NCBI RefSeq assembly: GCF_000150275.1 | Contig: NW_002060967.1 | Coordinates: forward strand, 590,556 to 654,555 | DNA from: Trichoplax adhaerens | Lineage: Eukaryota > Animalia > Placozoa | Length of the DNA: 64,000 nucleotides | Direction: 5' to 3' | In this document: positions 1 to 64,000 of the stretch, piece by piece | Numbering within the stretch: the stretch's first letter is position 1 | Layout: every line of letters begins with the position of its first letter | Position numbers and translations under genes: made by a program | The notes under the pieces: model-generated | Told to the model about the DNA's origin: nothing | What the model saw: only the letters and a program-made list of their open reading frames with translations | The model's database searches: none

Positions 1-1282
1 ACGGTACTGGACATGGTATCGGAATTTTCTTAAACGTTCATGAAGGTTAGTATACCCTTAACTTTAAAATTGTTCATCAATAAACTACCATATAGTGTTA
101 TTCTGAAAGTGATACTCATCAGCATCCTAATCTAACGTACATATTTGACAATAAATAAACTGAATACGCCTCGCTCTAGGTCCTGGACGTATTGCACCTG
201 GTGTCCCACGGTATTACGAAAAACCATTATCACCCGGCATGTTCTTTTCAGACGGTAAGGAATCTAAATTTGATTTTCATGTATAGTTCATGCCTGAAGT
301 TTGTCCTCGATTTAATTATTAAGGTGCTGCTCTAGTAATTAAAATTACTCTGTAATGTTTTTTATCAGAACCTGGATATTATGAAGCAGGTAAATTTGGC
401 ATCCGATTGGAAACTGTCGTTATGGTTAAAAAAGCAAAGACTCCTGTAAGTTGATATAGTGCTATAATGTACATATGCATGCATGCAATTTAATGTCAGC
501 AATGTTTGTATTAATTAAAAAAATATCGTAAGCGAGTATCAGATCCACTTTAAAAGGCTAGAAAACAATTTATGGGATATAGTCCTATATGCAACGTTAT
601 GACTAATTACAGTATATGATAATTTAATTTATCAAAAGATTGTATAAATTTATTTTGGGTGTAAGTGACTGGTATTTTATTTTTTAGTATAATTATGAAG
701 GAATGCAATTCTTGGACTTTGAAGTTATTACTTTTGTAAGTTTGTTAAATACTGGATAGTAGTTGCGTGTAGCGTTAACTGAGATAAAATATCTTGTAAG
801 GTGTTGTTCCTACTTATAATATGCTCAAGTATTAATAAAGCTATAGTTAAAGGTATATTTAGCGTAAAAATTAGAGTTTATGCTTGCTATTTTTTTAGGT
901 TCCAATTGATATCATCAATTTAATAGACCTTAAATTGATGAGCAAAGAACAGGTTAGATTCAACGGTTATTATGTTGGATGATTGGTAACGTTAAAATAT
1001 GTATAATATGTATTCAATGTTTTTGTGTCTATTAACTTGAAAATATAGAGAGTCTGGTTGAACAAGTACAACTCAGATATTCGCACTAAAGTTGGCCCTT
1101 ATTTGAAGGAACGTAAATGGGATGAAGGTTACAACTGGATGTTGGAATACACTAAACCTATTCCAATTACCGATGAACAGCCTCCTAACGGCAACAGCGC
1201 TTATAGTTCTTCTAATACTGTAGCTATTGCTTTAGTTACTGCCACTTTGATGATGATTGTTAACTATTTCAATCGCCACTAA
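1..1282 (+). CDS. XPNPEP2: Xaa-Pro aminopeptidase (aminopeptidase P, M24B), XPNPEP2-like, probably GPI-anchored; 3' part only
   Basis: GT-AG exons 1-45, 180-254, 369-445, 688-735, 899-952 and 1049-1282 splice in frame to GTGHGIGIFLNVHEGPGRI...GMFFSDEPGYYEAGKFGIRLETVV...FLDFEVITFVPID...LMSKEQRVWLNKYN. These are the metal-binding M24 motifs (HGTGHG, VHE, EPGYY, GIRxE). The protein ends in small residues plus a hydrophobic tail (NGNSAYSSSNTVAIALVTATLMMIVNYF). AATAAA at 1432. Confidence 0.93.
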
Positions 1283-2256
1283 TGCAGGTGTAAATCGAAT
1301 CAAATCTTAAATGTAGCTTCCTCTACTTTGTGTGATGATTTTATATGTTATCGTTTAATATAATGTTAATTTTTGTTTGTTTGTCATCTTAAGTTCGTAT
1401 TCCAAATGTGTGTATTAACTGTTAAGAGTCGAATAAAAAGATGATATATTGATCAATGGTAATTTACTTGAAGCGCAATTAATTCGCGTCGGTGGCGACG
1501 GTTAATCGCTTATAATTCTATCAAAAGGCGATAGTACAATACTATACTCATTACGGACATTTTCACTGACTGCAATACACCAAATGGGAGTAGCGATAGC
1601 GTAATGCTTTTCCACGATATTACGCTAAATTCGTTATGCATTACGTGTATAGTTACTACAGTTACTAAAGTCCATTTTCCAGTATAATTAAGCGAGATTG
1701 TATCAATAATTTTATTACATCCTTGATATTATCACTGCCTGTACATTTGTAACTAGAGTTTCAAATTTACATTCATTCTTATCGCAAAACGTTATGATTG
1801 TAGTCAAATTGTCAATACGTACTTAATATAATTCGAAAGTTAGAACAGTTTCGATCTTTCAATAGAACAAAAAATTATTTACAATCTTTAGATTAGGCAT
1901 AAGAATAGAACCAAAGTAATTGCGTCAAATTAGCGTTCGTAGGATATAGTAGCTCATGGATACATCAAATTGTACTGATGGTGCAGCAAATGAAAATGAA
2001 TTCACAAATACTGTGTGAATGTAACAGTGAATGCGAACTAAAATTACTACGTAGCAAAAATTTCATGACATAGCCAGATGTAAGAATAATGAGTCAATTT
2101 ACGTAATAGTATATTTCTCTTTATATCAATTAATTACCCAAATGTTCATATAAATTTATGGTAGTAATACTGAATGAATAAATTCATTATAAAATCAAGA
2201 GAATTATAAAGCACATGCAACGCTGGGTAAAATTAAATTTTGAGTATATTCGTACA

Positions 2257-5102
<2,846 letters not shown>

Positions 5103-5260
5103 AGTTTGAGTGGTTAGCCAGCGTCCAGAAAAATAACGATGGTAGTGATAATGGCAGTAATAGTTAGGCCAAAAAGACGCCAAAGAGATGATCGGAAATC
5201 GGTTTGCAAGGCCAAAAAAGGAGCGCTAATCGACGCATATATGGCGGTGGTCCTTAAAAT

Positions 5261-5405
5261 ATTGGTCTGAATATTGAAATTGGCGGGAAGACGATAGTTG
5301 CCTACGTGCCCTCGAGAGGGAGTGGCCGGTCGACAATCCAGTCAAAGTACGCAATCATTATCCTACGAGTATAGGAAAACACCTGGATTCAGCCACGAAA
5401 ATTGG
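5261..5405 (-). promoter_or_regulatory. Putative DTYMK promoter with E2F site and CCAAT boxes
   Basis: TTGGCGGGAA at 5280-5289 (TTCCCGCCAA on the minus strand, E2F consensus). ATTGG (CCAAT on minus) at 5261 and 5401. These lie in a locally GC-richer stretch about 160-300 bp upstream of the ATG. Confidence 0.5.
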
Positions 5406-5780
5406 TTAAAAAGCCAGAGGAACGGCCCGTGGTCGTTTTATGTACTCCCATACGAAATGGGCAAATAGACTCTTTGCTGGTCATTTCAGCTGTGTTCTAC
5501 ACCTGCAAGCGTATGCATACTGTATAATACCAGAGACTGCCGAGACCACCTGATGCCCGTGTTTCGGACCACACCATGCACAGACGGACAGACTTCCCGA
5601 GACTCAAGGACGGAAATGAGGCCCAAAATGCCGGAAATATCGCAAAAATTAGTTTACTTTCAGTAGGGATCTTCCGTAGACCTGAGAAAACTTCGGTTCT
5701 ACTAATGGAAGAACAGAAATGACGTTCGATAACTGCTTTTAAGCAGAACCTTGTAAAATAGAATGCATTTCAATGTAATA

Positions 5781-6103
5781 TGACTTCATTTAGAAAATGA
5801 AGTCAGCTCTAGAATTGAGCTTTAAATGACATTATAACCAAGGGAAGAAAGTGTTTGCAATACGTGCGATGCAGTTGAAATAACCAATAAAATAATCATC
5901 CTCCACATTTTAGTAGAGTGAACGACCGTTTCTCGTTTCTCTCTTTCTTTTTAGTAGTCCCTAACCATGCCAGGGACTACTAAACTACAATACAGTACTA
6001 AAAGATACTGTAGAGAAGAGAGTGGGACTGTCGGCTTTCCTTGCCAAAATGTGAAAAGTGACTATTTTTCTCATCATTTTAGCTGCGCTGTACTGTTGAC
6101 ACT
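5781..6103. repeat. Foldback / hairpin cluster (possible degenerate MITE)
   Basis: Perfect 13-bp stem TTTAGTAGTCCCT (5950-5962) / AGGGACTACTAAA (5972-5984), flanked by degenerate inverted arms (about 5849-5915 versus 6040-6103). A separate perfect 11-bp hairpin TGACTTCATTT-AGA-AAATGAAGTCA lies at 5781-5805. Confidence 0.6.
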
Positions 6104-9100
6104 CACTCTAGTTGACAGCTACCCTCCGAAGTAGCACAACAGATACCAAGTTAGTTCCGTACGGCCCCAATCTTCTAATATATCAAAAGTGACCAGCAAA
6201 TTGGTCAGCCTTGCTATAGCTTGCAATGAAAATCGTTGGCAGTACCTCTCGCTTTCCTTTTCTTTTATTCAATTTTCTAAGGCAAACTTTGGCATTCATG
6301 AAAAATTGCGAAGCGTACATAATTTCCATTTGTGCCTTCATGCAATGTTCTATTCTGATTGAATCTTCATAGTTTAAAGCTCTTCTGATGCCAAGGCGAT
6401 AAGCTTTAATTCCGAATATTTTATTTAGGGCACCAGATAGGTTACTGTTATTTTAGCGCGATTAACTAACTTAAATAGCGACAGTATTGACTTTAATATA
6501 GGAGATTCTATATTGGTAGAGATATCTCTTCTGTCATGATGATTGTAATGAAGTAGTCGACTAAAAGCGTATGAGCAATGTAATTAGTATTACGTATGCC
6601 ACATTTGGAAAGATCGATGATATTATATGGTACAATGATATTTGCAGGAGCTCCTATTGTATTAATTAGCTAAACTATAGTAACTTGTAAGATGGTAGAT
6701 GATGATTTACCAGTTGTATATAAAGTGAGGCCTTTCTGTAGTTTACTAGTTTTTATCCTCCGTTAACATTAGAATCCCGCTCTCCCTCGCCTTGTAGTTA
6801 GCGTTTATACCCTCCTTAGGGCTGTTTATGCTTTCTACGATAGAAAATAAGGAAGCTAAGTACTCTATCGTAATACGTAGGCCATATTATGTGATACTGT
6901 ATACAGCAATCTCTTCATAGGAGTAGTAAAAGTCACGAAAACAGATACTAGGTATTAGTTGCTGTAGTCGCGCACTATATTAAAACTTGCACATAATTAT
7001 TGTTATTAGCTGAAATCATTACAGTTGTGCATGTCATAAGCTACTAGTGCTGTAGTTAGCAAGAATTATTTTCATCACGCTGCATAACATCTGGAGCAGC
7101 AGCCATACGTACCTCTAGTAAAGTTCTCATCAAGTAGTACAGAAAATAAGAACTTCATTGTCCGATTTGCTAATAAGCTAATAAAGACATAGTTAAGGCA
7201 GAGGGGTTCATCGTGTTGTATGTAGGAATTAATCGATTTAGTATGAGAAGCAAGGTGCTATATCGAATTTGGCAGAGTAGGATACTTTAGGTATAAAGCA
7301 TTGAGGTATTTATATTTAGACGGACATAAACAAAGCGATGTCTAGAACTCGCTCTAGCTCATTGGTGGAACTATATGTTGTGATAGGATATTATTTATAG
7401 AAATTTTGTTTCATATTAACCAAATGAATAATTAGGTCAAATTCAATTGCCGGTGTATCAGCGGCCTTGATGACAACGATAAAAGCCGGTCAGAAATTTT
7501 GCTTTTAATGTGTTCTTTCTACCTTACTTGGGTGAAAGGGATGATAAATGTAAAGATTATTATTCTACTATGAACCAATTACTTATAACTTTTTGAGTAC
7601 AGTAGTATATAATTATATATATATTGGAAATGAAATAAAGAATTAATTTTTGAAGAAAGGAGCTCAGCTTGGATTACTACAAGAAACGCTATTATCCTGC
7701 TTAACGGTAAATAATATTAAAATTGTAGCTGCATTCATTGAAAACTTAACGACAGTGTGATAAGTTACCGAACGGTGAATGATTGCATTTTTACATCACT
7801 TGCATGAAAATTTAAGCAGGAAATTACCTCCCAGTGCTGTATAAAACTAAGAATAACTGCTTGCAACATCGTTATCAAGGCTACAGAATTAATTTATCAT
7901 GATTCCTAAGAAAATGAATGTAAAATAGGAGACTATATTATACACTTATTTGCAGAGGATGGAATTTCGTGGCAACGATTACATCACATTGGGAGTAAAC
8001 AACAAATACAACACATATTTCTATCTTGATCCACAGAGTACTGCAAGCAACTCAAAATCAATCATCCATGTGTCATAATCAAACCTACACCCAATGAGAC
8101 TAGGTATACATGCCATTTACTGTTTGCGTCATCATGGATTCAGACAGGTTTTCACTTCTATTATATTTCCAGCAGGGATTTTGAAATAGAGAACACAAGC
8201 AGCAAATCACTTTTGAAATCCTAGTCAAAAGCAGTAAAGTTTTAAAACTCAGCAATAAATCGATAAAATCACATCAGTTTATTGATACTGTAGCCTATAA
8301 ATAATATATAAACAAGTCTGGTATATATCTAGTAACAAGAATGAAAGTAATACCGATATTAGCCTTGAGAGGAGTGGAGAATAAAAGATAGATTACGAAG
8401 GGATTCTCGCTGCCTAGTAACATTATTTGCCTAGACATCGAATGTTCGCATAGTACTATTTATGAACTCCAAAAGTAACTGAGGATTATTCGTCGATCAA
8501 ATTGTGTAAATTATTTCTCATATACAGTAGTTGTTAATTGATTGTCAACTACAGTTGAAATCAGTATATACTACAGCATGCCTATTGCAATGTGCCAGTA
8601 TCGACAGTGGTAGTCCACGATACGGCTTATAATAAAGTATTGATTTCAAAGCAATTTTTATAATATACCGTACTAAAGAAGAAAATTAGCCTTAAATTTG
8701 TCATGGATTATAGTAATTGAAATAATATCTTAGTCTGTGAAAGTGAGTTAGGCTATACGTCATATATATTGCAGTATATAAGTGAGATCATTAATATGAT
8801 CATTAGATAAATCATTTACAGCACATTGTTTGCTTGCGTATAACTTTTGCTACTATTGAATTGATTACCTCTAACCCTAATCTAATCTGAAATATTATTC
8901 TATGATTTATGCATCTACTTCAGAGGGATATGATCTTACCTAGATCCCGGATATCATGCAATTTGTATGGTAGAGGATCCACAGCAGTCATCTTTCCAAG
9001 ATGAAAGCTGCTTAAAAATTCGCTGCATGCTGGGAAGTTCTCCTGGCTTGAGCAAAATCTTCAGTTCCTAAAATCTGTATTTTATTCATAATTAGTCGTT

Positions 9101-10708
9101 TAGTTAAAAAATAACATCAGGCTATTACAGAAAGTGATAGACAAGTACATCGCTAATATCCTATTGATTCGATTTTTTGAAATGCCAATTTATGGTTCCA
9201 AGAAAGCGAGGTAGCTTAAACTCTATACAACATATTATTCTAGTAACTAATGGAAGGATTGAAAAGCATCTACGTTATTGTCAGCTTACGCGTATTTTTT
9301 GCTTTCGTGAATTTATTTGTTGCAATCGTAATACTTAATTGAGTAAATAGAATTAGAAGATTCAGGATACGAATTTACTTATCAAATTATAGTCGCAATG
9401 TGTGTTAACAGCAGCCAATGCTAACAGAACCATTCTTGTTTCATTGTGATTTCAATATCATGGATTGCAATCTTTTAACCAGAGGCATAAACATAAACTA
9501 CTTGCTCGTAAATTATTATCAGAATTGCAAATTCTCACATTTAATATACCTGTAACGATTATATTAACACAAAAAGAGGAGGAAGGGAAAGCATATGCAT
9601 GATCATTTAGTCTATGATAGAATTACTAAGTTTAAAGTTGCCTATTCATTTGTAGCGGTATTGTGAGCAGTCTTAATGCCTATTCTGCATTCAGGAAGGA
9701 TATCAATTTTTAGGACGAAAAAAGACAAAAATGTGGTCAAGATGAACAGGAATATAAATTATTTAACTTTAACTTCGATTCGATAGACGGTAATCATCGT
9801 GCACATGCTACGAAACAAACAAGTTTAAATTATTTCCTTTCAGTAATTAATGTCAATAGAATCATACAAAAATCCAGCACAATATCCGTATCATAAGCAT
9901 TAAATGTCCTAAGCTACGAATAGTTAAAAGTACGAAAGGTTATGCGTTATTTATTTTGCTTATATTGTAATGATTGTTATAGTAACCGTATTATACAATG
10001 AAAAGTGTATAGTAGTTGGGATATAGTATTGCAAAAGTGTAACAAATATTCATCAGAAGACAAGGTATTTTATTCCTGATAGAATTAGTGATATTTTTGT
10101 ATATTTTGTATAGTACTATTTATCAGATTTGCACAACATGATGTAACCATGCATTAATCCCCGAAAATACTTATATATGCCAAGGTAAGTCCAGATTCTT
10201 CGGTTATCATGGATTACTCTCCTGACAAAGAATAAGGTAAAGTATGCTGCTCTTCTAGGTTGCTATTGTCAACTACTATTTTAGCTTAGATCTAGAACTA
10301 CCCTTCTAAACTGCAATCACACAGAAAAACTTCACAACGTCGAGCTACTTCTACTTTAACGAATACGACCAATACTAAATACTCGGGCTACAAAAACAAT
10401 TACTAACGGCCAACATTCGCAATTACGAGTCAATGACAAAAGTTTTAGTCGACCTAATCTCTATATAGGCAAAAATCAAATACTTAATCTATACTACTCT
10501 TGAAGCTGCATTTGAACCGTGACAACGGCATATAAATGCTTCATTTAAATCTATGAAAATTATTACAGGCTTTTTTGCTCCTTACAATAGATTATTTTCC
10601 AATAAGGCCTTCAAAATTTAATATATGGATTAGCAATTAATGGGATAAATTACCGATCATGAATTCTTTTAAATCTTTAATTTCTTCCTCGAAGGCAGTA
10701 CTATCCAC

Positions 10709-11550
10709 TTTTCAGCTATCTTCGTCATAGTTGCTGTCTTTCCTTTTGCTGCGCTATTAGCAAGGCTTATTATTCCCGGTTTATGTATCGAATAGATTTA
10801 ATTGAAATCCGGAGGTTGCTAAAGTTCTAATTGAGCGTATATTAAGATATATTGTAAAATTAGGTATCCAAGCCAAGATCATGCCAACAGATTAAAGCGT
10901 ATGGTGGACCCTGAGTAATGGATATTATGGGGTTTATGATGACTATAATCGACCATTTATGACATTTTGTGATTTTTGGTCTGATCCAGGATATGTACGG
11001 ACTCTAATTGAATCGCTATCTCGAGAAAATGCTAGAAAGAATAGCTATCGTCTAAATTTCTGTTATAATGTTCAACAACAGCTTGTTCATTAATTGGTTA
11101 GAAAATCTGCTGGATAAATCTACCATGATGACCCTCGTTAACTTAACAGGGACAACGCATATTTGGGTTATATACAATTTTAATGCCGATAATTGACTTG
11201 GGTTGTCGAATCGTAGAAATTATTTGCGCATTGCATTTTGTCAGTACCCTAAATTTTAGAAACACTGGCCATACTGACCAGTCGTACTGTACTATCATAG
11301 ATTATATTAGCATTCGTGGCTACAGATGCCAACAATGTAGTATTATTCTGATATTCGATGAAGAAATCAACTACTGTATGCATATTCAGACCCAATAAGC
11401 AAAACTAATATATGACAAATGGGTCGTTCTTGATGACAATGAACCTTGGGAAAATAACTTTTTTGATTATTTACACTATAATCCAAACTTCTCTTGCTCT
11501 TCTGCAAATTACACGACGAGTTATTGGATCAGTGGTGTATATATACCCCA
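10709..11550 (+). pseudogene. Pseudogene of the secreted fibrinogen/intelectin-like cysteine-rich family
   Basis: After the AG at 10862-10863 it reads VSKPRSCQQIK...NGYYGVYDDYNRPFMTFCDFWSDPGYVRTLIESLS, and later CTIIDYISIRGYRCQQCSI and PNFSCSSANYTTSYWISG. These match the genes at 14947 and 21100 but are broken by frameshifts, stops and a deletion. A signal-peptide-like remnant FSAIFVIVAVFPFAALLA lies near 10709-10762. Confidence 0.82.
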
Positions 11551-12437
11551 CTACTTTATAGTAACCAGGCTATCATTATCTCTATTTTCATTTCCTGACG
11601 AGGCAGGAAAAAATCTTAGTGTATCATTTCATGCAATCAATAGCATGATTTGAAATAACTTATATAAGCAATCATGACTATTATAGGGATGTTTATTTTA
11701 CGTATACTCCCCAGGAATATTTAACACTAGAAATTAATAATGATGAATTTTGAACCTATGGCTAAATCTAATCTTAACAATATTCGTTTCATTATTTTTT
11801 TTTTTAATTATTCTACTTATGTGATGCATCAACAGCTCATTTTTGTCGCCTTGAAACAATAAGACTGCTTTGATATGATATTACATTTTTGAAAATTTTT
11901 ACGAAATGTATCTGTATTGTAAAATTAAAGTGTTTGCTTTAGAATAACAAAAAGGAAGATGAAAATCGATTTTATTTTATACAGTAAAATTGCGCGTCTT
12001 ACAAGGATGGTTCAAAGATATGATTATTCAAGTTTTGTCACGTATAATACTGGAATGATTAAGTTCTACTAACTAGCTCTGGTAACTTTGATCATTATTC
12101 TTCAACCCATTTTAGGGAGAAATTAGCAGAGGCCTGGCTACTGGATGGCTCAGCTGACAAGATATGTGTAAATAAAGGTTACTAATAAAGTAAAATACTA
12201 TTGCTAGTGTTTCCATAGCTAATCTGAGGTACCCTTCACTTAATTTTCGCCATCGACATCGCTCGTTATTTTTTATATTTTACTTATTCCCCACTTTAAA
12301 TTAAATCAATAGTAAACAATTCTTCTTATTTTTTTAACTCTAAAAGATATGAATAACCTTTTAAAGTGTAGATTGATGAGGTTACTTAATTTGTATAGAT
12401 GATGATAGATTAAAAGAGTTGATGTTAAATTACTATC

Positions 12438-12770
12438 TGTGATATATACCAATCACGAAATTCCAAATTTTAGAAAAATAAGGGCTTTATTGAATCTTAT
12501 ACAAAGATCAACTACACACAGCTCTACTTTAGCCGAATACTACTACTAAAGACTTCTAGAACGAACTAACAGAATAATCTAAAGTTGCATGCTTTTATAC
12601 TTTTCGTAGCATTCGCAGCTACAATCCGCATGGCAACCTTTTACCTTATTTTACACATAGTTAAATTATTCTTAGTAAGACTATTCTACTGCGGACCAAC
12701 ATTAATCTGATATGGATACGACTACAGTACTTACGTAGACATTATTCACACCAGCCAAAGTACAATGAAT
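12438..12770 (+). repeat. Dispersed repeat segment A (inverted copy at 63189-63522)
   Basis: Nearly identical in reverse complement to 63189-63522 (for example CTAAAGTTGCATGCTTTTATACTTTTCGTAGCATTCGCAGCTACAATCCGCATGGCAACCTTTTACCTT). Confidence 0.9.
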
Positions 12771-14946
12771 TTCGTGACCGGTATATGTCACAACCGACTA
12801 TATGTTTCATAAAGACTAGTGCAAACTCCCGTCGCTTTACTGACGGTTTACGATAATGTGCTCATTTAACATCTTTTACGAGGTTCAGTAACTTTATACC
12901 GTACCGTATGCTCGGAATTAAGCCGATTTTCATACTAATGAGATATTTGTTAAATTTAAAAGGAAAGGATGACATCGGTATATGAGATGCATATCCTTTA
13001 TTTTCGATATATAAATCGCAGCTTGACTCATTAATTATTTAATTTTACTTTTTCCTATCTAAAACAAAATCAATAATAAACAATTCTTATTATTTCTCAA
13101 CCCTAATAGACGTAAATAATCTTTTGCAGGTCTGGATATATGAGGCTATTCAATTTATATGATATTTTGAAAGGTTGATATTAATTTAGTGTTGAGTATA
13201 TTTTATAGCTTACAAATACACACAATTGACCGAGATTACAGATTTTGTATTTTAATATTAGATAAGATGTTTCAGCTAGTAAATAGGTTAAGGTAGCACA
13301 TGAAATTAAGCTGATTTGCATATTAAAAGATCTTTGCTATCTTTAAAAGAAAAAAATATTAAGATTTTATCCTTGTTAACGATTAATATCGGAATATGGA
13401 TGAAAAATTTCAAATTCAATTTTGAAGCATATACTATAATCGATGTCATATCAGTATTTGATCCTGATCAATTTAAAAATTACATACGTGCCCAAATAGT
13501 TAAAAAATCTATTATTTTTTATTAAGGTAGTACGCAATTTAATTATATAAATATCTAAAATTGATTAATTTTTAGTAAAATTGATCAGTGCATTTATTTG
13601 GTAGAAATAGAAATATTAGCTAGAAAATAAAACAATATTATTGGGTATTTCTAGCCATACAACTGCTTTAAAGTCTAGAAATATTGATACCTATGTGGTA
13701 TGATATTAAATATTTGATTTAAATTTGACCTTTGAAGGGATTCATTTTAGTATTTAGTGTATACTAACTACAGTAAATAATTAACTAGCAAGGTTGTAAT
13801 GAAAGATTATCTACAAAATTCATGTTCTGTACCATGAAAGACTGCATTCAGCGCTATTATTGGACAAGTAAGTGGATTTGAAAGTTTAGAATTTACCATA
13901 ATTATTATGGAATGGCTCGATATTATAAACGAGTCTGTCGTGCATTAAGGTTTCACTATTAATAAATAAAATTAATGATTAATGAAGTGAACGTTTAGAA
14001 TTGTATGAAATTTATCGCATTCAATACTAGACATGCCTATAATTATGCTGGCATGTTCTGTATTGCGTAAAGGTAGATGATCAGGTGAGGCAACGATTAA
14101 AGTCCAATCGATAAATAAATAAGAGCATGTAAATGTTAGTAACAGATTAAAATAATTTTCGTTGGCAAGAAAAGAAATATGAAAGATTTTGTTTTAAGGA
14201 ATACCTACTGTGATATTAGTAGAAGCCTTGATTATTATAAAGATTTGTAAGCTTACATAGTCATAAATTGCAGCTGATGTGACCTGGGAATTTTGATCGT
14301 TAGTGTTTTGATTGTAGACAAGTTTGGTACTTTAGCAGCTGTGTTCTGCTTCTACTATTAGTTTTTGAAAATAACAGTCTGTTATAGAATTATCTTTTTA
14401 TAGCATAGACTATACCAACTTGTAAGTACTTATATGATAGATCAAACTACAAACTGATAAGTTTTACTCAGAATCTATCATAATATTCAATAACTGTGAA
14501 TTAGAGAAGTAAGCTTCGCGACAGTATTATTCAGTGGATAAATGAAAACTATACATTATACTCGTATAGGCAACTTTTCTAGGAAAAAATGACGTTCTCA
14601 CTCCCCCCTCCTTGCAAGAGATAAAATTTGAATTAAGAAATCTTTAATTATGTTAAGGCAAGTTAATCGAGTAATAACAATAATGACGTCAACTTGATAT
14701 TTAAACCTTCAAAAATGATATCAAAAACTGTTCTTAAAATTTTTACGTTATTTGCTAAATACTTTAATTATTAATTAAGGTTAAGTATAAATAAACAAGA
14801 CAAGAATGACTGTATTTCAATCAGCTTATCAATTTTACGGCAAAGATATAAAAAACTCATTAGAAATATCAATTTGCTTACTTTTATTGGTATTTGTCGC
14901 TCTTTCTTATCCATTTTCATTTATTATCATATGATAGTTTCGCAAA

Positions 14947-15801
14947 ATGAAATTTACGGCATTATCATTGGTTTTCTTCATCTTCAGCATAGTACCTTTT
15001 ACTATACAGGCGGTAAGTAATTTAATCGATTGATATCCGCATAAACTGCTTTTTTATTCTGTTTCAAAAAGGTTGTTATAATCGCTTATTAATTTTTTGG
15101 GGAAAATTTTTTATTTTAACAATTAGACTACCAATGCGAAATCTTGCCTACAGGCTAAAGATATAAATGGAGTTAGCGAAAATGGTTTCTATATCCTATA
15201 CGATAACCAATATCGACCGTTTATCACATTTTGTGATTTCAATTCTGATAAAGGATTTATTTGGACACTTATTGAGTCATTTTCCTTGAATAACAGCATG
15301 AAAGCCAAATATCGCAAGGGATTTTTTCAGGATTTTCCAACTGTTAGTAGTTTTATTGACTTGCAGGAATTTCGATTAGAGAACTCAGTTATGAAATCGA
15401 TTGCTGGTGCGCCAGGATCGACCCATTTTCGCACAACATGTAATTTTAACACGAATGACCGCAAAGGAATACAGAATCATCTAGACTATTTGCGTGTATC
15501 ATTTTGTAATTTTCCCAATTTCTTTAAAAATGTTAACAAAAATACATGTACTAAGGTGGATTATATTAATGTCCAAGGACAATCCTGCAGAGATTGTAGT
15601 ATTCCAATACATGATGGCGGTAATGAACATCATATGTTAGCTAACATCGACAGATCCCCGGACGATTGTGATCGTTTGAAATTTGGAGGTGCAAAAGGAT
15701 ATGCTTTTGGTGATTACAGGCTTTTAGATTCAAAATTTTCATGTTCAATGGCATCTAATTCGACTACCAATTGGTGGATTGGAGGTGCAGATATGTCGTA
15801 A
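14947..15801 (+). CDS. Secreted cysteine-rich protein with fibrinogen/intelectin-like N-terminus (copy A, 246 aa)
   Basis: Exon 1 (14947-15012) is the signal peptide MKFTALSLVFFIFSIVPFTIQA followed by GTAAG. Exon 2 (15127-15801) reads TTNAKSCLQAK...NGFYILYD...PFITFCDFNSDKGFIWTLIESFS...THFRTTCNF...NWWIGG. The SC..K..G.Y.....F..FCD.....WTLI pattern is the start of a fibrinogen-related domain. Confidence 0.88.
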
Positions 15802-15919
15802 ACGTTATCTAGCCCACAGTTAGAATGGAATTGCAGCTGGAAGATTGAGATTCACAATTTAAATCGCCATATGAGGAGCTCTTCCCTGACCTCATAAATA
15901 TAACATGTGCTAATTTGAA

Positions 15920-16153
15920 GTACTTAATTAGATTGAATGAAGTCTTTAATATTTTTGATGGTTGATGTTTTATTTTATATATCTGCTGCTAGTTAAATTA
16001 TAATCAAGAAATAATTATGATATCGAAAATAATGCCCAGAAATTACTTTTATTATTGGGTAATTATTAAGAAACTGCTAGAACAAATACCGTGGCTAAGT
16101 GTTGTTACGCATTGTGATTGCAAACATTTCATTAGAGTTGATGTGTTCGATTA
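15920..16153 (+). repeat. Conserved downstream block shared by copies A and B
   Basis: Aligns by eye with 22458-22680 (TACTT.ATTA.ATTGAATGAA, ATGATATCGAAA.TAATG, AAACATTTCATTAGAGTT). Confidence 0.65.
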
Positions 16154-19100
16154 AAGCTTTAAGTAGAGCGATTTGGCCATGATTTGAAGGTGGCTGACCA
16201 AAGGTTCTTTAAATTTTACCGCAAAAAATTATGAATGTTACAGGTCCACATAGAAAAGTTGCGCGGTTTTTTGGTAAAGATTCTATAGATTCTGAAATTG
16301 ATTTGATTTTTACTAATAAACGTATCATTCAAAAGTAATAAAATGTTAACAATTGAACTACGACATGTGTGAATAATTATTGTGATACAAATTTTCACGA
16401 AGGATATGCGGATGCAGCATCATTTAGCATTTAGATTGTAAATTATTAGCTACGTTTAGTATGATGTAAGGTGCGAGTATCTTGCTCTAATTATTATCAG
16501 GCATATTTAGTAATACCTATTATTTACTCGTATTACGCTATATTCGTTAGATTGTGCATTAATGTGATGTATTACTATATACAGTATTTAACTATAGCAT
16601 ATATTGTATAGAATTACTCTTCCTTAAAAAATCTTAAAAGTACAGTATTATACGCGTAGATATTAGATTGCATGCTGTAGCTGATATAGTTTATAGTAAT
16701 ATATAGTATTGTTGCACAACTACAACTTAATCTATATACATAAAAGTAGAAGCGGTTTTTTGTAATAATATTACGACCAAACCTAGAATGGTACTTTAAA
16801 AATTTTGAGTGATAACGCTAGGCTAAGCAAATTATGCATATATAGATGCTGTATAAACATTTGTATTTGCAGTAATAGATTTAAACGTTTTGTGGGAAAA
16901 ACTAGGCTATGCTGGGTTTCGTAGCTAATACTAGCGTATAGAAACTATTCTTCCGTAAGAAATCTGAAATGTACCGTAGATATTACATACATGCTGCCTT
17001 TAATGCAGCTTATGATAAAATATTGTTTTAAAGCATATTTGAAATATGTACTTGTTAAGGTGTTGCATTGTCATTAGGATAGTTTAATAAGTACAGTAGT
17101 AGCTAGTATGAAGAATATCCATATTTGTAGTGCTAGGTAAGAGAAGTAATGCCTTAACGTGGATATTTGTGATAGTTCATTACACATTTGATATTGATTG
17201 TTATTGTGTGATAGATAGCAGTAAGATGATTCAAGTTCTAGTTGGTGATAGTTGAATTAAACAACCTACGAGCTTAGATTAAGATTAAGTATGAGTAAGA
17301 GATTCAAATATTTACTGATAGAAAAGCTGTGTAAGGAACATCTCAGTTCGAGATGTTTCTCCTGGTAAGGTATAATAGTAATACTGTTGTTGTTTATAAA
17401 TTAGACGGTTCTTATATAAACGGCAACATTTGAGTTGAGTGGTTTGGTAAAAAGTTGTAGATGTATCTTTGCTAATAAAAGTTTCATCTTTGCAGTATTT
17501 TGCTAAATATGTTTAATGTTAAGTAAAAGGGCGTTTTAAGTCGGTAGCTACTTATAGACTTTTACTGTACGTTACCTTGTCGCAGAAGTGAAATTGTGAC
17601 AGTACTGTATTAATTAATCCTGCTTAAGAAATCTTAAATATACTGTAGCTATTATATTATATGCTTTCACTTATACTGCTCATAGTAACATATCTCATTA
17701 ACGTATAATCTTACAAATATGGCGTAATATATAACAGCCCATAACAATATACTGTAATTAAAGATTCTATGTTAGAATCTAGTTGACTATATACTATAGC
17801 TAAATGCCATAACTACTAATTTTTATAGTAAAATACAATATTAATGCCCACAATCTAACAAAAATAGCGTAATATACGGTATGTCACTTGAAAGTTGTAA
17901 TCATAGAGGTTTTCTCTATGGTCATATAGTGATGCCTCCTGCATTTGATTGTATGGATAGCTATATTTGATATGTTTTCTCATAATAGATGTTATCGTGA
18001 TGCTAATATTAGATGAATACTTACAACTAGCTGCATGTACGATGCTGATGTTGATGCTTTATTCTGTACTACACTTGTACTTTCGAATTGTCAGTAGATG
18101 CAGTTGTATAGGATGAATAGTGTTTAAGTATAAGTCTGTTTGTAGCTGCAGCTATAAAATAAGATCGAATATTCCTATGCTAATTGTAGCCGTAAACGTT
18201 ACAAAAAAAAGCATAATGCATAAAGCTAACACTCCAATCACTCTTACGCAAGACACTTTATATACCCCCTGGGGTAGGTTATTGCGTAAAGGCAGGAATG
18301 ATTATTCTTGTTCTGCAGTTTCTCAAGTAGGCTAGAGCTTGCCTTCAAAAATTTGTTACTCCTGTACTAATTATTGCGAAACTACTCGTACATTAGCCCA
18401 TTGCTCTATTATAACAAATAAAGCTACGACAGGGCATTAAAAGTATTTATTTGTAGTTACAATTCTACTATTTTCTAACGAAGTTGGTACTCCGGTCGGG
18501 GTCTCACACATTAATCAAAATACCGCACTTACAATTTTCTCGCACTTTTTTACTTCGTCATCATCATTACTTTGCAAACTTATAACCTAGTCATTGAGTT
18601 CGCAAGAATTTATATCTGACCTCGATCTATGGCGTTGGAATCATATATCGAAGCTATACGTATAGTACAATATGTAAACTCTGTATAGTATTACAGTATT
18701 CATTTATATTTCACAATCATAATAATACCGCCGTGTTGCCGTACAATTATCTTTCATGCACAGCTTACTGTATGACGATATTTAATATTAATTTTACCTT
18801 TACTACTGTATGAGTTTAACCTAATACAGAGCAACGATTTGCTGACATGGTAACAACGAAATAAAGTTGTAAGATAAAGTCAACTCTTAGCTTTAACAAA
18901 GGATTTATAGTCAACTATGATAATTGCATGCTAAATTGCAATGCTGTTTCTGTACCGATATTATTCATATTACTATACCTTTATCTAACAGATAACTTTC
19001 TGGCCAATGTATACAATTTTAATTTAACTTGCTATTATAGCTCAATTTAGCAGTTTTAATAATTAAATCACCCTGCTAATTTTAATCATGAATAATCTCT

Positions 19101-20334
19101 AATATGCACTGAAAACACTTCCATTACTTAAGAAATTAATAAATCATGTTATGAGTTATGGACATATATACTAATCGCGGATACGAATGTTGGAAGTATA
19201 CTGACAGGCAACTTTAGGGAACTTAGTAGTTCTTTCTAAGCTCTTTCTAGTTACTGTATTCGGTTATGAGTACACCGACTAAATTTATTGTATTTATACT
19301 CTGTAAGACAGTATAATATTGTATTCTAAGTTGATGATATATTTAGTAATGTCTACTGTAGGTGTTGTGTTCAACATATGATAGATATTCTCGTTAGAGA
19401 CTTAATTATTAAATATAGCTAGCTTAGTAGCTGTATTCCTTTTGAAGAGGAGCGCTACAGTGCTTACACTAGAGCTTCACACGAAAGGTGTAAACTAGCC
19501 TGTATTTGAGATCCTAATACTGAAGTGTGTAGTAAGTAAGGTGTTAAGACTGTAAGCGCAGAAAAGTATATAAGGGAGTAGTTTAGTAAAGTAAGATAGT
19601 ACTTTCTCGTTAGAGGTCCTCAGCTAATCGATTACATTGTACCTTCGTAAACGAGGTTTTGTTCAATAAATCTTATTTTCTAAAGTTTTGAAGATTCTTG
19701 ATCTATCAACCTCACATACTCGTATTCTACACTTAGTAGACGGTAAACTGCTATTGCTGTTACTTTGATAAAAAGTTCGAGTAAGTTTAATTTACGTTAA
19801 TTTGTTAAGATTCTTTAATAATGCTAGATGATATTAACCGATTTTACTAATTTGAAGGTAGAATGAATTCTCATTGAGGACTGCTGTAGTTTTTATAGAG
19901 TTTTCGACAATTCTCTCTCTATAATTATACGTCTTTGCGTCGCTACACAATTATTTGACTTAATGGTACTTAGCTTAGAAAGTATATTTTACATATATTG
20001 CTTGGCTAGAGCTCGAATTCTAATCGAACTGTAAAACTTAATCATGTGGCAGTTAGGTGTATAGAATAACTCTACATGTGTACAAATATCTGAATTCTAG
20101 CATCAGTTCTTTTGCATAGAGGTAATGAATGTAAATTTATTGCATAGAAGTAAATGGAAGTAAATCTAAAATTAATTAGACAGTTAATTATTTCGATTTA
20201 TTCGACTGGCAGAATTAAAGAAATATCGAATAAGATAAGTATTACCCGTATTATAGAATGCAGGTTATGAAGTTTGCAGAATCAATGCTGATCAGCACAA
20301 AATCATTCAACTATTAAAATGAAGTAGAAATTTA

Positions 20335-20715
20335 GCCTAATTTTATTTATTTTGCATATATTATCCATAGCATTCTTGACCATAGAATTTTTGAAATTAG
20401 TAAGATTCCACAGAATATTCTCTATCTATTCATAGGATAATCATCATATGTCTTTAAAATATTGTTTTATGTGCCAGAGATAAATCAAAGTCGAGAATCT
20501 AAAGTTCGAGTACGCAATCATAACATGTTTTTGATGCTAAAAGTATACGCAACGATATGGTCAATTTATGAATAAGATCGATATCTACACGATAAGAATC
20601 GATTGTGATATCAATAGTCAAGCTTAATATAGATTCTCTGCGTAAAATATATCGCATGCATAATTTTGTAGAATACATAAGAGATTAAATTGTGGTAATA
20701 GAATTAATTGACATA
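20335..20715 (+). repeat. Upstream block of copy B, duplicated at 23777-24205
   Basis: Shared colinear segments such as AAAG.CGAGAAT.TAAAGTTCGAGTA.GCAATCATAA, TTTTGATGCT.AAAGTAT and ATATCAA.AGTCAAGCT.A.TATAGATT. Confidence 0.75.
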
Positions 20716-21099
20716 TCGATAATTACTGTAGCTGTTAGTAGCAAATGCTATGAACTTGCAAATAAATTGTAAAATCAAATAAAATGTATATTTAGAGATC
20801 CATGAATTAAAAATAACATCACTAATATAAATATAATCTTTAAACTATAGTCAAAAGGTTAAATAGACTTTCTGAAGTTATATATTAAAAACACTGCGTT
20901 GTTATATTAATATGAAAGAGGTGAAAATAGTTTGACAAATAAGTCAAGTACAAATTTGTCATAGTAAGGTAAAAATATCAGATTACGACCGCAATTTACT
21001 TTATTCATTTTAGAACAGTTTCGATTGAGTTAAACCTCTTGCTATAGCTTTGTATAAGATTATACTGAAATAATAGGTCAACCACTATAACGAAGAGAA

Positions 21100-21977
21100 A
21101 TGATGTATAGATTATTCTCATTGCTGTTAATATGCTGTATGATGCCTATCTCTATACAAATGGTAAGACTATTAATAGATTGAAATCACTTCCGTTCATT
21201 TATTTACTGTTCATCGCATGCTGTAAATTAATATCGGACGTACGAGTATACATCTTTATGATTCCAATTAAATAATGTTGCAATTATTGTATTTAGACAA
21301 TTAAGCCTAAATCTTGTCTACAAGCTAAAGAATTAAAAGGCGCTAGCAATAATGGTTTCTATGTGATATACGATAGTCTCAATAGACCATTTACTACATT
21401 TTGTGATTTTAATTCTGATGTTGGATTTGTTTGGACACTTATTGAATCGTTATCGTTAGCTAATGCTAAGAAGTCCAAATATCGTAAAAGTTTCTATTAC
21501 GATGTTTCAACAAGCGGTTGTTCTATTAACTGGTCAGAATTTCGATTATGTAAATCAGTTATGAAATCGATTGCAGATGCACGAGGATCGACACATTTTC
21601 GGGCAACATGTAATTTCAATATAGAAGATATTAAAGGAATTAATAATCATCGAGACTATCTACGAGTATCATTTTGTAATTATCCGAATTTCTTTAAAAA
21701 TGTTGCTGCTCATTTTTGTACAAAAATGGACTATGTTAATATTCGAGGTCATACATGTCGACAGTGTAGTATACCGTTATATGATGGTGGAAGCAGCTAC
21801 CACATTTTACTTCAAGTCGATCACGCGAAAAATATCTGTGATAAATGGGTAGTTCCAAATACAGTCGTACACGATTTCGCTTTCGGGGATTACAGGTATA
21901 TGAATTCTAAATTTACATGCGCAAATTCATCTACTTCTACTACAAATTGGTGGATAGGCGGTGCGTATATCTCGTAA
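21100..21977 (+). CDS. Secreted cysteine-rich protein with fibrinogen/intelectin-like N-terminus (copy B, 247 aa)
   Basis: Exon 1 (21100-21162) reads MMYRLFSLLLICCMMPISIQM followed by GTAAG. Exon 2 (21297-21977) reads TIKPKSCLQAK...NGFYVIYD..NRPFTTFCDFNSDVGFVWTLIES...STHFRATCNF...DYVNIRGHTCRQC...NWWIGG. Intron position and phase match copy A. Confidence 0.88.
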
Positions 21978-23776
21978 TATGAATTTTCTTAGTCCTTCAA
22001 GGAAACGTTAAGATTTAGACATAAATATACATTGAAACTGTATTTGAATTTACCATGGAAGAAGTTCTTACTGTAATAAATAGCTATGCAAAGTTTGATT
22101 AAAGACGCATTAGAAGTGATTGATGGCTGTGCTAAAGAATGCTTAATTAATCAATGTATTTGACATAATTCTTACGTGCGCCATATTAGAACTAGACTCG
22201 TTGATGTCGTATTTATGGAAATTTTTTAGAGGTAATTAATGGTTTATAAGCTGTCCTTACTGATTATTAAATATAAGTATTCCCTTTTATAATGATATGC
22301 ATCAGTAACTAGAATGTTTTATGAAAATGACTATTTATCGTATTTAAACCTATATATTTTTTGTTCGCTGTTAGAAAGTACTTCAATATAGTTTAAGTTG
22401 TTATATGGAGAACTCTTTCGTAATGATCTCATTATAAGAGTACTTAACAATTTGAGATACTTGATTAAATTGAATGAAAGATTTGATATCTTTGATAATA
22501 AATATTTAATTCGGTTTGTCTGCCTCTGCTTGCCTTATAATCACTGAAGAAATATGATATCGAAATTAATGTCGGAATACTTTTGGAGAGAGGTAATGAT
22601 TAAGAATCTGCAAGGATGTTAATAAATGTCGCTACAATTTTTAAATAGAAACATTTCATTAGAGTTTTGTGTCTAATTATAATTTCAATTTTAATTTTGA
22701 TTGTCAGAATTTAATGCTTTGTTATTAGGTACTAATAGAATTCAGCTTACTATTGCATCGTATACTTCATACTATTAAAAGCCCTCCACTACAGAAACTA
22801 CATTACAAGTGTAAATGTGAATATTTTAAAGCTTATTAGAATCGTATCTGTTATACAATAGGATGAATTTGAGTACCTTTATTTCGCCTAATTCAGCCAG
22901 TGTCGGATAATTCTGTCATATTTGGTTAGCCGTAGATATTCAGATATTTCGTATTTTAACCGTAATAAACTACAAAACTTTGATTAATGTCTAGCGTTAG
23001 GTACTTACATTGATCGTAGAGATTAATTTACTCACTAATTGCAGCAAAATTTGTTTACTAATGCAGTATACCTAAGTCTTGGCTTGCAGATTGCTAGACA
23101 TGTTTAGCTTAGTGTTCTAGCAAGCAGAAAATCTCAGCGTTTAAAGATACTCGGCTAGAGTATCGATGGCAATAAGCATTGTGCTACCGAGTTACTATCA
23201 AGGGTATTGGTAAATATGGATGGTTAACTCTCATATTTGGTCATGGCATTGTCAACCACAGTATCATATAAGATACTATTAAATATATTATAGAATGCAT
23301 ATTACAGAGTTTGTATAGTCAAATTTTACTGAACAATACAAATCGTTAAATTATTAAAATGAGATGATGTTGCTATAAGTTGATTTAGTAGCATGGTAAT
23401 GTACTAGATATACTCTTACAATTGTATGACATATAATATTAGTTCATATTGTAAGCTCTAGTCAGACTGTCTTTTTGCACTACGTCGCACTAGTATTCAA
23501 TATGTGAGGATGTATATCGTGTAGTACGTTACATCATTAATATTACAGGATTGATATATAAAGGGTGAACCTCTATAAGAACAGGAGATTTTTAGCTCAG
23601 ACGAGTAGGACTGCGGAAGTAGTGAGGACAGAGTTGGAATTGTTCGTGAGAAATAGAAGAACGGTAAATAAAGGTAATAATATAGATTAGAATGCATTTA
23701 CTGTCTAAACTGATTGCAAGAAGAATAGCTAGAGTACTGACGCTAATTTCCTGAAAATCGACCGTCAGATGTTTTG

Positions 23777-24205
23777 ACCTAATCTTATTTTTCGCATGTA
23801 TTGTCGATATTATTTATGACCCTAAAATTTTTTGGAATGAGTAAAATTGCAAAATTACATCGTATCCAATAGAATATTTGCTATGTGCTTAAGAAACAGC
23901 CATTAAATGTCTTAAAAAATAATGATGCTATATGGAGATTGTATTTGATCTGTGTGCTTTGTAATAGACCAAAGCCGAGAATTTAAAGTTCGAGTAAGCA
24001 ATCATAATATATTTTGATGCTGAAAGTATGCAATATGATAAAGTTAATTTATGGATAGGATAATATCTACATGAAAAAATTTATACTAACGTATATCAAG
24101 AGTCAAGCTAATTATAGATTATCAAGGTTAAATATATTGTAAGAGTAAATTTAAAGAAGGCATAAAGGATAAAATGCGAGGTAATAAAAATTGATTGATA
24201 AATGG
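23777..24205 (+). repeat. Orphan duplicate of the copy B upstream region
   Basis: Colinear similarity to 20335-20715, with no recognisable family coding exon downstream. Confidence 0.7.
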
Positions 24206-25056
24206 ATACATTAGTGTCACGAAGCAGCCTTCGTAATCGGGCCAAAATTTTACTATCGACTCTAAGTTGATTTCCGTTTAACTCTCAGAAATCTGCAGTA
24301 GAGGAAACTAACTTACTTGCATTCCAGGATTTACTGTTCGGAAGAGATAAATGATGCGTTTACAGTTAAGGCTTTTATTGAAGCAGATAATGAATCGGAA
24401 TAGTGTATTCTACTACAGAATAATTGTAACTCTATCTAAAAGAATGATATCCAGCCCTTTACATAGTTCTTTAACTTTGCGCTGCGCCCACAGGTGCAAA
24501 TTACAATCTGAAGGGAGACGTGAAGAAAAAGTGATCAGAATCTTTCGTCTCAAAATAGAAGAAAATATTCTTAGCGCCCTTTATACCGAAACTAATAGAA
24601 ATTGTGAAGTGGAAGTTTGAAGAAATGGCGATAATGTTAGTTATGCTACATTTAATCGCTAATTTAAATCTCCTTCAGAGTGAAGTACAGTACTACATTT
24701 GATATCGTAGAGAAAGCAAATGTATCCTCAACCATAAATATTATGAGGTAAGCGTAGAATGTCGAATTAAGATCAACTGACCGGTTGATAATTTAGCCGA
24801 TAAATGTGAATATTCCTAATTCAAAAGAACTAATACTAAATTCTGTGATGTGAAATGTTTCTAGGCGACATGCTAGCTACTTAATAAAGAACACATTAGT
24901 CTTAAATTTCTTCCTCTCACTAACAATAATGCTAAGAGCTGTAAATAACGCGAATATAATTACCGTATTCACTTTCATCAATCTCGGTTTGTTTTCAATT
25001 TCATTCCCTTCATTAAAAATGCAAATTATCTTAGAATACCCTCGCTCTCAAGATAC

Positions 25057-25262
25057 GATTTACAGTTCTATTTTTACCTATACACTTATTAGTAACTCAA
25101 CACCTTACTGTATATAGTCATCTGTGCTCTAGCATAGAGTCTATACCATTACAGTCTATAGTTATAGCTACCAAATATCTCTTAGGATAAATATCTACCG
25201 TACATTATACTAAACATGGCTAACAGTCTACAGTACAATCACAATACTAGTTACATTACAGT
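25057..25262 (+). repeat. Dispersed repeat segment B (inverted copy at 62970-63170)
   Basis: Reverse-complement match to 62970-63170 (for example ACAGTCTATAGTTATAGCTACCAAATATCTCTTAGGATAAATATCTACCGTA). Confidence 0.88.
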
Positions 25263-27830
25263 AGTATTCTAAGAGGTGTGTAAAAGCTTGTAGATAAAAT
25301 CTATTTAAACGATTGGATAAATTAATAAAAGTTAGTTCTTAGTTCCTAAGGTTAGAAGTATAACGTAAATCGAAGGCGCACGAATTATTGCGAGATCGTA
25401 GATTCGATCACAACGTTATCTTGTCATATGGGAGTTTGTGACAATACCCTATCTAGAGTTTATATTTCGTTTGGATAGGATCGAACCTATCTACATATAG
25501 CAATTTCAGTTATTTTACAGTAGCAATATGTTTTGAAAGTGTAATTCTAATATAAAGAAAATACTGTCATATAAATACAGTCGTTTAAGCTTCCTTATAG
25601 TACAGTTATTCAAATCAAATTGTAGAAAACTCCTTTTATTAGAAGTATTTACTGGAAGATTCTAGGAAAGAAAATCCGTGACACCTTAACTGCGTCTATT
25701 AAAGTGGCTTTAGAAATTGTAACCATAATGAGATAGCTAAAAACGCGGATGATTATAAGGATATGCATATAATGTACCGTAATGCTAGGAAGTACTTCTA
25801 AAGCTTGTACAAATAAATTCATGCATATAGCCAGCTGTGCCGATCTTGCATATCAATTTAAATTAAGAGAATAAACACCAGTACCACTGTTTGAAGCACC
25901 TTAATGATAAATAGGCAAAGATACCAATTCATTCAAAATATTTTGTATCTATAATTAGAGTTGTAGCTATAACCATTATAATCGTACTCTTTGCCTGTCG
26001 AAATAAAGTTGAGCTCCATCAAGATTAATATATCAGATCAAGGTATTGCTGTTGATAATGGTGTTTATAAACTAGATGACAACATCAATTTCATTATAGG
26101 CAATAAGCAACAAATGCATTTCAGATAACAACGATTTACTTTTTATGTGGGAGCAATGTTAAATTAACTTTATTTAAGTGCCAACGATATCAGTATATGG
26201 ATTGCTTGATTATTACTAACTAGCTCAAAATGAAACGACATCTGATGCATTCAGATTTTAGATATAAGGTGGGAAAGCTAAGTATTACAGGAAATAATAC
26301 AAATACATAATTATTCGCGACGGTTAAAATCTTTTCTATCTTTAGAAACTCCCTTGACAACAATACCGATTGCCTTAAAGGATCAAAGACCGGAAATACC
26401 GGCTACGACATTATTTTTAAATCTTGATACTATTTCTTCCAGCGTTAGTAGTACAGTCCAATGTACGCATTGAGTACTCCGTTCAAGTCGTTACTTACTG
26501 TTGTCGATTTCCAATCGCTATGTTTTACTAGGCATAACCGAGAAGGTTGCTAGGAAATAACTTTCCGTTAAAGCATAAATTAAAATACTTTCAGGTAGCA
26601 ATACTTACAGATAACATAAGGATTGATATAGTTAATAAAGGCCACATACTTAACAACGTGGGTAAATTGTCTTATTAATATGATAACAAATGACGCTCTT
26701 ATTGACGTTTCTTAACATATATTAGGATAGAATTTAGCATTTGTTATCGGTATTTGTGTAAGATAAAATTATTGCTGGGTACAGTCGGTCAGATTTGATA
26801 ATTCATATATACTCGTAAACTTATGGTCTTCAAAGTAATGATAACGGTTCCAGTACGTTAGCTGAAGAGATTAATCTTAAACCATGTTTAAAGAATAATA
26901 CTGATATCAGTATTGCGGCACTTATTACATTATTTCCGATTGATGCTTAAGGGTGTTCATTTTGAAGTCTTGAAGCTAAATTAAATAGTATACATTTAAT
27001 GTTACTGAAAATATGAAACATATCTTTAATTGCTGATGCATGTGCATGTTCAACCATTAATAAAATTATTCACAAATAGATTACGCATAAGTGCAATTTA
27101 CTTTCTCAACTGAGATAATGTTAGCTATCAAAAATATTGGTAATAAAATAGTCTACAAATACGTCAAAGTTTAAATTTAGTACTAAATGATATTGTCAAA
27201 GTTTGTATTTTCAAACACGGCATTTTGTAAAATCAATAGGTATTTCATGTGCTGTTACAAAACAGCTTTGCAATAAGATAACGTAATGCACGATCAATCA
27301 GTCCATTCCCTGAACCACGCATCAGGGAGCAGTATCTACTCTTTCAGGAACTCTTTCCCTATACTAGTAGACTACTAAAAGACTTAGACTCCTCGTATCT
27401 TACGTTAAACACTAATCATAAGAACTCACTTCATTATATAATTTATCGTATTTATATACTCTTTTACAATAGCAAAGACATCCTGGTTAGTATTATTAAC
27501 ATTGAAACCTGATAATGAATCAAAAGCTAATTTTATCTACTGCTCCATAATGTAGACAACAGTATTTACGAACATAGACATCGAATGACTAATACAAAAT
27601 TGTCAGATTACAATATGTCCTATCTCGGAACATTTCTACGATAATCTACGATCTACTATTAGTAAATTACAATCACAGTGATTTGAATGGTAAGAAGATT
27701 ATTCTCACTTCCCTAATTAAGCTACTAGTTTCAGTAGGCCGTATATATATATCACCATAAAAGCTAGTGCTATATTTAAATATCACATATCTAAATTAGA
27801 AACTCATCATATAAGGGTAAATCAACAAAA

Positions 27831-30800
27831 TTATCCTAACATAGATGTCTCTACTATAATCTCGATATTACAGTGTATAACACTGTAACATGCGCCTAAC
27901 CACATTTTAACATTTAAGAATACACCATGTTTATATATTGATTTCACCACATAAAAAATTTCATTATTAGGAGAAAGATCAGACAGAATTTGCTGAAATT
28001 TGCAGATGATTGCACTAAACTTCTTAAATATTGATTCAATTTTGTAACAACTTACCCAACCTATAATTTCCAACCAGGAGTCGTTATGACCAGTTGATTT
28101 ATGACTTCTATCGCGTGTACTGTGTTTGCTTACAACGTTACTCTCTATTTTTGACTGGCAATATGTGATGATCTCATCACATAGTAGTAGAATACAATTC
28201 AAATCCTCCATCGATGCAGCTGCGAAACTGGGAAATTGCATATTGTCACCAAATATTTTGGCGGATGTAAAGTCGCCTAGTAGGCACTTAATCAGACCCT
28301 GTTGATTGAAACATTAGAAATAGGGCTTAAATCGAAAGTATAGTTAATTACGCTAAGTTAAATAATCTCAGAATTTTAAATAATTAAACGCGCTTTAAGC
28401 TAAAATTTACTCTAATTGTGCTAAGTTAGAATCCAATACAAAAGCGTAGCATTCAACGTACATTACGAAATTAAATACCATCAAAAGAAAAAAATATCAT
28501 CTTCATAATCTTATTGCAGGCTATCAGTCATGCGTATTATTTACTAGTATTACCGCTTAACTTGAATAAATACTAAATATGTCCGAAATTAAAACAAGAG
28601 CTACTAAGAGCACAAATTATTAACTCTTAGTAGCGTAAAACTCAACACCAAATAACAAATTATAAATACGTGAGTAATGTGAAAGTTCAACAGATGTTGA
28701 TTCCCCAAATCATGATTACAATTTAAGGATGTGCGTTGATGCGTACCGATACTTATCACATCTGTACGCAGTAAAAACAACCTACAACATGAACTTTAAA
28801 TAAATTAGACTATTCAAGCAGTTCTAATAGTATTCATGTTACATTTTATATATTAATTAATGCATAGTCTTTTACTAACGTACCGTACCTCATCAATGAT
28901 AACAATAAATATTGTGCGAGAGTTGATATTGCCGTGGATAATTAAATTAGCTCGCAACGATTTTACAGCTTTTAAAAGATCATTAAAAATTTGTTTAATA
29001 GATTCTGGAGTCAAGTATTCAGATTTGTTACACAGTAATTCGCGTAGAGTGGCTATTTCTTCACCAGGCAGCGAGTAACATACCATTCTGAAAAAATGTT
29101 TCATGTGCATGCAAGTAAATTTTGACACGCATTATTTTCTCTAGATATTTATAATTGGTATTATACAAGCTTATTTTTTTAAACGTGCTATTTACAGCTA
29201 TCTATAAGTAAAGTTTATTACCTATGGCACTATTCCGGTTTGACTATAAAATAATTATTGTATAAATAGATTATGTGATAACTACTTACCGTTTACTTTG
29301 TAATTTTGCTGGAATCTTGAATCTATGGCTTTCTATTTTAAACTTAGGACGCTCTAATGCCCAAAGGCATTGTAGTATGTTCTCTACTCGCATTTCTTGT
29401 AGTTTAATATGACAATAAAACTGCTTCTCCTTCTTCCAATCTCCAGCCTCTTTCTCACTGTAATACTTGAGCCATGCAGTTGTGCTTTCTTTATTGCTCT
29501 GATAGATGAGTTTAACTTTGAAATAGTTCTGTGTGGTAACAGAAGTTGAAGAATTTACCCCTTGGCTTGGTATTTTTTTATGCTACGTCAACAATTCTAT
29601 GAATTTTGTCCCTTAGTGAAGTTATCTGATGCAACTTTATACCATAAGAGCAATATTGAATTTAATAACTTCTATGCAATTAACATGTAATATTTCCGCA
29701 CTATTAACTTACAGATGAAACAAAATCTGCTGCAGCAGTCCGAGCAATAGATATTTTTTCAAGGCATTTCGTCTTCTGATCTAATAAGAAAGACAACATG
29801 ATATAAAAGATAACTTTAACATTCCATACTCACAAATCATATGAATAAGAATACCATTGTGCAATGTTTCGCATTCTATATTCATGTTGTCAAGGTGCAT
29901 CGTAAAACTCGACTAAATCCAATTACTTCTTGTGATAGCGAGCGATACTTAATTTATCTTTCAAAAAGACTCAATAATCGTCTTCTTCACGATATTTCAG
30001 TTCTTGTAAGTATAAAACTACTGGTGCAATAGAAACTGCATTTTGCATGATAATTATGAGTGATCATAAATTCTGCCTTCGTACTATTGTTTACAGTTTT
30101 GTGTATTAGCTATTGGAATAGTAAGCTATCGTGAAAATGAAAGTAAGTTAATGATTTAGATATCTATTGTATAAATGGAAGTGTACCTTCGAAACATGTC
30201 ACAGTTAATATTGAGCGTTTCAGATAATCTTACTCCAACTTACTTCCAATTTGATAGTAAGACCGATCTTGAAGTAAATCTTTACTACTGGCCCATTTTA
30301 CCTTATCACAGCAGTTTCCAAGAGATCTTACAATTCTAATAGAACGATCTAAAAATGTTTGAGTGAACATCGTGTAAATTATTGGATTAATACACGAATT
30401 AAGCGGTAAAGATAAGACAGCAATAAATGGCAATACATGAGTGTCCAACTCAGAGTTGATTAAGCCGATAATCAGAATAGCATAAAACGGAAGCCAGCAT
30501 ATAAGATCAGTAGCTACAATAGTAATCATCTTTGCTACAATTATTTTATCTAATCTGGAAATTTGAACATTTGCCTCGCGACGAGATTTTGCTAATGTAA
30601 TAATAATGCCAGAATACATAATGCTGATGATAGCCCAAGCCAAGAATGTTACACCGCAATAACATAAAAGCCATAATAATAGATAAGGATTGCTAATATT
30701 ACCGGGCAAACAAGCCCCATTAACGCTATGCAAACGATTATTAGGTGTCTGATTAAAACCATAAATTATTGGTAAACCTGTAAATACGGCAGAAATTGCC

Positions 30801-33800
30801 CAAACAATAAGGAAGATATTGAATATCTGTCTGTAGGAAAGACGATAATTTTGAAACGGATAGACTAAATATAAGTAACGATCCAGTGTTATAAGAAAAA
30901 TGACCAATGTCGACACGAAAGTAGAAATTGAGACTAGAAAAGAACATATTGAGCAAACTGTACTCCGTAACCAAACTTCGTGGTATTCAGCATAGACTCC
31001 AGAAAAGTAGATGTTGGCTGATGCGATAGTTGTCAAGTAAATACCCATCAGCAAATCTGCTGTTGACAGATTAATAATTAAAGATCTGACAATAATATAG
31101 TCCTTGTTTTTCCCATTTGTATGCCATATAATTGAAACGATATTGCCAATGATGGACAGGACTCCAATTAGCCAAATGAAAACTCGTAGTACTCCATGTG
31201 ATAAAATATCTGAGCAAGTTGATAAACTGAACTGATCTGGTAAAGGCTGGCAAATAGTTACAGATCTTCCAACGTAACAACATAGATAATCGAGAGTTGA
31301 AAGTCTAGTATCAACAAAGAACTTACAGTCAATGCAATCATTTTTTAAGTTACATTCATGTTGGTAAAATATTTAACATTTATTAGCATTTCAGTTTCTG
31401 CATAATTGTTCTAAATAGTATTAAATATTAAGCAATATTATTTAGACTTGTAGATTGTATTACTGAAGATACTTGGTATATAAGTGCTATGGTTTTACTT
31501 TCAATTTATTAATCTGGTAAAGGAAATCTTCCTAGTACTATACGATCAATTAGAATTACCCTTCTGATGCTTGTTTGTTCAACATATTGATATTTTATTT
31601 CATTTAGGTATTGTAGCCCAATTTAACACCATTTAACTATTTCATCACTCAATTAATTCTTATTTATAAATAATTTCTTGTATAGGAAGATAGTTCTTAA
31701 TAATTTGATGAATAAATTAGTAAATACTTTCAATTACTACAATTCATATCAGAACTAAAAACTTTATTTATCATCACAGTAATTACCTATATTCCCAATT
31801 TGTTGCACAAAGGTTTTACAATAAATTTTTGATAGAATCTGTTATAATCTCTCAAGTTTGTAATGAAATACGTCCCTTTAATACACTATCAACAAATCAT
31901 TGTCAAACGGTGCTATCTCGTTAATTGTAACAGAATGATGCTAAATACCATTCAAGATTTAAAAATTAAATATGCCAAATGTGGCAGCTACCCTAGAGCA
32001 GATAAAGCAAAATTTCCAAACTTTTGTGGTATTAAAATCTCAGCAAACCGTAAACTATCTAAACTTAGAAATAAATTACCGTTACATGCAATTACGGTAG
32101 CCGGTGATGTTGCTAAAATTGATGGTATATATATAGCCCTGATCGGTAAAATATTTAATTTTCTCTACGCTATTTGTTAACTCACTATCACTGCATTCTA
32201 ATTTTATATTTTGGCCTAAATATAAAATGAAGTCATTTTAGTGTTTGCTAAAACTGGAATTATTCTGAACTTACTACTATGGGTACTCTTTATTACATTG
32301 AAACAACACTGCCTGGTATACCAACGCCAAAAATACTAATTAAAGTTATATCTAATAGTCTTATGCAAGGGTTGCCTGAGTAAGATACATGTATCTAGCG
32401 ATATTATTTTCCTCTGCTTTGAAAATGAATATTGAAGAAGTTGAGTATAAAAAATGTATTATTAAAAAATTAGTTTAAAAGAACTTTTCAACGTATAAAA
32501 TTTATAGGTCGTGTGCAATCTGGTGGGCTTTTATTCTAGATAAATCTAACGTCTTAAATAGATTTACATGAAGGCTTTCAAATAGATTTGTAGACTACGC
32601 CGCTAGAAATCAATTTACGAGTATAATACTCTACTTACAAATCTGTCATACCAGTGCTTCCAAGTAGAGAGTGGGTTGTAAATTCTATCAAGGGATTATT
32701 TCTTAAACTTCTATAAATATGAAAATAATAATAAAATTTTAATGAAGATTTAATTTTAGTCTTATCCTTCACTGTTTACTTACAAATGGCGAATAAATGG
32801 AAAGCTATTTAGACAGAAAGGAGTTAATTTCGAAATCTGGTTGTTATTGATACTCCTTCAATTTTAGATGTGATAGAAATTGAAATAAGTATAAAAGTTG
32901 TTTCAGAACATTTGCTAATTCAATAAATAAAAATAGTATATTTATAAATACAACTAGATACTAAAGAAAAAAAGATTGGCCTTAATTTATCGTGCATTAT
33001 ACATGAAATGAGCTGGATAAAATAACATGCAAGCTTATTTAACTGCTACATTATTGGAAAAATAAATTCAAACATACAGCTTCAATAATTTCGAAGCAGC
33101 TGCAGTAAATTTCGCAGGTACGCACATATCAGTTATGTAATTGTTATCGACATTTCTGTAACAGAACCAATATTAATATTAGATTGAGATCCATACCAAA
33201 TATATTTGGCTTTTAATAATCGCTATCTGCCACTAACGATTGAAAATATTGATGTTATGGCAATGCTGTTTCTAACTTACAAAAATTTCAGACTTCCTCG
33301 ACTTAAAAGTGATAAATAGTCACTAGTTTCGAGTTGATTGTCGCTTAGCAATCTAATCAAACCAATATAAAAGTAAAATTCTTACATTATCATGAAAATT
33401 TCTATAGTTAATGTAGACTCCTATTTTAGCAATTACGATAAGGGCGACATAATTGGTAAATATCCCTCGTTAATAAATTGAAGCTTCCAATATCTTCATT
33501 CATTAAAAGTGATTAATAATTTTTAAGAGCAAATTTCTATCTCTGTATTTTTGCCGTACAAATCCTCAATATTTGTTGAAGGTGGAAGCGTTTTAAGACC
33601 AATCGTCTTTAGTTGGCAGCTTATCATTATACTATATATAGAAATTGAAATCGTTACATTCCTTATCTTGAACTACGAGATTAACAAATGTGTTAAGAAA
33701 AAGATTCAATCCGTAAATATCTCCTTAACTTATTTAAGAAACTTACAGTTGTTGTATTTCATGTATCCTTGAAAATAGACCCTCAGGTAATTGACCGAAC

Positions 33801-36800
33801 CTGTAGCCACTCAAATGTCTACAATTTGTTCATGAAAATTACTAAAATCATTTTATTTGAAGCCATAAATACCAACTATTATTATAGCAATTATTTCGAA
33901 AATTAATTGATTATTAAGTGATAAAAGTACAATTTGTTGTAATACGTCCTTGCAGATAGTATTGCAAACAAACTTGTAACAGAGATGTTGGTGTAGCTCA
34001 GTCCCCTAAAATAATATAATTATGTACTAGTTATACCAAAAATTAGAATGCATTCAAAAGCATTTGGTAAAGCTACATCAGCTAGAATAGTTTAAGTGAT
34101 TATCATAGAAATTATGATCCTCTGAATAAGAGACTAGTTTACAGTAGCACTCATATTAATAACACGAAACCATTTAGCTAGCAGTTATAAAGAGTACTAG
34201 AATATTATTTGAAGGCCTTTATTTTTTCCTTCATAAAATGTAGCAATCGTTGATTAAAAATGCAGATACCACACTGATCAGTTTAGGGTATTTATCTCGT
34301 GTAAATCGCGGTAAATATTAATAAAAGGAGCTTAAAAATCGTAACATAGTAAACTAAGGTATACTTACAGGCTTTTTAGATTTATCAAACTGGTAATCAG
34401 AGTCTTGTTAAGATCGGTTAAATTGTTTTCGTCTAAAAATCTTCGATATAAAATCCATGTACAAATGATAATTCCGTTACAAGCAAGCTTTAGTTAAAAT
34501 GTGCTATAATCCATTTGCTTTTAAATAATGCCTTAAATTATTCTCGGGAAAATATATAAAGGATTTACGAGCGAACGAAAGAATATTTTCAGTATTTATT
34601 CTTATTACCAGCAACTGTTCCACATTAGCTGAGATAGGTTTAATTTTGTCCGTATCCTAACTTAAATGGCTTAACTAGGAAACTCGACTATTTTGATCGT
34701 AAAAGCAAAATAGTGCTTATGCATGTTGGACACTTACGAGCGGTCCTCGTAAATTTGAACTGTAATGAACGTAAGAATATATGAACATAACGAGATTTTC
34801 TTATTGTAATTCTAAATGGTTTGGTTATCGTGATTATAGTTGGTACCAATATGCGTATGCTTACAGCGATATTATAGCCAACAGTGGTAGGATAGAACGA
34901 TAATGGCGAATAACCTTCGTGTACTCATAACTGCATCCTACGCTCATTGATACACGTATCTGTATGGTAGGACCGCACTTCAACGCTATATTGGAATATG
35001 AGTATATAAGTACAGTATTGAGTAACTACTCGAGATTTCTTAGGATTAATTGCCTCGAGGAAAGCGCATTGTTAGTTTCGATTTACAAATCTAAAGAAGA
35101 AATAAGAATCTTCCTAAATTTAACTACGGTCGAGTGTCAGTAGATAGTGTTAACGAGCATGGAGCCGTTGCTGAATATGACATTATTATATACTGTATTA
35201 GAGTAGAAATATCTATGTTAGGATAATTTTATTAGCCTATCCTTATTTAGTTAACTTTTAATTTGGATATACTGTGATTTAGAATAACACTGGCTTTTTA
35301 TGACAGTGACATATATACAAATACTGAAATTATTAGTTATATTAGGGAATACGAATTATCTACTTACAGTTGGAATCATTGTGATTGTAGCTTACTTATG
35401 GTAGATTGCAAATTATCGTGGAAATGTCCCGTGATAGAACATATCGTAATCTGACTATTCTGTATTAGTCATCAGGTGTCTATGTTCGTAAATACTGTTG
35501 TCTGCATTAGGGAACAGTAGCTAAAATTAATATCTAATTCAGTGAATAATTCCAAAGTTAATCGTACTAACTATGACTTATGAACTATTGAGGAAGAGTA
35601 TAACATATATAAACGCAATATGTCGTGTAATAAAGTTAATTCTTAAACTTAGTGCTTAACGTAAAATACGAGGCGTCTAAGCCTTTGTGTAGTCTGCTAG
35701 TAGAGCAAAAGCGTTCCCGATAGTGCGGATACCGTTCGTTATATCGAATTATAAAACTGAAAGTGGGCATAGTCCATTCGATATTTTAGTACTGCATTCT
35801 AAATTATCTTTATTGTGTAATAAAATGTCCAGCATCGTCCCTGTCAACCCACATTAACTCTAGCCTTCACAATCCATATCGCTAATCTAATGGTGTTAAA
35901 ATCAGTCAAGTGATTGAACTCAACAGTAACAAATTTTTAGTCTAAATTATCTGATATAGTTCTGGATTATAATGCAGAATTTGGATATTTAGAAATTTAG
36001 TCAGCTAGCATTTGTCTCAGAGTTTGCCTTTGAGAGAAAATTTATATAAGAAATCAAATTAATTATATTTCGTATTGAGTTAAAGTTGCACTGATGAGAA
36101 ATAATAAATATAGTAACTCTATCACAATTTGCTATCGAAATAGAGCATTACTGGAAATTTGTGATAATAATACAGTTTTGTTCGCTATACATCCGCTAAA
36201 TGATTCGTGAACATTTTCTTACTCACAGATTCTGAATATCCGATATCCTTTCAAAAAATTCATTATTGAACGTTGATGAATTTAAATTGCAAAATTTCAT
36301 TCCCCTAATCAAAAGTTAGCTGGGATATTAAACTTATTCATAAATGGTAAAGTGTACATTTTTTTAATTATACGGTATCTCGTTATAAAATAGTTTATAC
36401 TGATAAGGTAAAAAACTCTGGATTTCTATAAGAAAATAGTATATTTATACAAAGTATTAAGAGATCCAAGATGATTAAGGAAACGAAAATCTATTTTTCG
36501 CAAATTGACCATATAATTCATATTTCTAAGAAAAGTGGTAAAAAAGAATTGCAAAACATCAAAATAAGAGTCTTTTCTAGATTTTTACTTAATTCAGATG
36601 TACAGATCTCACAGTATCTCAAGAAATGGAAGCTCTTTGAAAGCTTTTTCCTCCAGCCCGATTAGGTGACGATTACCAATACTCCTGCACCCAATCAATT
36701 TAATTATCCATAAGAATAATACGAAAGCAAATTCATTACTAAATAAGCTTTCATATTCTATCATTCGATAAAATAGTTGTAATTTAATTAGATGTATCAA

Positions 36801-39800
36801 ACACCAACGTCTGCTTTTCTATGATGAAATTATTAACAGATAATATTATAACTGCTNNNNNNNNNNNNNNNNNNNNNNNNNNNNNNNNNNNNNNNNNNNN
36901 NNNNNNGAATTTCGGCTATGAATTGTTTAGTTAAATGGCTAGCAAAATAACAGCATATAGCAATTACGGTTAATTCTTGCTTGTAACACATGTGAGAAAA
37001 AAGAATTTACTAGCTTATATAAAACTAAGCAGTTCATTATTTTACTACATAGTTCAACTGAAAGACAGGGGAAAAGAATCATAATAGAGCAGTGCAGCTT
37101 AAATAAATTATCTACAATACAGAGTTGAATACAAAGTTATCATGTAATAATCGTGTTACGTAATTAGATTACAATCATAAAATATACAAATCATAGCTAG
37201 ACGAAAACAAGCAGAAAAGAATTGAAACATATAGTTTATGTCATAACATTAAGTATGCAGTATCATAGATAACAATTACAGCAATACATAATTTAGTAAG
37301 CACAGTAGCAATGCAGCGGCATCCTGCAATTTTGCAGGTATCCCAAATCGCAGTAATACCATGATACTATAAATCCTTACCCAAAAATTCATCTTATCAA
37401 CCAAATAACACTATAATCATTATATTTTTAAAGAAATAATAGATTAAAATAATCAAAATTTATCACGTAACGTACAGTTCCATTAAGAAAGGAATCCTAT
37501 CAAACAAGGCTTTAGGTAAGATATTCAAATAATTGTGGGATAAGCTCCTTTAGATTAAAAAATAGCATAAAGCTGTCTGGAAGTTGCAAGAGTTTATAAC
37601 TGACATAATTTGCATTTAATTAAATATTCATTCTATAAAAAAATTTCAAAAGTCATAATTACAAATAAGTTATGGATGAGTAATTGCCAAAAGCTTCCTC
37701 ATGGATCTTTCTTAAGTTTAAATACTGCATATTCCTAATTAAGGTAAAATTTGTTTATTTCTTAAAATCAAACATAGCCCCAAAGTTCTAGAATTTTGCC
37801 CTTTTATTATTTAGAATATTGCGATAGAGAATATTTTTATTTGAGTCTAATAATTTATTACTAAAGTGTTTGCGAAGAAAGTAGCGAAACCTCCCATACA
37901 ACTTTAGCAGAGTTAATCCTTTACTTTACTTACATTCAATAAATCTTCCTTATTAAAACTGCTTTCTAGCAAAGTATTCTAAATACCAAGAAAACTTACG
38001 CCCTCAATGGAGCAAATGCCGAAAATGTGTTGGGCCCTATATATTCTATAAAGTTGTTTCGTAAGAATCTAGGAGAAAAGTAGCATTGAAAATTAATCAA
38101 GACAACTGCTCTGTCTTTTACCGCCAGTAATATCTGCCTTAGCTAAAGAAGAACTGATGAAATCAGAACTTTAGTAGCATTTGCCATCATCTATTACGTG
38201 CTATACATTCGATTAGCGGAAGGAACTGAATTGGAATTTATGTAAATCATAGCTTATCGCTCAGGAAGGCCTTATAATTCATAAATTCTAAAATTTCTGT
38301 TGCGCACTTATTATTTCTATAATAAATACTAATTGAGGTGTTTCAATTTTGGAAGACACTTGATTTTGAAACACGTAAATTTAAAACTAATATCCACATC
38401 ATAATTTGAATAATTTCAGAAGTTTTATGATCAAACCCATGGCAGATTAAAAAAATTTCGCCACAGGTACTTCGGAAGCAATACTTACAAATAATTTAAT
38501 GCTACCGTATCATGGAATGTATGAGGTCCGACATAGGAAATTCGATTATTATATAACCTCCTAAATATTGATTAAAGTCAATCTTAAGAATTTTCGATTA
38601 CATTTTACGCTAATGCTACTGTACCTTCTACAGTACTGTAAGCTATAGTAATTATAACGGACTATTTTTACTAGCTCATTCCATTCTGCAAATAAATAAT
38701 GTACTACTTCAACGAAAGTATAGTTATGATAATCATGAAAAATGATAGAATCTTCTCTGCAATTTTCAACGAACAAGACGCGAAGTGATAAACATTCAGA
38801 AAATTGTCGGCGTTTCAGTTTTTCGATTCTATTATTTTCTAAAAAGCTGTAATTTTGACAAAAAGACAAACAATAAATTTATAATGAGCTTTCAGTAATC
38901 AACTGGAGTTAATCAAAACATATTTCTCATGCTATCGGATCCTATAAGCTATGCGTTGTATTATTTAAATTACACACAGTTCCTCAATGACCGTTCCGTT
39001 GCATAAGTGATTCGGTAAACTTGTTAGTCGATTGTTTTGTAATGATCTTAAAAAGAAAACGAAGCTTGATTGCTATTAGCCGTTTTACAGATTTTCTATC
39101 CTTAAGTTGATGAGCGTTTGCATAAATGATAACGGTAAATTGTTGTCAGAAATTGCTAAATTTATATCTGTTTAACCATCATCATTGTTTTTAGATGGAA
39201 TTTTTATAGACACCATAGCCCAGTGTAACATTCGAGCTTGCAACACAGAAATTACTGGATTTTTCCCTCTCTGAAGTTGCCTTAACTATCTAAGCTTCTA
39301 ATTTTAGATACTCTTTAATCTACCAAAACCTAGATTCCAGTCTTAGTCAACAGCACACGCATGGCCAAGAATCAAAAGTTTATTCTAAAAGCTATTAAAT
39401 TAAATGTCCGACTGAACTTACAAAATACAATTTACAACCAACTGCTATCGATCAACTTATTGACTCACTTATCAACTCTGAGGCTTTATATAGCCTCAGA
39501 AATTCCCCCGATGCAAAGGAATAATAAATTAATAGCCAAATCTACATAATTAGCATGATAACTGCCGGGTCAAGGACATTTATTCATTGAATATTAATTC
39601 AGAAGCGCAAACTATTGTTGAGCAAATGCAGTATAAATTATACTTGATGGCTAAATAATAAGTATTATTTAAATAATAACGGGAAGTATTATTTGTTTGT
39701 TGGCATATGTTTTACCCTAACATCTAAGTCAGTTTGCTGTGCCATTTTCGTGTAACTATCTATATTGATTTACGCAATTGATCTTCCATTAAGAAATACT

Positions 39801-41426
39801 AAATCCCCAAAAAGTGATGATTTGCAATTTAAATAAAATTCTAATTCTCAATTTAATTCTGAAGATATTAATGATAATGAATCCTCTTCAAAATGAAATA
39901 ATTATTTATCATCTTTGAATTGTACCCAGACAAAATGGTAGGAGGAATATTCTGACCATAAATTTACGGCTAGATTATGACCAAGAACAGCGCTTTACAA
40001 CAAGAATGTGTCCTTTTTAATCTTGATTTTAATTTTCTGATGTTAGGTGTGTGAAGTGAATAAATAACTGCAGTTGTACCTTTTGCCTTACTTATCTATC
40101 TAACTACTGTATTATCCGCAAACTATCATTTAAAAATCCATTACAGTCAATATACGCTCATTTTATAGATTTATTGGAATTTTTAGCTAACGAGATAAAT
40201 TATTTTGAGCCTCATCGTGCGCAGTCAATATAATGCATTCTTCTAGAGGAACGAGGCCTTTGATATAGCAAGAGATTTTCAGAATTCAGGAATTCCAGGT
40301 AAAAAATAACGTTTTAATTCATAAGCGGTAAGACACTCGAAATAGTTTGGCATAAGCTAGTTTCGGAGTCTCACCATCGTTATCACTATACAATATTCTT
40401 AATGTATCTTAGCCTTGATATCGTAGGCAATAGTCGTTGATGGAAAATTTACGTCTATCTACGGAGTCCACAATGTGAAATTTTGACTAATTTAATTTAA
40501 ATATAAATACAAGCTATAATAAGATAATAGTCCTAAATTCTAACTGAAATATTGCTACACTACTTTTAATCGGTAATATTGTGAGTTATCTCGATCGTAT
40601 AAAAAAATTGTCACATATGCAAAAATGTCGACAGTAGCCTTACCGGAAAACTCCCAAAACGCAATATATATCTTAAAAGAGATTTAGTTACTATTCTCAC
40701 AGTTCTTTCAACTTCGGTAAATTTTTAAACATTCCATCAGCAATCCAGCTAATAAGATTATCTGAAAGCAGCCTAAATCGTAAATAATTAAGAAATTAGT
40801 ATATGAGTATACCGAATCGGAAGTATATCAAAAATTTTAATAAAATAAATTGTCTTTCCCTTAATTCCTGTACTAAATCTTAGATTTACAAAATCAATGC
40901 CTGTAGCAACACACGGTATATTAATAAGCCATTAACTTCTTACAGACATATCCAACAGCAATTAGTACAATTTTACTTGAAGTCTACATAGTACGAAGCA
41001 GTAATTTTTTGTAACAATAGCGAATCTCTTTTTCTAACACTTTGACTTTCAGAAATTTTGTCACTACTTCCAATCCATATTTAATATGAGATAGTATCAA
41101 AAAAATAAATAAACAAATTTAATCGCCGTTTGGCAACGATGCTATGATTTTATGTCTTTTCTCATTGCAAAGTAGTTAGTTCTCCATATTATAAGTAGAT
41201 ATCTGGTCAACCACCCTATATCATACTTATATATTGCATCTCAGTAGTAAAGAATGTATATTTAAAAGTGTTACACCAGATTTCTAATCGTATTAATTTT
41301 TGAGTGGGGTATGTATTATATTTGCTAAGTTTAATTACAGTATTCAGCTCTCACAAATATCTCAACCCAATTGCCTCCATTGGACGCGAATTCTTTAGTG
41401 AATGAATCAGATTAAATGTTAGGTCT
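27831..41426 (-). CDS. LRR-containing class A GPCR (LGR, RXFP/GRL101-like hinge) fused to a C-terminal pseudokinase; paralog 1, 5' end unresolved
   Basis: Seventeen phase-2 LRR exons of 69-78 nt: 41426-41355, 40772-40701, 39046-38978, 38846-38775, 38560-38489, 38068-38000, 37734-37663, 37547-37476, 36684-36613, 36304-36227, 34440-34369, 33818-33747, 33631-33560, 33352-33281, 33155-33078, 32855-32784 and 32710-32639 (e.g. SLSHNYLNILPKALFDRIPFLMEL). Then hinge+7TM exon 31304-30244, linker exon 29780-29713, and kinase-like exons 29528 (or 29582)-29290, 29087-28889 and 28298-28056. The terminal exon is uncertain (about 27992-27831). Confidence 0.85.
28056..29528 (-). CDS. Pseudokinase-domain exons of paralog 1
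   Basis: AWLKYYSEKEAGDWKKEKQFY...RVENILQCLW (subdomains II-IV), TLRELL, IIHGNINSRTIFI (VIb), KCLLGDFTSA (VII), EDLNCILLLCDEII (IX-like). Splice phases are compatible throughout. Confidence 0.82.
30244..31304 (-). CDS. Hinge + 7TM exon of paralog 1
   Basis: One open exon: YLCCYV...CQPLPDQFSLSTCSDILSHGVLRVFIW, NLSTADLLMGIYL (TM2), ITLDRY (TM3), TDLICWLP (TM6), LPLNSCINPIIY (TM7). It ends at a phase-1 GTAAGT donor. Confidence 0.95.
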
Positions 41427-44400
41427 CTAAAACATGAAATGAAATTATAGGATTAATTCGGATTATATAAAGTATGTTCAAACGGTGNAAGTAACCCAAA
41501 TGAAATTGTTAATCTTAGAGTTATCCACATCAGCAAATNNNNNNNNNNNNNNNNNNNNNNNNNNNNNNNNNNNNNNNNNNNNNNNNNNCTCTTACCCTTT
41601 AGATACACATTAATTTAACAAGCAGAAACCATGCTTATTATACTTCGGGTACTGCATACAATTTGTATAAACATTTATTTTTTATTTTCACATTAATTCA
41701 TCGCTGCTGTCAAAGATTTTATTCCAGTTTAAGTCATTAGTGTACGATATCCGCGCATTGTTCCGTAATCTACTCGTATTCCGTAAAGATGCATTGATGT
41801 AGTTACTTTGGAAATCAAAATATACGAGTATATGCTGAGATTTTAAAAGCTAGGGATTGCCCTAACTTGCAAACGAGGAACGAGAGAGTGATTTCTACCT
41901 GATACTCCTGTTATTTGGAATACCAGACAATTGGTATTCCAAGGCAGATAGACGATTTTTTATATAGTTGTTAAAAAGACTTTAAGGTTCAGTTCGTAAC
42001 AGTTATTTGCGATACTAGTAAAGTTCCCGTTCAAATGATCAGGTATATATTCTACTAAAAGCAAGACATGAAAGGAAATTCACAGTCAGATTATATCTCA
42101 AGACTGTATATATGTTTCCTCTATTAAACCTCTTGATAAGGTATCGTCCATACCATGTATAATATACCCAGCGTACTAATTTCAGTCGTGGACTGCTACA
42201 AAAATACTTTTTTAGCAGTCTATATCGCAATATAGAAGATATGCGGTAAATCACATACAGTGTATAACTATGTATCATTTCACTTTAATCACCTGTACTG
42301 TACTACTGTACATAGCTTATTTAATTTACTTAGGAATATGTTACATACTTGCAAAACGGCATATTGTATTTCCTCTGTTTCCTCTATTTTGCAGCAAATT
42401 TACTCAGCATACATCTACTCGTATGCAACTAAACACTGTTCAGTGCATTGTAACATGACAGGATTATAATCATGCATATACAATTTTACGATTTCATATA
42501 CAATTCATCTATTTTCGTACAATCTAACAAACTTAGTCCTAGATATATTTGGGAATGTACTGCAGTAGCATAAATATGATAGTTAATTAAACTATGACCA
42601 TAGTAGTAGAGTAATTCAACGGTGAAGTCAATTGCACGTGGACGAGGATTGACACATTTTTGTTCAACATGTAATTTGTAGGCGTCGAGACTATCTTCGA
42701 CACGAATGTATACCATATTTATTTGATGAATAAGATTTTTAGAAGCATCGCAATGTCTAGCATTCTCTGATAATATTACTGAAATACGTAGTTGTAAAAA
42801 TTATTAGATCATTACGATACATACCATTGTTATAATAGCTTTAACTGCTTTAAAACACGACATGCAGGTTGCTGTTATGGATCAGAATCTTGAATCCGCT
42901 TACAAAAATGCATGCATAATGCTAAAATTTTGATCGAGCAAAACGTAATTGCCTAATTATTCCTAAGTAATCACACCTATTTGTCAAATCTGTTTTTGAT
43001 GATTAGTAAATTTAAAGCTTGCAAGCTTTTCAAGTTACTTTGTAACCTTAAGCAAAGCTTCTAGGATTAAAGCGAATTGGTTTTGTGGTGATTAATCATC
43101 AGAAAGTCTAACACAGCTACGGAGGTTCATGGAGAATATATACATTGCGTAAAAACATAAGTGGTAATTTTCTGCCCACCGCAATTCTCTATGAATGCTA
43201 GAACTAACATGTTGCAAAGATGAAATACGAGAATAAAGTATGAGAATATAATTGCTACTAGAAGGAAATACGAATTTATTACAGCTTTTTTTATCAGAAA
43301 CTTGTTCAACTTGAAATAGACCATGTTGATAAAATGTCTTATAATTATGGATATAGTATACGAACTTCAAGCTAACGGAGTCACTATTGATTCATTTGCC
43401 TAGCATTTGTAATATTGAGCGTTTAGGAAGAGTTGTCGGAAAAGATCATTTAAAAGCTGTTGAGGTTTAACGTAGTACTGGCAAGAATACACTAGGCATA
43501 TGTAAAATTATTACTGCGGTTGATTGCATGCACTGTATCTGTTTATCACATACTAAGCTCTCAATAAAATACTAAAATAGACAAGTATCTTTACTGCTTG
43601 CCCAGTATTTTTCTAATTTCAGTATAAACAATGATTAAATTCAAATGAGAACACAACACCATAATATTGTCTCCGACCTCAATAAATTGAAAATAGTAAA
43701 CATGGATCAACATATTTTATTTGAAGAAAGGGCTAAGGCAATTTAAAATGACATCAGGTATTTGCACAATTTCAATAATCAGCAATACAATGTTATCTAT
43801 TTATAATAGCTTAAAATACTGCTTGATAATATTTTCCGCTAATGACAGAATTAAATTAATAAGTTATTGTTAGCAGAAATAAATCTACCTTTCAGATTAT
43901 TCTTAAAGTTAAAAGAGTCAAAAATCAAGGTAAGTATGTAGCTAATGAGATCCCTTTCATATTCTGATTTTTTCTGGTTGATTGAGTCCGACAATTCTCC
44001 TTATCGGTGCAATACAACTTTGAAAATGTAGCCATGCTTTAAGATGTTATCATAGAACATAGAATACAACTTTGATAGGATATTGGACTAAGAGGAAATG
44101 GCAAGCAGTTTCTATTTTGGATTTATTTACTTATTAGTAACAAGATAATTGCGTTATATATTTAACACATGTTGGAACTAGCCGCTAAAGAGGACTTAAT
44201 GATTAAACCAATTGGATACTACATTAGATAATAGCTCAATATTGAATTAGTTACTTCTCAGTCGATGATTATGAATGTTAGTTTCGTATTCCTGCAGCTT
44301 AATTCAAGTAGTAAGTCATATAATTAGAATAAAAAGTTAGGCAACGCTCTAAGTTAAGATACTAGATGCTTAAATAGTTAGACAAAAATCTCTTATTACA

Positions 44401-45229
44401 ATAGTAGGTACATTATTTTAAACGAAATAAAGTGAGATAAATAAGTTCGGAATATTTCAAATAATAAGGATGCTAGAAAAAAATTTGCTGTAGTTTATCA
44501 GATTTTTCTTACTCTAATAACTCATTTTGTTTGAGGGAAGAGTGTCTATGCTTTAATTTTGTTCAAGTGAGTTTGAAAAATCTTTATGTATTTAATTTGA
44601 AAGTGACACGCAAAATCATCATTGTAAATGCAATGATTCATATGGAGAAGATTACATTAGTCGTAGTAATTTTTTTTTTTATCTTAGGAAAACGAACTAG
44701 AATATCGAAAGTAATTTATACTGTTAACAATCAATAGTTCTTCAATTTATTATCTAAGGTTATTAATATCTATTCCTTTACATAATGCAAGGCATAATCT
44801 ATTTTATTAGGGTAATGGTTAAAAGTTGTATTTTGAACGAACTGTCATAGAAAGGGTTTGCGTACGGATCAATTAAGATTTTCTTAGCTATTTAGTAACT
44901 AGCAGATAATAGTTGTATTCCCCAATTTCTTAGGTAGTAGAGTTAATACTCAGAAAATGGATGAAAAAGATTTTTTTACTTAGTTAGCTAGACTAATTCT
45001 TTCATAGTTTATATTGAATTAATGCACTAGCGTTACTATGAAAATTTCTAATAGTAGTCTTATTAATGAATAGTCTTATTAATGAACTGGAAAGGGTATA
45101 AATATTTTATCTAGCGCCTTTAATTGAGGATTAAATCGAAACTATTACATGCAGATCTAGCTATCCACGTTCACATAAACTAAATCCTGTAAACACAGGA
45201 AAATTTATTAAAATATCCATAAAACTTAC

Positions 45230-46781
45230 CCAATCTTGAGCTGTCTTCCAATCACTACTACTGTAGGATATTGCGACATTATTGATATGTAAACTATTAT
45301 CAGTGGTTGTCATATCCTCTAGTATTTTGAACTTGCAATACGCAAGTAGTGCATCACACAACTGCTTCATGTTGCTATAATCATTCATCTGTAAATCAGC
45401 AAAATTTGGATATGGCATAGCATCATCGAATATTTGTGTAGATGAAAAGTCACCTAAAAGAGCAGTAATTTTCTTTCCCTGTTCATAAATATATATATGG
45501 AGACCGTAAACATTTTTAATACAAACTGAAATTTTGAAAAAGTAGCTATAGCATACGTATATACATCTGTGCTTGAAAATATTTGGTATAATGTTTGATA
45601 TCTACTTGACTATCTGGAACTTGCTACATTATCCTTATTGTCAGTACTATAATAGCATAACTCATCAAAGTAAATGCAATTACGCGCCAAGTGTGAATTA
45701 AACAATAGCTTGGACGAATTTACACGTAAGGAATACATAAGTATTCTAACTGCGTATCATGCCTTGTTGATTTATCTAAACTATAAATAGAGATAACTAA
45801 GTTTTATGCCTTACTTACATAATAATTTAGAGGAATGCAGTTTCAAGATATAATCTTAATACGTATTATTATTAAAACATGAATCTCTAAATTTACTTAA
45901 ACCGTGTTGTATAATGTCATAATGCTTTCATCAAAATATGTTTTAGGTCTAGGATCAATTAAACTTCATTAGGTGCATTACTTGATAAAAAAGATCTTGT
46001 ACGTTTAATTTCTTCTAGTTTACAATAATTACCATTTAGATTCTTGAGAAAACTGAAGGCAACGCATTTAACAACAATACATTCTTAATTTCTGATTGTT
46101 GATCCTAATTGAACTATTCTATTGTTATCGGGTTGCATATGTTAAAATTTTTATCATTCGCATGGTTACTTAAAACTACTGATTTGAATACCTGGCTCAG
46201 TAGTGCTATGAATATAGCGTCCATATGGATATTACCGTAGATAATTGAATGAAATTTCAATGAATTGAAAGCAACCTCGATATCCTTAACGATTTGGATA
46301 ACACTTTCTGGCGTTAAAAAATCGGATTGACTGGAGATTAAGTCACTTAATATTCCTATATCTTCGCCAGGTAATGCATAACATATCAATCTACAAAGTA
46401 ATGGATAATTGTTCTGTCATCAGGCTAATAATATATAAACCGACGATTTTTTTATTATTGTCATTGTATGAATATTGTAACATAAATCGTTCGATTTATG
46501 ATGAATTGTTAGTACTTTAAGATTGCAGCATAAGTTTCCATATCTTACAATCTATTGTGTATTTCTGCTCCAAATCTTTCACCATCTTGTACTTTATATT
46601 TATTACCACCTTCAAACCAAATGCATTCCACAATATTACTTATATGCCAATTTCGTAGTGCGATATCATAATAAAACTGTTTTTCCTTTTCCCATAAATT
46701 TCTATCTTTTCTATCGTAGCATTTAAGCCATCCAAGTTTACAATTCTTATGGCTTAGGTCAATCAGTCTTAATTTGAAGTT
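45230..46781 (-). CDS. Pseudokinase-domain exons of paralog 2
   Basis: GWLKCYDRKDRNLWEKEKQFY...HISNIVECIW, IIYGNIHMDAIFI and ALLGDFSS. Intron positions and phases match paralog 1. Confidence 0.8.
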
Positions 46782-49619
46782 CTAAAATCAGCAATAAACT
46801 AGAAAATTATTATAAGCATGTGGTAACTTGTTAATAGTAATACAAGTAAGTAATACTGAGTAGCCTACTATATCAATAGGTAGAATATAAAGAGATCAAA
46901 TTTAAATTTAACAATTTTGATCTATTTTTGATAATATCTTATTCAAATGAAAATTATGTTAAAGTTGTCATGATTATCTTGTAACGTAAGAAATAATCCG
47001 ATTAAACAGCAGGTTTGATCAGTATATGATAAAGTATGTATCATTTAAGTTGGAAGTAGAATAGGTAATTTCTGCCTTATTCATACTGGTACACTTTTTA
47101 ATGAATGTGAGAACTGAAAGCCTTACAACCTACAGTAGTAGAAAAGTAATAATTTCTGCTTTTAAAAGGCTTAAAACAATATTGACGCGTATGACACTTA
47201 AACTGGAATTTAAATGCTGCTCTAATTCTTCAGGATCTTCAATAAATTGTTGTGGCTTGTTTTAATATCGAATGGATATGTATTTGCAACTATACTGCCA
47301 TAGGAATTTGAAGCTGAAGATTCGATATTTAAAATCGAAATTTCACTTTGCGTTAAGCTTAATATCGCAGTAACAATATTAATTGTTAGTAATTTGTACT
47401 ACGATTCTTAATATGGTCACAATTTTGCTAATTTTTGGCTAATAAATTTAATGCTTTGTAGTGAATATACAACATGGATGGCAAGCTCATTTTTAAAATT
47501 TCCGAGAAGAAAAATTTTGTATGTGCCATAAATTCCAAAGAAATTAGGCGATGCCGGGTATAAATTAAAGTTATTTGGATAAATTTATATGTTAGGGATT
47601 GTAATTTGAGTAGACTTCAGATATTTTTGTAGTGTCCTGAGTTTAGTACTTGAGTTAAATATTTAATTTAGTATTGAATCATCAATATGCACTACCGTAG
47701 TCTGTAATAATTATGTAGTTTATTACGACTAGTTGCTCGTGCTCCTACAAATACAGTAATTCAATGCCCGTGCTTTACGAATGGAAGCATAATAGGTCAT
47801 GCGCTAGAATTTATAAGCGTATGCACCGAGTAGATCGGAAGTTCTTTTGCTAGTAGTTTGTTGTGAATACAGTTACGGTTAGTTTTATTGTAATAAAGCT
47901 TAATTTGGGTTTTAACTCCAGTTAGTTTGATTTATTGTGAACGCTTAAGAATTGACTTCACTAAATACTTCCATTTGATCATGTAATGAGACATAAATTT
48001 TTCAAATTCTTCTTTGTAAATTAAACTCGTTTTATAGAAATAATATTTATCTGAGCGATAATTATGAAGCATAGACAGATGTACAGTTAGGTACTATTAC
48101 TTAGGCAATAAAATTTCTACATTAAGATGACTTCATCACAAATGTATATGCCTGTCACGGTACGAACTACCGTGAAGAAATAGATATCTAAATTTGGTTA
48201 ATATAATATAGTGATATTATATTACAACTAGTTACTTACAATAGGAATTACTCTAATTATAAATGTGTTACAGTAAATTTACTGCTGTGCTGTAATGTGT
48301 ACTGAAATGATTCTGCGAATGGACATATTGTAGTCCGACTGTGAAAAACTAGTTAGTAGATGTTCTCACCCAAGTATTTTTATAGGATGACTTGTGAATG
48401 TTAGCTGCTGTAGAAGGGTATATAAACCCGTCAGATAGTTGAATAAAGCAGTTCTCAATTGTATAGTTGTTTTAACGTAGAATCAAAGGCATCTAAATTC
48501 TTGTGAGGTAGTTAATGGATACTGAATCCCGGAGACTACGGTAATTTAGAGATTTGTTTTACGTTATCCTTGTCACGAAGCTGGTTTGTGACAATGCCAC
48601 TTATATTCGCTTAAAAAGTGTGTACTAATGCTTTATTAGTGAAATTTTTGAAGATTAAAATTTTGATGCATTTCAAATTAGAGTGTTGATAACACACGTG
48701 ATGTAATTTTAATTTTAATAATTTCCAACTTACATATTTAATTTCAGTAGTAGATGAAGTTGAGATTATAGAGATTTTCTCATTTCTTAGGGATTCAGGA
48801 AAGAAGTCTAGTGAAATTTCGCATTAAAATAGAAATATTAACTTTTTATATTTTTATCATTATCCATAAGCATATTGCTCCATAAGCAACGAAAGCTTAA
48901 GACGATGGCGGTAGGCTTAAAGTAAAGTATTGAATACGAGTTCTTGGTAGATGCCTATTATAATTATTAATTTGATCTTATATCAATTATCCTCACGAAT
49001 AAACCAGTTATCGTTTTTCATTCTGGCATAACCCTTTGACAATCCCATAATAATTAGCATAAAGTTTGATGTCTCTACACTTCTAGCCTTCATCGTATAG
49101 CGCATTGCAATTAGCTTAATGACAATATAGAGCATCATTGGTTAAACATTTGGTCTAGTAAAATTTTACATCTTAAGAGAGCATATTCGAATGTTATTAT
49201 CGCTCACTTAGTCTAATTCCAATGTAACTCAAGAAATGGAGGAGTAAATTTATTGAATAATTTGAAAGAAACAGGTTCTATAGTGAGACCTTAATTATCA
49301 TCAAGTAAGATGGCGGTGCTAGATCTGAGTAGACTAGTAGTGTCAAAGATAGTTTTTTAGGCATTAGGATAGTCGAGTAAGTTGGCGAATAATTTAAGAG
49401 CGACAACTATAGCCTTGAATAAGAATGTAAGTTATTTCTTAGGAAGGAATTCAGTCGGAGACCCAGCAGCGTATAGATTCATTTGTCTAAGTTTGCAAAT
49501 GTAGCATTCAACGATTAAATTAAGCAATAGCCCATTTTAGCTACTAATATTAAAAAGCAATTTATTGTGGAACCATTCCATAGTAAGGGAAGGAATTATT
49601 CTTTTTACATTATTTGAAA

Positions 49620-50128
49620 NNNNNNNNNNNNNNNNNNNNNNNNNNNNNNNNNNNNNNNNNNNNNNNNNNNNNNNNNNNNNNNNNNNNNNNNNNNNNNNNN
49701 NNNNNNNNNNNNNNNNNNNNNNNNNNNNNNNNNNNNNNNNNNNNNNNNNNNNNNNNNNNNNNNNNNNNNNNNNNNNNNNNNNNNNNNNNNNNNNNNNNNN
49801 NNNNNNNNNNNNNNNNNNNNNNNNNNNNNNNNNNNNNNNNNNNNNNNNNNNNNNNNNNNNNNNNNNNNNNNNNNNNNNNNNNNNNNNNNNNNNNNNNNNN
49901 NNNNNNNNNNNNNNNNNNNNNNNNNNNNNNNNNNNNNNNNNNNNNNNNNNNNNNNNNNNNNNNNNNNNNNNNNNNNNNNNNNNNNNNNNNNNNNNNNNNN
50001 NNNNNNNNNNNNNNNNNNNNNNNNNNNNNNNNNNNNNNNNNNNNNNNNNNNNNNNNNNNNNNNNNNNNNNNNNNNNNNNNNNNNNNNNNNNNNNNNNNNN
50101 NNNNNNNNNNNNNNNNNNNNNNNNNNNN
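49620..50128. other. Assembly gap (others at 36857-36906, 41539-41588, 57346-58204)
   Basis: Runs of N. Confidence 0.99.
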
Positions 50129-50832
50129 GGGGCTACATGGTAATATTGTGAGTGGTAAGATAAGATTGTATAAACGGGCATAGTAAAACTATACGACTTT
50201 ATGTATTTTGGGTACCAACGGTAATAAATCAGTTTTAGCTTGCATCTCCTACAGAGTGTATTTTGCCAGTTGTTATATCGGCAGTCCTGTTATACGACTC
50301 GGCTAGCAGCACAATGTATATTACAAGATAATGGTTATATGCCTGTGTTAGTACAAGTTACATAGCAATGAAGCGTATCGATTAACAGTAAATCTAAATC
50401 TTTATCCGCCTTAATCTACATTTCTAATAATAAATCACAAAGATGTCTATCCATAGAACACTGTAGCAATCTTATACGTTAGTTTAATAGATTTTTGACT
50501 AAGGTGTATGACACTACTGAATATTTCGAAACTAGGAATATCTAATATATGGCAAGAACTGTTCATCATCTCTATTATTAGTTCAGAAAATAAATCATAA
50601 TTTACTGCGTTATTACGCTGCCTAATTTTTAGAAGTTATGGAAATATTATTAATCACAGTGTTTCAGTGATACTGTAATAAAGCGATTTTGTAGACTACA
50701 GTTCAAAGTGCCTACTGATTGTAGGCCTTTTCGAAGGGTAGTTCTTTGGCATTATAATAGCAGTATTGCAATTTTACTCGATCTTACAAAAGATTACTAC
50801 TGTAATTTGTATAGTAATTTTAAAATACTTAC

Positions 50833-51874
50833 ATTTGCTGAAGCTATAAGATTGATTCCTAGGCAATTTGATCGATGAAATATATTGCAATATATTTCTT
50901 ATAAGCATAGAGGCGTGATTCAAGAAGGTTTCGGTGAATATTGTATACAAGACTGGATTTATACATGAATTCAGAGGTAAAGATAGGACAGCTACAAACG
51001 GTAACGAATGTGTGTCCAACTCAGAGACTATTACGCCTCTAATAAGGATAATGTAAAGCGGTAACCAACATAGAAGATCAGTAATTACAACACTAATCAT
51101 CTTCGTTTGTATAATTCTATCAAAGAGCGAAACTTTTCTACATGCTTCTCTGCGCGATTTCGTTAAGGTAACCAAGATTACAGCATACATACTGCAAATT
51201 GTTATCCAAATTATAAAGGTGACGCTACAGTAAATTAATAGCCATGATAGCAGATAGGGATTTCCTATATTTCCAGGCATACAAGCAGCATTATTACCGT
51301 GTATACGATAATAAAATGTCTGATTAATGCCATAGAGTGATGGTAAGCCGGCAAATACAGCGGAAATTGACCAAAATAAGAAAGAGAGAATTATAATGCA
51401 CGATACGATAAGCGATAATTCTCAAATGGATAAACCAAATATAAATAGCGATCTAGAGTGATTAGAAACATGATGAATGTCGACATCAAAGATGAAACGG
51501 AGATAAGAAACGTTGACATTAAACAAGCTGGACTTTGTAACCAGATTTCATGATTATCAGCAAAGCGTCCACTAAAGTATGCATTCGCTGATGCGATAGT
51601 AATTAAATAAATACCCATCAGTAAATCGGCAGCAGATAAGTTAAGAATTAGTACTTTTACTATTACATATTTTTTTTGCATATTTCGAGTATGTAAAGCT
51701 AATGAAATTATATTGCCAATGATGGATAAAGCACCGGTAAACCAAACAAATATTCGGAGTATCCCATGAGACAAAATATCATTACAGGTTGAGAGACTGA
51801 ATTGATCAGGTAATGGCTCACAAAACAATATTCTTCTAGGGGCATGACAGCATAGATACTCCCGCGATGAAGCT
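50833..51874 (-). CDS. Hinge + 7TM exon of paralog 2 (frameshifted)
   Basis: YLCCHA...CEPLPDQFSLSTCNDIL, NLSAADLLMGIYL, ITLDRY, then a frame change before CIIILSFLFWSISAVFAGLP, TDLLCWLP and LPLNSCINPVLY. The ORFs 51391-51828 and 50774-51280 are in different frames. Confidence 0.9.
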
Positions 51875-54800
51875 CTGTATTCAGTTAGTAAACATATTTA
51901 GTGAAACTTCAGAACAACAAAGTTAAAACAGTAGTTTTATACATGGAAACATTCTTATACTAAGGTAAATAAGCGAACTTACTGATTAAATAATTTGGCT
52001 TAACTTACAAAAATGTTGAACTACAGTAATTAGCTAATGCATCACTAACCAATGAAGAATGATGATTTATTTCAATATCCGCAGAAGAAATAGCTAGATA
52101 CTTGCTAAGATATGGTAAACCTAGTCAGTAGTTTCTAATACATATGTTTTATCACTTAGAGTATCTGTGATGAATCGAATATACGTACAGCTGGGCTTGA
52201 TATCAAATTACCGGAGAATAAATAATTACTTATTCTTAAAAATTTCGGGCACGGAATCATTGAACATCGATAGTCTTAATTCTTTAAATGCTTATGTCAA
52301 CATGCCCAGTTATTCAATAGTTATTTAACTTTTCAAATCAGGTGTGGTTAGAATCTAAAAGGGTATCACTACAAACTGTTTGCACTAGTTTTACCGGATA
52401 CTGGAAACATCTAATGTCATAGTTATAAACCCTTTAAGAATGAATCAAAAGAGTCTAATGGGCTTTATTAGATTCATTTCATAACATCTTTTTTCTTAAA
52501 AGGTTATGAAAATCACTCTGGAACATTGCTGCCATGATACTTACATATCTGATAGTAATGAAGCAGCAAGTAAAGAATATCTATTGAAGTGGATCAAAGG
52601 GTTATTCTTTATTCTTCTGTAAAATCAGAATTAAATAAAGTCAGAGAATTGCTGTAAATTTTAACTTGTGAGCAATTTAATAGTAGCGCTTCAAGACTTT
52701 AGGCAATAGCCATAGCTCAGATAACATACTTTAGGGCCTCCTTTTGACAGTTTATGAGTCATTACTAAATTTACTAATACGGTAATATTGTTGAATATTA
52801 CTTATTTCAGATAAGCCTAAATATATATATATGTGTTATATATATCGTATGTACGAATTAATAATGTAGCCATATCTATTTTTCTAACAGTCCTACAGCA
52901 CCTTATTTGGATCTTTTATAAAATGGTACGCTATCTTATATCTGTTTTTGTTTTCAAAGACGTTCTTTTAGACAAATACAGTAATTTATTGGAGAGACCT
53001 CTAACGGAGCTATTTTGTGTCATTTATTAAAAACTATTAAATATAGCGCGGTAATCGTAGTTGTTCCAGGTATGTAATGGTACAAAAATGAAGATGTTGC
53101 AACATATAGGCCATATAAAATGATTTTAAAGGCATGATCATCTGACCAAAAATTAATTCACTTACAGGGCACGTAGGCTTCGTAAATTTGCAAAGCAGTA
53201 TGGTTCCAATTTGACAATTTGATTATTATTGAGATTTCTAGATATTACATTATTGAGAAAATGAGAAAAATTGTATAAGTTCATAATTCTTACGGATTTA
53301 AAAGTGAAATATCAAGTAGATACTTGGAGCAATAAAGATATTCGAATATTCAGAAGCGAGCCAATTACTGCAAGAGGCATATACTGCATGAGCTCCACAT
53401 AAATTATTACATTAACTCTTTAAGTCGTGCAGCCGCTTCGTAGTTGCTCTTAGACTTATTTGACTGTATTGAAACAATACTGTTTATACGCTAAGCATTT
53501 AAGCGGCTTCACGTGTGGTAAATATTACTCGCAGTTATTGGCTTATTTAAGTCTGAAATTTTAAATTAATACGCCTGCAATGGATTTTAATTTTGTTTAC
53601 ATCAGAAAGTATATAATAATCAATACTGGTAACAGATATTTTGCAAACTTTCTATAGAATTTAGGTATTTTGCAAAATAGCTGATTTCACAACTTACTGT
53701 TTTAACATGTGTTCAACTGATGCTGTATAATAAGGTAACAAACCGGTGAAATCATATACTGTACTTAGGCTATGATATTTTGTGATACTTTTCAGACTGC
53801 ATTCATGCTTACAGTTCTCTTAATTTCCCATTTTCGATCTTCTGAGTTACACATATATCAGATATGTTGTTATAATCAAGGTTTCTATAATGTAATTAAT
53901 AGTTAAAATATAATTAACGCTAGTGGCTTCTAAAATATAGAGTTTGACTTGCAAGTTAGGCCATTATCATTAGCATATTTTGAAATTTAACTTAAAATGA
54001 AAATGTTAAGGTCTAATTCCAATTTCTCATCACTTACATCACCAGTAAGTTAGTTAACTTCATTAGAGATAAATAGTCCCTGTTCCCAAGTTGATTATGG
54101 TCTAATATTCTAAATGAAAAGATATTGCTTTAAAATCAAATCAATGACATAATTTTTATTATAAGTCTATGCTTATCCATCTTTTATTTATTAACAATAT
54201 AATTTAATATATGATTTATTGTAGTAATTGTGGACTAAAATTAAATTTATACCTGGCACCCCTTCAAATTCTTAATTCTTAAGTTAATTAACTACATTAA
54301 CATTTATTGTATAAACTTTCTCTCACCAAATCAAAATTATTTACAGTTTAAGAATATTAGTATTCTGGTTTAAATTTGTGCCGTATTTATAAGAATTTAG
54401 TCCGAAATGTTTATTATACAGTAAATAGACTTGCATCGGTCATAAATGTCGTAAGCAAAGCTGATGTTTAAACCCATAGTAGGTCAGATTAAGTAGGAAT
54501 AGCTAACACAGATAGGTGATATCAGTATCAGTAGCTGACTGACTGGGATTAAGTTGGGACGAAAGCCTGAAAAGAATTTGTTTATGCCTTTACTCGATGC
54601 TGGACTCTAGAGATCAATACTATCCAGTATATTTATTGATTTTTATTACTGTCAACTAATCTTAATCATAGCCTAATCATAAAAATGACTTTACAACAAG
54701 AATCTAGGTAGCTAGGCAAATTACGTCTTCGCTTACAGATCCGTAACACGATTTAAAGTCGAGATGAACCTTGGACCGATAATTTTAAGTTGACATTCTG

Positions 54801-57800
54801 ACATTTTTCTTAAAATATAAAATTTAAACTTTTACAACTCGTAAAAAGTTTTTATAAAATATTACTTATTAAATACAAAATTTAGTTACAATTTAATCAT
54901 TAGAATAAATTATTATTTAAATGCACTTACAAATAATTTACGTTATTCATATCAAAAAGTAGATTCTTAGGCGTTTGCAAGATCATAGCCATCTAATATT
55001 CTATTGTTGCAAATAACGTAACAGAAATCAAACCAATAAATATCGTGATATTTAATTAATATGTTAATATTTTTCTAGTTTTAAGTTAGATACAATAACG
55101 AGAAATTAAGATACAATGTCATATAGTGCTTTCTTTCAGATAGTATTGCGATCAATTTGTCAGTTGTTAGATTAGTGTAGCTCAGACTCCTAGAAGCGGA
55201 AGATAATTAAAGAAGAAAATAGTGGACAAGAAAAATTATGCATAATTTTAAGCACAATTAACTTGTAAGAATCAAAGCTTTATAAATATGGTAAAATATA
55301 CTGGTTTATAGATAGCTCGATTATTTGGTTATTGTAATTAACTCAAAGAAGTTAAAATCTCGATTAAAGTATTGGAGTTAGAATTCTAAAATCCTCGGAA
55401 AGAAGTTCTTCTGTAACTATTAAGACGTTGATACAGGAGTATTTTAGTTATTCAGTGTGAGAAGTTGATTTCTTACAAAATTTTAATATTGGACAGATTC
55501 ATAATCCCATAATGATTTATTTCTTTTAGATTATTACCATTCAGAAATCTGCAAGAAAAATATCGTTGAAATATTACTGCCAATCTTAATATATTTACCT
55601 GACTAACTGGAAATCATTAGTAAACAAATCATGATAATTAGATATGATATAAATTTGAATTTATCTATCTTTAATCTGATTTCTGATCTGCATTTAAATC
55701 ATGGTAGCAGAAATGTCACGTGAAATAGTGGCAATTTCGTAATTGCTACTATACCGGAGAAAGTATATGAAACCTTTAGAGTACGTGACTGTAGTGTGTT
55801 CACTAATGAGCATCTGAAGGTACATGTAATTTAGTCCCAATACCATCAACCTTTGATACTAAATATTTAATCCCTTAAAGATAATTAACTCATAACATAA
55901 TTAATCAATTAAAAATATATTATGAATCAGTAATACAGAATTATTAAATCATATGATAACTAACTCATGATCTAATTAATTAATTAACAATATAGTATAA
56001 ATGAATTTAGTGTATTGTATATTAATTGTCAATAAAGCGATATTATTAAATCATATCAATGCATACTATTATACGTATGTCATACTGTTAGTACATACCG
56101 TGAAATTTCTTTGAGTCTCGTTAGTGCTAACTATTATAATTATTTATAAAATATTAGTACACAATTAGTGCGTTGATTAGCGTATTCCCAATGGTGTTAC
56201 TGAGTAGTTGTTGTTTTTATTATGAAAATGTTATCTATCAGTAATTTTTTTATTCATTAATTAGGGACAATGTCTATATAACGGATTATTCGTAAAATAA
56301 AGCCGTTAAACGAGTGTTATTAAGATGCGCTGTGCTGTAATAGCCTGCAAGAATAAATCTATACACATCGGTATAAGAATTTTTATAGGATTAAGGTGCA
56401 GAAATACTGAAAATATCAGCAAAGAAACAGGTTCTTAAAGATTAGCTCGAAGTATTAGCAATCATAGAGTTATCTTTTAGATCAGAGAAGAAAACTAAAA
56501 TTAATTCACATTATCTTCGTATTTATTGATATGGAAGTGTTAATTAAGATTTACTACTGAATCTGTTGTCCATTCAAATATGGTATGATTAAATACTATG
56601 AAGTCATATCCTAAAAGAGTAAAAATAAATTGTCACATAATTAATACTTTTAACTCTATAAAAGTATATAATCTACGGCGATTTAGCTCTTCGTGTAAAT
56701 TCAAACCTTTTTTGGTATGTATCGTTTGGTTTTTAAATAAAGCAAAGAAAGGATATCCCCAAATTTTTTACTGCCACGTAAGCTATTTTATATTTGTGTG
56801 GTTCATTAGTATTTGCAGTTTTTGTAATCATTTTATGATATTGAAATAATTCAAAGACAATTTGAAGGAAGCTGAAATTTACTTGGCTTATAAAGTAACA
56901 TATAGATAGTGCGACATACTGCGTATGCCATGATTAAAGATATATTTACGTTATTTACAGAAAAAATAATAATTGTGCTTAGTCTTATTCATTATAGATC
57001 GAATTGAACTAGCTAAATTACAACATTTTATAAGGATGCGAGCTTGCTTGATTAGCAATTTGAAATTTTTATTTTTTTAAGTGTAATAGCTTCATTGCTA
57101 CAACGGGTCTCAATTCTTTATACAAGAACGAATACCGTACTTCACTATTTCATCATCAGCTACGGCCCACTAACATACTTTTTCCTACTCAAATCATTTC
57201 ATTAAGGCTAAAGAGCTCAATAACGGACGTCGAATATCCACACAGCTGTATTTACTGTAGTTATACTTGTATAATGGTATGATCTTGCTTTTATGTTATT
57301 CGAACTATTTTAGAGAGTTTGGTCCCCAATTGCAAAACTGATTTGNNNNNNNNNNNNNNNNNNNNNNNNNNNNNNNNNNNNNNNNNNNNNNNNNNNNNNN
57401 NNNNNNNNNNNNNNNNNNNNNNNNNNNNNNNNNNNNNNNNNNNNNNNNNNNNNNNNNNNNNNNNNNNNNNNNNNNNNNNNNNNNNNNNNNNNNNNNNNNN
57501 NNNNNNNNNNNNNNNNNNNNNNNNNNNNNNNNNNNNNNNNNNNNNNNNNNNNNNNNNNNNNNNNNNNNNNNNNNNNNNNNNNNNNNNNNNNNNNNNNNNN
57601 NNNNNNNNNNNNNNNNNNNNNNNNNNNNNNNNNNNNNNNNNNNNNNNNNNNNNNNNNNNNNNNNNNNNNNNNNNNNNNNNNNNNNNNNNNNNNNNNNNNN
57701 NNNNNNNNNNNNNNNNNNNNNNNNNNNNNNNNNNNNNNNNNNNNNNNNNNNNNNNNNNNNNNNNNNNNNNNNNNNNNNNNNNNNNNNNNNNNNNNNNNNN

Positions 57801-60800
57801 NNNNNNNNNNNNNNNNNNNNNNNNNNNNNNNNNNNNNNNNNNNNNNNNNNNNNNNNNNNNNNNNNNNNNNNNNNNNNNNNNNNNNNNNNNNNNNNNNNNN
57901 NNNNNNNNNNNNNNNNNNNNNNNNNNNNNNNNNNNNNNNNNNNNNNNNNNNNNNNNNNNNNNNNNNNNNNNNNNNNNNNNNNNNNNNNNNNNNNNNNNNN
58001 NNNNNNNNNNNNNNNNNNNNNNNNNNNNNNNNNNNNNNNNNNNNNNNNNNNNNNNNNNNNNNNNNNNNNNNNNNNNNNNNNNNNNNNNNNNNNNNNNNNN
58101 NNNNNNNNNNNNNNNNNNNNNNNNNNNNNNNNNNNNNNNNNNNNNNNNNNNNNNNNNNNNNNNNNNNNNNNNNNNNNNNNNNNNNNNNNNNNNNNNNNNN
58201 NNNNACCGCATATTTCTCATGATATTACTTAGCCTGATAAATGATCTTAGTTGATAATACCGGAATGACAAAAATCAATTATTCTTTTGCTGTTTTTAAG
58301 ATAAAAAAGTAATATGCACTTACAGTCCTTGGACATAAGGAATCTCTTTAAGTAAAGCTGTGTTGATAATCGAAGTATTTAGATGACAGTTCATCATTGC
58401 TCTAGTAACATAAATATAGGAATTAGCCAAATTTTGCCGAGTTCACAAGAACTAAAGCCTCGCTACAATAAATTCTTTTAAATTTTTTATTTTTTTTAGA
58501 TACTCTAGAACTGTTCAATCTAGAATGAATAATTTGAACAGTGATCGATTAATCTTAAGAAAGCTAATAAAAATTGATATAAATAATTTCATTTACAAAG
58601 TAGCAAGAGATCCAAGATGACGAAATAGGTGAGAGTCAAAGGAGCGCAAATTTACGTTGTTCATGATATATCTATATATGAAATAAAAGCAGCCCAATAA
58701 GCTGTCTCAACTTTTAAATAGGTATTTGTAATTTATGTGACTCGTGATAAGGTATCTTCTCAAAAATATAACTAAAACTACAGTTTTTTGTAAACTTCAC
58801 TTTATTACTTAAGTTAGGTTCGATATCTATCACGGACTATTACTAAATTATCTCTGGGCTTTCTAAGCTATTACAGCTATATTTAAAACCTACAGATATC
58901 TAGTTGCAGAATGATTTTCCTTCATCACAATCATTTCTTGCCGATTAAGTTACAAGATTAAATATAAATTTACCTTTGCACTATCTATTCATAATTTGTA
59001 CTTCTAATTTAAGCATCGGAATACAAATTTCACAATACTAACATACCTAGCACAATCTATTCATATCTCGATATCTTAATATATACATCTTATTAAACTT
59101 GTTGCAACAACTACGGTAATCTACTGCTATAGATGGACACTTATGCAGTACGGTGCAATTTACAGTCTAGTAATCGTCGTCTTAGATATATTTGGGGCTG
59201 TACTACATACAATACTGATCATAATTAAGCATGTTCAACGCAAGGGTCTTACAATTTTTCAACAAAATCGAGCCTTCTAAAGGATATTTCCTTAAGATCG
59301 GTAAGGTATGGACTTCCTATAGCGCTGTGTCCGTCGAAAGAATTTATTATATAGTATATGAGATTAAATAAAAATCATCACATGAAGTTAAATATAGCTC
59401 TGTAGATGGATAATGTAACTCTCACAGATGCTTTCTCTTACAGCAATCGCAATCTGATTAATTTTTGGAAAGCAAAATCAGGAATTTCTGAAAACGCATT
59501 GTCAGCTATATACCTGCAAAAGTTACACACATTTTTTCAATACTTTCGGGTTTCAAATTCAGTTACAATTCATCTTTGCTCTATCAGCATATCTCATTAT
59601 AGTCATAGACTGTTACGCTTTCGAAACTCTTCTACTTTGTAGCAAGGAAGATTTGCTAGAAATCTCCATGCCAGTCCAGTAGAGCTAAAGTATTGAACTA
59701 AGCTTTATTGACTTACTATGGCGAAATATATTCGTACAAAGCTTACGGTTAATCAAGGGCATGTTAAACCCCCCCCCCCAAAATGCGATAAAATTCTTAC
59801 AAATAAGATAACAGTCGATATTTAATTCACAAAAAGTGATAAGATATCAGAAATGCATTCAGGCAACTATTTAATCTATAACCTCCTCTTCCATGGACTT
59901 ACACCCTGCAAATTTATGCCTAAGTACTGTGCTACTCTAGTCAAAAAGAGTGAGTTAAAGTTATGGTGAGCTAGTAATATAGAAATTATATCAATATAAT
60001 AAAAATTTCATTTTTTAAACAACGACCTTCAAATAATTGAACTCTACTGCAGATGCTTTACTATTAACAACTGAGCTCACTTAAAAAGTTCTCGATCGCA
60101 TGCTTTACAACTAAGATTACTACTGTCAAAAAGACCCAAAATTACTTCATACTTTATTATTAAAGTTAAATTTCTGGTAGCAAAGATATTAAGAGCATTA
60201 AAAGTCTTACTTTACTGAGCAATAATAGAAATAATGCTCTATTGTATTCAGTTAGCAACTCTGGCTAATTTAATAAGAAATATCTCCTGCAAGTAACTAT
60301 TTAATTTATTGAATTAATTTGTACTTTATGCACTATACTTACAACTCCTTTAAGGAACCGATATTATCGAATAGGATGACTGGAATTTTCTTCAGGTAAT
60401 TTTGGGTAAGATTTCTTTTAATTTTAAAGTTTTCAATAAATATATGGGTTTAATGATTACAGTACCTTATAATACGTATGTTAGCTTTGAGATCACTATC
60501 TCGAGTCCATAGTAGAAGAATACGAAATGATGGCATACTTACAGATGCGTCGTAGATGAATAAGGAAGCCCAAAAGCCGCTTCATGTATACTATTAATCA
60601 TATTACTTCCTAGATTTCTATGATTTAAGTTACACTTAAATAGCTTAGTATTTTAGTTATATAAGCTAAGTAATACTTTTCCGCAGTAATAAAAAACCAT
60701 AAAAGCGAATCAAGCGATAATTTTTAGAAACATTAAATGACGTTTGAATTAATAGGAAATCTATAGCAGAGGCTGTAGTGAGTTGAACTTTGATTATATT

Positions 60801-62969
60801 TGGATTTGGCCATAAATTTAAACTTTTTTGAATTAAAATAATCTGTCTACAGTACTTGAATTATTCGTAGGCAATGGTATAGTTTTTACTTAAAATTTCT
60901 GAGCATAGGGTTATATATCAAATATAGACATTAAATACAAAATTACGTTAAATTGGAATAGTAATCCATGTGATAGAAATGTTGTAGTTAATACGACTAG
61001 ACTGAATTTTAAGCACTTCCTTGACGATACATTTTAGATGCCTTAGCATCTATTATTAGAAAGTTTACTAAAGTTATAACTCTGCAGGCGGCTGGAATTA
61101 TCATAATATTAAAGTTCTATTTAAGACCGCACAAATGACGAATAAAGCACTTTTAGTAATTTCTCCGAGTTCTTCGTGAGTTGCACTGACTACTGTAGTT
61201 GGCTAGGGATCATCAAATGTAGTGTAGTTCCTTTATAGTAAATTGCCTAGTGACTTTGCTCTAGATTGGTTCTGGTCTTGATTACCGGCGTAGCGGTATA
61301 GCAATAGTAGTGATAGAAGAGGAAGTATCTCTTCTCATTGCATTATTGTATTTAGTGAAATTTTAGTCTGTCACAAACTTGTGCAATTAATAACGTATAT
61401 ATTATTCAACTACGGGATTTGTTCATTATATTCAAAAATACTGACACAAATTACGTTATTCCTAAATTTATTATTCAGAATTTTCTTATTCTAAATTGTA
61501 AAATATTCGAGTAAATTTATTCTTACAATTGCAAAGGAGCAAATGCCGAAAAAGTATTCGAGCCAATGTGATTTATAAAGTTATGTGTTAGGCGTCTGTA
61601 AAGAAGTAGAGGCTTCATTAAAGTCAGTTAAAAATAACTATTAATCATCCAAGGTACATAAATATTATACTTATATTTACAATTGATTTTTTTTAACATG
61701 AAGTAATTCAGATATACAGTAGCCTTTCTCTTAGATTTTATTTAATAATGTTTTAATTAAAAATACTTATATTTATAGTCTATCGATATCCTAAAATATT
61801 ACGATTAAATCAAGTTGAACTGAATTCAGCACTAAACTACTTGATACTTCTATATCAAATACGTACAAATCTTTTAATGATACCATATCTTTGAAAGTTT
61901 CAGGTTCTAAGATGGAAATTTCGTTAACAGACAGTACTCTGAAGCAAAGAAATTGTTTTAGTTTTCTACAACAGTAAAATTAAAATTTTGTCTATACTGT
62001 TAGGTTCTGCCTGAAAAGTTTATAAATGCCTGAGCTTCAAAGTATTTAATCCACAGATTTCAAAATTACATATTGAAAGTTGAAGGTTAGTTAATTGAGT
62101 TGCATAAAATTAGAAAGTAATTTTACTCACAATTTTTTGACGAACCAACATTCTAAAAATTGCCAGCGATTAAGTTTTTTTATTTTGTTGATATACAAGA
62201 TTCTTTGATGACAAAATGTCCGAATTTAACGAATATAAAGTGCATTTAAGTATCGTTAGTGATTTAGTATCGTAGTTATAACTTATGAGGACTATCTAAA
62301 ATAAATAGCGTATATCTAGAAAGATTTCTTACATTTTCTGTAGACTGGTACCATTGCACAAGTGATTTGGTAAACTTACCAATCGATTTCTCCTTAAATC
62401 CCTATCAAAAGTATTACATACATAATCATCGCCTTTTATTTGCACACGACTAGTAAATTATTTATATTTCCATACCTCCAAGTATGAATTACGTTTACTG
62501 TAAATAGGTTTGACATATTTAAGTGCGATTTTGAGTATTCTGCCAAGCTAACAAACAAGAACTAAATATACGTGCAAATATACAATTTGACATCAAAATC
62601 TTTCAGGAAGGTATGAAGGTGATAGTGTGATGGTTCATGAAAACCTGCTTAAATCGATAAATGGTCCATGATGGTTTTATGTTATTTATTATATGAAAGT
62701 AACAATTAAAGCATATTTATGAAGTGAAACGCTGCTAAAAAGTTCAAGTGAAATTTTAACAGGCCAATCTAAAATTTTAACTTCTGCTTGCTTACAAGTA
62801 AAATTCATTACATCAACTCAAACTGACCACTTATAATATGAAGCAGTAAAACAAAATCTCATCTTTGAAGCGACATAATGTAATTTTGTTATTGCGGGTG
62901 CTGACTTATTTTATATTAGGTTATTACGTAAAATTTCTGGTAAATTCTATAATAATTCTATCATACAAG

Positions 62970-63522
62970 ACTGTAATGTAACTAGTAATGTGATTGTAGA
63001 CTGTTAGCCATGTTTAGTATAATATACGGTAGATATTTATCCTAAGAGATATTTGGTAGCTATAACTATAGACTGTAGGTGTATAGACTCTATGCTAGAG
63101 TACAGATGACTATATACAGTAAAGTATTAAGTTACTAATAAGGCTATAGGTAAAAATAGAACTGTAAATCAGATATTAGGATACGGTTAATTCATTGTAC
63201 ATTGGCTGGTGTGAATAATGTCTACTTAAGTACTGTAGTCGTATCCATATTGGATTAATGATGGCCCGCAGTAGAACAGTCTTACTAAGAATAATTTAAC
63301 TATGTGTAATATAAGGTAAAAGGTTGCCATGCGGATTGTAGCTGCGAATGCTACGAAAAGTATAAAAGCATGCAACTTTAGATTATTCTGTTAGTTCGTT
63401 GTAGAAGTCTTTAGTAGTAGTATTCGGCTAGAGTAGAGCTGTATGTAGTTAATCTTTGTATAAGATCCAATAAAGCCCTTATTTTTCTAAAATTTGGAAT
63501 CTCGTGATCGGTATATATCACA
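62970..63522 (-). mobile_element. Composite dispersed repeat (segments A+B), probable non-autonomous element in an intron of paralog 2
   Basis: 63189-63522 is the reverse complement of 12438-12770, and 62970-63170 is the reverse complement of 25057-25262. No ORF is present, and no terminal repeats were identified. Confidence 0.6.
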
Positions 63523-64000
63523 AAGACAAAATCGATAAATGCAGGGAAATCATACATTTCGATCTGAAGCATAATTATATACTCGTAGTTTAGGAATAGT
63601 TAACTTTGTGAATTTTAAAAGTAAATGAAGTACAGTAAACTCTTTCTATATTAAAATGTCATTTTCTTAACCAATTGGAGCTGATTTCATGCTGAATTTA
63701 AGGAACTAATAAACATATATAAAATTAACATACAGTTCGATTAAGTTTGGAAAACTTGAAAAAAATCCATCCCCTATGTGTTCAATTAGATTTCCTTGGA
63801 GAAGTCTATAGAATAAAATTGAGTAAATAAATAAAATTGCTAAGGCAATTCACGATGTTTAACTTCTCGTATCTAAATAGCTCTAGTGAAATTCTGATTA
63901 TATGATAGCTTACGTCACACAATGAATTAAATTACAAAGCAGAAAGTATCCCAAAAGTGCGGCCATGACATAAAGTAATCAAAAGATACCCAACAACTTT

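Follow-up and report, generated by a model that had tools for sequence, protein, structure and literature searches.

A spliced LGR gene of Trichoplax adhaerens encoding a kinase-fold tail

Organization of the gene and its transcript

The window analysed here is a stretch of 64,000 nucleotides of the Trichoplax adhaerens contig NW_002060967.1. The presence in this window of one minus-strand gene, spliced into one mRNA and encoding an LRR ectodomain, a rhodopsin-class 7TM domain, and a kinase-fold tail, is supported by transcript contigs, by a gene model of Trichoplax sp. H2, by at least 13 other loci with the same layout, and by the predicted kinase fold of the tail. All exons described below are minus-strand exons.

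The 7TM exon (30244-31304) is bounded by an acceptor (31304) and a donor (30244) that both occur in transcript contigs. It encodes the hinge cysteines and seven transmembrane helices, and ends at a GTAAGT donor (30243) that is located 11 nt ahead of an in-frame stop (30232-30230). It is followed by a linker exon (29713-29780) of 22 full codons and a split codon, with both joints present in contigs of runs X5 and X6, and by three exons of the kinase-like part. The first of them, K1 (29290-29528), encodes the kinase N-lobe, namely, beta strands, the beta3 Lys (codon 29468-29466), alphaC with an invariant W..E..F pattern, and beta4. Exon K2 (28889-29087) spans beta5 and the hinge, then alphaD and alphaE, and finally the catalytic loop, which reads HGN (28936-28928) instead of HRD, and K3 (28056-28298), which ends at a GTAAGT donor (28055), encodes GDF (28277-28269) as the DFG equivalent and a long helix. 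The last exon (26149-26975) contributes 16 codons (26975-26928) and a stop (26927-26925), which precede a 3' UTR of about 780 nt; contigs of X5 and X6 cover it over 26149/26255-26975 and join it to 28056.

The junctions 30244/29780, 29713/29528, 29290/29087, and 28889/28298 are carried by contigs of X5 and X6, which represent two studies and skip exactly the intervals 30243-29781, 29712-29529, 29289-29088, and 28888-28299. The fifth joint, 28056/26975, was found in contigs of three runs (X5, X6, and X7). In the X5 and X6 contigs all five introns are bounded by GT..AG, as read on the minus strand, and the exon phases along the 7TM, linker, and K exons are 1, 0, 2, 0. A single X5 contig of 1652 nt connects the 7TM exon with the linker, all three K exons, and the last exon, and reaches into the 3' UTR. 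The three runs were only guessed to be RNA, and we read them as such because their contigs are spliced. The first-pass annotation, made from the sequence alone, had proposed the donor at 30243, the first three of these junctions, and the matching phases, all of which are confirmed. Its extension of the last kinase exon to 27831 has to be withdrawn, as splicing takes place from the donor at 28055 and the joint 28056/26975 had been missed; because of this joint, the protein ends 16 residues into the exon at 26975 and not at 27831. The relevant tail of the open reading frame (27831-28055) is intronic, and its end is a repeat (27253-27890), located outside the protein, which recurs at over 30 places in the genome (65-91%) and in which contig depth reaches 789, with many variants.

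The protein RDD36152.1 (P0166) of Trichoplax sp. H2 is identical to the spliced product, C-terminus included. Searches of the spliced model were done exon by exon, and P0166 stood in for the joined protein. In GenBank, the H2 orthologs are named only 'GRL101-like', the public T. adhaerens model TRIADDRAFT_61684 is truncated, and the old JGI model stops within the K region. The identity of H1 and H2 is 99.6%, with 10 coding differences in 1861 nt vs. 27 in 7900 nt of non-coding sequence, a divergence too small for this comparison to serve as a measure of selection or constraint.

The LRR ectodomain (32639-41426) is predicted to be encoded by a chain of 17 exons of about 72 nt and of phase 2-2, namely, 41426-41355, 40772-40701, 39046-38978, 38846-38775, 38560-38489, and 38068-38000 (exons 1-6), 37547-37476, 36684-36613, 36525-36451, 36304-36227, 34440-34369, and 34005-33931 (exons 7-12), and 33631-33560, 33352-33281, 33155-33078, 32855-32784, and 32710-32639 (exons 13-17). 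They were identified by a scan for splice sites, phase, and LRR motifs, anchored on the exon-initial xLxxNxL motif, and match those of the tandem paralog 2 exon for exon. Transcript support concerns only the last of them, as a loose end of an X6 contig at 31304 maps to 32639-32668; the others, upstream of 32710, are predicted. The same scan did not reveal the 5' end or a signal peptide, and runs of N are present at 41488 and 41539-41588. Searches by tblastn with the LRR regions of paralogs returned few LRR exons, and two strict exon scans were unsuccessful. In the H2 paralog proteins, Pfam LRR_8 is detected with an E value of 8e-38 together with 7tm_1.

An assembly gap (36857-36906) lies inside the intron between the LRR exons 37547-37476 and 36684-36613. 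Both flanking exons are of 72 nt and phase 2-2 and match two exons that directly follow each other in paralog 2 (60414-60343 and 59513-59442); the intron is of similar length to its counterpart there (791 nt vs. 829 nt). By all appearances, the gap interrupts no coding sequence.

The 7TM domain and the fold of the tail

Short tails are the textbook picture of LGRs, the GPCR group to which the receptors of FSH, LH, TSH, relaxin, and R-spondin belong. The product of the gene described here combines a 7TM domain of the rhodopsin family (Pfam 7tm_1, E 3.6e-28, above the cutoff) with tandem LRRs joined to it, as is seen for the last LRR exon in the X6 contig. The DRY (LDRYLY), CWLP, and NPIIY motifs are intact, in agreement with what had been noted for the first and the last of them. 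The nearest named database relatives of the 7TM domain are GRL101-like proteins of coral, abalone, and Aplysia (28-36% identity). Ldl_recept_a was not detected by Pfam in P0168, in a search of partial models with incomplete N-termini.

The kinase fold that had been proposed for the tail is recovered by structure prediction. The AlphaFold2 model of the 266-residue tail, which corresponds to residues 376-641 of RDD36152.1, has a pLDDT of 83.9 and a pTM of 0.83; it comprises strands at residues 25-46 and helices at residues 48-66 and 193-229, and is of low confidence in the linker (pLDDT 43-53, model residues 1-20). With Foldseek, the matches at E<=0.001 number at least 500, and the 50 that were listed are kinases without exception (best 2.4e-8). 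In the VIA structural comparison, ACVR1 was aligned over 211 residues with a Z score of 17.3 and an rmsd of 3.7, and the top 50 matches are all receptors of the TGF-beta family; in an unbiased structure search TGFBR1 (16.6) and ACVR2 (16.3) rank first. Based on the model, the tail can be described as an entire, though degenerate, protein-kinase domain with a bilobal fold and about 245 residues. It would belong to the TKL group and appears nearest in shape to TGF-beta/activin receptor kinases, with other TKL kinases within 1 Z unit.

Sequence comparisons point to the same fold at lower significance. Pfam Pkinase matches P0166, the ortholog of this gene, with an E value of 4.7e-4, colinearly over residues 28-194, and does not reach the gathering score (20.1 vs. 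31.7 bits), and one paralog just passes that of PK_Tyr_Ser-Thr (23.3 vs. 23.1). Exon K2 alone matches Pfam Pkinase with an E value of 0.075, and single exons otherwise gave no kinase match. Since the Pfam thresholds miss the kinase domain, the gene models and domain annotation of these proteins are incomplete. For the family profile (alignment A7), 512 PDB sequences score at E<=1, and the 60 of them that were listed are exclusively protein kinases (best E 1.1e-5). In the case of the K1 profile (A1), the sole kinase matches in the PDB are those of TGFBR2, which make up the first three of its four hits and cover beta2-beta4 (E 0.33), and the K2 profile (A2) matched several hundred kinases at alphaE and the catalytic loop (best E 1.3e-5). 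The K3 profile (A3) alone found no kinase in the PDB, and a search for homologous proteins with the tail region returned only the query's own cluster. Alignments A4 and A5, in which exon fragments mixed with full domains were misaligned, were left out. The TALE repeat proteins at the top of the K2 profile list are spurious, as they result from many summed weak matches to 'LTPE..V.I'.

Paralogs, catalytic motifs, and the role of the tail

The tandem paralog 2 (45230-63805, minus strand) has the same layout exon for exon, as had been pointed out in the first-pass annotation: its 7TM exon (51873-50846), K1 (46781-46551), K2 (46389-46192), and K3 (45478-45230) were all located. It has a frame change near 51395 in the 7TM exon and a run of N (49620-50128) between this exon and K1. 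The order 7TM-K1-K2 is kept at at least 13 other T. adhaerens loci, most of which also retain K3, with the same exon phases and open frames; the family comprises about 15 genes in this species. The dN/dS values of the K exons are 0.24-0.40 across several paralog pairs (e.g., 0.30 at dS 0.48), and the family has an invariant core of Y, W, E, F, and N in K1 and C, L, L, I, A, S, and I in K2. Judging from these sequences, the kinase exons are under purifying selection.

Exons 7TM-K1-K2 are also present in a contig of another organism, with at best 60% identity to T. adhaerens. Weaker kinase-derived tails were found on related LGRs of a sea cucumber (Holothuria leucospilota, GCA_029531755.1) and in three other animal assemblies (GCA_041260155.1, GCA_964340395.1, and GCA_964355755.1). 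What is kept in the sea cucumber and in other animals is the alphaD-alphaF half alone, whose catalytic loop has the same HG, and one receptor with nine LDLa modules from an animal assembly retains the N-lobe, as the placozoan ones do. Tentatively, the tail might be an ancestral, unrecognised module of an entire clade of animal GRL101-like LGRs, predating the placozoan-bilaterian split and providing a G-protein-independent, kinase-fold output.

The motifs reported earlier for the tail (AWLK, W..EK.FY, HGNINSRTIFI, and LGDFT) are present, and they support its reading as a pseudokinase. In alignments A1-A3, HRD is replaced by HGN and the catalytic Asn by Thr; at the position of the HRD Asp, the paralogs have S, C, F, G, or H. 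There is no glycine-rich loop (GxGxxG) in K1. The GDF Asp is kept in the gene studied, whereas most paralogs have K, N, G, or V there. The C-lobe is shortened: past the DFG position the chain continues for only 88 residues, predicted to form two long helices, and the model has no activation segment, P+1 loop, or alphaG. Of the residues expected of an active kinase (Gly-rich loop, HRD Asp, catalytic Asn, and DFG Asp), the full set is therefore not present, and the tail is probably unable to transfer phosphate. It may bind nucleotide, because the beta3 Lys/alphaC Glu pair is kept in this gene (the Glu is invariant in the family and the Lys is found in most paralogs). The same pair, together with the GDF Asp and the sequence HGD....N in K2 of paralog L027, could be taken to mean that the receptor is a true GPCR-kinase enzyme, active or atypical, like the choanoflagellate/oomycete GPCR-TKL/K, and some kinases, such as WNK and CASK, do function with odd motifs. 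The combined absence of the glycine loop, of the HRD Asp here and in the paralogs, of the catalytic Asn, of the DFG Asp in most paralogs, and of the activation segment and P+1 loop in the model makes this quite improbable.

It may also be asked whether the joints are genuine, as a read-through or chimeric transcript of a GPCR gene and an adjoining kinase-like gene would be compatible with the in-frame stop 11 nt past the 7TM donor and with the old JGI model ending inside the K region. Such an artefact is extremely unlikely, since identical joints come from two independent studies, the phases fit, the K part has no ATG-led start (as already noted from the sequence), and the arrangement recurs in another organism as well as at no fewer than 13 further loci of this genome. 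Transcripts terminating at the 30230 stop, which according to the first-pass annotation would speak against a single gene, were not encountered: none of the transcript-like contigs of the runs searched reads through from the 7TM exon to this stop, and contig depth in the intron bin just past donor 30243, which overlaps the stop, is 0-0.4. A genuine tail could nevertheless be a remnant that is gradually being lost in evolution and has no function in itself. The loss of catalytic motifs would fit this, as would the retention of only the C-lobe half in related LGRs of other animals, the pseudogene L024 with stops in the 7TM and K exons, the 7TM-exon stop of L017, and the frame change of paralog 2. 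The low dN/dS of the K exons, the open frames and conserved splice phases of the other loci, the invariant core residues, and the confident, compact predicted fold argue against it, and we regard it as improbable.

Taken as a whole, the gene very probably encodes a type-C-like LGR (GRL101/relaxin-receptor-like) with a complete but degenerate TKL-group kinase tail, which may serve as a scaffold output. Binding of a ligand to the LRR ectodomain would switch the 7TM core, from which coupling to G proteins is to be expected because DRY, CWxP, and NPxxY are intact. By analogy with other pseudokinases, the tethered domain may act as a conformation-dependent docking or allosteric module and recruit a partner once the receptor is activated. 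This partner could be an active kinase, an adaptor, or another receptor tail, and a second, G-protein-independent output would result. A somewhat unlikely variant, compatible with the scaffold reading rather than exclusive of it, is that the tail acts on the receptor itself, as an intramolecular plug or a dimerisation handle that affects G-protein/arrestin access, trafficking, or pairing. In its favour, the short low-confidence linker tethers the tail directly after helix 8, in the place of the usual Ser/Thr-rich tail, and kinase and pseudokinase domains commonly dimerise.

Relation to known receptors and kinases

Type C LGRs (GRL101 of Lymnaea and RXFP1/2) share with the placozoan receptor the LRR ectodomain, the cysteine-bearing hinge, and the rhodopsin-class 7TM domain. 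They differ from it in having a short tail where the placozoan receptor has the 266-residue kinase-fold one; the LDLa module was not detected in the placozoan proteins, whose N-termini are incomplete.

The best structural matches of the tail are TGF-beta/activin/BMP receptor kinases (STKR, TKL; Z 16.3-17.3, about 205 residues aligned), which share with it the W..E..(I/F)Y...ENI(L) pattern of alphaC-beta4. They come first in three measures, with a sequence E value of 0.33 and 15-20% identity; plant RLK, IRAK, and RIPK kinases follow less than 1 Z unit behind, which amounts to a tie. In contrast to these single-pass receptors with a Cys-rich activin-receptor ectodomain, the placozoan protein has an LRR ectodomain and a 7TM domain, and has lost the catalytic residues. 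In the case of pseudokinases, the HGN catalytic loop is shared by JAK JH2 and VRK3 (in alignments), and IRAK3 and NFR5 belong to the highest-ranking structural matches. All four have no specific sequence relationship to the tail and are not fused to a 7TM domain; as is proposed for the tail, they keep the kinase fold as a regulatory or scaffold module.

To our knowledge, animals other than sponges have been regarded as lacking GPCR-kinase fusions. Results of our analysis indicate an expressed and selected placozoan family of about 15 LGRs with a whole kinase-fold domain, and signs of shortened versions surviving in echinoderms and other animals. Such a family offers a concrete system in which to study the control of a kinase-fold scaffold by a 7TM switch, and may point to an ancient connection of LGR signalling with TGF-beta-receptor-like signalling. 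The earlier suggestion of an undescribed receptor family holds in part: in the literature searched we found no description of an LGR-kinase fusion, or of any placozoan GPCR-kinase fusion. The placozoan proteins are already in GenBank, unremarked, the last exon had been mis-drawn, and GPCR-kinase fusions as such are known from choanoflagellates and sponges (PMC12716839).

These fusions have been reported in acanthoecid choanoflagellates and sponges, besides oomycetes and amoebae, and none is given for placozoans; repeated independent origins have been argued, and no GPCR-kinase fusion has been functionally characterised (PMC12716839). The GPCR-bigrams include oomycete/amoebozoan GPCR-TKL, choanoflagellate GPCR-TKL/K and GPCR-TK, and sponge GPCR-TK (PMC6033456, PMC12716839). 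Like them, the placozoan gene encodes a 7TM domain followed by a C-terminal protein-kinase fold in one polypeptide. Compared by description, it differs from them in that its 7TM domain is that of a rhodopsin-class LGR, which carries a large ectodomain of LRRs, and in that its kinase domain is degenerate, without catalytic residues.

Transcript structure of the gene

The 7TM exon (31304..30244, on the minus strand, as is the whole gene) is 100% identical to XP_002117659.1 (TRIADDRAFT_61684, Trichoplax adhaerens), an old model of 471 residues that joins this exon, the linker and the first kinase-like exon (K1) and then enters an intron. Minus-strand reading of 27700-31400 confirmed that a GTAAGT donor, which begins at 30243, stands ahead of the in-frame TAA (30232-30230) closing the 7TM open frame. 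The acceptors and donors of the linker (29780/29713), K1 (29528/29290) and K2 (29087/28889), together with the acceptor of K3 (28298), fit in phases 1, 0, 2 and 0, as the first-pass annotation had proposed.

The alignment of public contigs to 26100-32000 was the decisive test of splicing. Contigs of X5 and X6, two sequencing runs that belong to different studies, omit exactly the predicted introns between the 7TM exon, linker, K1, K2 and K3, with GT..AG ends, and thus reproduce the junctions 30244/29780, 29713/29528, 29290/29087 and 28889/28298. In one X5 contig of 1652 nt, the linker (68 nt), K1, K2 and K3 stand between 76 nt of 7TM-exon sequence and 827 nt of exon 26975-26149. The X6 contig that reaches the 31304 acceptor carries on into letters mapping to 32639-32668, where the last LRR exon ends, which indicates that the LRR and 7TM parts are also spliced together. 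Immediately behind the 30243 donor, contig depth is 0-0.4 in an intron bin that overlaps the 30230 stop, and read-through to this stop is not seen among the aligned contigs. The runs are only guessed to be RNA, but the intron-less contigs with exon-confined coverage show it. The last LRR exon and the 7TM and kinase-fold exons are parts of one mRNA, to which the LRR exons further upstream are predicted to belong. The derived spliced sequence is identical to a protein of Trichoplax sp. H2, RDD36152.1 (641 aa, "GRL101-like protein, partial"). In a further run, X7, a contig lies at 28704-28863, inside the K2-K3 intron; part of X7 must therefore be DNA or unspliced RNA, and an exon is not proved by coverage in this run.

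The 3' end of the gene differs from that proposed initially, where the last kinase exon was extended to 27831. The joint 28056/26975 is present in three runs, so this exon ends at the GTAAGT donor 28055, and the exon that follows contributes 16 residues and a stop. The stretch 27831-28055 is intronic. The final ~25 codons of the former open frame have more than 30 genomic matches, at 65-91% identity, and run into a dispersed repeat that occupies 27253-27890 of the last intron; many variant contigs of the transcript runs stack on this repeat, with depth up to ~790. On the opposite strand, downstream of the gene, 21297-21974 (+) holds a Cys- and Trp-rich open frame of 226 codons.

The LRR exons are ~72 nt long, all of phase 2-2, and each opens with xLxxNxL. 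The assembly gap 36857-36906 falls between LRR exons 37547-37476 and 36684-36613. As these match consecutive exons of the tandem paralog 2 (60414-60343 and 59513-59442), where the intron measures 829 nt against 791 nt in the main gene, the gap is predicted to be intronic, with no sign of a lost exon. Further N runs lie directly upstream of 41426, at the 5' side of the LRR exon chain. In paralog 2, the 7TM exon (50846-51873) contains one reading-frame change around 51395, after ...YRLSYRA, owing either to an indel that truly disables the exon or to a mistake in the assembly, and an N run (49620-50128) separates this exon from the K exons.

Fold and catalytic motifs of the tail

The spliced model was searched exon by exon, and RDD36152.1 was used for contiguous-tail analyses. 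Single exons are weak in Pfam (K2 alone, Pkinase E 0.075), and the contiguous tail of RDD36152.1 gives a Pkinase match under the Pfam cutoff (E 4.7e-4) that begins in the N-lobe and stays colinear as far as the DFG region; one paralog reaches 23.3 bits for PK_Tyr_Ser-Thr vs. a cutoff of 23.1. When profiles built from the paralog exons were searched against PDB, that of K2 matched the alphaE/catalytic-loop position of several hundred kinases (best E 1.3e-5), that of K1 gave four matches, the top three being TGFBR2 at beta2-beta4 (E 0.33) with no other kinases among them, and that of K3 gave no kinase match. The whole-tail profile from placozoan paralogs (A7) matched 512 PDB sequences at E<=1 (best 1.1e-5), and all 60 matches listed are protein kinases.

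The AlphaFold2 model of A7 (pLDDT 83.9, pTM 0.83) contains N-lobe strands, alphaC, alphaD, alphaE and catalytic-loop strands, followed by long helices 193-229 and 239-265. Foldseek returned at least 500 matches at E<=0.001, the 50 listed all being kinases, with EphA3 at 2.4e-8 and TGFBR2 third. After VIA re-ranking, TGF-beta-family receptors fill all of the first 50 places, with ACVR1 at Z 17.3 (rmsd 3.7, 211 aligned). A Foldseek-independent structure search placed TGFBR1 (16.6) and ACVR2 (16.3) first and, at 15-16, plant RLKs, IRAK1/4, RIPK3 and the pseudokinases NFR5 and IRAK3. The fold of the tail is therefore that of a TKL-group kinase. The TGF-beta receptor kinases appear nearest to it, yet inside the tie range of the structure comparison, and that the tail derives from their family is no more than a lead.

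The designation of this domain as a pseudokinase is upheld by its motifs. In place of the HRD triplet, the 14 paralogs compared have HGN, HGS, HGC, HGG, HGF, HGD, HRH or YGN; the catalytic Asn position is occupied by Thr in the main gene and mostly by Asp or Glu across paralogs; and a glycine-rich loop is absent from the paralog alignments. At the DFG position, the main gene has GDF and other paralogs have GKF, GNF, GGF or GVF, so that the Asp is variable, and only 88 residues follow this position. Most paralogs retain the beta3 Lys, and the alphaC Glu with the neighbouring W and F is invariant. Judged from these alignments, the catalytic motifs of the tail are dead. The K2 exon of one locus (L027) reads HGD....N and is the sole copy retaining both the catalytic Asp and Asn.

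The family in placozoans and related tails in other animals

The T. adhaerens genome (1414 contigs, 105.6 Mb in total), in which the window is C1390:590556-654555, was queried with the 7TM exon and with K1, K2 and K3. In at least 13 further loci, K1 and K2 lie within 1-4 kb downstream of a 7TM exon (52-64% identity) and on its strand; most of these loci have K3 too, and exon sizes and phases are conserved. The next tier of LGR-like 7TM exons in this genome (<=39% identity) lacks K exons. The full LRR, 7TM and K architecture is present in the H2 models RDD45091.1, RDD36286.1 and RDD42511.1, and UniProt calls the fragment B3SE90 "Protein kinase domain-containing". The dN/dS ratios of K exons (Nei-Gojobori, summed exon by exon) are 0.24-0.40, e.g., 0.30 for loci L021 and L022 (dS 0.48, dN 0.14), and the tail is under selection; strains H1 and H2, which are 99.6% identical, are uninformative in this respect. 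A 13-kb contig of an ENA metagenome assembly (k141_518824, ERZ27263980; L029) carries a 7TM exon, K1 and K2 of this family at 8001-10649 and ends within K2. No T. adhaerens locus is more than 60% identical to this contig, which points to another organism, presumably another placozoan.

Several loci deviate from this pattern. At L027 (C1404:1078767), L025 (C1385:243088) and L026 (C1266:10739), K exons were found with no family-type 7TM exon detected nearby, and L026 resembles an allele or a duplicate of the locus on C1400. L024 (C1394:267000-274000), with in-frame stops in 7TM and K exons alike, is likely a pseudogene. L017 (C1414:92500-101500) has a stop in the 7TM exon and one in a K3 match, and its K exons as later delimited are open.

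C-terminal extensions were also sought among the 150 best 7TM relatives. The protein P0032 (L031, GCA_041260155.1; 1367 aa) comprises nine LDLa modules, LRRs, 7TM and a tail that matches Pkinase (E 5.2e-5) and that hhalign aligns with A7 (probability 95.9%, E 6e-9), beginning in the N-lobe and reaching the DFG position. Its phase-0 intron ~10 residues before the DFG position and its phase-2 intron at beta5 are at, or at most two residues from, the placozoan K2/K3 and K1/K2 introns, respectively. The A7 HMM also matches, with 17.5-32.6 bits, the post-7TM tails of P0055 (L032), P0058 (L033) and P0079 (L034) from GCA_964340395.1, P0062 (L036) from GCA_964355755.1, P0146 (L035) from GCA_029531755.1 of the sea cucumber Holothuria leucospilota (PMC11574266), and P0064, P0067 and P0095. 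All eight matches span alphaD to DFG, and three of these tails have a Pfam kinase match of their own. P0032, P0055, P0058, P0079, P0062 and P0146 are large LGR/GRL101-like receptors, in which LRR, LDLa, CUB and C-type lectin modules occur in addition to 7TM.

The profile of post-7TM tails from other animals (A8) matched 525 PDB sequences at E<=0.01, the 60 matches listed all being protein kinases; the best (E 2.4e-10) is a JAK-family kinase at a stretch reading LVHGNV, which we take to be its JH2 pseudokinase domain. A8 aligns with A7 over 101 columns (probability 97.9%, E 3e-13). The HG catalytic loop is common to these tails and the placozoan domain, and the N-lobe is missing from all of them except P0032. 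The kinase-derived tails of other animals are homologous to the placozoan K2-K3 region. The gene models, with weak-to-moderate scores, suggest, less firmly than the main finding, an old LGR-kinase fusion trimmed in most lineages, which may be far older than placozoans.

Possible role and relation to known receptors

Since its microswitch motifs are intact, the 7TM core would be a working GPCR. The tail could serve as a docking or allosteric module, the exposure or conformation of which would be set by the receptor state; because it resembles TGF-beta receptor kinases, these receptors or their partners are candidate interactors. An intramolecular regulatory role of the tail is an alternative compatible with such a module.

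The finding is real and mostly as first described, with two changes needed: the last exon, and the background that confined such fusions mainly to oomycetes and amoebae. The literature searched contains no report of a placozoan GPCR with a pseudokinase. Roch and Sherwood (2014; PMC4079206) listed placozoan LGRs, including a GRL101-type group, with no kinase domain noted, and LGRs and kinases are both absent from a 2025 preprint on placozoan GPCRs. Novelty is reduced by a GPCR survey (eLife 2025; PMC12716839), which included the T. adhaerens proteome and reported 7TM-kinase fusions in oomycetes, amoebozoans and also acanthoecid choanoflagellates and sponges, functional characterisation being lacking for every one of them. 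Both GPCR-kinase-fold fusions and LGRs are known, and the LGR-pseudokinase proteins described here are present, unremarked, in public annotation.

Follow-up and report, generated by a model that had tools for sequence, protein, structure and literature searches.

What kind of domain forms the tail of an LGR gene in Trichoplax adhaerens, and where did it come from? The window analyzed here, a 64,000-nucleotide stretch of contig NW_002060967.1, holds at positions 29528-28889 on the minus strand a coding segment that an earlier note had interpreted as a receptor Ser/Thr kinase domain shuffled onto an LGR. Our preferred reading, to which we give a probability of about one half, is that the LGR carries a dead kinase-like tail, likely taken from a kinase of the TGF-beta-family receptor type (STKR) and acting as a non-catalytic module. 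The derivation of the LGR tail from a kinase is supported by the results below, whereas a specific STKR source is partly supported, by sequence similarity confined to the beta3-alphaC-beta4 stretch of the N-lobe.

Structure of the tandem genes

The segment consists of two kinase-like exons separated by an intron, and the limits proposed for it proved to be true exon limits: position 29528 is the base right after the acceptor CACACAG/AAC (a slash marks the exon boundary), and 28889 is the base right before the donor GAG/GTACGG. The exons of this gene (paralog 1) are as follows.

30244-31372, minus strand: hinge and rhodopsin-type 7TM exon of the LGR (Pfam 7tm_1, E 3.3e-28)
29713-29780, minus strand: small linker exon (..EKISIARTAAADF..)
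29290-29528, minus strand: kinase-like exon 1, with N-lobe beta2, beta3 (LK), alphaC (W-x2-E) and beta4 (ENIL)
28889-29087, minus strand: kinase-like exon 2, with beta5, hinge, alphaD, alphaE, degenerate catalytic loop HGNINSRT and beta7
28056-28298, minus strand: kinase-like exon 3, with beta8, degenerate DFG (GDFT), short activation segment and alphaF-like helix
27831-27992, minus strand: tentative last exon, with C-terminal helices and stop codon

The splice chain read from the sequence joins the kinase-like exons in frame 3' of the LGR 7TM exon. The 7TM exon is stop-free up to a consensus donor (GGAA/GTAAGT, phase 1, directly after base 30244) whose phase suits the subsequent exons, and the linker exon (acceptor TTATTAG/AT, phase 1; donor TCT/GTAAGT, phase 0) fits in phase between the donor of the 7TM exon and the acceptor of exon 1. 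Kinase-like exon 1 is without a Gly-rich loop and ends in phase 2, and exon 3 also carries a conserved Trp before its donor (TGG/GTAAGT). The putative last exon encodes ..KSVIYES.., weakly alike to ..KSIYKHG.. in the tail of gene model P0010; its acceptor (TTTCAG/CAA) is not certain, and read-through into it is also possible because the 63-nt intron is in frame.

A tandem paralog (paralog 2) has its kinase-like exons at 46781-45157 on the minus strand.

50777-51897, minus strand: LGR 7TM region (Pfam 7tm_1), in two open frames with a switch at about 51394-51421
46549-46781, minus strand: kinase-like exon 1, within gene model P0003 (TRIADDRAFT_61685)
46192-46390, minus strand: kinase-like exon 2, with catalytic loop YGNIHMDA
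45230-45478, minus strand: kinase-like exon 3
45157-45186, minus strand: last exon of nine codons and a stop, from gene model P0003

The 7TM region of paralog 2 is 58-64% identical to that of paralog 1, and P0003 includes a counterpart of the linker exon (..EKISIISTSSTTEI..). A tblastx comparison of the paralogs showed no exon conservation beyond exon 3, and the last exons of both were identified only via gene models and splice-site reading. All peptides quoted in the earlier note were recovered on the minus strand where it had placed them: in paralog 1, AWLKYY...KQFY at 29477-29415, MRVENILQCLWA at 29393-29358 and HGNINSRTI at 28936-28910; in paralog 2, the two quoted strings at 46733-46671 and 46646-46617.

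The genome holds 18-20 paralogous copies each of exon 1 and exon 2, belonging to about 20 genes, a recurrence that takes the kinase-like stretch beyond chance. Ratios of dN/dS among paralogs of 0.16-0.41, a range that leaves out two pairs with faulty register, indicate purifying selection on these exons. The seventh transmembrane segment (TM7) is encoded upstream of exon 1 at 10 loci or more, and in the overall count at least 11 copies sit directly 3' of an LGR TM7. Gene models P0010, P0007, P0020 and P0152 combine LRR_8, 7tm_1 and a sub-threshold PK_Tyr_Ser-Thr match in one frame, P0152 having LRR_8/LRR_4, 7tm_1 and the kinase-like tail. The LGR-kinase fusion is thus present in four independent gene models from two Trichoplax lineages; the H2 ortholog, with many LRRs, is annotated as 'GRL101-like'. 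Because about 20 paralogs carry the domain, it was probably fused to an LGR gene before the family expanded. In a word-based protein search with P0003 as query, P0003 itself was the sole match. Positions 29528-28889 encode the N-lobe, and the part from the hinge to the catalytic loop, of a kinase-like domain of about 240-300 residues. This domain is predicted to form the cytoplasmic tail of an LGR that is specific to placozoans and has an LRR ectodomain and a rhodopsin-type 7TM region.

Homology of the tail to protein kinases

Paralog 1 was searched exon by exon, and joined-domain analyses were carried out on gene models P0003, P0001, P0010, P0007, P0020 and P0152, with family profiles for exon 1 (A1, the N-lobe), exon 2 (A2) and the whole domain (A6). 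Profile A2 matched 612 solved kinase sequences in the PDB at E<=10 (best 1.3e-5) in the correct register, A6 had 431 PDB matches at E<=1, and hhalign of the whole domain against kinases reached a probability of up to 97%; an exon-3 profile gave no kinase match in the PDB. Single-exon Pfam scans gave one kinase match, exon 2 of paralog 1 (Pkinase, E 0.042). In the family gene models PK_Tyr_Ser-Thr scored at least as high as Pkinase, and no copy reached the gathering score of either model (best 20.9 bits, P0010; cut-off 23.1), with P0003 giving nothing against the Pfam kinase models at E<=1. All ESM features fell in kinase clusters (0.95-0.97).

The AlphaFold model of paralog 2 has a pLDDT of 73.5, with 81-92 in the C-lobe core, 51-77 in the N-lobe, which is partly modeled as helices, and a helix at 175-211 in the exon-3 part. 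Foldseek of this model against the PDB returned kinases only, at E 4e-3 or weaker and with low TM-scores, and did not discriminate among kinase families. VIA gave a Z of about 10 over about 120 C-lobe residues at 3 A, with TBK1, CRAF, IRAK4, JAK and BRAF at the top; because these rows are tied within 1 Z, it is unable to part STKRs from other TKL or TK kinases.

The sub-threshold Pfam scores, the weak Foldseek values with a low-confidence N-lobe model, and the NCBI model of paralog 2, TRIADDRAFT_61685, which comprises the tail alone, are what an advocate of a non-kinase fold, or of separate 7TM and kinase-like genes merged by prediction, could cite. Set against them are hundreds of kinase matches in register, the VIA score, the four independent fusion models, and the stop-free run of the 7TM exon to a donor of fitting phase, together with the upstream TM7 at 10 or more loci, and we consider either version of this explanation highly improbable.

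An STKR-like signal in the N-lobe

The signature that the earlier note had assigned to TGF-beta-family receptor kinases, K-x9-W-x2-E-x3-Y followed by H-E-N-I-L, holds in all four Trichoplax STKR genes and in TGFBR2. The family consensus, K-x9-W-x2-E-[KR]-x-[IF]-[YF] ... ENIL with a Lys-Glu spacing of 13, has the same residues and spacing as these five proteins, and the beta2-beta3 loop is of equal length in the family and TGFBR2. The five N-lobe positions that are invariant or nearly so (Y22, W30, E33, F36 and N49) all fall on STKR-conserved sites at near-equal spacing.

In searches of the PDB, TGFBR2 was the only match of A1 (E 0.11), and exon 1 of paralog 1, searched by itself, also had it on top (E 0.026, over 59 residues with a single gap); searched in the same way, the N-lobes of paralog 2, L002 and L012 returned spurious matches only and missed TGFBR2. 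Within a panel of 170 kinase proteins, A1 ranked the host's type II STKR at the top and gave STKRs three of the first four places, an STKR was the best match for 11 of 13 family N-lobes, and a 36-column STKR beta3-beta4 profile put family members at ranks 1-8. The likeness between the family and the host STKRs is therefore reciprocally best in this panel, and it is absent for the other kinase proteins, about 160 in number, including MLK-like TKL, Src-, Fes- and CDK-like kinases. With hhalign, A1 gave P 0.001 against an STKR alignment and P 0.0014 and 0.0023 against single STKRs, versus P 0.07-0.65 against 12 other host kinase sets. Only the beta3-beta4 part of the STKR N-lobe profile is informative, and the full profile ranks ordinary kinases over the family because the family is without a Gly-loop. 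Convergence is a possible explanation of the STKR-like N-lobe, since the signal covers a short stretch of about 25-55 residues at E or P of 0.001-0.1. The closest STKRs are of type II, namely TGFBR2 and, in Trichoplax, the type II gene found around 438-440 kb of G000:C1399; the host type I receptor genes lie on C1412 (about 1.680 Mb and 1.685 Mb) and C1408 (about 4.98 Mb). The likeliest source of the tail would be a TKL-group kinase of STKR type, nearest to type II.

The C-lobe and competing origins

The profile searches that the earlier note had proposed gave a divided answer: the N-lobe is best matched by STKRs and TGFBR2, whereas the whole domain is best matched by other kinases. The top 60 PDB matches of A6 were IRE1, MST1/2, KSR, MAPKAPK3, CDKL3, TBK1 and similar kinases, and no STKR was among them; in whole-domain hhalign comparisons the host STKR I-a stood mid-field, with 10 other host kinases above it. 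From the alphaE 'LH' to HRD there are 13-16 residues in the four host STKRs versus five in the family, which is the ordinary short type. The catalytic-loop motif K-S-x-N is unconserved in the family and reads K-S-[KRN]-N in the host STKRs. HGNINSRTI, which had been likened to the STKR loop HRDxxSxN, does occupy the catalytic-loop position, but the likeness is weak and the Ser occurs only in paralog 1.

Of the family introns, one in phase 2 ahead of beta5 and one in phase 0 ahead of beta8, none shares its position with an intron of the four host STKR genes, so the intron comparison went against the STKR proposal, although it is a weak comparison because host STKR introns also differ from one another. 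The maximum-likelihood tree, in a sample with one full-length STKR, left the family unplaced on a long stem (2.46) with an unresolved backbone, and AU tests rejected neither a grouping with STKRs (p 0.47) nor one with tyrosine kinases (p 0.46). Unlike STKRs, the family genes have no cysteine-rich Activin_recp ectodomain, single TM or type I GS region, and PF08515 and PF01064 match host STKR loci only; their C-lobe is also shorter.

The whole-domain and C-lobe matches, the short spacing and the introns favor descent from a different eukaryotic protein kinase (a TKL other than an STKR, or a Ser/Thr kinase of STE, CAMK or IRE type), and the tree leaves room for it; the STKR-like motif would then have arisen by convergence or persisted by chance in a pseudokinase that evolves fast. 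Statistics for the N-lobe are marginal as well, with TGFBR2 missed by three of four single N-lobes. We regard this origin as a serious, if tentative, contender; it has to contend with an N-lobe likeness that is reciprocal, family-wide and lacking in the rest of the panel, and with five conserved positions that all coincide with STKR-conserved ones.

A mosaic would reconcile the two sets of matches, with the N-lobe exon drawn from a type II-like STKR gene and the C-lobe exons from a different kinase. The STKR-specific signal is limited to exon 1, generic Ser/Thr kinases fit exons 2-3 better, and an intron separates the N-lobe and C-lobe parts. However, the phase-2 intron between exons 1 and 2 falls midway through the beta-sheet of a single fold, an improbable shuffling joint, the C-lobe is without a donor candidate, and uneven decay of a single ancestral domain is a simpler account of the same data; we consider a mosaic quite unlikely.

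The kinase-homology domain (KHD) of receptor guanylyl cyclases, in which the catalytic loop reads H-G-x-L/I, was one of the refuting alternatives put forward in the earlier note. The HG.I motif of the family resembles that loop, and Trichoplax is rich in receptor-cyclase-like genes with long open frames. Nonetheless, neither A1 nor A2 (the latter at E<=10) found a match at the 13 strongest PF00211 cyclase loci, and the family genes end after the kinase-like domain, with no dimerization or cyclase domain 3' of it. A KHD origin is thus unsupported and, in our view, very improbable.

Of these readings we retain STKR ancestry of the whole domain as plausible from the sequence, with the signal held in beta3-alphaC-beta4 only and the STKR marks of the C-lobe either lost or never present.

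Loss of catalytic motifs and predicted function

No GxGxxG was found upstream of beta2 in the family. Across the copies the catalytic loop has the pattern H-G-x-I-x-x-[D/x]-x, with HRD changed to HG, and G-[D/K/N/G/V]-F-[S/T] stands in place of DFG. Copies have either lost the catalytic Asn and the DFG Asp or vary at these positions, APE is absent and the C-lobe is short; most copies retain the beta3 Lys, and every copy retains the alphaC Glu. Missing the Gly-loop, HRD Asp, catalytic Asn and DFG, the domain is therefore a pseudokinase, and unlike the STKRs, which have these features together with K-S-x-N and APE, the tail is predicted to be incapable of phosphorylation. Its function is most likely that of a non-catalytic scaffold, and it may serve as a docking or allosteric module linking the state of the receptor to intracellular partners.

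A more specific version of the STKR reading is that a placozoan LGR captured a type II TGF-beta-receptor kinase domain, and that the dead kinase engages type I receptors or other parts of the TGF-beta pathway via its STKR-type N-lobe surface; we think this unlikely. The earlier note had also pointed to the cystine-knot ligands bound by both TGF-beta receptors and glycoprotein-hormone LGRs, a link that is speculation.

Comparison with known receptors

Fusions of a GPCR to a kinase are known as GPCR-TKL/K in acanthoecid choanoflagellates, as GPCR-TK in choanoflagellates and sponges, and as GPCR-kinases in oomycetes and amoebozoans, none with a known function, and a recent survey did not find them in animal lineages other than sponges (PMC12716839). 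The Trichoplax family resembles them in joining, within a single polypeptide, a 7TM receptor to a kinase-type domain at the C-terminus, but differs in its rhodopsin-class LGR 7TM region, its long LRR ectodomain and its catalytically dead kinase domain. T. adhaerens has 46 LGRs, of which 41 are lineage-specific (PMC9545775), and the host genes of the family are members of this type of placozoan-specific LGR expansion; in the review of the 46 LGRs the word 'kinase' is absent, and the pseudokinase tail of about 20 genes is undescribed there (PMC9545775). Like the KHD of receptor guanylyl cyclases and other receptor pseudokinases, the tail is a dead kinase fold inside a surface receptor, with a role that is probably regulatory or in docking; unlike receptor guanylyl cyclases, it has no cyclase output domain, and it showed no sequence affinity for the cyclase genes of the host.

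About 20 rhodopsin-class placozoan LGRs thus carry a conserved dead kinase tail. Even if its STKR likeness were convergent, the family would still be of value as an example of pseudokinases attached to receptors. If type II capture with engagement of type I receptors were true, about 20 LRR-GPCRs would directly feed or sequester Smad-type signaling, as hard-wired GPCR/TGF-beta hybrid receptors in an early-branching animal. Descent from the TGF-beta-family receptors, if true, would represent a rare documented transfer of a domain between the two main classes of receptors for secreted ligands, and would provide a concrete hypothesis on the signaling route of these orphan LGRs.

Gene structure and family

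The peptides that an earlier note had quoted are all present on the minus strand where it placed them, and its limits for the kinase-like segment of paralog 1 are true exon limits, with 29528 following the acceptor CACACAG/AAC and 28889 preceding the donor GAG/GTACGG (slashes mark splice sites).

Features of the two LGR paralogs and of neighbouring genes in the window
ends at 30244, minus: paralog 1, 7TM exon, donor GGAA/GTAAGT, phase 1
29780-29713, minus: paralog 1, linker exon, 68 nt
29528-29290, minus: paralog 1, kinase-like exon 1, ends in phase 2
29087-28889, minus: paralog 1, kinase-like exon 2
28298-28056, minus: paralog 1, kinase-like exon 3, donor TGG/GTAAGT
27992-27831, minus: paralog 1, tentative last exon
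51897-50777, minus: paralog 2, 7TM region, upstream of the kinase-like exons
46781-45157, minus: paralog 2, same exon set as paralog 1
3919-4260 (minus), 4944-5225 (minus), 1049-1279 (plus): thymidylate kinase gene exons and C-terminal part of an M24 peptidase (Pfam)

Paralog 1 was searched one exon at a time, joined analyses being those of database gene models, and its exon phases are all compatible with a single reading frame. Spliced together, the paralog-2 exons of the window give exactly gene model P0003 (TRIADDRAFT_61685, Trichoplax adhaerens; UniRef name "Protein kinase domain-containing protein"). The paralog-2 gene contains runs of N (assembly gaps) at about 49.6-50.1 kb and 57.3-58.2 kb, and the frame of its 7TM region switches at about 51394-51421, where there is a short intron or else a frameshift.

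Each kinase-like exon was found in 18-20 copies across the genome searched, a 105.6-Mb eukaryotic assembly of 1414 contigs with roughly 30% G+C. At 10 or more of the fetched loci the TM7 motif of LGRs (LPLNSCINP..Y) lies on the same strand, at most about 1.2 kb 5' of exon 1. The 7TM domain and tail are joined within one protein in gene models P0010 (697 aa), P0007 and P0020, and likewise in the Trichoplax sp. H2 model P0152 (1129 aa, "GRL101-like"), where a Pfam scan recovered LRR_8/LRR_4, 7tm_1 and a sub-threshold PK_Tyr_Ser-Thr match. These four fusions, together with the exon phases of paralog 1, bear out the earlier proposal that a kinase-type domain forms the tail of an LGR. A 2022 review describes 46 T. 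adhaerens LGRs, of which 41 are restricted to the lineage and have atypical hinges and numerous LRRs, and does not use the word "kinase" (PMC9545775). A survey of GPCR-kinase fusions, which are described from oomycetes, amoebozoans, choanoflagellates and sponges, reports none in other animal lineages and notes that not one has been functionally characterised (PMC12716839). Our search of the literature on Trichoplax pseudokinases and the kinome found nothing on LGR-tail genes.

An insert of ~32 residues (FGTFYHPAHFW...) between the N-lobe and beta5, seen in P0010 (H1) and P0152 (H2) and not in other paralogs, is either a genuine additional exon or an intron that both predictions retained. Six short family members (P0002, P0009, P0011, P0016, P0064 and P0134) come from ENA assemblies only, and in some of them H-[SN]-x-I replaces H-G-x-I; the family may reach other placozoans or unsampled hosts.

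Elsewhere in the window, the thymidylate kinase (Thymidylate_kin E 1e-6 and 4e-5) and M24 peptidase (E 5e-8) genes are ordinary neighbours. Two cysteine-rich open frames, paralogous and each about 225 aa long, form a tandem pair on the plus strand (15127-15798 and 21297-21974), start with ..CLQAK..NG.Y.. and match no Pfam family above threshold. A ~200-bp sequence present in opposite orientations at 25057-25263 and 62964-63170, about 80-93% alike when translated, is probably a dispersed repeat.

A very divergent kinase domain

The tail is a very divergent kinase domain. Pfam thresholds were reached by no single exon or whole gene model scanned (the best score, 20.9 bits, falls short of the 23.1-bit cut-off), and P0003 gave no Pfam kinase match. 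At E<=10, the exon-2 profile, built from 11 sequences, matched 612 kinase sequences of solved structure; the best match had E 1.3e-5, and the alignments stay in register between alphaD and beta7. With the whole-domain family profile, 431 matches were obtained at E<=1 among solved structures in the PDB. ESM-feature neighbours were exclusively kinase clusters. Foldseek with the AlphaFold model of paralog 2 (pLDDT 73.5, pTM 0.65; C-lobe core confident, N-lobe weak) likewise returned only kinases, and VIA-align gave Z of about 10 across some 120 residues, with TBK1, CRAF, IRAK4, JAK, ACK1, TNNI3K and BRAF at the top.

Origin of the tail

The earlier note derived the domain from TGF-beta-family receptor Ser/Thr kinases (STKRs), a reading for which the N-lobe speaks. 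Its five invariant or near-invariant family positions (Y22, W30, E33, F36 and N49) coincide with positions conserved in STKRs and are spaced almost identically (K-x9-W-x2-E-x2-[IF]-[YF] followed by ENIL), and the K-x9-W-x2-E spacing is common to all four host STKR kinase genes located (three type I, one type II). Against 177,635 solved sequences, the exon-1 profile had only three matches at E<=10, each an in-register alignment to a TGFBR2 kinase construct (E 0.11). Exon 1 of paralog 1, searched alone against the PDB, found TGFBR2 first (E 0.026, 59 residues, one gap); three other family N-lobes, each searched alone, gave spurious matches only. On a panel of 170 proteins, made up of the host STKRs, 29 open frames of host TK/TKL kinases taken from a PF07714 scan, and some 133 further kinases, the exon-1 profile gave its top rank to the host type II receptor, and three of the top four places went to STKRs; for 11 of 13 family N-lobes, the best match was an STKR. 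In reverse, a 36-column beta3-to-beta4 profile of host STKRs placed family members at ranks 1-8 and all 13 in the top 20. With hhalign, the exon-1 profile aligned to the STKR N-lobe alignment at P 0.001 and to single STKRs at 0.0014 and 0.0023, against 0.07-0.65 for twelve other host kinase N-lobe sets, which include MLK-like TKL and Src-, Fes- and CDK-like kinases. This short but specific and reciprocal signal partly supports a link to STKRs, with type II receptors apparently nearest.

The C-lobe, introns and tree lend the STKR reading no support. No STKR appeared in the best 60 PDB matches of the whole-domain profile, and whole-domain hhalign placed host STKR I-a under ten other host kinases, yet it was the only host kinase whose alignment covered both N-lobe and catalytic loop. 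The four host STKRs have 13-16 residues from the alphaE "LH" to HRD and a K-S-x-N loop, whereas the family has five residues and no conserved K-S-x-N. The likeness of HGNINSRTI to HRDxxSxN that had been suggested is weak, its Ser occurring in paralog 1 only. The family has a phase-2 intron ahead of beta5 and a phase-0 intron ahead of beta8, positions that the proposed comparison found shared with no host STKR gene, a weak test because host STKR introns also differ from one another. In an ML tree computed for 40 kinase domains under a site-heterogeneous model, the family had a long stem and the backbone lacked resolution; constraining the family with STKRs cost 0.13 lnL (p-AU 0.47) and with tyrosine kinases 0.68 lnL (p-AU 0.46), so little in both cases that the tree is without power.

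Weighing the N-lobe likeness against these results, we judge descent of the tail from an STKR about as likely as not. Origin from another kinase, with the STKR-like motif convergent, is a substantial but lesser possibility, and the remaining readings are improbable even taken together. Derivation from the kinase-homology domain of a receptor guanylyl cyclase might be considered, as such genes are numerous in Trichoplax, but neither exon profile matched at any of the 13 strongest host cyclase loci, and no cyclase domain lies 3' of the tail. Those 13 loci are clustered (e.g., C1405:24-63 kb and C1412:8.58-8.62 Mb of assembly G000), with open frames of 450-720 aa extending into the cyclase domain. 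Separately, one locus (L045, G000:C1414:4311000-4320999) carries an Activin_recp-type ectodomain exon scoring 23.2 bits; the next 8.5 kb downstream contain no kinase exons, ankyrin-repeat-like frames following instead, and the locus could possibly encode a kinase-less decoy receptor.

Catalytic motifs and maintenance

Family motifs mark the tail as a pseudokinase. The Gly-rich loop is missing upstream of beta2, the catalytic loop reads H-G-x-I, with both Asp and Asn missing, the DFG position is G-[D/K/N/G/V]-F-[S/T], and APE is absent from a short DFG-to-alphaF segment; the alphaC Glu is present in all copies and the beta3 Lys in most. Correctly registered paralog pairs have dN/dS of 0.16-0.41. 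The tail has evolved at several times the rate of the receptor core, with 11 differences in 298 residues between P0010 (H1, residues 400-697) and its H2 orthologue P0152, against 2 in 399 for the 7TM part and linker. Judged from its sequence, the tail is a maintained, catalytically dead kinase-like domain of a placozoan LGR family, and would serve as a non-catalytic docking or allosteric module.
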